Assembly: GCA_027923505.1 (NCBI GenBank)
Contig: BROI01000001.1
Location: 558,001 to 622,000, forward strand
Reading direction: 5' to 3'
Source of the DNA: Mayamaea pseudoterrestris
Lineage: Eukaryota
DNA: 64,000 nucleotides
Shown here: one piece after another, positions 1-64,000 of the stretch
How the letters are laid out: each line of letters begins with the position of its first letter
Position numbering within the stretch: the stretch's first letter is position 1
Made by a program: the position numbers and the translations under genes
The notes under the pieces: model-generated
What the model was told of the DNA's origin: nothing
Database searches by the model: none
What the model saw: only the letters and a program-made list of their open reading frames with translations

Positions 1-1301
1 ACCGGTACGTGGTACATGTACATCGTACTGTTAAGTCATCCAGATCAACCTTGTTGTCAATGCGCTGTTAAGACCTCGGCTTTACCTCATGCGAGAGGTC
101 AATGCGCATCTTTCTCCGTCGGAGGTTAATCGTTTCGGGATCCCGTCACGATACGTTACGAGTTGCAGTTGTTCCGGCCTGCAACCAAAAGTGGAACCAC
201 AACTTAATGAGTTCAAGCTATCACACGATTCACATTACGCTTATCTGTAACGTTCATAGTGGCGCGAGGCTCATCGAAAGTTGAAAGAGTTTGTGGTCGA
301 AGGTCAAACCTAAAACGAGGAGCACATCTACAGATTGGTAGATTAAAGATAAGCACTCTGTGTACTGAAGCCGCAGAGAAGGAGCCGAAACCTCTCGTTT
401 TGAAATCTGTGTGCAGTGTGCAGTATCTACCGTAGCGGAGCATTGGTAACCGCGACTCTAGGAGGAACAATTACGGATCGTCTTCGTCTATCGCTTGCGT
501 TACGCACAATACCAATAGTCATCTCTGTTTAAATACCGGTGGCGGCTACTTTAAAGGGTTTCTGCAATAAGCTGCATGCAGCATCGCGACATTTACAGCC
601 AGGCACTTGCTCCAAAGCTGCAGAGTAGTGCTTATGTATCACATAGCAATAGTGTATCGGTATCTTACTTTGCTGATCATTTTTATGGCATGATTGTATT
701 CTACAGTGACTTTCGAATAGTCCAACTGCCACGAATGCTCTCGTTGTGTAGCTCAGTGCTTGAACCTGTCAATAACAAAAAAATGAGCAAATCGCACTGC
801 GCCAGACATGGCGTCACTATGATCGCAGCCGTTCTGAGGTGATGTTCGCTAGTCGTCCGGATACGGATGAACACGATTTCGTGACATAAGGCAATGCTTT
901 TGAGCTTCTTTCGGCCCTTTCGTTGCCGCCACGTCCGCACCTGTACCCTTCTTTGTCGCGTCATACATCGACGTGCAGCTGTTCCTTGGCCGAAGAACAG
1001 TCAAAATGAGCATGTTGACGAATCTCGGCAACGAATGCTAACGAAGGCTAACGGTAGCTAATGCATCCGTAGATATCAAAAGAGACCCGACTCTATTACG
1101 TTCCGTTCTTGCTTTTGCTCTAGACATTGCAACGAGGCTGTTCCATATGTATCAATGGTATTCCGAGCGGAACGTGACATGATAGAATCCTCTGACATCG
1201 TGACATGCACCAGATAATTTCACGGACGACGGCAATCAACATGCCATATCACACAAGCGGAGCAATTTGTCAGACACACTTTCATAATCTTTGTTACAAC
1301 C

Positions 1302-1559
1302 ATGAAACAACCTTTACATAGAATCCACCGGACCGGAAACATTGCACGGCAACCTACATCGATCTTCCCGCTTCATGAAATCTTTTGTCCATGCCCGTTC
1401 GTTGCCATGCAAGCTCAGTCACCGACACGCGACGTGGTCGAAGCTCGTATCCAGCAAGCCACTTACGATAGCGCCAAGCGAGAAAGAATCAAGAGTATTC
1501 TTTGCGCTGCATTTGACCTTATCGACTCCTTTGATGCATTTGACGAAGACACGACATGA
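1302..1559 (+). CDS. Small hypothetical protein (85 aa)
   Basis: Clean ATG ORF ending in an amphipathic helix plus acidic tail (IKSILCAAFDLIDSFDAFDEDTT). No recognisable domain. Confidence 0.35.
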   Translation: MKQPLHRIHRTGNIARQPTSIFPLHEIFCPCPFVAMQAQSPTRDVVEARIQQATYDSAKRERIKSILCAAFDLIDSFDAFDEDTT

Positions 1560-2662
1560 ACCAACTCCAAGCTCCGCGTCACACCCTGATCCGATATCAA
1601 CACCGCTGCACCTTTCCTTTCATCTACTCTACATGCTTGCTAATCAGCTACGTACAGGTAGGCTGCTTGGATCCGTTTCATCTTACATTCCCAAGTGGTT
1701 TATACATACAAGATAACTGACATTTATGTTCAGCACGTACGTGATTGAAGCTAGCTAAAGAAGCTACAAAAGATGTTAAGACGTCTGCAGGCAATGCTCA
1801 CCGACGTTACTTGTAGTACCTGAGCATCCCTGGCTATACATATTGAACCGTTCTAATTCCAGTTGGAGGCCATGCCATGTAGGAGAGTTAAAGTGGTGCG
1901 GTCAATTTCTATCTTCTACTTGACCAGTACCGTTACGATGTTAGTGCGACAGTGCCTGACGTCGCGCGACGTCGGAAACGGATTGCCTTCACCATGAGAT
2001 GGATCCGCGATCCGCGATCCGCGCACCCACAAACTTTCGTCCACTGACATTCCATGCTGCATCTTTTATGGACGCAAATGACCGACATGCAGTGGTACTG
2101 CTTTGCCGATTTCCTTTCGCAAAAAGCGAAGCGCAAGCAGACGCCGATGGACAGTCATCATTTTGATAGATTCTCGACGATTCGACCTTCGACCTTGATG
2201 CTCGTTGCTTGCTGCACGCCAGACCACATGACTGGCTTCGAGTCGCATAATGATGAGTAACTGCTTCTATGAATGAAACGATGCAGTGATTCCTGGGAGG
2301 CTTATTTCCTTCCAAAGTCAGCGTTTATGTGATGGCCGACGCCGACGACGAGTCTCACGAATCTTGTATATATTATCAAACAGATGCCATGCTCTTGATA
2401 ACAATTCCGATTGCATTAATTCATGTTGAAACACCACAATAGATGGATGCGATGTCTTGCCGATGGTAGGGCACGTGGCTCGACAAGGCCGCTGCAATTT
2501 ACAGGAAAACCCGACGAAAGTGGGCCACCTCAGAAAATCTCCAAAAGATCCACGGATCGCAAATCGACTCATATCTTCTCGCCGCCGGTAACTACATTTA
2601 TAACTTTGAAAGGCTAGTTCCTATACCGTCTTGTGCTTGTGCTGAACATTGATTTTGAGAGC

Positions 2663-5246
2663 ATGGGAAGAGGAGGTCACAAGCCCAAGATGGACGCGGC
2701 CGAACGGCGCCGACTCCGAGCTTTGAAGCGATTCAAACCACACGAGACTGCTGGTCAAGACGATTCAAACGATCAACCCATTGCGCCCTCGGTTCGTTAC
2801 GATGATGATTCACGCGTCGTTGACATGCTTGCCAAGAACGAAGACGAGCTCCTTAGCTTTGTTGCCCTTGTCAACAAGGTGTATGAACAGAAGCTTCACA
2901 AGGTGGCTCCATTCATGACGTTCGTTTTTGTCGGAATGCAGGTAAGTTTGTCGATAGTATATCGTTATAAATTGTGCCGCTCTAACATCAGGCGTTCGGT
3001 AGTCTACAGGAAAGAGTACCATCATGGAGCGGTTCATGGCCGCTCCGTTGAACATTGTGCAAGAAGGCACTGGAACTCGCTGCCCGCTCGATACTACGTG
3101 CATCCATGATGAAACTTGTTCGGAACCCGTCTGCGTGCTATATGGGGAGGAGCTTCTCCCGTCGCAAAGTGGAGAGAACTTGTCAGTCAGTGATGTTTTC
3201 GAAAGCATTGTGGCACATAACAAGCGCTTGGGCGACGAAGATCGTTTCAGCACGAAGCCAATCCATCTCCATTACAGATCCAAGTCCGTGCAGAACATGC
3301 GCTTTGTTGATACGCCTGGAATCATTGAGACGCTGAGCACGGTACGTATAACACGAGTATTAAATCTTGCTTAATGAACCCTTCACTGAATCATTTTGTT
3401 GGAATTATAGGGGAAGGACAATCGTGCTGAGATCAAGTCAATCTTGGTCAGCGAGATGAGCAAGGAAAACACAAAGCTCTGCGTTTTGGTAGAGCCCAAG
3501 GAGTTTGCCACCAATGCGATCATCCGCATCTGCGACGAGACATTCGGCTCGAGGGAGTGGACGCGCAACAGCATTTTCTTGATGACAAAGTTCGACAAGC
3601 AGGCTGAGGATTCGCGCACTGGCAGCAAAGCCAATAAGTTCTTTAGAGAGTTTCTTGAAAATGGCTGCATACCCTACTTGACCATTACGCCAACGTTGCC
3701 AAAGGAAGACCTTGATCCCGAGGAGCTTTTCAATGAGCGCCGCAAGCTTCTTGAGTCTTCCGATCGCTTCGAGAGCGATAGGTTCAAGGTTTGGAAGGAA
3801 CAGCACGACTTGTTCAAGGACATGAACGGCGACGAGGATCTTGATCAGCGAGTCAACGACAAGCTTGGTTTTCCGGTGGCGAAAAAGAAAATGCGAGAAA
3901 TTATGCTCGAAGACACTATCAAGCGTTTACCGGAGGTGATTGCGTCTCTTCGTTCCGAGCTCGACGCTTGTCGCAAAGAGCTGACGATTTTCAAGGAGAA
4001 GGACAAGATGACCGACCCGCAAGAGCTGAAACTCATCGTTTCTGACTTGCTGCATTCGATTCAGGAGCGGCTTCTTGCTTACTTGAATGGTGACTTGAAA
4101 TCGGCGATGGATAATCAAGGCAGGCTCCAGACCCTATTGGATGAAATCGACGAGGAGGAGGATTCGGATTGGGCGCTCCAGGAGCTTAATTTTCATTCGG
4201 AGAATGAGGGAGTCTGGCGCGACAAGATCGTCATGATTGAAGACTACCCGCTTCAACTTATGGCTGATGCAAAATTTCTCGGAGGGAAGCAAGTGCAGCG
4301 AGCCATCACTTTCTTCAAGTACGCCACCCTTGACAGTCTACCAGATCCTTACAAGCTGAAGGATCAAGTGGCAAACATTACAGGCTACATGAACGGAGGC
4401 CTGAACCAAGAAGATTGGGAACGCGCCATGGTGCAAATTACTACCGTGCTGATGAAGGATGTCTCGCATCCAGGCGTCAACTATGTTGTGAAACACATTG
4501 GAAGCATCTTTCGGCGCCTCTTTGACATTGCGCTTGAAGATGTCAAGCACGGAGAGGAAAGGTCATCGGCTTATCAGCACATTCCTACAGCGGTTGAAAA
4601 GTACCTCAAGAGCGAGTTTGACAAAATGCTTTGGGCGCTGATGAAGTTGTCGGCCGACCGCATCCATTGTGCCGTTGAACCAATGTACTCGTCAATCAAT
4701 CCGAATCTTCCAAACTACCATCCTTGTGGTCACATGAAGGATGGCGATTGTCCAACTTATCGTATGGACGAGCACGGCGAGTATGTCTCTGTTCTCACGC
4801 AGAAGCAGGAAGTGGAGGCGAACTGGACCGATTGGGTGAAGAGCCGTCTTCGCGCTTTGACTGATGGGGCTGATAAGGCAAAGGAGTTTCTCAAGAGCGA
4901 GTTTCAAAAGAAGGCTATGAGCAAAAAGTCCTTCCTTCCAAGCGAACGGTCGTCCATGATTACCAACGACGAAGTGGAAATGATTTTGCATTCGTCGTTT
5001 GCTTACCTTGTCGCGCTGACGGAACACATCCTCATTGATTTCGAGTTTCAAATCAATCACTACCTTTATCAGGGATTTAAGCGAGAGCTTTCCAGATCGT
5101 TCATGCGCGCTGGGAGCGAGGCGAATTGGGAAGCGCTCGTGCGCCGCGACGCATCGGTGCGAGTTGCCATTGCGAAACTTGAAGATCAAATGGAAAGCTT
5201 GACAGAGTCGCTCTGTGAAGTTCAAAAACTGAATCAAAAGTTCTAA
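2663..5246 (+). CDS. Dynamin-related GTPase (possibly DRP5/ARC5-like), 3 exons
   Basis: Removing GT-AG introns 2942-3002 and 3342-3410 rebuilds G1 GMQSTGKST, G2 TRCP, G3 DTPG and G4 TKFD. A long helical stalk-like region follows. A CTAAC branch-point-like motif lies at ~2982. Confidence 0.88.
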
Positions 5247-5743
5247 GTGCCTTTTAAACAGACGCGGGATGTAGTTTCGGTCATGAGTTTGTGTTTGTTC
5301 GCGAGTGACTTTTTTATTGTACTCGTAGTCGTACTAGCGAGAGTATGGTAACAAAGGGCGCCTAACTTGTCGGGTATACCACTTGCCACTCCCGCTTCAC
5401 CCGCTACATCATTATCATCGGGTTAACTGTAATTAAGCTACCACTGCAACTTACTGCAACTGTTTGACAAGATTGGAGATATGCATGCAAATCACGCCGC
5501 GAATTTGGGCGCTCATCCAGGCAAGATCGCCAAAAGATGCGACTAACGCTGTGACATGGTCCTTAACCGTAAGTCGGTAGCATTTGTTCCGAGCCGTTGC
5601 GTTTGCTGCTGCACCGCCAAGTCGACAATGGCGGTCGAGTCCTGTGACAGCAATTTTCGCAGCCTTTATTCTACATCGCCTCCTTGTTTGCTTCCTGATT
5701 AATTGACTGCTTCGACCCATTAAATCAATCTACACTCGTCATC

Positions 5744-6729
5744 ATGGGAAATTTGCTTGGCAAGGACAAGCCTCTCAAGGAAGTGCTTCGCGAAAACAAG
5801 CGCATGATCAACAAAGCGGTTCGTGAGCTTGACCGAGAGAAGCGCGGCCTTGAAAACGAGGAGAAGCGACTAACAATTGAAATCAAAAAGGCAGCCAAGG
5901 AGAATCAAATGCAGAGCGTCAAAATAATGGCAAAAGTAAGAATCGAACGAAAGGTGATTCATGCGCGACGAATGTTTAACGGCATGCTGAACCTCAACCG
6001 TTCGTCTCGTTTGCTTTCCTTGTTACTGCCAGGACCTTGTACGGACGCGCCAACATGTCAGCAAGTTTATTGGTGCGTAGACGACATGGAATGGAATGGA
6101 GGTTTGTCGTATATGCGACTCCATGGGGGGTATCCTTCTATTGCTACTTGCAACGCTCGTCATCTGTCTCATTTGTTTCTTTCACTCACCTTTGTTACAG
6201 AAATGCGATCGCATTTGCAAGGCTGCGCCCTCAAGCTGCAAACGGTCAAAAGCCATCAAGCCATGGCGGACGCCATGATGAATACTGCGAATGCCATGAA
6301 GAAGATGAACAAGGCGGTGAACGTGCAAACCATTACGAGTGAGTATGCGGCTTGCTTGTCTTGCGCCATGCTATTCCACACTTAGATTCCATGCTAATTC
6401 AATATCTTGTTACTCTCTGTATTTCAGAAATGATGGCCGAATTTGAAAAGGAGAATGCAAAGACGGAAATGATGCAGGAAGTCATGGGCGACGCCATTGA
6501 TGATGCCTTGGCGGACGATACCATGGCGTCGGAGGAGCAGGAGGCGCAGATTGTCAATCAAGTATTGGACGAAATTGGTATTACCTTTACCAATGAGCTG
6601 CCGGAGGCGAGTCGACAGCAATTAGCGCAAGAGGCTGATGGGCCAGCCAAGGTTGCTGTGGCTGGAGGCGGCGTTGAGGATCCGGCCTTGTCGGATTTGG
6701 AAGCGCGATTGAACAACTTGAAGCGATGA
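5744..6729 (+). CDS. VPS2: ESCRT-III Snf7-family protein Vps2/CHMP2, 4 exons
   Basis: MGNLLGKDKPLKEVLRENKRMINKAVRELDRE...KIMAK|DLVRTR, with C-terminal DLEARLNNLKR (MIM1-like). Introns 5936-6032, 6073-6200 and 6339-6427 are all GT-AG and preserve frame. Confidence 0.92.
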
Positions 6730-6954
6730 GCAAGTAGGAAGACTAGTGAAATTAAATGTAAATGCTGAAATAGACTATCATTGTGTTCCATAGTAGACTA
6801 TACTGGTGTTCTGGTTGTTATAGCTGAGTTCGGTACTGTGCCGTAGGATGATGTGCAAGCGTATCTCCGAAAATTCGCATTGCATCGTTCGCAAACGCAT
6901 CGCATACTCGACTGAAAGAGGAATGATATACTCGCAAGTATAATTGTAAACATG

Positions 6955-7840
6955 TTACTTCTTTTGATAGTCATACAATGGACTTGGCGCTGGATTACGT
7001 CGAGTGTAAAAGACAACTTCGTCCTCCAGCCGCCCCGTCTTGCCGGCACGTACAATGCGCACGTCGCTTTGGAGGTAGGTTGTCCTCCAAACGCGACTTG
7101 TGTTTGCTTCAAACTGCTTGGTGAATAGTGGAAACCCAAACAGTTTGATTTGAAGCTGCTTGAACGTAACCTTCCAGTGGTTGGCTCCCCAGTCACGATT
7201 CTTGTCCGATGGAGACGACGACGACTCGTCGAGTTTGTCGCCCTTGTCTCGAATAACGAAACCGTCCCAGTCTTCCCATATTCCGTCCAGCGTTGCCGTT
7301 AGCCAGTCATTGGGTGATACTTTGAGGAAATTCTGGTACCCGCCGTCTCGGCCAATGAACTGACTCGACGTGCCCTGGAAAGGACCCAAAACTCCATTGC
7401 TCGGAGGAGGGCAGTCTGGATGATTCGATCGAAGAGAAGAAACAGAAGAAGACTCGATTGTTGAATAGCTTGATTACAGTTGACACGTCGTTTCTTTTCC
7501 ATTCGTCTCGCCATCGCGATTCACGAACTATGCTGCGCACCGACGCACCTGTGTACCAAACATGCCACTCTCCGCGAAATTCTTCCTGTCGATTCGGCTT
7601 CTTGATCGACTCCATTGCTTCTAGTTGCGAAATGAGCTTTCGAGGGTCGCGATTTTCGCGAATACAGCCATCAATTTGCTCATAAAGCTGCAAGTGCTGC
7701 GCAATGTTCTTGGTCGAAGCAACCGCATTGACGGCAAAGGTCCGATCAAGTCTAATCGAAACACTTGCAAAGGACGAGACACCAATGATCTGGGAGAATA
7801 GCAGTGGAGACATGAGTTGAGTCATAGTAGATGCCATCAT
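6955..7840 (-). CDS. PAP-fibrillin-like plastid lipid-associated protein, 2 exons
   Basis: LISQLEAM...GEWHVWYT|DCPPPSNG...WRTTYLQSDVRIVRAG fits the fibrillin pattern. GT-AG intron at 7416-7548. Hydrophobic N-terminus followed by SS-F suggests a bipartite plastid leader. Confidence 0.7.
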
Positions 7841-8463
7841 ATTGGTCAGCAGCTAGCAGCGGCAAAGCGGCAAAGAGCAAAGATAGATGACGAAGCGCGT
7901 CAACTTGATGCGAGGTTTAAAAAATGCGTCGTTCCGGTGATGAATGAGTACCGAAGTGACTGGTTCGAAACTCGCGGGAAATTGCAATGCGTCGATAATG
8001 ATCTGGTTTACAGCCTTCAATTTAAGCTATAAGCTTGCGATATAATGTTTCGATAACCTACATGTCATACTGTCGAACATGCAGACTTTGGCCTGGCGGA
8101 ATGTGTAGTTGCGACATCGAGCAGCAAAGTATGCAGGATCAGATATCCACACCTTTTTTGCTTGTATCATACCGTCAGACGAGTGGCGGGTCTTGCTACA
8201 AGAGTAAGCCAAAGCTGAATCGATAATGCAACTGAACTTGTAGTCGATCCGACCTCCGCAGCGTTGACTTCCGTCGAGTTTGAAACATGGTACGAGTACA
8301 GTGAGTATTCAGCTGAAATGTGTAATGTACATTTTGTAAGAGTAACTATTACTTTAGCATCCATCGAACAGCTATTTGCAGTTGTGTCTCGCCCATGGGT
8401 TGGCAAGGCATTGTAGCAGAGCGGCCAATGCTATGTTCGCGCAGTAGATGCTGTGACAAGCAA

Positions 8464-9612
8464 TCAAAAGACAAACTGGTGTTCACGCTGGCTAGCAACG
8501 TCCGCCAACATACCAGTAGAAGAAACATATTCTTTGAGTCTATAGTTTCGTTGCGGATTGCGCAGCTTGTTGAGTGCTCGCGCCTCAATGCGGCGAAGAG
8601 CATCCCGTCGAATGCCAAGCCTTGTTGAGGTTTCCTCCCGATTGCGGGGCTTGCCGTCGCTCAAGCCAAACCTGCATAGTATGACAGCTCGCTCCTTTTC
8701 AGGAAGCTGATTCACAACTTCCAAAACGTCTCGTTTCAAGTATTCAGCGTGAATTTCCTCCTCGGCAGTAGGAGCGTCGCAGGCAAGAAAGTCGCTGATT
8801 GTTCGAGTCTCTTGCTTGGCAGCCGGCGACCGGAGCAACATTTCCAAGCTCACGACGGTTCGACTGTTTGTTAACGCCTTTTCAAGCCTTTCAACGGGAA
8901 TTCCAAGCTGTTGGGCAAGTTCATCAGTCGTTGGTTCACGTCGTAGCTCAATCATTAAGCGCAATCTCGTCTTTTGGATCTTTTGCAGCGTCATGTGCAT
9001 GTGCGCCGGAAGGCGAATGGTTCGACTGCTGTCATTGATGGATCGCAGTATCCGTTGTCTAATCCACCATGTTGCATATGTTGAAAATTTGAAGCCCTTG
9101 GTTGGCTCGAATCGTTCCGCTGCGTCCATGAGTCCAATGTAACCCTCCTGGACAAGGTCATGCTGGGAAAGAATTGTACCAACGCAGCTGTAGTAGTATC
9201 GCTTGGCGATGCTCACGACGAGGCCGATATTTGCCGAAATGAGAGCATCTCTGGCAGCTTGTCCATCTTCAATGATTCGTTGCTGTCGTCGTCGTTGTTG
9301 ATCCATGCTTTCGTCGTTCGCAGCGTCATCGCCAATCACTTTGACATTTCGTATCCGCGATGCACTTTTTATTAGATGCGAGTAATGAGTTTCCTCGTCA
9401 CGAGAGAGACCTGTGCTTTTTGTATATTTTGGGAACGAAACTTGGTCGACATAGATGCGAGAAGCCATGGACAGGCGCGTCGAAGGACTGTCATGCTTTG
9501 ATGGATGCCGACAATCTTTGCAGCCTCGTGGCGCGGCTGCTGTTTTCGGACGCACAAAACCATTTACGTTGCAGAGACAGCCGACTAGCAGTATGTAAGT
9601 TACTCGAAGCAT
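8464..9612 (-). CDS. Nuclear-encoded plastid RNA polymerase sigma-70 factor
   Basis: Region 2 (ANIGLVVSIAKRY, DLVQEGYIGL, FEPTKGFKFSTYATWWIRQ), region 3 (RREPTTDELA) and region 4 HTH (RRIEARALNKLR). Likely start at ATG 9612, giving a signal peptide MLRVTYILLVGCLCNVNG-F. Confidence 0.93.
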   Translation of the reverse strand: MLRVTYILLVGCLCNVNGFVRPKTAAAPRGCKDCRHPSKHDSPSTRLSMASRIYVDQVSFPKYTKSTGLSRDEETHYSHLIKSASRIRNVKVIGDDAANDESMDQQRRRQQRIIEDGQAARDALISANIGLVVSIAKRYYYSCVGTILSQHDLVQEGYIGLMDAAERFEPTKGFKFSTYATWWIRQRILRSINDSSRTIRLPAHMHMTLQKIQKTRLRLMIELRREPTTDELAQQLGIPVERLEKALTNSRTVVSLEMLLRSPAAKQETRTISDFLACDAPTAEEEIHAEYLKRDVLEVVNQLPEKERAVILCRFGLSDGKPRNREETSTRLGIRRDALRRIEARALNKLRNPQRNYRLKEYVSSTGMLADVASQREHQFVF

Positions 9613-10080
9613 GATGGTATTCGTGACAATCTTACAGGACAGAGATTCTTGCTTGTTGTAAGTAGTGAAGGTGTGAAGGAGATGCAAATGCGAAACCGAG
9701 CATCGCAAGTTGGTTGGTCGCGTGCGTGCGTCTGCATGATTGCGTTCGTTTGATGACGTACGCGATGTTGGAGTCGCTTCGGTATCCAAGAGTAACGTTA
9801 CGACTTGAGCTAAGGCGGATTGCGTTTTCTCTTGCAACTGTACCTACCGGTACCGCTTGCCTCGAGTGTACGGCGTCGTTATTTTTCATATGAACAGACA
9901 CTGATTCTCTTAATGCTTTTCTCTAAAGTTATTGTTCCTATAATCGTTCACTGTTCCTTGGTTGAGCAAAAGCAGCACGTCTTACACCGCAGTAAAGAAT
10001 ATCGTACCCCAAGAATTGCTAATCTCATGAATCCAGCCGACACATCACTTGCCATGTCGCGGACAATCCAATATGGACTT

Positions 10081-11174
10081 CTATTTAAAGTGCTTCTTGA
10101 TTAAATTCAGTAGCCGGTCTGGACGATTGACGCACATTTGATCAACGCCTGTATTCATGACAGCCTGGTAGCACGACTCATCCTCGTTTCCAGCGTCACT
10201 GTAGCCTTGAGCATCACTATACATGGCCACCGGACCACGAAACCACGCCATGCTTTGCAAACCGGCCTTGCGAATGGAAGCAATCCTACCGACTGTGCAA
10301 GTATCGTAGCGCATACAAACTTCCGACGCACCAATCGCCAAGGCGCGCTCAATGAAATCGCTCGGCACAATAGCTCCAAACAATGCTCCAGTGCGATAGA
10401 CATGTTCACCATTGTCATGCTTTTGCGGACGCATTCTACGAATGAGCTCGAGTCGCTCGTGGTAGTAGGAAACGTACATGCACTGGTGCACCATGTCGAG
10501 CTCATCGACAAGCTTCAACGTTGGTTCCACAGTGTTTGGTCCCTTGAGCTCAATCTTGATCTTGGTCTTGCTTCCCTTCAAGTCCAGTAACACTTGCTTG
10601 AGGGTTGGAATCTTGACGTGCGAGTCAATCATGCATGGAAAGCCGGGATAGTCTGGATCAAACTCCAACTGCTGAATCTCCTTGTACGTCAAATCGGTAA
10701 TGGATCCAGTTTGATCAAGCATGTAGCCAGTCATGTCGCCAGGAAACTCATCCGCCCCACTTCCATGAAAGACGACGAGTTCGTCCTTTACCTAAATTAA
10801 ACGAAAAAGATGTGCAGGCGTTAAGAATGTATCCAGTATGTGTGAAGATAAACATCTCATTCTCGTTGCAGCATCACGTTGACAAAGCATACCTGAAAGA
10901 CATCCAGTTCCACATAGTCGCATCCAATGGCAACGCAGTGCTTGAATCCAGCCCGAGTATTCTCAACGCAATGATACAGGGCGCCGCGATGGCCAACAAC
11001 CTGCGGAGGAACTTTCGGGCCGCCATTACTCGTTTCTTGGACTCCAAGCATTCGCCAGAGACTCGTCTCTTGACGAGCAGGAGGAGGGGTCACGGGCCGA
11101 GGCGGCAGCACTTGCTTACTTTCCGTCGTCTTCGTCGTGGGTTTACTGGTAGAACTCGTCATCGTCGTCATCAT
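10081..11174 (-). CDS. Glycerophosphodiester phosphodiesterase (GDPD), 2 exons
   Basis: VVGHRGA...ENT...YVELDVFQ|VKDELVVFHG...IPTL...IELK. GT-AG intron at 10792-10892. Confidence 0.92.
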
Positions 11175-11664
11175 GATGAATATATTCTCGTATTAAAACT
11201 GGCTGATGATGCAATAGCGATTGATGCTGCAAAGAAACTCGTTGGTACATTCGATAGGTTCAAATGGAAATAGTCGCGTTGCAGCTGTTATAAAAGAATG
11301 ATCTGAAAGCGCTGCAGTTGAGAGAGAGCGAAGGTGCGACGACAAAGTTCGATGCCTTTTTCGTTTGGATTTTCTTGCGTCGTGCCGGATGATGATCATG
11401 ATGGAAGGCGTTGGCGATGGTCGGAATGCAATGGCGCAAGATGATTCGCGCCCCTCATCTGCTTCTTTCAAACGTGTGGCTGAGGTGGCGAGGATCGGCG
11501 CAGTTTCAGTCGTGTAAAAGTAACCGCTGGGACTATGATAGTTCTTTCGCGATCTTTTTGCGATGCGAAGATACAAGACCAATGCAGTCCACACCGATGA
11601 AGCCTTGTGAACGCATAGAGCTCCAAGTAATTCATATGCAAAGAGATGAATTTGAGTTGAAGAG

Positions 11665-12998
11665 GTGCAGCAGCAGGAAGCAGCTCTCCATTCGCTGGTT
11701 CGGTCCAAAGATCTTCTATTACCGCTCAGACGTGCTAACCGCTACGACTTTAGCGGACTCTGGCGTTCGCTCAAGTCGACCATGACGAAAGGCATCACCA
11801 CCATGGCACCAAATTGGACCACTGCCTACTACTGTACAGTAATAGATTCTTTTCTTTCGGTAATTTATCGTTTCCGAAGAACTGAAGACTTTGAAAGCGT
11901 AATGGTTAATTTTCCGCTCACCTTTGTCACGGAAAGGTTCGATGCCAACAGAGCGGCCATTCCTTACGTTATCCTTGCGACTTTGACGGTCTTAGTGTCA
12001 CTATCGGCTCCCGAAGGAGCAGCTGACGCTTACAAGATATCTAAAACTGTCATTGTCGCAATATTGACGCTTTTGGTGCTGTATACATTGCTTGGAAGTG
12101 ATCCAGGTATCTGGGAACGTAATTACACGCAACAACTTCTGCTACTGATGCGACGACAATACCCGACAGAGCGGCTGATTTGGAGACCAGAAACCTTTTA
12201 GTGTCAACGGAAGAAGCAGCGAAAGTCGAGCTGTCGCAAGATGAATCCAGCGACGAAAATAATGGCGAGTCTGACAATCTCCAATGCGCACCTTTACGCA
12301 TTTCGGCTAGCGAATCACAATGTCCTAGGCGCCGAAAGTACTGCAACCTTTGTCAAACATGGCCACCATTGAGATCACATCACTGCAAAGCCTGTAACCA
12401 ATGCGTCGCTACCTTTGACCATCATTGCAGTTTCATTGGCGTTTGCATTGGCGAGCGCAACCACGCTCGGTTCCTTGCCTTTCTTATACTGCAACTGCTT
12501 GCCTTTTGGCAATGCTGGCAAATCATTTCGACGAGCCCCTTTGGAATATGGAGCTTGCTTGTGCATAATACTCGCACAAACTCGTCATACGAACTACTCG
12601 CTTCTCTTTACATGACTGTGGCCAAGACTTGCATATATTTATTGACAGTGCTGGCGTTGATCATGGTGATTATACATGTATTATTGGCATTGACCAATAG
12701 CACAACGTTTGAATTCGCAAAAGCATCGCACTTGGACTATATGCAAGGGATGGATGCCATGGCGATGCCATTTAGTAAAGGCAACATGTGCGCTAACTTG
12801 AAAGCCTTTGTCCAGCGCGACGATTGCTTTCAACCATTCATGTTTCGGCCTGGCGCGCGACGACATGACAATGACGAGACTGTCCATCAGGCTTCAGCGT
12901 GGACACCCATAGATTGGTCTTTACCAACGGTTGCGCCGAGAGACAGCGAAGACTGGTGGAACCATCCGTGGCGCAATAAGTATTGGAGTTGCTGCTAA
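11665..12998 (+). CDS. DHHC-type palmitoyl acyltransferase (exon junction or frameshift near 12100-12200 unresolved; start approximate)
   Basis: CNLCQTWPPLRSHHCKACNQCVATFDHHCSFIGVCIGERNHARF, a TTFE motif and TM helices. The upstream ORF supplies TM segments and the SDPG motif. Confidence 0.85.
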
Positions 12999-13171
12999 AA
13001 ATCTACATGGTCAAGTCCATTTGTAATGCCCTTTTGCATGCTAATGATCATCAACCTTTTAACTGTACTTAATCTTTTCTTGTTAGCTGGAACAGTAGTG
13101 CTACTCATTCAATCGATTGGTAACCTGAACGACTTATTGCAGCCAATTCATTACGGTCGTAGCATTTGTCG

Positions 13172-14578
13172 CTACACCGACAACGTTCCTTTGCTGCTAG
13201 CTGTCGCTCCGCCTCGACGCATGTCTACCATACTGCAGTATCTGAGCGTCTCTCCAAATGCCATGGCAGTAGCTACTACTGTATCTTCCAAACTCCCAGG
13301 CACCAACTCGACAATGTGCACTGTCATGCGAGCATTGGCAACGAGCGACTCGAGTGCATGCTCAAACATCTCCAAGGACAAGTCACCCACCATTTCCTCG
13401 TCGTCTCGCGCTAGCGACAAGTTATGCGTCAAGCATGGGCGATTCGACAAGTCCATGACAACTTGCACTCGAGCCGCACCGCTTGCCATTGTCGAGCACC
13501 ACATGCGATTGAGCCCAGCCTTGGTTCCAAGTGCCTCAACAAGGCATTGACCAAGCGCGATGGAAACATCCTCGGCCGTGTGGTGCTCATCAATGTACAA
13601 GTCACCCTGGCAGGATAGATCCAAACTAGTTCCGGCGTGCTTGGCAAGCTCCATAAAGAATGTATCGAGCGTTTTGATTCCCGAAGACACCTTGACGCCA
13701 GCAACACCACCATCGACTTTCAAAGTGACTAAAATGCTTGTTTCCTTTGTTGTTCGCGAAAGTGTTCCTTGTCGAACTTGGTCCAGTCCGGCCTTGTGAT
13801 TGTCACTGCGTGCGCCGTAGAGCGCGTCTAGTTTGGAACAATGTGCGTCGCAGGTGACACCATCAAGCAGGTTACGCAAAGCACGACTCGCTGCCTTGAA
13901 GGCTGACTCGACAATGTGGTGCGCATTGTGTCCACGAACCTTGTGTAGCGAAATGTTCAAGTGCGATGCCTCTGCCAAGCCAGCAAAGAATCGTTCAAGC
14001 TTGGCAGTCTCCATGGAGCCAATATGCGTCCGCCCCGTTCTTGGATATATTCCAAATGGCGCCAATGTATATTTAGTCAATTTGCCTGGCTCCAAAGCGA
14101 CAGTAAGTTCGCATTCTACGAGGGCCTCGTCGAGGGGGCAGGAGAAGCGAGAATTGCCGATTGTTCCAGGATGCAGTTTCGACGTTTCCATCACGAGACG
14201 CTTGATTTCGGCTCCAAATTGACTTCCAACAAAAAACATGAGCTCGCCTTGATCAGTAGTCGCGTTGCGATTGCGGCTCTCATGGTCTTTGGAAGCAGCA
14301 TCTCCAACGATGATGGAAACGCCGATTTGTGCGTGAGAGTTGAACTGATCGATCATGTGGTCGAGGTAACCAACTCCTGTCAAAATCGGACCCTTTGGCT
14401 TTTGTAAGTCTTCGACAGATATCACACACGTGTTTGATTGCATCATGATGTATTGACGTGCTGGTATCTGCGGGATCAGCCGAGCTCGGCTCCACGACGG
14501 AAATTGTGGCCGTCGTCGCGTCGGTCGCGCATGAGTAAGTTTCGGTGTGACAGAGCGTGATGAAATTGCTTGTCGCAT
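13172..14578 (-). CDS. HIS3: Imidazoleglycerol-phosphate dehydratase with two tandem IGPD domains (start uncertain: 14578 or 14446)
   Basis: Domain 1: TGVGYLDHM, PLDEAL, NAHHIVESAFKA. Domain 2: RTTKET, GDLYIDEHHTAED, DLSNRP, C-terminal SSKGTL. Confidence 0.88.
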   Translation of the reverse strand: MRQAISSRSVTPKLTHARPTRRRPQFPSWSRARLIPQIPARQYIMMQSNTCVISVEDLQKPKGPILTGVGYLDHMIDQFNSHAQIGVSIIVGDAASKDHESRNRNATTDQGELMFFVGSQFGAEIKRLVMETSKLHPGTIGNSRFSCPLDEALVECELTVALEPGKLTKYTLAPFGIYPRTGRTHIGSMETAKLERFFAGLAEASHLNISLHKVRGHNAHHIVESAFKAASRALRNLLDGVTCDAHCSKLDALYGARSDNHKAGLDQVRQGTLSRTTKETSILVTLKVDGGVAGVKVSSGIKTLDTFFMELAKHAGTSLDLSCQGDLYIDEHHTAEDVSIALGQCLVEALGTKAGLNRMWCSTMASGAARVQVVMDLSNRPCLTHNLSLARDDEEMVGDLSLEMFEHALESLVANARMTVHIVELVPGSLEDTVVATAMAFGETLRYCSMVDMRRGGATASSKGTLSV

Positions 14579-15100
14579 CGGTTATGGCGACGAAAATTAA
14601 TGAGCAAGCATTTTCGACCCAACAACTGCGGCGGGATTACAGTGTATATCTGTATGTGTATGAGCAAACAAAGAAGGATGATACGAGCCATATACGACGT
14701 AATGCTGCAGTGCATGATGTAAACATGATTGGAGAAGCGCTTGATTGGCAATCGTCTGCTCGTCTAATCGTGCCGACTCACCGACCCGAGAACCGAGGAC
14801 TTGCAGATTTTCTCTCGCGATTGACGAGCAAGCAAGTTAAATTTGGAGACTACACGCTCTGTATATAGTGCGCTGGGTGGCGTGTCAATATCACTGCTGT
14901 TGGATGCCGGCGGTTCCATCGTTGTCGATTCTGCCGTCGACAATTCGGTCGATGTCGTTGGTAACTTGGTTTCCGGTGATTCAATCGTTGACAATGCGGC
15001 CGTTGACGATGCTGTGCATGACGTTCAGAAATTTCTCGACTTTAGCTCTGACATAGTGCTGTATTAGTTCTAGATACATAGTTATGTCAATTTCTATTTC

Positions 15101-17596
15101 CTATCCAAAGGCCAGCTTCTTGAGTTCGTTGTTTTGCTTCTTCTTTTTCTTGTTGCCTGCTCCACCAACATTACTCATTGTTGCTGTATTCGCCTCCACT
15201 CTCGTGCTGTTCGGCTGGTTAGCAGCAACATTCCGCACACCAGCCTGCTTATTACCGGCACTCGCCAAAGACGACCCGTTTATTCCACCCCAAGCCAATT
15301 TAGCTTTGCCTGATTGTATTGTGCTTGCTGAGGGAGCCAACGAAGGGCTGGTGGCAAAGTTTCTCATTGCTGCCATGGAACTACCGGTAGGTGCGTGCGC
15401 AGCTTCAGCGTTCAAGGCACCATTCCTCATTCTTTTCAAATGGTCCATATAACTCAATGCCTTTGCAGATGCATGATGATCCGGACAAGACTGGACAAGC
15501 CCCGGAATGAAGCTCCAAAAGTAATCGTCCGCGTATCCATTGTCAAACAGTGAGGCCGCATGATCAACGAAAGCCTCCGACTCCAGCTCCCCAGCAACAA
15601 ACTCTCGCGTGAACTTTTTGAGTAGTTTAAACTTTATCGTACCCATGGCGGCCTTCATATCTTCGACGGTAGCAACATCACTCGCTGTCGGTGCGTTTGC
15701 CATATGCATCTTGGCCTTGGGGCGTGGCTGTGATGACACTGGTGGCGCTGGAAAGTCCTGCTCACTGCTGAATGACGGTGGAGCCTTTTTGGTCAATGGC
15801 TGCAGGTTTGTTCGCTTTGCTGACGATGAGTATGCCAGCGCAGAATTACCAACCAAAGATGGAAACATGTCCGCTGACAATGACAATGGCTTCGAATTCA
15901 TCTTTTTCATCAAGGCATTCGCCGATGAGTAGCTAGGTTGCGGCGGTCCCGCGGATGGGCCGAGTGATGGAAAATTATCGGACGAAAGACTTGACGCGTT
16001 AACACCTCGAGATGTTGATTGTCCTGGTGCCAGAAAAGAAGCTACTGGAGTAGCCAACCTTGCTGCCGTGTTTGCTGCCACTGCATTGTATCCGTTACTA
16101 CCTGAACCACTCCTTCCAGTCCCAATGCGATTGACCCCAACCTGTAGCTTGGCTGATTTGGGTTTAATATTTGCTGGTAACGTTGGAAAGTCCTCCACTG
16201 TCACTGCTCCAGCTGGCTTGACTCTAGCCGCCCGTTTGATCGAAATGCCATCAGTCCATCCCATGCGTAACTGCTGTGACGACTGCGCAGTTGCAACAGC
16301 CACTTCTTCGTTGCTCGCTTGCAGCGTCGGAAAGGCTTCATCCTCTTGATGCGACGAATCCATATTGTCCCGCATGGCAGCTGCCAATACTCGTAGCTCT
16401 GCAGTTCGTTCAACGTGCCGCGGGTGCAAGGCCAATTCACCCTGCGAGGCTGGAAGCGCCGCCGGCACAAAGGCTTCTCCATCCAGTCCATAGTCAAAAT
16501 CACTGTTATCAGGAACATGTTGATTGTTTTGATTCAAGTCATTATTTGCAAATCGCCGCACTCTAAACTGCAACTGTATCTTGCCGTGCGACGTTACGTT
16601 GTGCACTTGACGCTCATGGTCCGCAAGGTCAATGTCATGTGCAAAGACAACAAAGCGTGCTGCCAAGCACTGCGGGTCATGACAGGCGTAATGCTGTCTA
16701 TCAAAATGCTTTTCAAGTGCCGAATAGTCGCGAAAATACTGATCGTGCATGCCCATTTGTTCGCAAACATGGCACTTGTAGTGATTCTTGGTCAAGTGCT
16801 TGTGCAGCTCGGCCAAGTCGTAGAATCGAGTCGGCCGACAAAACTCGCAAACCGGATGACCCGTAAACCCAGAGTCGGCTCCGTCTCCCTTGGCCAAATG
16901 CTTATTCAGTTGTGCTGGTGTGAATCGCTGAAGCCGACTGACAAAGTCGCGGGGATGTTCCGTGCAAAGGTTGCAAAGAACCAAGCGATGAGAAACGCGC
17001 AAATGATCCTGTAGGGCGCGTAGGGCCTTTTTCGCGGATACAATATTGCTAGAAGCAGCAGCAGATTGTTTTTGTTTTTCTTCGTCAGCAAAGGAAGACT
17101 GACTTCTATTCGCATTCATGCTAACAATCAGCGAGCCATCAAAGCTACATCCTCGATGGTTGCAGGGAAAGCGCAGAAGCGGCTGAATCTCCTTGTGCAA
17201 ATAGTCGACTGGAAAGAACATGCCTACATTCGGCTTGTATACAAAGTCGTTTCCAAGCTCATTGCCCCAAATTTGGTATTCGTCGAAAGCCTTGGACGAA
17301 TCTTGCGCGTCAACAATGACTTGCTCGTGTTCCGCCTTGCAAATGGGGCATTTGTTATCGTGATGCAGAAAACGTAGACGCAAGACGCAAACTGGACAAA
17401 TCTCATTATGATTGCAAGGCATGATTGACGTGTAAATCAAGTCAGAGTAGCAGACCAAGCAGTGCTGCGTAACGCTACCAGCTTCAGCCGTCAAGACGAG
17501 AGTGCGAACGTTTTCTGTGAGCTTTGGAAGTTGATTGTTAGGACTGGAAAGAGACGTAGCAGCAGTAGCCGCAGCATCTGTACTTGATGATGCCAT
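15101..17596 (-). CDS. ZNF598: RING and C2H2 zinc-finger E3 ubiquitin ligase, ZNF598/HEL2-like
   Basis: RING CLVC...CNHNEICPVCVLRLR...CPICK, followed by GHPVCEFC, CHVC, YFRDY..LEKHF, C..PQC...RFVVF. Low-complexity tail has repeated FP(T/S)L motifs. Confidence 0.88.
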   Translation of the reverse strand: MASSSTDAAATAATSLSSPNNQLPKLTENVRTLVLTAEAGSVTQHCLVCYSDLIYTSIMPCNHNEICPVCVLRLRFLHHDNKCPICKAEHEQVIVDAQDSSKAFDEYQIWGNELGNDFVYKPNVGMFFPVDYLHKEIQPLLRFPCNHRGCSFDGSLIVSMNANRSQSSFADEEKQKQSAAASSNIVSAKKALRALQDHLRVSHRLVLCNLCTEHPRDFVSRLQRFTPAQLNKHLAKGDGADSGFTGHPVCEFCRPTRFYDLAELHKHLTKNHYKCHVCEQMGMHDQYFRDYSALEKHFDRQHYACHDPQCLAARFVVFAHDIDLADHERQVHNVTSHGKIQLQFRVRRFANNDLNQNNQHVPDNSDFDYGLDGEAFVPAALPASQGELALHPRHVERTAELRVLAAAMRDNMDSSHQEDEAFPTLQASNEEVAVATAQSSQQLRMGWTDGISIKRAARVKPAGAVTVEDFPTLPANIKPKSAKLQVGVNRIGTGRSGSGSNGYNAVAANTAARLATPVASFLAPGQSTSRGVNASSLSSDNFPSLGPSAGPPQPSYSSANALMKKMNSKPLSLSADMFPSLVGNSALAYSSSAKRTNLQPLTKKAPPSFSSEQDFPAPPVSSQPRPKAKMHMANAPTASDVATVEDMKAAMGTIKFKLLKKFTREFVAGELESEAFVDHAASLFDNGYADDYFWSFIPGLVQSCPDHHASAKALSYMDHLKRMRNGALNAEAAHAPTGSSMAAMRNFATSPSLAPSASTIQSGKAKLAWGGINGSSLASAGNKQAGVRNVAANQPNSTRVEANTATMSNVGGAGNKKKKKQNNELKKLAFG

Positions 17597-19803
17597 GTTC
17601 AGCAGCTATTACTGAGTGTAAGACTGGATAGACGGCGTATGAATAGAAGAAGGCCGATGAATAAAGCATGAAATGGATGATTCATGGTCGAGGGGAAACG
17701 CTTGCGCACGTTTCGTCATTCCCGGTACGACTCTCATAACCGGTACGATTTGGACCACTGGGTGCTTCGATTGCGCGCGCGCGATGGGCGATGGAAGAAC
17801 AGATTGACGACTACCATCACCTTGCCTTTGTTACACACGACTACGACTATCGGTAGCACGCACGATGAATACACTGAACGAATCCTACAGTTCACGGAAC
17901 TAGTAGAGTTTGTCGCGAACGCCTGCTTTGTGTTGCCGAGAAGCTGCAGCGCATCGACCAGTCGACTGTAGCCACGTAGCCACTAGCCACCTTCAGGCAC
18001 TCCGGAGGCAGTTTAACTACTTGGTAAAAGTAGCCGATCGAGGCGATGCAAGATGCCAAGGACGTGACAAAAATGCGGAAAAAGAATATGGTCAGTTCAG
18101 GACACGAGCGAAAGGTATATGCCAAGGAAAATTGTGTCATAGTCTGGTGGTACGTGCGTATCTGCCTCGTTGCACTTTTGCATTTTCCACCCATCGACTC
18201 GTTTAAACTCAAGCATTCTCAACTTGGCTTTGCTGTCAATGGAATCACAGCGAAAAGAATCCCTGCAACGAGACTGAGTCTCGCTCTTCTTGCTGCTCGA
18301 GTCATGGACAGTGAATGCGCTGTCACGACGTTTGATTCTGGAGCATGTTGCGACGAGTAAATTGCCATTGGTGCAGCATACAGCTCCTTCCATACATCAT
18401 GGGAATCAATCATCCATCTATTCTTCATTTTCTTCTGCGCGCTCGTAGTTACGGGCGCGAATCGCAGTGCAGTTTTGGATTGTGAAGGATGGAACTCCCT
18501 GGCCGAGATTTTTCGACGTATCGATGCCATAACGGCTCCGATCAAGGGAACTGCTACTTAATGAAACTCACTAGTGGCATTCGGACGACCAAAGTAATCT
18601 TGAACATGACCGGTGGCCTTCAAACACAGCGCGTGTCCGAATAATTTCGCCTTGGGCCGGCCACGGAAGGCAATTCTCCAAGCATGGCCTCACCGCCACC
18701 AAGCTGCCACCCACCTCGTTTCTCGTCAAGCACTGCCAGTCGTTTAGCGGAGACGTTATCTGTTCTGGTGAGGATGATCCAATGATGACAGATGGAGGCA
18801 GAGGCATCCCGGTATGGCATACGGAGGAAGGGAGCAAGGTCGTTTGCCCGCCAGAGCTTGTGCGTGCGTTGGCATTTTAGTCGCTATCAAGCTCGCCACC
18901 TACTCTAAGGATGTCGAAGACAAGGAATCGAGCTCTAGGAACAGTTTTTAGATAAGAGACACCAACTGTGTCATGGTGTGCCTGCTACGCATTCCATCAT
19001 TACTTGTTTATCGCCAGAGGATTCGGCTGCTTCTATGCATTGTGACTAGCACTTGAAGCATGCAATCAAGCTGATGCATTTACTTTTATGCCTTCTACGC
19101 TCACGGTGGCATTGTCAACTTTGGCAAAAAGGCAGTGACTGCGCCATTACGGAGCTTTCCGTTTGCAAGCCAGAGACTGACCTACCTATCAAACGGCTCG
19201 GCCTTTTTAACATCTGCGAAAAATGCCTTGGGCAAAGACAGAAAATGTTGGCCATATGCTGTATAACGACAACCTCGACAGACGAAGAAATTTGTTAATA
19301 CAACCGGTAAAGCAGGTTTTCATATTTTCCATCTCGGCAGATACCCTCGGAATGAGTCGTCTGCATTGATTGACAGCCAAGTTACAGCGGATGCCTAATG
19401 GATTAAATTCATAGCTGCAGCGGATACAGTGCTGGCTTGGGCGATGCAGGACGACGGATATGGTGCTGTAAAGGAAGATGACATTCCGACAGTTCGAACT
19501 GACTGTGAGTAACGTATTCCCCAATCAAGCGGCATACTATCTCTGGACGGTATCGCACATACAGGCAGGACCATCATATCGGTCACAAGCGGCGTAGGAG
19601 TACAACATGACGACAATCAAGCTAGTAGAGTAGCTCTGTTTTTTCTCCAATTTACTCACATATATAAACGTATGGTTACTACTTTATCAATCCTGCTGCG
19701 GCGCTGCTACATGAACGCTTCGAATTCATTCATCACGCATACTGCTCAATTCCACATTGTGATAAAACTGCCGTTCGATGCTTACGGCCCATTCTTCCAA
19801 ACC

Positions 19804-22608
19804 TTAATCCGATTGCGTAATCCATTCGCACTCCAGCACATCCGACATGTCCCATCGATTTTTTGGGTCCACTACCAGCAGTCCCTCGATCAAATTCTGC
19901 GCTTCCTGCGATATATACTTCCAGCAAATTCCGCGGTTAAAAGCTCCCTCACGGATTCTATTTTCCATAGCGACGTCAAAATCTTCGGAGAATTCACGGA
20001 ACGGAGAAACCCCAGTCAAAAGCGTGTGAATGATGCATCCAAAACTCCACATGTCACAACGGAAGTCATAGGCTGGTCGCTCTTCGAGAACTTCCGGAGC
20101 AACGTATTCAGGATTCCCGCATTTGTCAGTGAGAGAGTTATTGCGATAGCACGGCGCCGCATAGGACAAGTCGGAGATTACGGCAGAAGACATGTCACCA
20201 CTGACGCGAAAATTGAGAGTCTTGAGTGAAAGGTTGCGGATAGCAATTTTTGCCTTGTGCAAGTGTCGGATGCCAGGAGACACACCTTTCACAAGCGTGC
20301 AAACGTCCTCCTCCGATAGTTGCCCACTTTGATCCTTCTTAAAATACTCACGAACTGTTAATTGTGGATTGAGGAATTCCATGACAACGTACAGGTGATC
20401 GACCGTAGAGTACTCGTTGTGAAGCTGTCTAACCCCCGCAACACCTTTCGCTTCGCGCAAAGCAGCAATCTCGTTGTTCATTTCGACTGCATCATTACCG
20501 ATGATGCACAGGGCGCCACGTTCGAAACATTTGACATGGTAAATCATCTTAGTTGTCTTATGTTTGCACTTGTATTCGACACAAGGCCCGTTTGTCGTCA
20601 TGTCGCCCAATTCTGTATAAAGCTGTTTAAAGCCCATTACATCATCTGCCAAGTCCTCCAGCGAACCGCGTTCGCCACGGGGAGCATCGCAAATCTCCAG
20701 AATCTCCGTGGCAAGCTCCTTCGAGTCAAAAGCTTCCGCACTTGCGACAGCATCTCCGTGCAAAGTCGTTTCGTAGCGGTCGGCGTCCATTTCTTTCTCA
20801 ATGCCCAGAGTGATTTCTTCCGCCGCTAAAGCCGCGACAGGATCAATGCGCTTCGTGGCCAATTCGTACGCGTAAAAGAGATCTATGCGCGGGAGGACAT
20901 AAACCGCTTCCCAAACCTGTGAATGCAAATGTTTAGTGCATGGAGCGATACGTGTTAACGCCATTCAATAGTAAGCACATTGACGTTTTACCTTTTCGAG
21001 TAGAGACGACAAGTTGATATCGCATTTGTTCACCTTCTTCGTCCAATGTTTCGCATTCGAAAAGTGCTTGCTGCCACCAGCAATGAACCGAAGAATAGAG
21101 CAAAGCAACATGACCGCAGTCTCCGGAGTAGGCTGATGCTCCTTCGACGAAAACGTGACCCACGCAACGGCCTGCTCAATCCAGTCGTTAAAGACAAACG
21201 GGGCTGAAAGTAGCATGCGTCCAATCTTATCAGCCGATACCAATTCGCTGAGGGGCACCTCATAATCAACGCGCTGTCGAAACGATTCAACAAGAATCAA
21301 GCAATAGGCTGCATCAGTGTTGACAGTCCAAATGCTCGCTTTATCAAGTAGCGCCTTGGCCACTTTTAAACTCTTGACTTCAACAACACTTATATTCGCA
21401 AAAACGTTCAGTGAGTCTTGCTCGTTCATATAAGAAACCCGAGATGCAAGGAACTCATTCAATTTCTCCTGCGTCGGACATGGAGTAAATGAATGAAAGT
21501 GAGGCAATGGAAATGGTCCAAACACAAGCCACAGGATATCCAAGAACTCACCACAGCTGACTGTAGCTGTCCAACAAGATCATCATCAGTAGCGACGCTC
21601 TCGGGAACACTCGAATTCTTTGCCTTGCGGGCAGCAGTGAGCAGAGGAGGCGAGCTCGATGACAGCTCATCCTCGCTCCACATTTCAAAACTGTTTCCAA
21701 GTGATGCCGAAGCGATGTAATCCAATGACTCACCCCAAGGATACTGCTTGGCAAGCTTTTCAGCTTCTTCTGTGTAAGAAAGTAGCTCCTGTGGAGTCAA
21801 TTCCACTGAACACTTGATGCTGCGCAACGAGTATAACAAGGTGCATTTATACGACAGTGTATAAGCCCCCTCCAATATTTTGGCGCATTGTTTCGCGTAC
21901 AGTCGCAGCATAGTCTCATTGATGTCATTTGGAAAAGCCGCTACTAGTTTTTGCATGGTCATTTCCGCTGCCTCTGGATGGGCATCTTGAATGGCAAGGA
22001 CATTTGAAGCCGTTGCAATCAACCCGCGGAATGGTAGTACGACGGATGCGTCATACTTACGCATGTCAGGTTCAAGCAGGCGATAAATTGGAACCAAAGA
22101 AGGCTGATTGTGGCGCATGATCCAGAAGCCGCGGAACTCCTTGGATCGATCAAATACAAATGAGCACGCAAGCGACTCTTTGTCGCCATGCTTGGGGACG
22201 AGACGAACCTTGCAAAACACTGGCGCCTTCTCGGAGCGAGGTGGCGGCTGGAGCCATCCGCATAAATATGTACCAGGCGTGAGAACAGCGTTGCGATTTT
22301 CCAATGATGGAAACTCCTCTTTCACGACGCCAAGGTCCGTCAAAAACCAATATTGAAGGACTCGGTAGGGATTGGCCACGTCATTGGTATTTTCAAGATG
22401 CTGCTCCCAATCGTAGGCACGGTCAAATTGTTCTTGGATCTGTAAACAATGTTGATATGCGACAGTATGAACGATATGAGTCGCAAGGCGATTCCGCTGC
22501 TGCAGCAAGCATCAAGATCGACGCACGCAATGAAGCACTCACCTTCTTCTCCGAGTAGACTTTTTCCGTTGGAGAAGGATTAGGATACTTGGAATTTACT
22601 GGACCCAT
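19804..22608 (-). CDS. Four-exon protein with an unknown N-terminal region and a C-terminal CaMK-like kinase-fold domain (probable pseudokinase)
   Basis: Phase-0 GT-AG introns at ~22500-22542, 21469-21551 and 20917-20991 join four ORFs. Kinase motifs present: LYVVMEF, CGNPEYVAPEVL, DMWSFGCI, LLVVDPKNR. Confidence 0.78.
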
Positions 22609-24885
22609 ATTGACACTTTATCTTGTTCGATTATCAAGAATGCGACGAATACTTTGCTTTACTTGTTGGAGCGTCGTCCATCTGTGAAGCGTGAAGCGGT
22701 TTGTCCATTGTCGGCCGCTGCGACGTAACGGCATTGCTCGACCACACAGTGAATACGGCACTGCTGAAACAAGTGAAACAGACCAAGCGTTACTGAAAAG
22801 TCGATTTTCGCAGTTTCGGTACAGTACAGTACTTGCACAGTAGTTGATTACGGCGCCAGACCTGAAGTGGGCTAGAGGACGGTATATTTGTAATACTATT
22901 GTCCATACGCAGTAGCACATTGATATAACATGCTAAGAGGGTAAAAAAGTGGCAGTACAGCAGTGCCGGGAAACGCAGTGATGAGAACGTGATGCGCTAT
23001 GGTAGGTGCAGGCGTTGTATATATGCAACTGACTCTCAAGCCAACCAAACTCCACTACCGTTCTTCATACAACAGCATCACCAATCTCTACAACCGGCTA
23101 TTGGCAGCGTCTCGAGAAGAATTCAGAGCAGTGCCTAATGCCGCCATCATTGCTGTAACTAAAAAAAGGGAACGTTCATCACTCGGCAGGCCGCAGCAGC
23201 AAGTGAGCCGCACCTTTCGTCAGCTGTGCAGGCAAGTCAAAGGCGCGCACAGTCGCTGCACAGCGTAGCTGCATACCTTAAATAGAGCTTGGACAATGCA
23301 GGTGCAATGTTTGAATCCACGAGCAACCAAACTAACAACTAGCAAGGCAGCTATGAAAGTGGCATGCATGTATCATGGCCTCGACAAGCCTTGAGTCATT
23401 AGCCAATATGGAAAAGGACAACAGTAGTGTAGTCCAGTCTAGTGCAAAAAGTGGTGTGATGATTGGTAGCCTTCTTGATCGACTGTAGTGGAAAGCTTGT
23501 TCAGTTCGTCGTCATCAGAAAGGCACTCGACGGCACCAGTCAAGCTTTCAATTAACACCAAATGCCAAAACTAGTTGATATATTTGCATCGTTGCAAAAG
23601 TCGGCTTGTTATGCCATAATGAACGGCCGTGATGGTAGTCGAATCTCGTGCCATTCGTCGCCGATACTGTTAGGCTTGGCTTGTACGTGTCGTAGGTGTG
23701 TCTACAGTTGCTCCGTAGTTACCATCCATGGCGAAGAGGAATCACGATGCGTAGTAGGTGTTTGTGCCAATAGACCATGTCGATGAAATCATTCAAGACC
23801 TACATGTCATGGCGGACGAGAGCAAGGAACGATCGACGTCGTACTCCGCCTTTCTTGATGATCAAGTCTTGTGACTTTAAGAGGGACATGGGCCATTACA
23901 ATGTGTCAGTGTCCCCTCTGCCGAATGAATTCTCAGATTGTTGGGTTTGGATCGATTCGGACGACTTGCAGCAGCCTGCAAGCGGCTGCGGTTCGTACAA
24001 CTTCCCATGGTGACTGGAAAAGCGTTGCGGTTGCGCGTCGGTCGTCAAGCGTAGATATGTCGCCTCGGTACTCAGACTCGGCGTATGTGCTTTTCGACGA
24101 CACGGATTGAGCCGAACCGCGCCCATGTGGAACGAGACGAGAGGAACCCAACTTTTGGGAGTCTTTCATTCATTGAAACCGAGGCAAGAGAGGTGCAGGA
24201 CTCTAGATAGCTTCGATTGCGAAGTTGTAGTTTTGCAAAGCGCAACAAAACGACGTTGAAGTTGTGCCGGAATTGGATTTAGAATTATCATCACGCTCCA
24301 TGCGCCGATTCACGACGTGACCCACTCTCCATCACTCGATTCCATTGCTACCAGTAGGCAGTCAACAACAAGCCTCCATTCGAACTACGTCATCCTTGAC
24401 TGGCGTATCACTCGGGAGGCTACGAACGATCGCTAGCCATTGGAGTATTGGGCGTCGTCAAAGAAAATTTGGATTTGAACGAATTGAACGTCCGCGTCGA
24501 TGAATCTGCATGCTCCCCTGGTGCGTGCTCCATCCCAGCTGCGGAAACTCAAGGTCTTTCTTCTGCTCTGTTCCAGCTGGCGGCGGCTCAAGTTGTTCTG
24601 CAGCCAAGTAGCATGCCCTGCATAATTTCGCTTGCTACGCAGCTTCATTTGGCACGTATCCTACTCAACCATCAAGCGCTTCATTCATTTAGCTGCTGCC
24701 GCTCAAGTTGCCATCGATAAACCATATCCTTCAATGGCGCGTCGCCAGCTTAGCTCGATGTTTACTCTGTTTAGCAAGCTACACCGGGCATGTCATTGAT
24801 GAATGATCCTTCGCTTGCTGATCGATCATCATGCTCGACCAGGCAAGTTTCTAACCAAATCCATATGGCGAGAATTCAAGCATGT

Positions 24886-25245
24886 TTGATCAAATGTATT
24901 CAGTTGCAGCGCAAATTTGGTCAACTCGCAAAGCCATGGGTTCATCAATTCAAAACGTCGCCTGCTGCTTTGATCGAATGGATTTAGTTGCAGCGCGAAT
25001 TTGACCAACTCGCAAAGCCATGGTTGTACCTATTCAGAGCGTCGCGCTTTGATCGAATAGAGTCAATTGCACAAATTTGGTCAACTCGCAAAGCCATGAA
25101 TTTACCAAATCAGAGCGTCGCCTGCTCGCTTTGATCAAAAAGATTCAGTTGCAGCGCGAATTTGGTTTGCTCGCAAAGCCATGGGTTCATCAATTCAAAA
25201 TATCACCTGCCGCTTTGCTCGAATGGAATTAGTTGGAGCGCGAAT
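24886..25245. repeat. Degenerate tandem repeat, ~80-83 bp unit, about 4.5 copies
   Basis: TTTGATC(G/A)AAT...AGTTGCAGCGC(G/A)AATTTGGTCAACTCGCAAAGCCATG recurs at ~24886, 24970, 25048, 25130 and 25213. Confidence 0.85.
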
Positions 25246-27512
25246 GAGAGCAAGCTGATGGTTTATCACGCAAGCGCAAGCGCGGCAAGGGCATCAACGA
25301 CTTGATTAGCGAACATTAGCAGGTTGGTTCAAGATTGGCGTGACGGGTGGTGGCACCTGAGTAACACGCCGATGGTATCGATGCGGTGCCCATCTAAATT
25401 AATACTAGGATAGTTGACAGTTTGAATGCGACACTATTTCATGTATATAGTAGCTACACGACTGGCAGTGAGTCTGTATCAAGCACGCCCGCATACGAGA
25501 TGTTGCATCTGTAGGCGGACGCATTCCGCGATTGCACTCGCGTTGGGCGCTGCCTATTTAACTTGATACGTATTATCAGATGCGAAGGACCGAAACATGT
25601 GCAATACAAATATACTCGCATTATTGTGAAGCTTAGAGCGCCATCACGCGTCAATATCTTTGTACGTTCCACATATCGTTCGAGAACTCCAACCGTCACA
25701 ATGGATGGAAACAATTCCTTAGCGATGCCGCAGCACAGCAGCACACTTATTGCGACAGCCAAGCATCCTAATCGCCAAGAACCAGTCCCATATACCACTA
25801 TGTAATTTCGAACATACCGTATTGACCAATGCTGTCACAGAAAATTCGTTCAAAGAGTAGCAACCAGCACCTGCTGACAAGTGACTTTCTCTCAAGAGAC
25901 ACAGCCTGACGCCGACGTCCAATCAAAGGAGAGGATCAGTAGTACAATTTTTGGCAGGCTGGATGTTGGTGAGCAGCCACGACCCCGGCGACAGCATTCG
26001 CATGAGCCATCAAAAACTATCCGAATGACATGCGAACGATACGTTCATGGCAGGTGCGCGTTACAAGTAGCTGTACAAGAAGTGCGCGTCGAGCTGCGCC
26101 GTTGGCGACGTCATGCAACTGTTCCCTTATTGGACGACGGTGCGCAGTCATCGGCGAGCAAACGAGTCAAAGAGCTGCAGCAGGGTATCCAGGTTTGTTA
26201 CCAACATGGTCGAGACAGCCCTTTTGCAAGCGCTTGGCTTGTCGGGTGCGACGCAAAATCTGCGACTCAAGAGGAAGCAGCCTTTTATGATGCAATGGGC
26301 ACAGAAACAAGATTGGTGTATTATTATTCTGGCAAGAACGGGTCACGCTGCACCGCAAAGAGAACGACCATTTTACAAATGGTCTTGTCGGTTCCCATTT
26401 CCGATGCATCTGTCACTTCAAAACGGACTTGTTCTTATTCGTGGCGCTTGGTGCAGGAGCGTTCATTGACTCGACGCCGTACTCGCTCGCTTGGAAGTAA
26501 ATTCTTTCTTCCCTTTATTGAGCTGCGCACTAAACTGTTGGATGTTAAACCGAAACGCAAACATCGTCAAGCATCATTCATTGCTTGTAGTCGAGTGCGA
26601 CGCGGCTTGGCTTGCTTCTCCAACATTCCTTGTACTACCGGTAGGCAAAATATAGCTGAGGCTGCTGCTGCAGTTGTCTCGAGTGAATTGAAATAGTTTG
26701 GAACAAGTTCGTTGGTGCCACCGACATGGCGACACGGCATTCCAAGTTTCGATTAGCTCAACGCGAAACACGTTGACTTCCATTCCTGTATCGCAAACTG
26801 TCTCATACAGCTGGTAATCTTTGATCTCGTGCTTCGCCCAATAGATATCGTAGGTCGTTACTCTATAGCATGCTGACAGGAAATAGTTTGGAAAGGGGCA
26901 ATAGGTCGACGAGTCAACGACGATGACGTCGCTCGGAAACTTCACAATATGGTCTTGACGCAATCAGCAATCGACTGATCACTTTTGAAATTGAAGGCAC
27001 AGGGATACTAAAGCAGGGCTTGCAGATAGTACATGTATTTGCTGATTGGACTTCGTTTCGGCCAGCCATGACGCAGATAATTTCCATCTCCATCCATCAA
27101 TTTCGACAGGAACGAAATGAACGAGTTGATTTCTTGGCTCAGAATGGACAATTGCAAAACAAGATACACAAGATGGTGATTGTGCCGATAGATGATTGCT
27201 ATTTGTAATCGTTATGCATTGTATGCCACAAGCGTTGATCTATAGGCGGCTCGTGGCTGCCATAGTGTTTGGATGTTTGGCAAAAAAACCATCCATTCTC
27301 GTGCAGTCTCGTGCAGGCGCGCCACGAGAAGTGGTGCGACATAGGTTTACCTCCTTGACTTTGATACTTAAGGGTAGATCCAATGCTCGATCACGCAGAT
27401 TCACGCACAAAAAGCATCCACGGACGATCATCGTCGCATCAAACAAGCATCCATCATACCATCAGAGCGCAGCGTATTGCATTCCATTGCTTATTAAAAG
27501 AATTGTCGCAGA

Positions 27513-30500
27513 ATGAGCAGCAACAACATGCTCAAGGCGGCGGCAAAAACGACCAAGGAGAAGGCGAGCAATGGTTCAGATTTGAATCCGCGTCGAGGTG
27601 AGTGCATGCGTGTGCTACTGCAAAGTAAAACTCATCGAGCGGCGTCTTTTCTCACACAATACCTTGTTATCTTTCAATCTGATCAATCTTGGACAATCAA
27701 GGAACTTTGCACACTAATCCGGGAGCTCATTTCGGCTCGGCTGGAGGGCTGGGTCTGCCAGCGGCGCAACCAGGTTCGTCTGCATGGCTCGCGCCAATGA
27801 TATATATATATATTTTGTTTACCTTTTCCTTTATTCATCCACAATCTCTCTTGTTACATTCTTTTTACTTCAGGAACGTTTCAGGACCGCTCCAACTCAA
27901 GTGAGAACCGCGTTGGAGCAAGCTTGCCGGATTTGCGACCAGGTCCGTCACCATGCTGCCACCTACAAGCACTTCTACTGCGTGGACTCACTTTTTCTCA
28001 TCTGTATACGCCCCAACATTTCGTTTTATTGCAGGAACGACGCGTGGCAGCTCTGGCACCTTCTCTAGCGCGATGGAATCGTGCTACAATGCTGCGTCGC
28101 AGCGCCAAGGTGCGTTGGCTTGTTCCGCTACAGGGCTCAAGCTGCTCCAATATCTTTACTTCTGACAATTGTGTTCATCTTTACTTGTTCTTAATGATAC
28201 AGGAGCATTGAGTGTCAGCTCAGATGACTCGTTGTCGACCGACGATTCGAAAACGCCAGTCCTACAACGAGGTGAGTCGCAGCAGTCGCGGTCAGCGAGG
28301 TGTGCCGGGTGACTCAAATTCGGTTTTGTAGCTTAACGGTAAAGCCTCTTTCATTTTCCATCCTTGTTATTGTCGCACCAGGCGGAATTTATCCGACACC
28401 AAAAAGCCAACAAGAAGGTACGTCGAGGTGTGCGCAGGGGCTCACACGATTCTTGTTTGGCATGCCAATGTCTCACGATACGGAACCTATTATTTCCATC
28501 ACTATTACAGCTATCATCAAGACTGAGAGTCCGAGCGACTATTCGGAATTCTCAACATCAACCTCGCACAAGTTTTCAAGCACTACGTCAGACGATGATT
28601 ACTCTCTCTCAGCAGCAGATTTTAAGGGTTCGCCGCCGCTGCCAACAACGCCTCACACTCCTTTACCACGCTCAGCTGCCGCTGACGCCAAGCACCGCAA
28701 CAAGATTGTCCATCACAATGACAGAATTGCTCATTCCAGTATGTGGGAGGACGCGACGGTCACCCCTGCGGAACGCAAACGATATGGCGACCGCCAAGAC
28801 CTGATAAATCTTCCTCATGTAAACAGCGAACGCAATTTGGCTGATTCAGCTGCGGAAGCCAAGAAGGATAGTCAAGTAATCGCTTCCCGATTCATGTGCC
28901 ACGATCATTCGTCGCCGGCCCGTGCTCCCCAAGGCAATCCATCACGCCCCATTTCGTCACCGGCCCGTGCTCCCCAAGGCGATCCATCAAGCCCCTTTAC
29001 CAGCGCATTGAGCGCATCGCGCGCATTGAGCGCATCGCGCGCATCGAGCGACTCATCCTTGGGCGGCGCTGTTTTTCATAGGAAGACTCTTCTCGATGTG
29101 CCAGGAAGCCCCTTTAGCAGCGCATCGAGCGACTCATCCTTGGGCAGCGCTCCTTTTCGTAGTTTGATGCTTCTCGATGCGCGAGGTAGCGCTGACCATG
29201 CATCATCTGCCCAAGGTACAAAATGTATGGGCTCAAAAGACGCCCAAGGCATGGCTCGTCAAGCATCGACCTCTTCCATTGGTAGCGCACCTTCAGGAGC
29301 CATGGCATTTTCTCAGTCGAACAATGACAACGATCTAGCTGGCAACATTACCCAAAAGCCGTCAAGCATTGGTGTTAAACCTGGAACTAACGCGGACAGT
29401 GTTGAGAGCGACCCTGGTGATGTACCTCTCCATGTTACTACCCGTCGCGACTCTTTGGTTAGCACCACTTCAGAGCTGACAGAAGTGAAAGATGGTGCTT
29501 CATTTTCTACTGTTCAGGCGACTACATCAACTCGCTTGACAAGTGAAATTTCGCCAACCATTCATGAGTCCGAGGCAGAAGTTGACGAGCAACGAATTGA
29601 CAGTGAATGCCCGCAAGTAGATGAGCCACTTATCAATGGAGCTGGCAATGATTGGCTGACACGTTCAGCCACATACGCTCGACACGTCGACGATGGTGAA
29701 GTGATTGAACAAGACTTGTCATTCAACAGTTACACCCCATCTGTCTATCCAGACGCACCAGCACAACCGCGGCCAACATATGACAACATGGAAGCACCTT
29801 CCCCTGCTGCGCATCTCCAAGAACGATGCAAATCTTTCGGTGACAACGACGGATCTGGGTTAGGCTTGCCATCATCATGTGCAGATGGTAGCAGTGAGTT
29901 CGTGGACCTGCCGACGAACCAAGGTGAACCCACCAGCAGTGAGATTGCGCAAGGCTCGTCATTTTCCACTGCTGCTGACTCAAGTTTTGGAAGTCAATCA
30001 AGCAATGGCAAGATGTCCAACGCAGGCAAGCACCAAAAGTTGCGTCGCTGCATCAAGGAGAAGAAACAGCAGCGATTGCCAAAAGGCCTGCGTTCTGGCT
30101 CTCAATCAACGCGGTCAAAGTCCCCTACAACTCATAATGCAACACCTACTAATCTCTCAGGCATGTCGAGCTCACCGGAAGTGTTCGATTCATGCGACAT
30201 TATTGGAAATAGCAACCTACTCATCTCGGAGTTGCGTGTACCAACTCGTCCCACTGACGTCAAGTTTGGGCATCAGCATGGAGTCAACATTGATTTTCCA
30301 GTAGCAACTCATGGAAGCATCGCCACTCTGGAAAACAAAAGTCACTCAGAGAGTCAACACTCCAATGATGATTCACACTTAAACGAGGGCAGTACTGTGG
30401 AAGCGAGCAAAGATTTCTCATCCCTTGCTACACAACCTGTTCTGACGTTGCATGACTCAAGCCATGGCGCTACGTTCCAAGCTTCAATTTTGCCTCAAAA

Positions 30501-33287
30501 CAAGTGTGACAGCAAATGTGACTGCATTGTGCCAACAAGCGCAGAAGGAGGCACATTGAATGGTACGTTTATTATTTTGTGCGGAGTACTTTTCCGTCTC
30601 TCCCGACTTACTTCTTACTTGCTTTTACTATAGTCGTTCAAGAGTCAATGATTTCCTCTTCCGACGAGAGCAATGATGCCCCACCATCGCCACCTCCAAT
30701 GGCTAGCAACGAAGAATACAACGACGGTGATGTAGGCCATTCTTGCATTCCTAATTCCGACGGCGTCTCGAATGGTTTTACAGGACGCAATATTGACGGC
30801 GACAGCCACGTGACTGCTGCAAGTGGCGTTCATGATCATCAGGACTTTGACGACATCAGTACCGATAGTGATGGAGAAAGCTATGGCTGGCTCGCGGAGC
30901 CAACACCGCTGTCTGACAGCCCACCGACATCAAATGCAGCAAATGCCTCTGACTCGTCCTTAACCCTACCGATCCATGATGATGGCCGCAGCTCGCCTCT
31001 ATGTACACCTCCCGTCACCTCGGTGTACACCCCCATGGCTGTCCCTAGTGATACCGTAGTGTCTCCGTTGGCGTCTCCTCACATGCCTCAACAGTCGCAT
31101 GGTCACCAGGAAGGAGATTTAATTGCAAGCTATCCGCCGGGAAGTCCACTGCCATCTCAAGCAGGACTTCAACAAACGTTGCAACACAGCTTGCCAACAA
31201 GCCCAACAGACGTGAGTACCGATGGTGCAGTGGAAGAAGCACGAGATCCGTTTCATTCCATTTTGGTTGAATCTATGGACTTGCCGGACCACACTCATGG
31301 ACTTGAGACAGCGGTCATCTATCAAGCGGCATCATCTTTTGTGCCCGCTACTATCAGTGAAGGCGACATGGGTGAAACTCATGACAGCTGCAATGATGTC
31401 ACTGCCGATGATGTTGTCGATGGCCTTTCCGAGCTTGGCAGCGAAGACGAGGACGAAGGAAAAGTCCATGTCGACGGAAACACCATTCCAATGCAATACG
31501 GGTCAATTTTGGATGAGCAGTCAAATTTTGACGAAACAGATCGCCATGAGCTTGCTTCTGCTGTGCATCTGGAGTTTTTTGAACCAATGGTTCAATTCAA
31601 CAGCATTTTGGGTGGTCCTGTCAGCGAAACAAATGGGACGAGTAATGGGGCGTCCGCGAGTGGGCCACCATTGGTTGTTGCAGAGAGTCCAACTGCCAAA
31701 ACTTCTAGCTGGCAAGCCTGTCGCAAGAGCTGTTCAAGTTCCCATCCAGCCACAATGCACATTGTTGATGGCGTCACAGTGCAGCGATCGCGTTCATCGC
31801 GTTCTCTGTCAAGCAGCTGTGCTCCTTCGTTTGAATCAGACGATATCGTTGACACAGCAGCTGCTTCCAGCAACCTGTATTCCAACGAGCGCCAATTGTT
31901 GCCAGGTTCAGCACTAATAGTCTGCAAGAATGACATGAAACTATTCATCGGCACAAATGATGACATGGAAAACAGCATTGCAGCTATCGCTTCGCAGTCT
32001 CCCAAGGCAGATGCAATTGTTTGTCGCGCGAGTCGAAGCCTCTCGCCACAAAGCAAAAACATCCAGTCCCCTTTGCAGCACCGCCGCGTCCAATCATATC
32101 CTATCGCGCTCCAATTGCCTGTCGCACTGAATCTCGAAACTGAGTCTCTGCACACAGAGCCAGAATTGAGCTGTGGGAACAAGCCAGATGTCACAGGATC
32201 GGTCGATACTGAGCACAATCTAATTGGCGACGACGTGGACGATATGGCTGCTGGCAAAGCTAGTATCGAGCATGACTCGGATGCTATTAGTAAAGCAACT
32301 TGTAAGAACTTTGTCGCCGATGGTACAGATCCTGCTGTCCTGGCTGTCATTTCAGACGTTGACGCGTTTACTTCAAAAGTACTACCAGTGGAAGGAGCCT
32401 TTGCTGCAACACATCTTTCCGCAACGGATGAAACTGGTGTTATTGACGGTTCGGATGTCAGTGGTGCAAACTTTGGAGCCGGCCTTCCCACAGTTGCCAA
32501 GGAGAGCGCTCAAGTGAAATCGGTTGCCAATTCGTCCTATGAAGATGGCAATGAACTTGGTGACGACACTGTGGATCTGTCACCGGATCGGCCGGATCGG
32601 CCAACACTTTCACAGACAGGAATGAAGACTTCTCCTGGTCAGAGCACAACCGGTGGAGGTGGTGTTTCCCGAGTCAAGGTAGATGAAGACGTCCCCAATA
32701 TTGATGCTGACACGTCCAATGACGACGACGCTCAAGTCCTCAGCATTGTTAGCATTGTGTCGAACATTGATGGATGCGATGGAAACCTTCAATTCGAGTC
32801 TCGCACTGACACTTCCGACTATATCGGAGACGACGAAAAGGGAGGAGACGAGGGTGTTCAGCCTGACGGTGATGTTCTCATTGAAGTTGACGCTTCCGAA
32901 AGCCACACCAACGGCAATGCCAACTCTGTGCGTGCTACAAGCCAGGCACACGATGAATGCTGTGATGGATTCAAGCCTATAGCTGATCCAATGGAATCGC
33001 TCAAGGTGGAGATGGATAGTGGCACAACTGTTGCTACCAACGTTGATCTTTTAACGATTAATGTTGATGCTGTTACGTCTCACCAGGCAGCTAATGCCGA
33101 GAACCTTTCCGAAGAAGGTAGTAATGCATATGCTGAATTGAACCATGGCACTGGCAGCGGACTTGTGGCAAATGTCAATGGAACTCCTGATTCGCCTCCG
33201 GCGGAAAGCCTCACTGGGTTCTTTGGACAAGTGGCAGGAGAAGTGAGTGAGAAACTCACTGGAACCTTTGGCGGTTGGTTCATGTAA
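27513..33287 (+). CDS. Large Ser/Asp-rich low-complexity hypothetical protein, multi-exon (exon boundaries approximate)
   Basis: Two long ORFs (777 and 902 aa) are separated by an intron-like segment (gtacgt ~30563 to tttactatag ~30633). Several short upstream exons have GTGAG/GTTCG donors. No catalytic motif recognised. Confidence 0.65.
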
Positions 33288-35707
33288 ACAGCTCTTGTAC
33301 TGCTGATCCATTATTCTCCGACAGGCGTAGCATTACTCAGAGAAAGAATACTCTTACCAATTATCCTAAGGATTGATATAAGTTTTTTTCTATAAGAATC
33401 TCATTAGATTGAAAATTATGTAATGTCATTGCGACCTTGCTCTCCGCTTATTGTGGACTGTAGGTTGGAAGTCGAGCTTTCTCAAGACTTTCGTCGACAC
33501 GACATCTCAAGATGGAGCGAAAACGCAAGTACAACGTTATGGTGGATCAGCTGGCCAAGGTATAACGTTGAATGATTGCTGGAGCCTCTGAGGAAAATGG
33601 AACCCTTTCAGTTCATGCACTTGTGCCTACTTGTGTTGGGGCAAATCATTTGTCTGCCACCGGACGAACCATGAGCCACGCCACTTGATTGACTCGGTTT
33701 GTGCTGCTCGCATTGATGGACCCGTCATTCACACTAGAAATCTCCTTTGCCATGTCCAAAAAGGCGCTGGCCCAATGGCAATCAAGTATTGTAAGCGAGA
33801 CAGTGTGTTGCAAATCTTGCATCACATGCCTTGCCTTTGTCGCGCGCAGAAAGTCACACCAGAATCCTTTGTCGTGGTGGCCGAGAGGTGACGCCAAGTC
33901 CATCCTGTTTGCATGCCAACATGGTAGATTTGTTTGTAGTGTAATGTCACTTGTATCGAGCGTCGCGGATATAATAACAAGACTGCGTGACCAAGCCGCT
34001 CAGTTTGTGTGAAGGATGGGATGATCCTGCAGGAACATGAGTCGTCGGATGTGTCGTGAATGTGGCAGCAGCAGTTCCTTCACAGCAGACAGCAGCCGGC
34101 TGTCCGTGTGGTCGATGGCGAGGATGGTGAACGTGAATTTAAGTAGAAGTCGACAGTTGACAACATCATCGATTGGCGGATGGCAGCAGCAGTTGCTCGA
34201 ATTGGAGAATCGTCACTGCTCCAGCCGAGGCGCGAGTAGACTCCTTGAGACCAGTGATGTAAGAAAGCTGGAAAGGATTTCTAGCAAGCAGACCCAACCA
34301 CCAGAATGATTCGAGACAAGTAGTCTGAACCATCACCATCACAATACAAGAAGTGAGTCGCTGGATCGGCATAAAATTTGATGGGTCGAGTCGTGAGTCG
34401 TGATGGCGGCTCATCGAGACACCATCCGCATCACTCCGGCACTGAATCCTCAACCACATCGATTCATGTCAGACGGACCATCCTTACGACGAGCTGGTCA
34501 TGTTGTATATAGGTGGTAACACAGCAATATAAACTACAAAGGCTTTTACAAAACAATCAAAACTGATTATCTATCTGTTACAATGTTTGCTAACGCCAAT
34601 TGGCGCATGCCAGCCTGGCCACATTCGTTACACCAATTGCTGACAACACAATCGTAGGCCATGGCAATGAACGTACCGGTAGACATAATGACCACGTTCC
34701 TTCGAAAAGCCAGTCTTGATATCTGCAGAGAGCAGTGGAAATGGGCTGCTGAGGCCATTTGTGATGTAAATTTGCCGCGATCAGCCAAAGCACAGTATCA
34801 TAACATCATGTCGTTCATTGGCCATCACTCGGATGGGTTTTGTGATAGACTCTTAGTGAGAAAGCCCCGGCACCGCGTCAAGGTGGTCTATCTTCGCCAG
34901 GGGAGAAACGTGGGTTCGGCAAGAAGTGTCGAAGGGGACGCGTGATTGATAATTGCAAGCGCTAGTCTCACAGCCTTGAGTTGGAGGCGACAGGTCCGGG
35001 AGCCACTTTCGTAGCTATTACGTAACTGCGCGCAAAACCGTCCGGACGCCTCCCAGCTGTGTGACACCTGCCAACATTTACTTGTCACTTGTCACACCCA
35101 GTTCCGCTCGATCCGTGATCAGAGCCGCCAAATTTATAAGTGCTTGCTCGAATAGGTGAATCGTCCAGCCGAGGCCAAAGTAGACTCCGTTCAGACTAAT
35201 GATCTAAGAAAGCCGGAAAGGATTAATCCTAGCAAGCAGACCCAACCACCAGAATCATTCGAACAAGTGTGCACCAGCAATCGACGCATGGATTGCGACG
35301 TTGCGACTGGACTATCCCCAATGGACTTTCCCCGATGGACTATACCCAATGGACCCTCCCCTACTCCAAGCCCGAAGAACTCAGAGGTTGCCAGAACCGA
35401 CCGGCTAAGACAAAGGGGTGTGACAGTTGCTTGATGCATAGAGCGCTGACTGTGGATGCCTCCACAAATCAGCACCCTATACCTCCCAAAAAGATCCGAG
35501 TGCACTCAGATTATATTAGAGCTTGGGAGTCTTTCGACGCTGATTTCCGGCAATGTACTTGACTAAGCAACTGTGAGACGATCGATCGCTCGTGATCCGC
35601 ATCGGCAGCAAATTCAACTTACTGTTAGTAACGCGGTATGCGAGAACCGCTGTGACATAGATTAAAAAGAAATCGGCGACGCATCCGCTTCGTCCGGCTT
35701 CATACAT

Positions 35708-36037
35708 CTTGCTTCACTGGATTGGCCATAACTTGCTCATTATACATGCCGCAACAATCAATCTTTTTTCATTGGAATCGTAATTGAATGGACTACAAGC
35801 TGGTTTCAACGCGATCGACCTGGCGACGGTATTTAGGGCTAAAAATGGCATGGCGCGACGGACCTTGCATAGGGATGTTACTTGCTTCACTGGATTGGCC
35901 ATAACTTACTCATTATACATGCCGCAACAATCAATCTTTTTTCAATGGAATCGTAATTGAACGGACTACAAGCTAGTTTCAACGCGATCGACCCAGCGAC
36001 GGTATTTAGGGCTCGAAATGGCATGGCGCGACGGACC
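35708..36037. repeat. Tandem duplication, 173-bp period, 2 copies
   Basis: CTTGCTTCACTGGATTGGCCATAACTT...AATGGCATGGCGCGACGGACC starts at 35708 and again at 35881. Confidence 0.92.
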
Positions 36038-37198
36038 AAGGTCGATGGACGAAAACGGACCATCATCACCATGACGAGCTGATGTTCATTCTTGCCGGCC
36101 ATGCTGTATATAAAGGCACCGCAGCAGTATAAACTACATAGGCTTATACGAAACAATCATCCAGCGCACATGCTACAACTTTGTCGATCGGAGCTTGTTT
36201 GCGTTTGTAGGACCGGCACGCAATTGAACGATTCATTGGCGCGCTTCCCTGCCAGCGTCAAATGGAACACATTGCCTCTACTTACGGTCCCACTACAATA
36301 TGCAGCTACCAACACATTGCTCATTATTTAATTCACGCAGCGTTGACGCAAGATGCGGAATTTGTACCATACGAAGGTCGGAAATGGAGGAGGCAGCAAC
36401 TAGAGCGACAAGTTGACGGGTGACGGGCGATGGACTCTTTTGCAGCGAATTACTCACGATCCCATGCCGTTGAGGCCTCTATCATTCATAACTCTCATCT
36501 CATCATGGCATGACTATGTGTGATATGATTCAATACTAGTCGCTTTAACGATTCAAGCCTGTCCTCGATGAACTGCTCTTCGATATTGATGCACCAGATG
36601 CTCCTTTGGCTATCGAATTGCGCGTCAATGATTTTGTCATGATCACTTCTGTCTAAACCTGCCTTTGCGCCAGTTTTGAACAAGTCTCTGGCTTTACAAG
36701 CATCACATTTGCCGCGCTTTTCATGGCAATCGACCACTGCAGACTGCAAGGTCAAATAGTACAGTACTACTCATTAACCACGAAAGTCGCCAGCACTAAC
36801 TTTGTACATGTGATACTTTTACACAGTTGTAGAGTGCATTTAACTATTGTGGCGCTGTAAACGCTTTAAAGTAGTCGTCTATCAGGCATGAGTGATTGAA
36901 TCGTTGAATCATCGAGTGACTTAAACTGGCAATGCTCTCCTAGCTAGATTCGCTCTCCTTATGCCTGATCGTTTTCATGACATGTTTTCATTCACGCAAC
37001 TGTCAAAGATTCGAAATAACGGCCAAACGTGACTGCGCGCCCCCATTGCCGCACTTTGCTTCCGCGGTCCAGCAAGCAGCGAGCGATCCTTCGATTGTTT
37101 CCTACCCTCTCGAGCTGCCGCCGCCGCCGCCGCTAATATACCAGATTGACGCTCTTTGCATCACTGTGTAGACGCGTATTATCAAAGTTTGTAACATA

Positions 37199-39841
37199 AT
37201 GCCGCCGCACAAGCGACAGTGCAAGCTCCCCAAGTCTTCGAGCGTAGAAATGCTCGTGCAGCCAGAACCAGCGGCAGAGCAAGCGACCCTGCAGCTGAGC
37301 AAGTCGCAACTAATACACGACAAAAATTGGATGCGTCGCGTCCGTAGATTCAAGATTGCCATGGGTCCAAATAATACATTGGGAAAGAAGGGTTGCTCCG
37401 AAGTTTTATATTGGATTGGCTGTCAGTGTTTTTCTTTCAAACTCGGGCGAATGCCCCTCAGGCGACTGGAGTTGCTGGAGCAAGAAGGATTTGACTGGCC
37501 TCTTGACAAAGTGAATTGGATCGAAATGCTAACAGAATTGACTCAATTCAAGCATGATAACAAGACCTGCAATGTTCCTTTCAATGACGGACACAATTCA
37601 CTTGCCCTTTGGTTGGTTTTGATGCGAGTCAAGAAGGCGGCAGGCAAGCTGCCCATCGCGCACGTCGAGCAGTTAGAAGAGCTTGAAATTGATTGGGACT
37701 GGGTCCCATCGCCTCGAGTCTCTTCGCAAGACATTGGTAAAGACAAAAAGACAAAGTCCAAGAAGCAAGACGACATTGATGACCCTGATCATGTATCTCA
37801 TCACACCCGACGCGAATGGAAGTATTCGCTCAGTTTGCTCACAACCGCCCGGCGTGAAAACAAAGTGATTGGACCGAACCACAAACTGCATCATTGGCAA
37901 ATACGACAGCGCTCCCTATTTCGCATCGGCGATTTGAGTCGCGAGCGACTCGAAGCAATGATTGGCGCAGATTTTGTTTTCATTGCCCGTGGTCAGTCCA
38001 AAAAAGACTTGGAACACCAGGAGGCCATGAGTAAGCAGCTAGTTGCCTATTTTGACGAGCATGGGCATTGCAATGTTCCATTCAATGAGGGAAGCAATGC
38101 CTTGGCGCTCTGGCTCGAATGGTTGCGTATCACAAAGAATGCAGAGACTTTGGAGGAGAGTGTCTTGGACAAGTTGAATGGTCTTGGCGTTCAAATTGAC
38201 TGGAACTGGAGCGATCCCTCGCGTGTCGTCGATATGCAGCAGGAAGATGATGATGAAGACTCCAGCGACGATGAAAAGGAAGAACCAAGCGACTCCAACA
38301 ATGATAGAGGCCATGCCTTGGATACACAGAGTCCAAATGCTTGGGATGGCAAATTTGAAAGTCGCGTGATGGATCTGGAAGTGTATGCTCCTATGGTGGC
38401 CGCTCCGGCTCCTATTGCAGCTCCGACTCAGCGAGCTGCTGCGGATCCAGACGTTGTGGCCGGACTTTTTGCTTTTGGTGGAGCTGCAGCTGCTTCTTCT
38501 TTTGCAGCTCCCAGTGCTGCTCCTTTTATGGCCCCAGTTGTTGCTCATGTGGCGGCCACAGTTCATGGAAATTATGACGGAGATGGAGTGCGTAATGCTG
38601 CACGCCCACATGCGGTGGCTGCACTCGAGCTGGCAATGCACGTTCGCAAACGCAGCATTGAGACGCACAAGACACAAGGGGAGAGCGCGCAGAAAGCTAT
38701 GCATGCCGGAAAAAAGCAGCGCCAAGGAAGTTTTGATGATGGGGCAGAAACCGAAGCCAATGATTCATGGAACGACAAGTACCAGCAGCTGAAAGAGTGT
38801 CAAAACGCTGTAACCTTGGCATTTGAGCTAGTCAAAGGATCGTCTCTTCAACGCTGGTGTGAAACACAGCAGGCCTTGTTTGCACGCCGTGAAGATGGCG
38901 ATTTGGAAGCGCTTTCAGCACAACGATTTCAACGACTCAAAGAGCTAGGCATTTGTTCCAAGCAGAAGGCTCCGCCGTTGCAAAACGCAGGATTTCGCGA
39001 AGCATTGCATCAGCGGTCTGCATTTGCTGCTGCTAGTGGTAGCTTGGGTTTGTTGGAAATGCACAATCAGAATCCTTTCCCTTTGTCGCGCAGCGATGGC
39101 CCTGGCAAAGCGGAGCAGACTGCTATTGCATTGGCATCTGCTAGTTTCAGGTCAGGTTTGCCGGAAATGCTCAATCAGATTCCTTTTCCTTTGTTGGGCA
39201 ACGTTGACCCTATCGACGCGGAGCAGATCACTTTTGCACCTGCGACTGCTAGCGATAGCTTGGGTCTGCCAGAAGCGCTCAATCAGAATCCTTTTACATT
39301 GTCAGGCAACGTTGGCCCTGGCGAAGCAGAGCAGACTGCTTTTGCATTGGCAACTGCTAGTGGTAGCTTGGGTTTGCCGGAAACGCTCAATCAGAATCCA
39401 TTTACTTTGTTGGGCAACATTGTCCCTGGGGAGCAGACTGCTCTTGCATCGGCGACTGCTGACATTCATCGCTCAAATTTAGATTTGCCGGTGCCAATTA
39501 TTTCATTGGTCAATGATGGAAATGTTGACCCAGAAGCGGAGCTGAAAGCCGCCGCCATGGCACATCTCTTTAACGGAGTGCTCCGTAACAGCTTGATCCA
39601 GGAAGCAATGAAAGCTTGGGGTGTTACTTCACCGGAAGATTTTTATTTCTTGTCTCCAGAATTTTTGGCTAGTCCACACCTCATTCAAGGACGAAACAAG
39701 ACGTTACCTCTCTTGCAGCAACTCCGCATTCTCGATTGCATTCGCTGGTCATTTGAGCAAGAAAACCAAGCCATTGAGACATGGTTTAACCTTGATGAGG
39801 CAGCCTTGCTCACCTTCCAGAGGCGCCGGTTTACCTCCTAA
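37199..39841 (+). CDS. Helicase-associated (HA) repeat protein with C-terminal ~38-aa repeats
   Basis: HA-like modules: FKHDNKTCNVP...LALWL...LEELEIDW; YFDEHGHCNVP...LALWL...KLNGLG; WNDKYQQL...LQRWCETQ...RLKELG. Four NQ(N/I)PFxL repeats near the C-terminus. Confidence 0.8.
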   Translation: MPPHKRQCKLPKSSSVEMLVQPEPAAEQATLQLSKSQLIHDKNWMRRVRRFKIAMGPNNTLGKKGCSEVLYWIGCQCFSFKLGRMPLRRLELLEQEGFDWPLDKVNWIEMLTELTQFKHDNKTCNVPFNDGHNSLALWLVLMRVKKAAGKLPIAHVEQLEELEIDWDWVPSPRVSSQDIGKDKKTKSKKQDDIDDPDHVSHHTRREWKYSLSLLTTARRENKVIGPNHKLHHWQIRQRSLFRIGDLSRERLEAMIGADFVFIARGQSKKDLEHQEAMSKQLVAYFDEHGHCNVPFNEGSNALALWLEWLRITKNAETLEESVLDKLNGLGVQIDWNWSDPSRVVDMQQEDDDEDSSDDEKEEPSDSNNDRGHALDTQSPNAWDGKFESRVMDLEVYAPMVAAPAPIAAPTQRAAADPDVVAGLFAFGGAAAASSFAAPSAAPFMAPVVAHVAATVHGNYDGDGVRNAARPHAVAALELAMHVRKRSIETHKTQGESAQKAMHAGKKQRQGSFDDGAETEANDSWNDKYQQLKECQNAVTLAFELVKGSSLQRWCETQQALFARREDGDLEALSAQRFQRLKELGICSKQKAPPLQNAGFREALHQRSAFAAASGSLGLLEMHNQNPFPLSRSDGPGKAEQTAIALASASFRSGLPEMLNQIPFPLLGNVDPIDAEQITFAPATASDSLGLPEALNQNPFTLSGNVGPGEAEQTAFALATASGSLGLPETLNQNPFTLLGNIVPGEQTALASATADIHRSNLDLPVPIISLVNDGNVDPEAELKAAAMAHLFNGVLRNSLIQEAMKAWGVTSPEDFYFLSPEFLASPHLIQGRNKTLPLLQQLRILDCIRWSFEQENQAIETWFNLDEAALLTFQRRRFTS

Positions 39842-40088
39842 TAACTTTGCTTGACGGTGTAGTACATGCGAGTCGCTCGCTGGCACATGTCCCCGTTTGG
39901 ATCGACGATATAGCAATACGTAAAATGCGTCATGTCATTCGTCGCAAGCTATCGGAAGAAAACGCAAATTCATAATGTAAACTGTTTAACAAATATATTT
40001 ATTACGCAAGCGTAGGTAAATCATCGACTAAAACAAAAGAGTCCACTTCGTCAGATTTTCGAGCCGCACCGCTTGACTCGCTTAACAA

Positions 40089-42195
40089 CTAAATCCTTGG
40101 CGACAAACTGCTTAGATTATGAAATGCGCTCGAAACAAAGGTTTCATCTGGCACACCTGTGTCTCGCTTTTGCTGCAAATAGTCGTCGCATGCATCAGCA
40201 ACTCCTCGTCCTTCGTTAATGGCCCAAACCACCAAACTTTGGCCTCGTCGGCAATCGCCAGCCGCAAAAACGCCTTCAATATTTGTTCGATAGTCGCCGT
40301 ACGTGGCCTGTATATTGTTGCGTTGGTCGATGTCAAGTTGCAGCTTATCAATAACGTAATTTTCGGGCGAAACAAACCCCATGGATAAGACGGCCAAGTC
40401 GCATGGCCATTCTCGCTCCGAACCTTCAACAGCTCGCGGGCCTTCCGATGTTATTTCAACGTCTTGCGTAACGAGTGCCTTAACGTTTCCATCCCCGTCG
40501 CCAATGAATTCCTTGGTCAAGACGCTGTACGTACGAGGATCCTTGCCAAAAACCGCCTGTACTTCCATGTGACCGTAGTCGACGCCATAGACGCGCGGCC
40601 ATTCTGGCCATGGATTGCTTGTTGCGCGACACATGGGCGGCTGTGGCATTAACTCAAAGTTGGTGACTGACTTGCACCGATGGCGCATGCTGGTGCCAAT
40701 GCAGTCTGTTCCAGTGTCGCCGCCTCCAATCACAATAACGTCCTTTCCAGCTGCCGTAATAAAATTTTCTTTCTCCCACTTTGATTCAAGCGCGCCCTCC
40801 TTGGTGAGCAGCAAACGTTTTTGGTTGTTTGTCAAGAATTCCTGTTGACACAAAAGTGAGTAGAGAATTGTGATGTGAGACGAGGCAAGGCTACGCACAC
40901 CTGCCGGCCGCGGCAGTGAGCAGTTCACGCGAACATACCATGGCAAAATGAACGCCCTTCAACTCCCGTCCTGGTACGGGCAAGTCACGTGGCTTGGTGG
41001 CGCCGACGGCAAGTACTACTGCATCATGCGCCGCTCGAAGCTCATCCACATCGACAGTTTGGCCAACGTCGGCATTCGTGACAAACTCGATGCCTTCCTC
41101 GCGCAGCAAGTTGACTCGACGATCCACCGTTTCCTTTTCTAGTTTCATGTTGGGAATTCCATACATTAAAAGTCCTCCGATTCGATCGCTCCGTTCATAG
41201 ACTGTAACCTTGTGCCCCATTTGGTTCAGTTGGTCGGCCGACGCCAAGCCGGACGGTCCCGATCCAACAACGGCCACTGTCATGCCTGTCCGTTCCATTG
41301 GAATGCGAGGAACAATCATACCTTCTTGCCAAGCTCGATCGACAATGCTGTATTCAATGTTTTTGATCGTGACTGGCATGTCAACGAGTCCAGCGACGCA
41401 GGAACCTTCGCACGGCGCTGGACAAACGCGTCCGGTGAATTCTGGAAAGTTGTTCGTCTTGTGCAGTCGCTCAATGGCATCCTGCCACTGTCCATTGTAA
41501 ACCAGATTGTTCCATTCGGGAATTAAGTTATTGACGGGGCATCCAGTATGCGTTTGACAAAAGGGCGTTCCGCAGTCCATGCATCGAGCCGCCTGCACCT
41601 TTCGCTCAAGTTCTGTATGTTTCAAAGAGTCTCCTTCCACCGGATTCAATTCCTCCCAATCCATAATGCGATCGAGAGGCTTGCGATATGGTTCCGGGTT
41701 GCGCTGATAGTTTAAAAAGCCGCGAAGCTTTTCGATCGACGAGTATGAACCGTCGCGACGCTTGACTCGAGGTTCGCTACAATGAAAAAGGAGCGAGTGA
41801 ACGAGTGAGTGAATGAATGAATGAGTGAACGAACGAATGAAGGAATGATCGATTAGATGGATGAATGAAAAAGCGCGCAAGGCTATACCGTAACTTTCAT
41901 GTATTGCAACTGCAGCAGTATAATCACTCTCACGGTCCAATCCGTCTCAGTTTCTCATTGTCCGCAATTACTCGCACATGTAGAAACACGCACGCACGAC
42001 AGCAAGCATTGCATATTTAACTCACTTGTCATGATCATAAATGTTTTCTCTCCATACTTCATGACGTCCGTCAGTGTCGAGCGGCGTTTCTTCCGCAACT
42101 TTGGGAGCAGAGCTACTCTTGGCGCGCAGTGCAGCTGAGACGGCATGGATGCGACGCGATACCACCCTCGATCGGGACAGTATCATCGTCATCAT
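40089..42195 (-). CDS. gltD: NAD(P)H-dependent glutamate synthase small (beta) subunit, 3 exons, predicted mitochondrial presequence
   Basis: [13 protein letters not shown]...[62 protein letters not shown] introns at 41777-42025 and 40842-40938. N-terminus is Arg/Ser/Ala-rich. Confidence 0.92.
41790..41870. repeat. Imperfect (GAAT/GAGT/GAAC)n microsatellite inside gltD intron 1
   Basis: gagtgaacgagtgagtgaatgaatgaatgagtgaacgaacgaatgaaggaatga. Confidence 0.85.
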
Positions 42196-43350
42196 GATCG
42201 TTTTATCAGTATGAGGTACTTCCAAAATTCTATTGAAGCTTGAGATGATTTGCGTTTCTGGTTGAAACTTGTGGATGCCGCGATCCGACGAGGAGCTTGC
42301 ATCAGAGGCGCGCCACCGCGGACGCAGCAAATTTACTGTTGAGGAAAGAGTACGAAATTTATTACCGGTGCGATTTAAGTTAAAACCGGTGCGGCATCAT
42401 GTCACGCTTGTTGGACGACGCAGACAAAATCGCGATTCATTCTTTGATAGCGCTTGCTCATCGGCACAATTAAAAGCCTTCCAAGTCCCTCTTGCTGTTC
42501 GTTTGCCGATCGTTTGACAGTCTCGAGGGGATATGCGTGTCAAGAAATGGCGCGGCGTGTAGCTTATGAACATCAGATGACAACATCGTGCATGCCCACG
42601 TACCTCTGCATCTTTCAGCCCGTCGTCATGACGCCATTGGAGTTTAAAATTTGAAGCCAAAGACGCAGCAGCAAAGCCATTAACAAAGAACGATGATCAA
42701 GACTTGATGCGACAGGCCGCCAATGATGATTTGCTACGGTACACGCGTTCAACTACCCATCCTGGGTCGACTGTTCGACCGATCGACTGCTTCTTCGTAC
42801 ATCCTAGATTGCACAGCTGTTGTTATACAACCGGCTAGACAAGATACATGTATGAGACTTTTAGCAAGAGACGTGTATCATTCTGGCATGACAACAAGAA
42901 GCCAGGACGACTGGTTGTTGCGCGCGTGACGCCGTGGCAAATCGTTGCAAAGACTCGAGGCAGCCAGAGGACGCGATGAAAGGTCAACGAAACTACATGC
43001 ACTGGCAGCAGAGGCAGCAAGAGTGTTTTTACTCGCTTTGGTGACACGATGGCTATTCATGACGGTTGGTAAATATCATGCCTAGGTCAATGGAGCGAGA
43101 CGCGAGACGCGAGACGCCATACTCAAACAAGCGCACTACTACTTGCGACTTGGGCATGCACCCAATTTGTTTGGGACGGCGGTCGTGGGCGCGGCGTCAA
43201 CGCTACCGTGTCTAATCCCTTAGACTAATATAGAACCACAATTGGCAAGGCTGCTAAACATTTATTATCTGATGCACCAAGTATTCACTAAACGCGTGCG
43301 TAATTAAAAAGTAGGGCATTGGCGAGATTCTCCGCCAGCGAACAACAATC

Positions 43351-44751
43351 TTAAGCACTTGTGTCAAGTTGAGCGCGGTTCTTCTTGCAACACGCAAAGA
43401 TGTTTCTAAAACGCGCTCTCTCTTGCTTGGCCTTAAGTTCTTGGAGTTCGACCATGATGTTGTTCATCGAAGCCATGATGATGTTGTTCATCGACATCGA
43501 TTCCTTGAGGAGATCGGACATCGATTCCTTGAGGAGATTGGGCATCGATTCCTTGAGGAGATTGGGCATCGATTCCTTGAGGAGATTGGGCATCGATTCC
43601 TTGAGGAGATCGGACATCGAATCCTTGAGGAGATCCACCAAGTTAGCCTCCAACGCACCAATGGCACGAGCAATGCCGTTAGAGTCAATCGGCTGCAAAG
43701 CTGGGGTACCTGTGAATAAGAGTGGGCGAGGACGTTAGAGGCGGCCAGACAAAGGAAGGCAGCGGAAACTGATGTACTCACCCCACGGCGCAACGTGCGG
43801 TTGAAAAAGAAGCGTTTTCGGTCTATGTTCAATTAACTCGAGATGCCAACCCGCAATCACTCCACTCTCGCACATCATGAGGTCTTTGCCATCACGAAAC
43901 GTGATGGCAAACGACGACCAACGAGATCCCTTGGCTACACCAATAATAGAACGAAGCGACGAAACGCTGGCCATGTGAATCGCTGGACATGTGACTCCAA
44001 GATCCTTCCAATTGCCAAAGAACGGTACGGTGAATTCATCGGCCTGAAAACTAGTACCCTTTAAGTACATGGCTTCGAACACGAGCTTGATCGGGTTGTT
44101 AGCAACCATCTCAGTTCCAATCAAGGAGACGCCATCGCGAATACGCAATGTGGTGACATGGCAAGTATTCACGAATGCGACAGGAACCGCAATGTTATTG
44201 AGCTCAAGTTCGAGCCGAACCGTCGCAATTGCTTCCCAGGTCGAAGGCTCCGGCTGGAAGCCGAACAAGCTCAGGACGGCCGTTCCTCCCAACCACTCGC
44301 GAGAACCGAAAGCCTTCTTCACACCAGATTTGGAAAAATAATCCTTTCCGCCGGTCAACCATAATTCACGCGTCGATGAAGTGATTGGGAGTCCGGCGAC
44401 CAAGGCAAGAGTCGACTCCAAATCTGCTTGGTACAGAACCGCTGATTCACCCTTTCGAACATACGCCTGTACGTACCCATGACCCACATGCTCCATGAAA
44501 GGACCAACCTTCACGTAGACTTCCTTATTAAAGGTCTCTTCCTCTTCCAAGTCCTCCTCTTCAGAGAATGCAACCAAAAGCTTGCTCGTGAGAAGAACGC
44601 GCGACTTGTTCTCAAAAAGATGGTTCATCTTGTTCATGGAGTCGGGGTCCATGCAAAGCTGCGCCAGTTCAGTGACTTGATTGCCTCGATCAAGCTTGCA
44701 TTGGTCATGCAGCGTGGCGTAGCATTCCATATCGATCTTCATGGTTGGCAA
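43351..44751 (-). CDS. Hypothetical protein, 2 exons, with C-terminal 8-aa tandem repeats and a coiled coil
   Basis: GT-AG intron 43710-43781 joins ...HVAPW-G to TPALQPID... in frame. Repeats read (D/N)LLKESM(P/S). Confidence 0.7.
43489..43637. repeat. 24-bp coding minisatellite, about 6 copies
   Basis: CATCGATTCCTTGAGGAGAT(TGGG/CGGA) repeated. Confidence 0.95.
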
Positions 44752-45254
44752 AGAATTGTGCGAGATGAATGCGATCGATGGATCTGCTTTTCGAGGATCT
44801 GCGAGAACAGAAAATTCCGTCGGTGAATCTTGGGATTGAAAAGCCTTTCTGCAGGGCCATATTCTTACTCATCGGCGTGTGCCACCAAAGGCTTTTCATC
44901 ATTTAAGTCACGTCAATGGACCAAAGCAGAAGCTATGACGTAGCTGATCTATGAAACGGCCTGAGGAGGCCCATCCATTCGCTTCGATGAACCAATTAAA
45001 ATTCTTGAGCAAGCACCTCTGGCGCATCTGGCAGATGATGCGCCGGGACAAACGTCCGGCTTAAAGAATGCTAGAGTATGACGAAGCCTGATCTAAGATA
45101 CGGCCTACTCCTATACACAGTATCACTGACCCGTACGAAGTAGGGTCCAGTGAGTACAAAGTTTCTCGATGTCTGTCCTCCTATTTACGACTAGGGTAAT
45201 GAAACTTCAACATGCAGAACCCTTCGGAATGCTGTATGTCACATCCATGGATTA

Positions 45255-45406
45255 CTTCAAACAACCACAAGGATCGCGCAAAACTGTACAATACTACTTG
45301 TTCCATGATATAGGAAGTATATATACGAGTACGCAGCACTTCAAACAACCACATTGATCGCGCAAAACTGTACAATACTTGTTAGCATAATATAGGAAGC
45401 ATATAA
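45255..45406. repeat. Direct repeat, ~83-bp period, 2 copies
   Basis: CTTCAAACAACCACA..GATCGCGCAAAACTGTACAATACT...ATATAGGAAG occurs twice. Confidence 0.85.
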
Positions 45407-45639
45407 CATATGCAGATACGGCGTGCCGGGACGTGAGTGAAAATTGAATCTGAACGGTATTTAGCTGCAAAGTGTTAGCGCAAACATCGTACTTTAGCTA
45501 TCTACTGTAAAGTAGAACTTTCTTTGACTACAAATACTTTATTACGGCTTGCAAGCCAGAATCATAGCCACCAATGCTATGTCATACTGCTACTCTTGCC
45601 TTAAAGCATGCAGCTAACTTTTGCTATACTGTAGGTGGC

Positions 45640-46030
45640 TTAAAGACCTCCATCGTTGTAAAAAACTTGGTAAACACCTTCATGCTCAATCTGCAACTGC
45701 GTGATGTTTGCAATTGCAGCAAATACTGGGCCATGCTTTTCAAGCTCATTGCGGAATACATCCTTGAGGATTGCCCACCGTTTAAATCTCCTGTTAATTG
45801 TCTCATGCCGCGCGCGTGCCTCGGCTTTCATCCTTTGATTGTCATTGTTCTGTCCAGTAGGTTTCAAAAAGAATTGCTCATTGTCCCTATACCCCCCATC
45901 AGCAACAAATCGTTCACCATATTCTCGGTCAAGATAGATCAAGCCATGCCTTGCAATGCGCAAGTCCGTCCATGACCCGCATGGATACAGTCCAGCAATC
46001 CAAACAATCCATCCAGTTTGTATACAGACT
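45640..46030 (-). mobile_element. 5'-truncated PIF/Harbinger-ISL2EU-like DDE transposase fragment
   Basis: Frame reads VCIQTGWIVWIAGLYPCGSWTDLRIAR...FVADGGY...ARARHETINRRFKRW, i.e. the second D and the E of a DDE_Tnp_4-type nuclease. The N-terminal part is replaced by satellite A. Confidence 0.8.
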
Positions 46031-46032
46031 GC

Positions 46033-46600
46033 TCAGTTTTGCAATACGGCCCCACACTACCTAGACTACAATAGCAGAGCTACCGTCAAAACCCACCAGT
46101 GCGCTACATGACCCACCAGTGCACTACATGCAGAGATACTGGTGGAGCAAAGGCTCTAGAGGTAATTGCATCAAAAGTGCAGCTGGTTCCTGGTAAGCGG
46201 CATGTATCTACTCAGCTATGCGATACGGCCCCACACTACCTTGACTACAATAGCAGAGCTACCGTCAAAACCCACCAGTGCACTACATGTCCCACCAGTG
46301 TACTACATGCAGAGGTACCAGCGGAGCAAAGGCTCTGGAGGTAATTGCATCGAAAGTGCAGCTGGTTCCTGGTAAGCCGCATGTATCTACTCAGCTATGG
46401 GATACGGCCCCACACACTACCTAGACTACAATACAGAGCTACCGTCAAAACCCACCAGTGGGCTACATGACCCACCAGTGCACTACATGCAGAGGTACCA
46501 TAGGAACAAAGGCTTTGGAGGTAATTGCATTGAAAGTGCAGCTGGTTCCTGGTAAGCCGCATGTATCTACTCAGTTATGCAATACGGCCCCACACTACAA
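46033..46600. repeat. Satellite A, ~179-bp monomer, about 3 copies
   Basis: ATACGGCCCCACACTACC...GAGCTACCGTCAAAACCCACCAGTG...GCAGCTGGTTCCTGGTAAGC repeats at ~46044, 46223, 46402 and 46582. Confidence 0.95.
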
Positions 46601-46959
46601 GCAGCAATGAAAGAGGTCTCAGTCGCACAGGTAACACGTCCGTCCGCGCAAGCCCCGGGGCAGTGCCACAGACCGTGAGGTCCCCTTGTCTGACATGCTT
46701 CACATGGGAGCATTGCCGCTGATCTGTTGTGGCGCAGCGGCAGTTTGAGTAACGCTGCGATAGTCTCGAATCACCAGCTATTCATGCCGTTCCAACGATA
46801 GCCATCAACCGCAACGGCAAGCAGCCCATGATGCAATCCAATATATATATACTATATGCATACACCCTTCTAACCATACTTCATTAGTGAAACTCTGTAT
46901 TGTAATCTATGCAATGCAAACATTACTCTTTCACTAATCAATCCCCCTACGTACCAGTA

Positions 46960-49900
46960 CCAAATTATGGAATCATACCACTACAACGCCCCGTGCCCTG
47001 GCCACCCAACAACCCAATGAGTCAGGCAAAACATGTCCAGGGTGTGCCATTGACATGAGGATGGGCTGAAATGGTGCAAAACGGACTGCCTGGAGGCCTA
47101 CAGCATGGATTGGTCTGCTAGATGGGTGTGGCCAACACCCCAAATTATGGAATCATACCACTACAATGCCCCGTGCCCTGATCACCCAACAACCCAATGA
47201 GTCATGCAAAACATGTCCAGGGTGTGCCATTGACATGAGGATGGTCTGACATGGTGCAAAACGGACTGCCTGGAGGCCTACACCATCTGCAAGATGGGTG
47301 TGGCCAACACCCCAAATTATGGAATCATACCACTACAATGCCCCATGCCCGGCAACCCAACAACCCAATGAGTCAGGCAAAACATGTCCAGTGTGTGCCA
47401 TTGACATGCGGATGGGCTGAAATGATGCAAAACAGACTGCCTGGAGGCCTACACCATCTGCAAAATGGGTGTGGCCAACACCCCAAATTATGGAATCATA
47501 CCACTACAATGCCCCGTCCCCTGATCACCCAACAACCCAATGAGTCATGCAAAACATGTCCAGGGTGTGCCATTGACATAAGGATGGTCTGACATGGTAC
47601 AAAACGGACTGCCTGGAGGCCTACAGCATGGAATGGTCTACAAGATGGGTGTGGCCAACACCCCAAATTATGGAATCATACCACTACAATGCCCCATGCC
47701 CTGATCACCCAACAACCCAATGAGTCAAGCAAAACATGTCCAGGGTGTGCCATTGACATGAGGATGGGCTGAAATGATGCAAAACGGACTGCCTGGATGC
47801 CTACAGCATGGAATGGTCCACAAGATGGGTGTGGCCAACACCCCAAATTATGGAATCATACCACTACAATGCCCCATGCCCTGGCCACCCAACAACCCAA
47901 TGAGTCAGGCAAAACATGTCCAGGGTGTGCCATTGACAGGAGGATGGGCTGAAATGGTGCAAAACGGACTGCCTGGAGGCCTACACCATCTGCAAAATGG
48001 GTGTGGCCAACACCCCAAATTATGGAATCATACCACTACAATGCCCCATCCCCTGATCACCCAATAACCCAATGTGTCATGCAAAACATGTCCAGGGTGT
48101 GCCATTGACATGAGGATGGTCTGACATGGTACAAAACGGACTGCCTGGAGGCCTACAGCATGGAATGGTCTACAAGATGGGTGTGGCCAACACCCCAAAT
48201 TATGGAATCATACCACTACAATGCCCCATGCCCTGGCCACCCAACAACCCAATGAGTCAGGCAAAACATGTCCAGGGTGTGCCATTGACATGAGGATGGG
48301 CTGAAATGGTGCAAAACGGACTGCCTGGAGGCCTACACCATCTGCAAAATGGGTTGTGGCCAACACCCCAAATTATGGAATCATACCACTACAATACCCC
48401 GTCCCCTGATCACCCAACAACCCAATGAGTCATGCAAAACATGTCCAGGGTGTGCCATTGACATGAGGATGGTCTGACATGGTGCAAAACGGACTGCCTG
48501 GAGGCCTACACCATCTGCAAGATGGGTGTGGCCAACACCCCAAATTATGGAATCATACCACTACAATGCCCCATGCCCGGCAACCCAACAACCCAATGAG
48601 TCAGGCAAAACATGTCCAGTGTGTGCCATTGACATGAGGATGGGCTGAAATGGTGCAAAACGGACTGCCTGGAGGCCTACAGCATGGATTGGTCTACAAG
48701 ATGGGTGTGGCCAACACCCCAAATTATGGAATCATACCACTACAATGCCCCATGCCCTGGCCACCCAACAAACCAATGAGTCAGGCAAAACATGTCCAGG
48801 GTGTGCCATTGACATGAGGATGGGCTGAAATGGTGCAAAACGGACTGCCTGGAGGCCTACACCATCTGCAAAATGGGTGTGGCCAACACCCCAAAACACA
48901 TTCGCGGGGCGGGGAGGTGGTAGGATCAATGGTTTTACTATGCCTGCAATGACTTTTGCGCGCTCCGCGCGCACAAACATTGCCAAAATGCAGACGCAGC
49001 ATGCTAGATTGACTAAATTGACTGGCCCGGGTAGAACATGTCGCAGAACCACTGATCATTTATGATTCATTGGAGTAGACTGTACGAACGCCAAGAAGTA
49101 CATCATGTCGCACCGCGGGACACAATTAATCTCGCGTGAAGCATTCAAACGCAAGGAGTACTACTATTTGGGAACGCTAAGGAGCATGTCGCAGCGCGGG
49201 ACACATTAATCTCGTGAAGCATGTCCGGATATATCCTACCACAATTATGGAATCATACCACTACAATGCCCCATCCCCTGATCACCCAATAACCCAATGA
49301 GTCATGCAAAACATGTCCAGGGTGTGCCATTGACATGAGGATGGTCTGACATGGTACAAAACGGACTGCCTGGAGGCCTACAGCATGGAATGGTCCGGCT
49401 CAGGGCGGATGCTTCGAGGAGACTGCCTTGGGGACACTCATAAGATACCCTTATGAGTACACTGTGATCGATAGTCACGTCATCAGTGGTGCGGGGAGAG
49501 AAGAATGGGAACAGCTACCGACAACGGGCAGACCACATGCCGATGTTGATCGGGTTGCCTCCCATTCCTTTGGTTAGCTTGCCGACCTTGTTGTCTAGCA
49601 AGCTCTCTGTTGTTTGTCCCACCCACTCACCCGGGTTGTGGCGAATCCTCCTCACAGGATTCGCTCCAGTCATCATTGATGACGTGGTTGTTGCTCCAGG
49701 GACCCGGAGTTTGCACTCCGAGTCCACATAGCAAATGCAACCACAGGACATCGCTGCCGACTTTGGGCAGCTGGCCGGGCGCAGCCTAGCACGCGGAAGG
49801 AAACAGCCGAGCGACGGAGGGCAATCTGCACTTGTGCTGATTGTCTGCAAGATGGGTGTGGCCAACACCCCAAATTATGGAATCATACCACTACAATGCC

Positions 49901-50853
49901 CCATGCCCTGGCCACCCAACAACCCAATGAGTCAGGCAAAACATGTCCAGGGTGTGCCATTGACATGTGGATGGGCTGAAATGGTGCAAAACGGACTGCC
50001 TGGAGGCCTACACCATCTGCAAAATGGGTGTGGCCAACACCCCAAATTATGGAATCATACACCCGTCCCCTGATCACCAAACAACCCAATGAGTCATGCA
50101 AAACATGTCCAGGGTGCGCCATTGACATGAGGATGGTCTGACATGGTACAAAACGGACTGCCTGGAGGCCTACAGCATGGAATGGTCTACAAGATGGGTG
50201 TGGCCAACACCCCAAATTATGGAATCATACCACTACAATGCCCCATGCCCTGGCCACCCAACAACCCAATGAGTCAGGCAAAACATGTCCAGGGTGTGCC
50301 ATTGACATGTGGATGGGCTGAAATGGTGCAAAACGGACTGCCTGGAGGCCTACACCATCTGCAAAATGGGTGTGGCCAACACCCCAAATTATGGAATCAT
50401 ACCACTACAACGCCCCGTCCCCTGATCACCCAACAACCCAATGAGTCATGCAAAACATGTCCAGGGTGCGCCATTGACATGAGGATGGTCTGACATGGTA
50501 CAAAACGGACTGCCTGGAGGCCTACAGCATGGAATGGTCTACAAGATGGGTGTGGCCAACACCCCAAATTATGGAATCATACCACTACAATGCCCCATGC
50601 CCTGGCCACCCAACAACCCAATGAGTCAGGCAAAACATGTCCAGGGTGTGCCATTGACATGAGGATGGGCTGAAATGGTGCAAAACGGACTGCCTGGAGG
50701 CCTACACCATCTGCAAAATGGGTGTGGCCAACACCCCAAATTATGGAATCATACCACTACAATGCCCCGTCCCCTGATCACCCAACAACCCAATGAGTCA
50801 TGCAAAACATGTCCAGGGTGTGCCATTGACATGAGGATGGTCTGACATGGTAC
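46960..50853. repeat. Satellite B, 172-bp and 180-bp monomer variants, interrupted by two unique inserts
   Basis: CAAATTATGGAATCATACCACTACAATGCCCC anchor at 46961, 47141, 47313, 47484, 47664, 47844, 48016, 48196, 48369, 48541, 48720, then 49871-50737. Confidence 0.97.
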
Positions 50854-51418
50854 TTCAGCTCACTTTGTATCGACTTCACTCTGGACTACTTTTGATCTTC
50901 TAGAAAACGAATACGACTTCCAACTAATTTATAACAAATGACCACTAGTGCTCTTGCACCTAGTTTGGGGTAGGTTCAGTCCCTAGCCTGCCTCGCGTTC
51001 GAAGCGCTCTGCGGGACTCCAGGCTTAAATCCTTGTGGGATCCTTCCTGGCGTCCATGCAGTGAGCCCCCTTCTTCACCACTCTAGTGGCTTCGTTCCCC
51101 TCAAGAAGATCATCTGAAACTCCCGACTTCGTCCTTGACATCTTTGGTTCGAAGAGTCAATCCTATGGCTGCTCTGGTGGCCCGGCCAGTGAGGACCATC
51201 GACAATCTGTGGCTGCCACCACTGATGCGATGACGCGAAGAAGTAAGAACGTCTGTCTCCCTGAACGGTCTGAATGAAAAGAAACGGGTCAGAGCCTTTC
51301 TCAATATATAGAATAAGCTCCGCTTGCCTGCCCCCTCGGTCTCTGCCAATCCCTTATTCAGCCATCGCTTGTGGTGTGTATAAGTCCAGCATGCTCTGCG
51401 TTGTCAACAGAGGTGCCG

Positions 51419-51770
51419 CTACAGCGATTTTGAATAAATCAATAGGGTCTCAATGGAAGCAGCGACATCAGAGTAATGTTCCATCATACCCACTGTCACC
51501 TGCCTTCCTTTGGCCCTTTCCACTTTCCTCCAACGATTGTTGCTCTCTATCATGCTGTCCTTCACTTTCTTGTTTCTTGCTTGAGAAGTGGATCCTCTCC
51601 TCAATGACCTCAATAGCCCAAACTCCGACACGTCAACCGCCGCACTCATTACCGCCGGCCATCGTTTCTGAACCATCCGCAGGTATTCCTGAAACTTGGG
51701 ATTGTAATCTGCGACACAACCCCGGCCTGTCTTTCCCCGCTTCTCCGCTCGAAAGATTGGCCCTCGTGTG
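51419..51770 (-). mobile_element. 5'-truncated tyrosine recombinase (C-terminal catalytic region) of a YR-type element (DIRS/Ngaro/Crypton class)
   Basis: FGLLRSLRRGSTSQA (HxLRxG-like box), IESNNRW (GRW-like) and MMEHYSD (putative catalytic Tyr) appear in the expected order and spacing. Confidence 0.75.
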
Positions 51771-54700
51771 ATCATTATTCAGGCTGCGCTACAAGATGGT
51801 AGCCTAGGCTGGTGTCTCAGGGCATGGCAATGTATTTGGTGACAACTTGTCACCAGTCTCAGCCCGCAGATGACGTGACATTCAAACGCCCCTACAGGAA
51901 GCCCTGTAGGTGCCCAAAATACACCCAAATGGTGCCACAATTATTATTGTGGCTGCGCTACAAGTTGGTTTGCTTGACTGGTGTCTCAGGGGACAGCAAT
52001 GATATTGGTGAGAACTTGTCACCAGTCTCAGCCTGCGGATGCTGTGACATTCAAACGCCCCTACAGCAGGCCATGAATATACCCAAATGACACCAGATTG
52101 GTGCCAACATCATTATTCAGGCTGCGCTACAAGATGGTATGCCTGGCTAGTGTCTCAGGGGACAGCAATGACATTGGTGACAACTTGTCACCAGTCTCAG
52201 CCTTCAGATGCCGTGACATTCAAACGCCCCTACAGCAAGCCCTGTATATACCCAAAATACACCAGAATGGTGCCAACATCATTATTCAGGCTGCGCTACA
52301 AGATGGTAGGCTTGGCTGGTGTCTCAGGGGACGGCAATGATATTGGTGACAACTTGTCACCAGTCTCAGCCTGCAGATGCCGTGACATTCAAACGCCCCT
52401 ACAGCAGGCCCTGTATACACCCAAATGACACCAGAATGGTGCCAACATCATTATTCAGGCTGCGCTACAAGATGGTATGCCTGGCTAGTGTCTCAGGGGA
52501 CAGCAATGATATTGGTGACAACTTGTCACCAGTCTCAGCCTGCAGATGCCGTGACATTCAAACGCCCCTACAGCAAGCCCTGTAGGTGCCCAAAATACAC
52601 CAGAATGGTGCCAACATCATTATTCAGGCTGCGCTACAAGATGGTATGCCTGGCTAGTGTCTCCGGGGACAGCAATGATATTGGTGACAACTTGTCACCA
52701 GTCTCAGCCTTCAGATGCCGTGACATTCAAACGCCCCTACAGCAGGCCATGTATACACCCAAATGACACCAGAATGGTGCCAACATCATTATTCAGGCTG
52801 CGCTACATGATGGTATGCCTGGCTAGTGTCTCAGGGGACGGCAATGATATTGGTGACAACTTGTCACCAGTCTCAGCCTGCAGATGCCGTGACATTCAAA
52901 CGCCCCTACAGCAGGCCATGTATACACCCAAATGACACCAGAATTGTGCCAACATCATTATCCAGGCTGCGCAACAAGATGGTATGCCTGGCTAGTGTCT
53001 CAGGGGACGGCAATGATATTGGTGACAACTTGTCACCAGTCTCAGCCTGCAGATGCCGTGACATTCAAACGCCCCTACAGCAGGCCATGTATACACCCAA
53101 ATGACACCAGAATATTGCCAACATCATTATTCAGGCTGCGCTACAAGATGGTATGCCTGGCTAGTGTCTCAGGGGACGGCAATGATATTGGTGACAACTT
53201 GTCACCAGTCTCAGCCTGCAATGCCGACATAATGCCAACATCATTATTCACCCAATCCGAGTGGTGGCAACATCATTATTCAGGCTGCGCTACAAGATGG
53301 TATGCCTGGCTAGTGTCTCAGGGGACGGCAATGATATTGGTGACAACTTGTCACCAGTCTCAGCCTGCAGATGCCGTGACATTCAAACGCCCTTCAGCAG
53401 GCCATGTATACACCCAAATTACACCAGAATGGTGCCAACATCATTATTCAGGCTGCGCTACAAGATGGTATGCCTGGCTAGTGTCTCAGGGGACGGCAAT
53501 GATATTGGTGACAACTTGTCACCAGTCTCAGCCTGCAGATGCCGTGACATTCAAACGCCCCTACAGCAGGCCATTTATACACCCAAATGACACCAGAATG
53601 GTGCCAACATCATTATTCAGGCTGCGCTACAAGATGGTATGCCTGGCTAGTGTCTCAGGGGACGGCAATGATATTGGTGACAACTTGTCACCAGTCTCAG
53701 CCTGCAGATGCCGTGACATTCAAACGCCCCTACAGCAGGCCATGTATACACCCAAATGACACCAGAATATTGCCAACATCATTATTCAGGCTGCGCTACA
53801 AGATGGTATGCCTGGCTAGTGTCTCAGGGGACGGCAATGATATTGGTGACAACTTGTCACCAGTCTCAGCCTGCAGATGCCGTGACATTCAAACGCCCCT
53901 ACAGCAGGCCATGTATACACCCAGATGACACCAGAATGGTGCCCACATCATTATTCAGGCTGCGCCACAAGTGGGTATGCCTGGCTAGTGTCTCAGGGGA
54001 CGGCAATGATATTGGTGACAACTTGTCACCAGTCTCAGCCTGCAGATGCCGTGACATTCAAACGCCCCTACAGCAGGCCATGTATACACCCAAATGACAC
54101 CAGAATGGTGCCAACATCATTATTCAGGCTGCGCAACAAGATGGTATGCCTGGCTAGTGTCTCAGGGGACGGCAATGATATTGGTGACAACTTGTCACCA
54201 GTCTCAGCCTGCAGATGCCGTGACATTCAAACGCCCCTACAGCAGGCCATGTATATACCCAAATGCCACCAGAATATTGCCAACATCATTATTCAGGCTG
54301 CGCTACAAGATGGTATGCCTGGCTAGTGTCTCAGGGGACGGCAATGATATTGGTGACAACTTGTCACCAGTCTCAGCCTGCAGATGCCGTGACATTCAAA
54401 CGCCCCTACAGCAGGCCATGTATACACCCAAATGACACCAGAATGGTGCCAACATCATTATTCAGGCTGCGCTACAAAATGGTATGCCTGGCTAGTGTCT
54501 CAGGGGACGGCAATGATATTGGTGACAACTTGTCACCAGTCTCAGCCTGCAGATGCCGTGACATTCAAACGCCCCTACAGCAGGCCATGAATTCACCCAA
54601 ATACACCAGAATATTACCAACATCATTATTCAGGCTGCGCTACAAGATGGTATGCCTGGCTAGTGTCTCAGGGGACGGTAATGATATTGGTGACATCTTG

Positions 54701-57700
54701 TCACCAGTCTCAGCCTGCAGATGCTGTGACATTCAAATGCCCCTACAGCAGGCCATGTATACACCCAGATGACACCAGAATGGTGCCAACATCATTATTC
54801 AGGCTGCGCTACAAGTGGGTATGCCTGGCTTTTGTCTCAGGGGACGGCAATGATATTGGTGACAACTTGTCACCAGTCTCAGCCTGCAGATGCCGTGACA
54901 TTCAAACGCCCCTACAGCAGGCCATGTATACACCCAAATGACACCAGAATGGTGCCAACATCATTATTCAGGCTGCGCAACAAGATGGTATGCCTGGCTA
55001 GTGTCTCAGGGGACGGCAATGATATTGGTGACAACTTGTCACCAGTCTCAGCCTGCAGATGCCGTGACATTCAAACGCCCCTACAGCAGGCCATGTATAC
55101 ACCCAAATGACACCAGAATGGTGCCAACATCATTATTCAGGCTGCGCTACAAGATGGTATGCCTGGCTAGTGTCTCAGGGGATGGCAATGATATTGGTGA
55201 CAACTTGTCACCAGTCTCAGCCTGCAGATGCCGTGACATTCAAACGCCCCTACAGCAGGCCATGTATATACCCAAATGCCACCAGAATATTGCCAATATC
55301 ATTATTCAAGCTGCCCTACAAGATGGTATGCCTGGCTAGTGTCTCAGGGGACGGCAATGATATTGGTGACAACTTCTCACCAGTCTCAGCCTGCAGATGC
55401 CGTGACATTCAAACGCCCTTACAGCAGGCCATGTATACACCCAAATGACACCAGAATGGTGCCAACATCATTATTCAGGCTGAGCAACAAGATGGTATGC
55501 CTGGCTAGTGTCTCAGGGGACGGCAATGATATTGGTGACAACTTGTCACCAGTCTCAGCCTGCAGATGCCGTGACATTCAAACGCTCCTACAGCAGGCCT
55601 TTAGGTGCCCAAAATACACCAGAATATTGCCAACAAACTATTCAGGCTGTGCTACAAGAAGGTATGCCTGACTAGTGTCTCAGAGGATGGTAATGATATT
55701 GGTGACAACTTGTCACCAGTCTCAGCCTGCAGATGCCGTGACATTCAAATGCCCCTACAGCAGGCTATGTATACACCCAATTGACACTGGAATGGTGGCA
55801 ACATCATTATTCAGGCTGCGCTACAAGATGGTCTTGTTTCAGGGGACAGCAATGACATTGGTGACAACTTGTCACCAGTCTCAGCCTGCGGATGCTGTGA
55901 CATTCAAACGCCCCTACAGCAGGCCATGAATATACCCAAATGACACCAGATTGGTGCCATCATCATTATTCAGGCTGCGCTACAAGATGGTATGCCTGGC
56001 TAGTGTCTCAGGGGACAGCAATGACATTGGTGACAACTTGTCACCAGTCTCAGCCTTCAGATGCCGTGACATTCAAACGCCCCTACAGCAGTCCATGTAT
56101 ACACCCAAATGACACCAGAATGGTGCCAATATCATTATTCAAATTGCGCTACAAGATGGTATGCCTAGCTATTGTCTCAGGGGACAGCAATGATATTGGT
56201 GACAACTTGTCACCAGTCTCAGCCTGCAGATGCCGTGACATTCAAACGCCCCTACAGCAGGCCATGTATACACCCAAATGACACCAGAATGGTGCCAACA
56301 TCATTATTCAGGCTGCGCTACAAGATGGTATGCCTGGCTAGTGTCTCAGGGGATGGCAATGATATTGGTGACAACTTGTCACCAGTCTCAGCCCGCAGAT
56401 GCCGTGACATTCAAACGCCCCTACAGCAGGCCCTGTAGGTGCCCAAAATACACCAGAATGGTGCCAACATCATTATTCAGGCTGCGCTACAAGATGGTAT
56501 ACCTGGCTAGTGTCTCAGGGGATGGCAATGATATTGGTGACAACTTGTCACCAGTCTCAGCCTGCAGATGCCGTGACATTCAAACGCCCCTACAGCAGGC
56601 CATGTATATACCCAAATGCCACCAGAATATTGCCAATATCATTATTCAAGCTGCCCTACAAGATGGTATGCCTGGCTAGTGTCTCAGGGGACGGCAATGA
56701 TATTGGTGACAACTTCTCACCAGTCTCAGCCTGCAGATGCCGTGACATTCAAACGCCCTTACAGCAGGCCATGTATACACCCAAATGACACCAGAATGGT
56801 GCCAACATCATTATTCAGGCTGAGCAACAAGATGGTATGCCTGGCTAGTGTCTCAGGGGACGGCAATGATATTGGTGACAACTTGTCACCAGTCTCAGCC
56901 TGCAGATGCCGTGACATTCAAACGCCCCTACAGCAGGCCCTGTAGGTGCCCAAAATACACCAGAATATTGCCAACATCATTATTCAGGCTGCGCTACAAG
57001 ATGGTATGCCTGGCTAGTGTCTCAGGGGATGGCAATGATATTGGTGACAACTTGTCACCAGTCTCAGCCTGCAGATGCCGTGACATTCAAATGCCCCTAC
57101 AGCAGGCCATGTATACACCCAGATGACACCAGAATGGTGCCCACATCATTATTCAGGCTGCGCTACAAGTGGGTATGCCTGGCTAGTGTCTCAGGGGACG
57201 GCAATGATATTGGTGACAACTTGTCACCAGTCTCAGCCTGCAGATGCCGTGACATTCAAACGCCCCTACAGCAGGCCATGTATACACCCAAATGACACCA
57301 GAATGGTGCCAACATCATTATTCAGGCTGCGCTACAAGATGGTATGCCTGGCTAGTGTCTCAGGGGACGGCAATGATATTGGTGACAACTTGTCACCAGT
57401 CTCAGCCTGCAGATGCCGTGACATTCAAACGCCCCTACAGCAGGCCATGTATACACCAAAATGACACCAGAATGGTGCCAACATCATTATTCAGGCTGCG
57501 CTACAAGATGGTATGCCTGGCTAGTGTCTCAGGGGACGGCAATGATATTGGTGACAACTTGTCACCAGTCTCAGCCTGCAGATGCCGTGACATTCAAACG
57601 CCCCTACAGCAGGCCATGTATACACCCAAATGACACCAGAATGGTGCCAACATCATTATTCAGGCTGCGCTACAAGATGGTATGCCTGGCTAGTGTCTCA

Positions 57701-60700
57701 GGGGACGGCAATGATATTGGTGACAACTTGTCACCAGTCTCAGCCTGCAGATGCCGTGACATTCAAACGCCCCTACAGCAGGCCATGTATACGCCCAAAT
57801 GACACCAGAATGGTGCCAACATCATTATTCAGGCTGCGCAACAAGATGGTATGCCTGGCTAGTGTCTCAGGGGACGGCAATGATATTGGTGACAACTTGT
57901 CACCAGTCTCAGCCTGCAGATGCCGTGACATTCAAACGCCCCTACAGCAGGCCATGTAGATACCCAAATTACACCAGAATGGTGCCAACATCATTATTCA
58001 GGCTGCGCTACAAGATGGTATGCCTGGCTAGTGTCTCAGGGGACGGTAATGATATTGGTGACAACTTGTCACCAGTCTCAGCCTGCAGATGCCGTGACAT
58101 TCAAACGCCCCTACAGCAGGCCATGTATACACCAAAATGACACCAGAATGGTGCCAACATCATTATTCAGGCTGCGCTACAAGATGGTATGCCTGGCTAG
58201 TGTCTCAGGGGACGGCAATGATATTGGTGACAACTTGTCACCAGTCTCAGCCTGCAGATGCTGTGACATTCAAACGCCCCTACAGCAGGCCATGTATATA
58301 CCCAAATGACACCAGAATGGTGCCAACATCATTATTCAGGCTGCGCTACAAGATGGTATGCCTGGCTAGTGTCTCATCTCCGGGACGCAATGATATTGGT
58401 GACAACTTGTCACCAGTCTCAGCCTGCAGATGCCGTGACATTCAAACGCCCCTACAGCAGGCCATGTATACACCCAAATGACACCAGAATGGTGCCAACA
58501 TCATTATTCAGGCTGCGCTACAAGATGGTATGCCTGGCTAGTGTCTCAGGGGACGGCAATGATATTGGTGACAACTTGTCACCAGTCTCAGCCTGCAGAT
58601 GCCGTGACATTCAAACGCCCCTACAGCAGGCCATGTATACACCCAAATGACACCAGAATGGTGCCAACATCATTATTCAGGCTGCGCTACAAGATGGTAT
58701 GCCTGGCTAGTGTCTCAGGGGACGGCAATGATATTGGTGACAACTTGTCACCAGTCTCAGCCTGCAGATGCCGTGACATTCAAACGCCCCTACAGCAGGC
58801 CATGTATACACCCAAATGACACCAGAATGGTGCCAACATCATTATTCAGGCTGCGCAACAAGATGGTATGCCTGGCTAGTGTCTCAGGGGACGGCAATGA
58901 TATTGGTGACAACTTGTCACCAGTCTCAGCCTGCAGATGCCGTGACATTCAAACGCCCCTACAGCAGGCCATGTATACACCCAAATGACACCAGAATGGT
59001 GCCAACATCATTATTCAGGCTGCGCTACAAGATGGTATGCCTGGCTAGTGTCTCAGGGGACGGCAATGATATTGGTGACAACTTGTCACCAGTCTCAGCC
59101 TGCAGATGCCGTGACATTCAAACGCCCCTACAGCAGGCCCTGTATACACCCAAATGACACCAGAATGTTGCCAACATCATTATTCAGGCTGCGCTACAAG
59201 ATGGTATGCCTGGCTAGTGTCTCAGGGGACGGCAATGATATTGGTGACAACTTGTCACCAGTCTCAGCCTGCAGATGCCGTGACATTCAAACGCCCCTAC
59301 AGCAGGCCATGTATACACCCAAATGACACCAGAATGGTGCCAACATCATTATTCAGGCTGCGCCACAAGATGGTATGCCTGGCTAGTGTCTCAGGGGACG
59401 GCAATGATATTGGTGACAACTTGTCACCAGTCTCAGCCTGCAGATGCCGTGACATTCAAACGCCCCTACAGCAGGCCATGTATACACCCAAATGACACCA
59501 GAATGGTGCCAACATCATTATTCAGGCTGCGCAACAAGATGGTATGCCTGGCTAGTGTCTCAGGGGACGGCAATGATATTGGTGACAACTTGTCACCAGT
59601 CTCAGCCTGCAGATGCCGTGACATTCAAACGCCCCTACAGCAGGCCCTGTAGGTGCCCAAATGACACCAGAATGGTGCCAACATCATTATTCAGGCTGCG
59701 CTACAAGATGGTATGCCTGGCTAGTGTCTCAGGGGACAGCAATGATATTGGTGACAACTTGTCACCAGTCTCAGCCTGCAGATGCCGTGACATTCAAACG
59801 CCCCTACCGTACAGCAGGCCATGTATACACCCAAATGACACCAGAATGGTGCCAACATCATTATTCAGGCTGCGCTACAAGATGGTATGCCTGGCTAGTG
59901 TCTCAGGGGACGGCAATGATATTGGTGACAACTTGTCACCAGTCTCAGCCTGCAGATGCCGTGACATTCAAACGCCCCTACAGCAGGCCATGTATACACC
60001 CAAATGACACCAGAATGGTGCCAACATCATTATTCAGGCTGCGCAACAAGATGGTATGCCTGGCTAGTGTCTCAGGGGACGGCAATGATATTGGTGACAA
60101 CTTGTCACCAGTCTCAGCCTGCAGATGCCGTGACATTCAAACGCCCCTACAGCAGGCCATGTGATACACCCAAATGACACCAGAATGGTGCCAACATCAT
60201 TATTCAGGCTGCGCTACAAGATGGTATGCCTGGCTAGTGTCTCAGGGGACGGCAATGATATTGGTGACAACTTGTCACCAGTCTCAGCCTGCAGATGCCG
60301 TGACATTCAAACGCCCCTACAGCAGGCCCTGTAGACACCCAAATGACACCAGAATGGTGCCAACATCATTATTCAGGCTGCGCTACAAGATGGTATGCCT
60401 GGCTAGTGTCTCAGGGGACGGCAATGATATTGGTGACAACTTGTCACCAGTCTCAGCCCGCAGATGCCGTGACATTCAAACGCCCCTACAGCAAGCCCTG
60501 TAGGTGCCCAAAATACACCAGAATGGTGCCAACATCATTATTCAGGCTGCGCTACAAGATGGTATGCCTGGCTAGTGTCTCAGGGGACGGCAATGATATT
60601 GGTGACAACTTGTCACCAGTCTCAGCCTGCAGATGCCGTGACATTCAAACGCCCCTACAGCAGGCCATGTATACACCCAAATGACACCAGAATGGTGCCA

Positions 60701-63700
60701 ACATCATTATTCAGGCTGCGCTACAAGATGGTATGCCTGGCTAGTGTCTCAGGGGACGGCAATGATATTGGTGACAACTTGTCACCAGTCTCAGCCTGCA
60801 GATGCCGTGACATTCAAACGCCCCTACAGCAGGCCATGTATACACCCAAATGACACCAGAATGGTGCCAACATCATTATTCAGGCTGCGCTACAAGATGG
60901 TATGCCTGGCTAGTGTCTCAGGGGACGGCAATGATATTGGTGACAACTTGTCACCAGTCTCAGCCTGCAGATGCCGTGACATTCAAACGCCCCTACAGCA
61001 GGCCATGTAGGTGCCCAAATGACACCAGAATGGTGCCAACATCATTATTCAGGCTGCGCTACAAGATGGTATGCCTGGCTAGTGTCTCAGGGGACGGCAA
61101 TGATATTGGTGACAACTTGTCACCAGTCTCAGCCTGCAGATGCCGTGACATTCAAACGCCCTTACAGCAGGCCATGTATACACCCAAATGACACCAGAAT
61201 GGTGCCAACATCATTATTCAGGCTGCGCTACAAGATGGTATGCCTGGCTAGTGTCTCAGGGGACGGCAATGATATTGGTGACAACTTGTCACCAGTCTCA
61301 GCCTGCAGATGCCGTGACATTCAAACGCCCCTACAGCAGGCCATGTAGGTGCCCAAATTACACCAGAATATTGCCAACATCATTATTCAGGCTGCGCTAC
61401 AAGATGGTATGCCTGGCTAGTGTCTCAGGGGACGGCAATGATATTGGTGACAACTTGTCACCAGTCTCAGCCTGCAGATGCCGTGACATTCAAACGCCCC
61501 TACAGCAGGCCATGAGTATACCCAAATGACACCAGAATGGTGCCAACATCATTATTCAGGCTGCGCTACAAGATGGTATGCCTGGCTAGTGTCTCAGGGG
61601 ATGGCAATGATATTGGTGACAACTTGTCACCAGTCTCAGCCTGCAGATGCCGTGACATTCAAACGCCCCTACAGCAGGCCATGTATATACCCAAATGATA
61701 CCAGAATGGTGCCAACATCATTATTCAGGCTGCGCTACAAGATGGTATGCCTGGCTAGTGTCTCAGGGGACGGCAATGATATTGGTGACAACTTGTCACC
61801 AGTCTCAGCCTGCAGATGCCGTGACATTCAAACGCCCCTACAGCAGGCCCTGTAGGTGCCCAAATGACACCAGAATGGTGCCAACATCATTATTCAGGCT
61901 GCGCTACAAGATGGTATGCCTGGCTAGTGTCTCAGGGGACGGCAATGATATTGGTGACAACTTGTCACCAGTCTCAGCCTGCAGATGCCGTGACATTCAA
62001 ACGCCCCTACAGCAGGCCATGTATACACCCAAATGACACCAGAATGGTGCCAACATCATTATTCAGGCTGCACAACATGGTATGCCTGGCTAGTGTCTCA
62101 GGGTAATGATATTGGTGACAACTTGTCACCAGTCTCAGCCTGCAGATGCCGTGACATTCAAACGCCCCTACAGCAGGCCATGTAGGTGCCCCAAATGACA
62201 CCAGAATGGTGCCAACATCATTATTCAGGCTGCGCTACAAGATGGTATGCCTGGCTAGTGTCTCAGGGGACGGCAATGATATTGGTGACAACTTGTCACC
62301 AGTCTCAGCCTGCAGATGCCGTGACATTCAAACGCCCCTACAGCAGGCCATGTATACACCCAAATGACACCAGAATGGTGCCAACATCATTATTCAGGCT
62401 GCGCTACAAGATGGTATGCCTGGCTAGTGTCTCAGGGGACGGCAATGATATTGGTGACAACTTGTCACCAGTCTCAGCCTGCAGATGCCGTGACATTCAA
62501 ACGCCCCTACAGCAGGCCATGTAGACCCAAATGACACCAGAATGGTGCCAACATCATTATTCAGGCTGCGCTACAAGATGGTATGCCTGGCTAGTGTCTC
62601 AGGGGACGGCAATGATATTGGTGACAACTTGTCACCAGTCTCAGCCTGCAGATGCCGTGACATTCAAACGCCCCTACAGCAGGCCCTGTAGGTGCCCAAA
62701 ATACACCAGAATAGTGCCAACATCATTATTCAGGCTGCGCTACAAGATGGTATGCCTGGCTAGTGTCTCAGGGGACGGCAATGATATTGGTGACAACTTG
62801 TCACCAGTCTCAGCCTGCAGATGCCGTGACATTCAAATGCCCCTACAGCAGGCCATGTATACACCCAAATGACACCAGAATGGTGCCAACATCATTATTC
62901 AGGCTGCGCTACAAGATGGTATGCCTGGCTAGTGTCTCAGGGGACGGCAATGATATTGGTGACAACTTGTCACCAGTCTCAGCCTGCAGATGCCGTGACA
63001 TTCAAACCGCCCTACAGCAGGCCTGTATACACCCAAATGACACCAGAATGGTGCCAACATCATTATTCAGGCTGCGCTACAAGATGGTATGCCTGGCTAG
63101 TGTCTCAGGGGACGGCAATGATATTGGTGACAACTTGTCACCAGTCTCAGCCCGCAGATGCCGTGACATTCAAACGCCCCTACAGCAAGCCATGTAGGTG
63201 CCCAAAATACACCAGAATGGTGCCAACATCATTATTCAGGCTGCGCTACAAGATGGTATGCCTGGCTAGTGTCTCAGGGGACGGTAATGATATTGGTGAC
63301 AACTTGTCACCAGTCTCAGCCTGCAGATGCCGTGACATTCAAACGCCCCTACAGCAGGCCATGTATACACCCAAATGACACCAGAATGGTGCCAACATCA
63401 TTATTCAGGCTGCGCTACAAGATGGTATGCCTGGCTAGTGTCTCAGGGGATGGCAATGATATTGGTGACAACTTGTCACCAGTCTCAGCCTGCAGATGCC
63501 GTGACATTCAAACGCCCCTACAGCAGGCCATGTATACACCCAAATGACACCAGAATGGTGCCAACATCATTATTCAGGCTGCGCAACAAGATGGTATGCC
63601 TGGCTAGTGTCTCAGGGGACCGGCAATGATTTTCGTGACAACTTGTCACCAGTCTCAGCCTCAGATGCCGTGACATTCAAACGCCCCTACAGCAGGCCAT

Positions 63701-64000
63701 GTATACACCCAAATGACACCAGAATGGTGCCAACATCATTATTCAGGCTGCGCAACAAGATGGTATGCCTGGCTAGTGTCTCAGGGGACGGCAATGATAT
63801 TGGTGACAACTTGTCACCAGTCTCAGCCTGCAGATGCCGTGACATTCAAACGCCCCTACAGCAGGCCATGTAGGTGCCCAAATACACCAGAATGGTGCCA
63901 ACATCATTATTCAGGCTGCGCAACAAGATGGTATGCCTGGCTAGTGTCTCAGGGGACGGCAATGATATTGGTGACAACTTGTCACCAGTCTCAGCCTGCA
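51770..64000. repeat. Satellite C, 169-bp monomer, about 72 head-to-tail copies, continues past the window end
   Basis: Consensus ATGACACCAGAATGGTGCCAACATCATTATTCAGGCTGCGCTACAAGATGG...TGGTGACAACTTGTCACCA...GCCATGTATACACCCAA. ORF starts recur every 169 bp. Confidence 0.99.

Follow-up and report, generated by a model that had tools for sequence, protein, structure and literature searches.

The window analyzed here, 64,000 nt of contig BROI01000001.1 of Mayamaea pseudoterrestris, carries on its reverse strand a single stop-free ORF in which two IGPD domains (PF00475), referred to below as D1 and D2, follow each other (Table 1). The first-pass annotation of this DNA had proposed such a double-domain ORF, and the Pfam IGPD profile does match it in two stretches, with 193.2 bits against a gathering cut-off of 27, which makes the protein a member of this family. 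In the likely coding sequence from M45, no N-terminal targeting extension precedes D1. The linker between the domains occupies the place of the C loop of D1.

Table 1. Features of the tandem IGPD gene. Positions are those of the window; At, Arabidopsis numbering; fractions give the double-domain proteins of the survey that carry the residue.
Feature	Position	Strand	Description
Whole ORF	13172..14578	-	468 aa incl. stop; first 44 codons probably 5' leader
Likely CDS from M45	13172..14446	-	424 aa + stop; called protein P0002 and homologues begin there
D1, residues 45-239	13862..14446	-	diverged IGPD fold without strand β1; "chain A" role
D1 LDHM	14354..14365	-	H74 = At H47 (Mn1 ligand, chain A); downstream Q78 = Q51, H82 = H55
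D1 SKDHESRNRNATTDQGELMFFVG replacing DxHHxxE	14225..14293	-	H73, H74, E77 lost; N103, R104, Q110 newly conserved
D1 PLDEAL, residues 148-153	14120..14137	-	D150 = At D108, holder of the Mn2 water; chain A in the Acanthamoeba structure paper
D1 LERFF	13985..13999	-	R196 at the position of Mn2 ligand H145; position variable in family
D1 NAHHIVESAFK, residues 218-228	13895..13927	-	H220, H221, E224, K228 = At H169, H170, E173, K177 (chain A); 198/198
Linker, residues 240-268	13775..13861	-	two short helices predicted (AF2 model); conserved (W/Y)G-x-x-S motif
D2, residues 269-468	13175..13774	-	near-canonical IGPD; A' and C chain roles
D2 RTTKET, residues 275-280	13739..13756	-	E279 = At E21, proposed acid-base catalyst; 197/198
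D2 LDTFF (for LDHML)	13655..13669	-	T306 at H47 position; E310 in place of Q51
D2 DEHHTAED, residues 330-337	13568..13591	-	H332, H333, E336 = At H73, H74, E77 (chain A'); H/H 194/194, E 191/192
D2 NRM	13502..13510	-	R358 = At R99, phosphate binding, chain C; 189/189
D2 MASGAARV (for APLDEALI)	13466..13489	-	D108, E109 lost, now G367, A368
D2 SNRP	13436..13447	-	R380 = At R121, phosphate binding, chain C; 180/180
D2 FEHAL	13352..13366	-	H407 = At H145 (Mn2 ligand, chain A'); 173/174
D2 PGSLEDTVVATAM replacing GENSHHIIEATFK	13262..13300	-	H169, H170, E173, K177 lost, now E431, D432, V435, M439
D2 C loop RRGGATASSKG, SSKG = 461-464	13187..13219	-	S461, K463 = At S199, K201 (chain C); 167/167

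Each of the two domains can be recognized as an IGPD on its own. D1 aligned with Arabidopsis IGPD2 (E = 4.4e-14, HMMER) and D2 with chain 2f1d_A (E = 2.6e-35), and with our own canonical HMM they scored 57.3 and 160.2 bits, respectively. When compared directly with each other, D1 and D2 showed no significant similarity (BLASTP E = 4.2), though each matches solved IGPDs. The AF2 model of the protein (pLDDT 93.7, pTM 0.93) contains two IGPD folds, in which the four-helix bundle lies between two four-stranded sheets, except that D1 lacks strand β1. In a Foldseek search, IGPD chains aligned to this model with a TM score of 0.82-0.94 of the target and at most 0.43 of the query, 4mu4 being one of them (E = 2.9e-14, TM 0.90 of the target), indicating that each solved chain covers half of the model; the search returned no solved chain covering both domains.

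Residues were mapped onto Arabidopsis (At) numbering by means of HMMER alignments, the list of Mn ligands was taken from Table 2 of Bisson 2015, and the chain labels were taken from the Acanthamoeba IGPD paper, whose numbering equals that of At minus 7. In that structure, chain A contributes H40A, H48A, D101A, H162A, H163A, E166A and K170A to the active site, chain A' contributes H66A', H67A', E70A' and H138A', and chain C contributes R92C, R114C, S191C and K193C. D1 retains the whole subunit A set (H47, Q51, H55, D108, H169, H170, E173 and K177), and D2 the whole A' and C set, i.e., H73, H74, E77 and H145 together with R99, R121 and the S-S-K of the C loop, which published work has found essential in canonical IGPD, and in addition E21. 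The residues kept by one domain are lost from the other, and reciprocally so. Thus, of the eight Mn ligands of one canonical domain D1 holds four (H47, H169, H170 and E173) and D2 the other four (H73, H74, E77 and H145), and both (D/N)xHHxxE motifs together with H47 and H145 are present only across the D1 and D2 pair. E173 and K177 in D1, and E21, R99, R121, S199 and K201 in D2, occur exactly once per polypeptide and do not vary in any of the 120 full-length homologues, and the same is true of all other kept residues.

These alignments bear out most of what had been read from the letters alone. The motifs DHM, PLDEAL and NAHHIVE of D1, and RTTKET, DEHHTAED, TVH (its histidine being H421) and SSKG of D2, were all found where they had been placed, and D2 has indeed lost DHM, PxDEAL and NxHHxxE, with LDTFF, MASGAARV and SLEDTVV (canonically SHHIIEA) in these positions. 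The absence of DxHHxxE from D1 was also confirmed: HMMER and the model disagree on the exact register of helix α2, and HHxxE is absent from it in either register. A domain with all ligands intact would have contradicted the proposed split, and neither domain has the full set. One point needs correction. The histidine of the T-L-H motif is a serine in D1, as stated (S210 aligns with At H159), but H159 is not listed as a metal ligand in Table 2 of Bisson 2015. The actual fourth Mn2 ligand is H145, in the helix that reads VEH145FF, and since D2 has H407 and D1 R196 at this position, the split pattern still holds. R144 of D1 was considered as the counterpart of At R99 and rejected, as both the strand register of the model and the HMMER alignment place R99 at G141, a position with arginine in 32 of 120 family members.

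The same reciprocal loss, which had been suggested as a point to look for in relatives, holds across a survey set of 198 double-domain proteins from diatoms, pelagophytes, a dinoflagellate and green-alga-like contigs. Apart from the frequencies listed in Table 1, H47 was present in 152 of 152 D1 domains and D108 with E109 in 176 of 176. Exactly one literal HHxxE occurs in 197 of the 198 D1 domains, and it is always the one of helix α4, a motif found in no D2 among these doubles; nor did any of the 198 have a D2 with at least three of the four A-face ligands. The hmmalign calls of H73, H74 and E77 in 9 of 198 D1 domains were dismissed as alignment artifacts in a variable loop, and a second literal HHxxE is present in only 1 of 198, within that loop. 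Approximately 27 single-half entries were met in the survey. Two clusters, one D2-like (that of P0199) and one D1-like (that of P0264), were rejected as free-standing halves, as they are adjacent ORFs on common contigs, and neither P0194, with a 454-aa double among its cluster mates, nor P0451, a partial model, was accepted as a standalone half. Of note, the tandem design is also found in the green-alga-like locus L001 and in an Atlas cluster labeled Chlorophyta.

Taken with the published chain assignments, which the partition fits, and with its invariance across the family, this distribution suggests that each domain provides only its own side of the di-Mn site, as the first-pass annotation had supposed. 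A full di-Mn site would then require the A face of a D1 to pack against the A' face of a D2, with a second D2 laying its arginines and C loop over this site, and it would follow from the ligand partition that half of the active sites survive, again in line with the initial proposal. Since R99, R121 and the C-loop serine and lysine of chain C are found only in D2, the live site would require D2 from two polypeptides, which would make oligomerization obligatory. The idea of a fused pseudo-heterodimer is therefore apt as far as the complementary faces are concerned, but not in implying that a single polypeptide is self-sufficient. Consequently, there would be one live site per polypeptide, and each site would need at least two polypeptides. 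One residue counts against this explanation: in the legend of Fig. 2B of Bisson 2015 the catalytic residue is labeled "Glu21A", and E21 survives here only in D2, the domain of the A'/C type. We think that E21 travels with helix α2 of its own chain, based on the fold topology and on the chain A label of its pseudo-twofold partner D108.

Canonical IGPD active sites are said to assemble around the fourfold axis. According to published descriptions, the canonical enzyme is a homo-24-mer of 432 symmetry whose 24 sites are located between trimers. If the eight corners of the cube were taken up by D1 and D2 trimers in alternation, the result would be a tetrahedral 12-mer in which 12 interfaces are live and 12 dead, a model that requires subunit C to lie in the same trimer as A'. 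A structure prediction of two copies with 4 Mn gave an ipSAE of 0.67 versus 0.36 for the best control, with runs sharing at least 20% of contacts and a partner pLDDT of at least 77; of 30 solved homo-pairs 21 attain this ipSAE mark, as against none of 23 single chains, and as IGPD oligomers have been solved, the score may reflect structures already known to the predictor. The confident contacts run from D2 to D2, including R380/P381 (At R121/P122), and look twofold-symmetric, whereas the tetrahedral model makes no specific prediction of such contacts. The suggestion that the dead faces had been repurposed found little backing, as most lost positions are variable across the family. The exceptions are the D108 position of D2, a glycine in 135 of 175 sequences, the H170 position of D2, acidic in 130 of 168, and the conserved N103, R104 and Q110 of D1; a metal-free latch at the dead interfaces is possible.

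We consider it quite likely that the gene encodes a working IGPD built as a fused pair of specialized domains, with composite sites at the D1/D2 faces. Judged from the residue pattern, such an enzyme would most likely have one live site per polypeptide and probably form a 12-mer cage with 12 sites. The site may also be right and the assembly different, a smaller or other oligomer (for example a dimer, a tetramer or a cage lacking homotypic trimers) taking the place of the pseudo-octahedral 12-mer cage, which we regard as rather unlikely: the cage geometry comes solely from published descriptions, the sole interface model gives the twofold-looking D2:D2 contacts, D1 is without strand β1 and the linker is a new structured element, but both domains have kept the IGPD fold, with D2 near-canonical, and the live site needs three domains placed as in the canonical particle. 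It seems improbable that the protein is a pseudoenzyme with no catalytic interface and a structural or regulatory role, imidazole acetol phosphate being made by another enzyme. Half of the ligands are missing from each single domain and 13 of 13 NCBIfam HisB/IGPD equivalog models remained below their cut-off (the best, NF002111, with 204.9 versus 231), as such a loss of function would have it, yet every catalytic, metal-binding and phosphate-binding residue has been kept exactly once and without variation, which is unlike decay, and T. pseudonana has, according to a review, just one IGPD gene.

Activity of one domain alone, with a reduced (mononuclear) or otherwise altered metal site and the other domain as scaffold, is very improbable. 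D2 would be the candidate, given its near-canonical score and its E21, first HHxxE and C loop; however, it lacks H47, H169, H170, E173, K177 and D108, precisely the residues that D1 keeps invariantly and that a mere scaffold would not need. Finally, we give hardly any credence to a gene-model or assembly artifact, in which neighboring genes or a collapsed duplication would be read as one frame. Such doubts could be fed by the fact that prokaryote-style gene callers cut related genes in two, the green-alga-like locus L001 having been split into two "complete" genes, and that the Phaeodactylum gene is modeled in GenBank as the D2 half only. Nevertheless, no stop separates the halves, and one contig from an independent run covers positions 12919-15196 without a joint; four runs of one study carry the stretch on joint-free contigs, which concerns the continuity of the sequence and says nothing about expression. 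The same single-frame architecture is common to the 120 best homologues, among them MMETSP transcripts that extend over both halves and are called "type:complete", and in L001 the two ORFs are joined in frame by a 120-nt GT..AG intron.

How a fused pair of specialized domains could have arisen is suggested by the linker. After a tandem fusion, the C terminus of D1 would lead into the linker and be unable to serve as a C loop, the sites using D1 as subunit C would have died, and their remaining residues would have decayed; the residues observed to be lost are exactly the set expected if these sites died. In the phylogenetic tree, D1 and D2 each form a clade of their own (SH-aLRT 100 and 99), and the groupings inside the two clades correspond, as one old fusion that later diverged as a unit would lead one to expect. 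The only sequence falling among canonical bacterial sequences in the free tree was P0207, an AT-rich double of 389 aa with no taxon assigned. This placement may, but need not, reflect an independent origin of P0207: an all-D1 clade was compatible with the AU test (p = 0.617; the tree under this constraint was even better, by 7.35 lnL), and so was an all-D2 clade (p = 0.25). No relatives of P0207 were found in the prokaryote genomes searched, where the best 80 matches of an alignment query were all single-domain hisB loci, and a protein search with P0207 showed no other double near its length among the matches listed. There is a bolder reading, which we put forward tentatively and consider the less probable outcome: that diatoms and some further groups of algae make their histidine with an obligately two-faced tetrahedral 12-mer of four D1 and four D2 trimers in alternation, in which half of the former Mn sites would be fossil and assembly would depend on metal at every second joint only, forced by the fusion burying the C loop of D1, and that, the logic of the fusion being structural, evolution may have come to this partition and order (A-type first, A'/C-type last) repeatedly, in algae, bacteria and archaea.

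No earlier description of a tandem IGPD was found in the openly accessible literature searched. The tandem shares the fold and the full residue inventory with canonical monofunctional IGPD (EC 4.2.1.19; plant HISN5/IGPD1-2, yeast His3, bacterial and archaeal HisB; PDB 2F1D, 4MU4 and 6FWH), and presumably catalyzes the same reaction at a three-subunit site. In the canonical enzyme, each of 24 identical chains has both faces, resulting in 24 sites, whereas in the tandem two fused domains share the inventory between them, D1 is without strand β1 and C loop, and Mn binding is predicted for just one of the two interface types. Bifunctional HisB, which combines histidinol-phosphate phosphatase with IGPD, and other his-gene fusions are likewise IGPD-containing fusion proteins, but such fusions link different enzymes to an IGPD that is intact, whereas the tandem consists of two IGPD copies whose losses complement each other. 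IGPD itself reportedly goes back to an internal half-domain duplication (Sinha 2004; Del Duca 2020), and the tandem would be a further duplication and fusion in the same fold lineage; the ancient event left both (D/N)xHHxxE motifs in each chain, whereas each tandem domain has lost one. Monomeric herpesvirus dUTPase is a single-chain enzyme that arose by duplication with complementary motif loss, and heterodimeric ABC proteins have one degenerate ATP site. These systems share the logic of an interface site of a homo-oligomer made asymmetric by duplication, with one site live and one decayed, but their folds and chemistry are unrelated, and the tandem IGPD would still have to form a large cage with sites that need a third domain.

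IGPD, a textbook cage enzyme, serves as a target for herbicides and antimicrobials, and reviews treat its two metal motifs as universal; Del Duca 2020 (PMC7284861) reports HHXXE in all 535 aligned sequences. In a large and ecologically dominant set of algae, however, no single IGPD domain is complete, and the tandem may offer a clean natural case of a symmetric homo-oligomer turned into an obligate pseudo-hetero-oligomer. The model predicts a particle of approximately 550 kDa with 12 chains, each of 46 kDa and binding 2 Mn, and that neither half complements alone. When the gene is used as an auxotrophy marker in diatoms, both halves must be included. The match to NF003937, the model for bifunctional HisB, is likewise below cut-off and limited to the IGPD part (profile positions 164-355), and as all curated HisB models fall below threshold, pathway reconstructions can wrongly call this step missing or duplicated. 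As regards inhibitors, the predicted live site retains every residue reported to contact the triazole inhibitor.

The 468-codon ORF is without interruption and is matched by the Pfam IGPD model in two stretches (193.2 bits versus a cut-off of 27). Curated NCBIfam HisB/IGPD models also match it twice (13 of 13), all below their cut-offs, with 204.9 against 231 for the best. Since M45 is the start of the source-genome gene call (424 aa) and of every close homologue, the first 44 codons are probably a leader, and no targeting extension is predicted ahead of the first domain, D1. The linker between D1 and the second domain, D2, carries a motif, (W/Y)G-x-x-S-x-(S/N)-x-K, that is kept family-wide and may be what is left, as a helix, of the C loop that D1 once had. 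The flanking genes, encoding a DHHC palmitoyltransferase and a ZNF598-like RING/C2H2 protein, are both intron-free ORFs, and the locus is an ordinary nuclear one, not a histidine cluster.

All motif strings quoted in the first-pass annotation were found in the ORF. Over its full length D2 can be aligned with Arabidopsis IGPD1 (2f1d_A, E 2.6e-35), whose chain numbers equal the literature (At) numbering, and D1 aligns with Arabidopsis IGPD2 (4qnk_A, E 4.4e-14) from printed chain residue 35, corresponding to about At 39 when judged against the aligned 2f1d_A row. Because they retain non-overlapping motifs, a direct BLASTP comparison of the two domains gives no significant match (E 4.2). In Table 2 of Bisson 2015 (PMC4509728), Mn1 is bound by H47, H169, E173 and H74, and Mn2 by H170, H145, H73 and E77. 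The 'T-L-H' histidine, counted as part of the site in the first reading, is H159, which is absent from that list; the actual ligand is H145 in 'VEH145FF'. The complementary loss survives this correction, the H145 position being H407 in D2 and R196 in D1.

The assignment of residues to the three subunits of a canonical site, chains A, A' and C, follows the Acanthamoeba IGPD paper (PMC6029752), whose numbering is At minus 7 and which gives chain C two C-loop residues besides its arginines; Q51 was added to chain A from the legend of Bisson 2015 (PMC4509728). As listed below, the chain A set is kept in D1 and the chain A' set in D2, which bears out the reciprocal ligand split between the halves proposed at the outset. 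At H55 is kept by chance in D2, as H314, and is Glu in most relatives. Judged from these alignments, every residue needed by the canonical site is present exactly once per polypeptide, split by subunit role.

Features of the window and partition of active-site residues (At numbering in the first column; counts are non-gap cells among the double IGPDs)
Feature	Position	D1	D2	Conservation
Double IGPD ORF	13172-14578 (-)			
D1	residues 45-239			
Linker	residues 240-268			
Linker motif	13800-13830, residues 250-262			
D2	residues 269-468			
Chain A: H47, Q51, H55, D108, H169, H170, E173, K177		kept: H74, Q78, H82, D150, H220, H221, E224, K228	lost: T306, E310, G367, E431, D432, V435, M439	D1: H47 152/152; D108, E109 176/176; H169, H170, E173, K177 198/198
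Chain A': H73, H74, E77, H145		none	kept: H332, H333, E336, H407	D2: H73, H74 194/194; E77 191/192; H145 173/174
Chain C: R99, R121, S199, K201		lost: G141, E163 at arginine positions; linker at C-loop place	kept: R358, R380, S461, K463	D2: R99 189/189; R121 180/180; S199, K201 167/167
Catalytic E21		not kept	kept: E279	D2: 197/198
DHHC palmitoyltransferase	12180-12998 (+)			
ZNF598-like protein	15101-17596 (-)			
172-180/352-bp repeats	46032-50853			
169-bp satellite array	51771-64000			

Of the 8000 candidates scored in a near-length protein search, 400 were hits. The best 120 of these are all 388-529 aa long and cover 84-97% of the query; the source names among them are those of diatoms, namely Thalassiosira, Skeletonema, Cyclotella, Mediolabrus, Chaetoceros, Odontella and Synedra, and several are MMETSP transcripts called 'type:complete'. 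All kept residues of D1 and D2 are invariant in the alignment of 120 full-length doubles, that is, proteins with two IGPD domains. Our own profile, made from 7 canonical sequences, was run on 264 proteins drawn from this search and from an all-against-all representative search, and 198 of them were divided into two domains; the rows counted are relatives and not independent events. Among these 198 doubles, no D2 has at least three of the four A-face ligands. A literal HHxxE occurs exactly once in D1, as the alpha4 motif, in 197/198, the remaining D1 having an extra one by chance in a variable loop. In D2 it occurs exactly once, as the alpha2 motif, in 176/198, while 15 have a second one at the H145 helix and 7 fragments have none; the alpha4 HHxxE is absent from D2 in all 198. 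The survey of relatives for reciprocal loss, an idea of the first-pass annotation, thus returned the same pattern, diatoms included, and this comparison shows the putative split-site double IGPD to be the standard diatom form. We class it as a variant of a known enzyme. According to Del Duca 2020 (PMC7284861), HHXXE is present in all 535 aligned sequences, and no description of a tandem IGPD was found in the openly accessible full-text literature searched, reviews included.

In the proposed working of the enzyme, a live site would consist of D1 as A, D2 as A' and a second D2 as C. Since A' and C are separate subunits in the solved IGPDs, as far as described in PMC4509728 and PMC6029752, each site would need two polypeptides, making oligomerisation obligatory. 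Canonical IGPD is reported to exist as a trimer when metal is absent, the 432 cage arising when metal links such trimers. As the corners of a cube are two-colourable, trimers of D1 could occupy four of them and trimers of D2 the other four in alternation, and the resulting tetrahedral 12-mer would have 12 joints that are live and 12 that are dead. A dead joint would place D2 in the A role and D1 in both the A' and the C role, precisely the residue set found lost, which suggests a trigger for the decay. The C loop is essential in canonical IGPD; fusion would have converted that of D1 into a linker, so that sites using D1 as third subunit would die and their remaining residues decay. The legend of Bisson 2015 (PMC4509728) prints 'Glu21A', which at face value would count against this model, leaving the live site without E21. 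We think that E21 accompanies helix alpha2 of its own chain, A', because the sheet order beta1-beta2-beta4-beta3 given in Del Duca 2020 (PMC7284861) puts the beta1-beta2 turn beside alpha2, and because D108, the pseudo-twofold partner of E21, carries the chain A label in PMC6029752. The suggestion that the dead faces were repurposed found little support, most lost positions being variable. The newly conserved exceptions are N103, R104 and Q110 in D1 together with two sites in D2, where Gly stands in for D108 and an acidic residue for H170; a metal-free latch might be made of them.

The AF2 monomer was predicted with a pLDDT of 93.7 and a pTM of 0.93, with strand beta1 wholly missing from D1; its Foldseek matches are single IGPD chains only, each spanning half of the model. 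Modelled as two copies with 4 Mn, the protein gave an ipSAE of 0.67 versus 0.36 for the best control, a mark reached by 21/30 solved homo-pairs and 0/23 single chains. The runs showed at least 20% contact agreement and a partner pLDDT of at least 77, and the confident contacts are D2 to D2, R380/P381 included. Since IGPD cages have been solved, this score may reflect structures already known to the predictor.

A quick maximum-likelihood analysis of 82 rows, with SH-aLRT as the only support measure, put the 25 D1 rows of alga type into one clade (100) and the 25 D2 rows into a second (99). The same inner pairs recur in both, the pattern that a single old fusion would be expected to leave if it evolved as a unit. 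In this tree neither of the two joins the plant-cyanobacterial clade. P0207, a 389-aa AT-rich double from an 8-kb ENA contig, has the same partition and domain order with the linker nearly absent. The tree placed it among canonical bacterial sequences; in AU tests, uniting all D1 rows in one clade was not rejected (p 0.617), and nor was uniting all D2 rows (p 0.25). No close relative of P0207 was found in prokaryote species genomes or among the best 120 near-length hits.

The all-against-all representative search, taken up to an E of 1e-30, yielded 99 clusters, with named members from the dinoflagellate Yihiella, a pelagophyte and Aureococcus; an Atlas look-up added, as a lead only, one Bacillariophyta and one Chlorophyta cluster. 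On GC-rich marine contigs, one 'complete gene' of D1 type and one of D2 type share a frame and are separated by 9 nt. These were rejected as free-standing halves, since on one such contig, the alga-like metagenome contig L001 (5100-6633), an inferred GT..AG intron of 120 nt (5894-6013, phase 1) links the two ORFs in frame. Unlike the diatom proteins, the L001 D1 has a transit-peptide-like N-terminal extension. The Phaeodactylum tricornutum entries EEC47960 and EEC47966, an identical 202-aa 'partial' sequence (P0451) with the D2 half only, were likewise rejected, since a full-length double of 448 aa exists (P0013). These duplicate entries probably explain the 'two ORFs' for the IGPD step in P. 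tricornutum, against one gene in T. pseudonana, reported in a review (Bromke 2013). In Aureococcus anophagefferens, the annotated IGPD, the 464-aa P0239, has only a D2-type domain (255-462) after an unrelated 250-aa N-terminal part; either the gene model may be wrong or this may be a genuine exception that lacks a fused D1. The doubles P0169 (672 aa), P0174 (810 aa), P0178 (1023 aa, Pelagophyceae sp.) and P0184 (1206 aa) are extended at the N terminus by 250-770 residues.

Elsewhere, the window has no ORF of at least 400 aa from 44 kb onward. The 169-bp satellite array, preceded by the 172-180/352-bp repeats, comprises 63 or more copies that match at 95%, shows a 338-bp higher-order period and reaches the window end; the satellite region has a strong AT skew.
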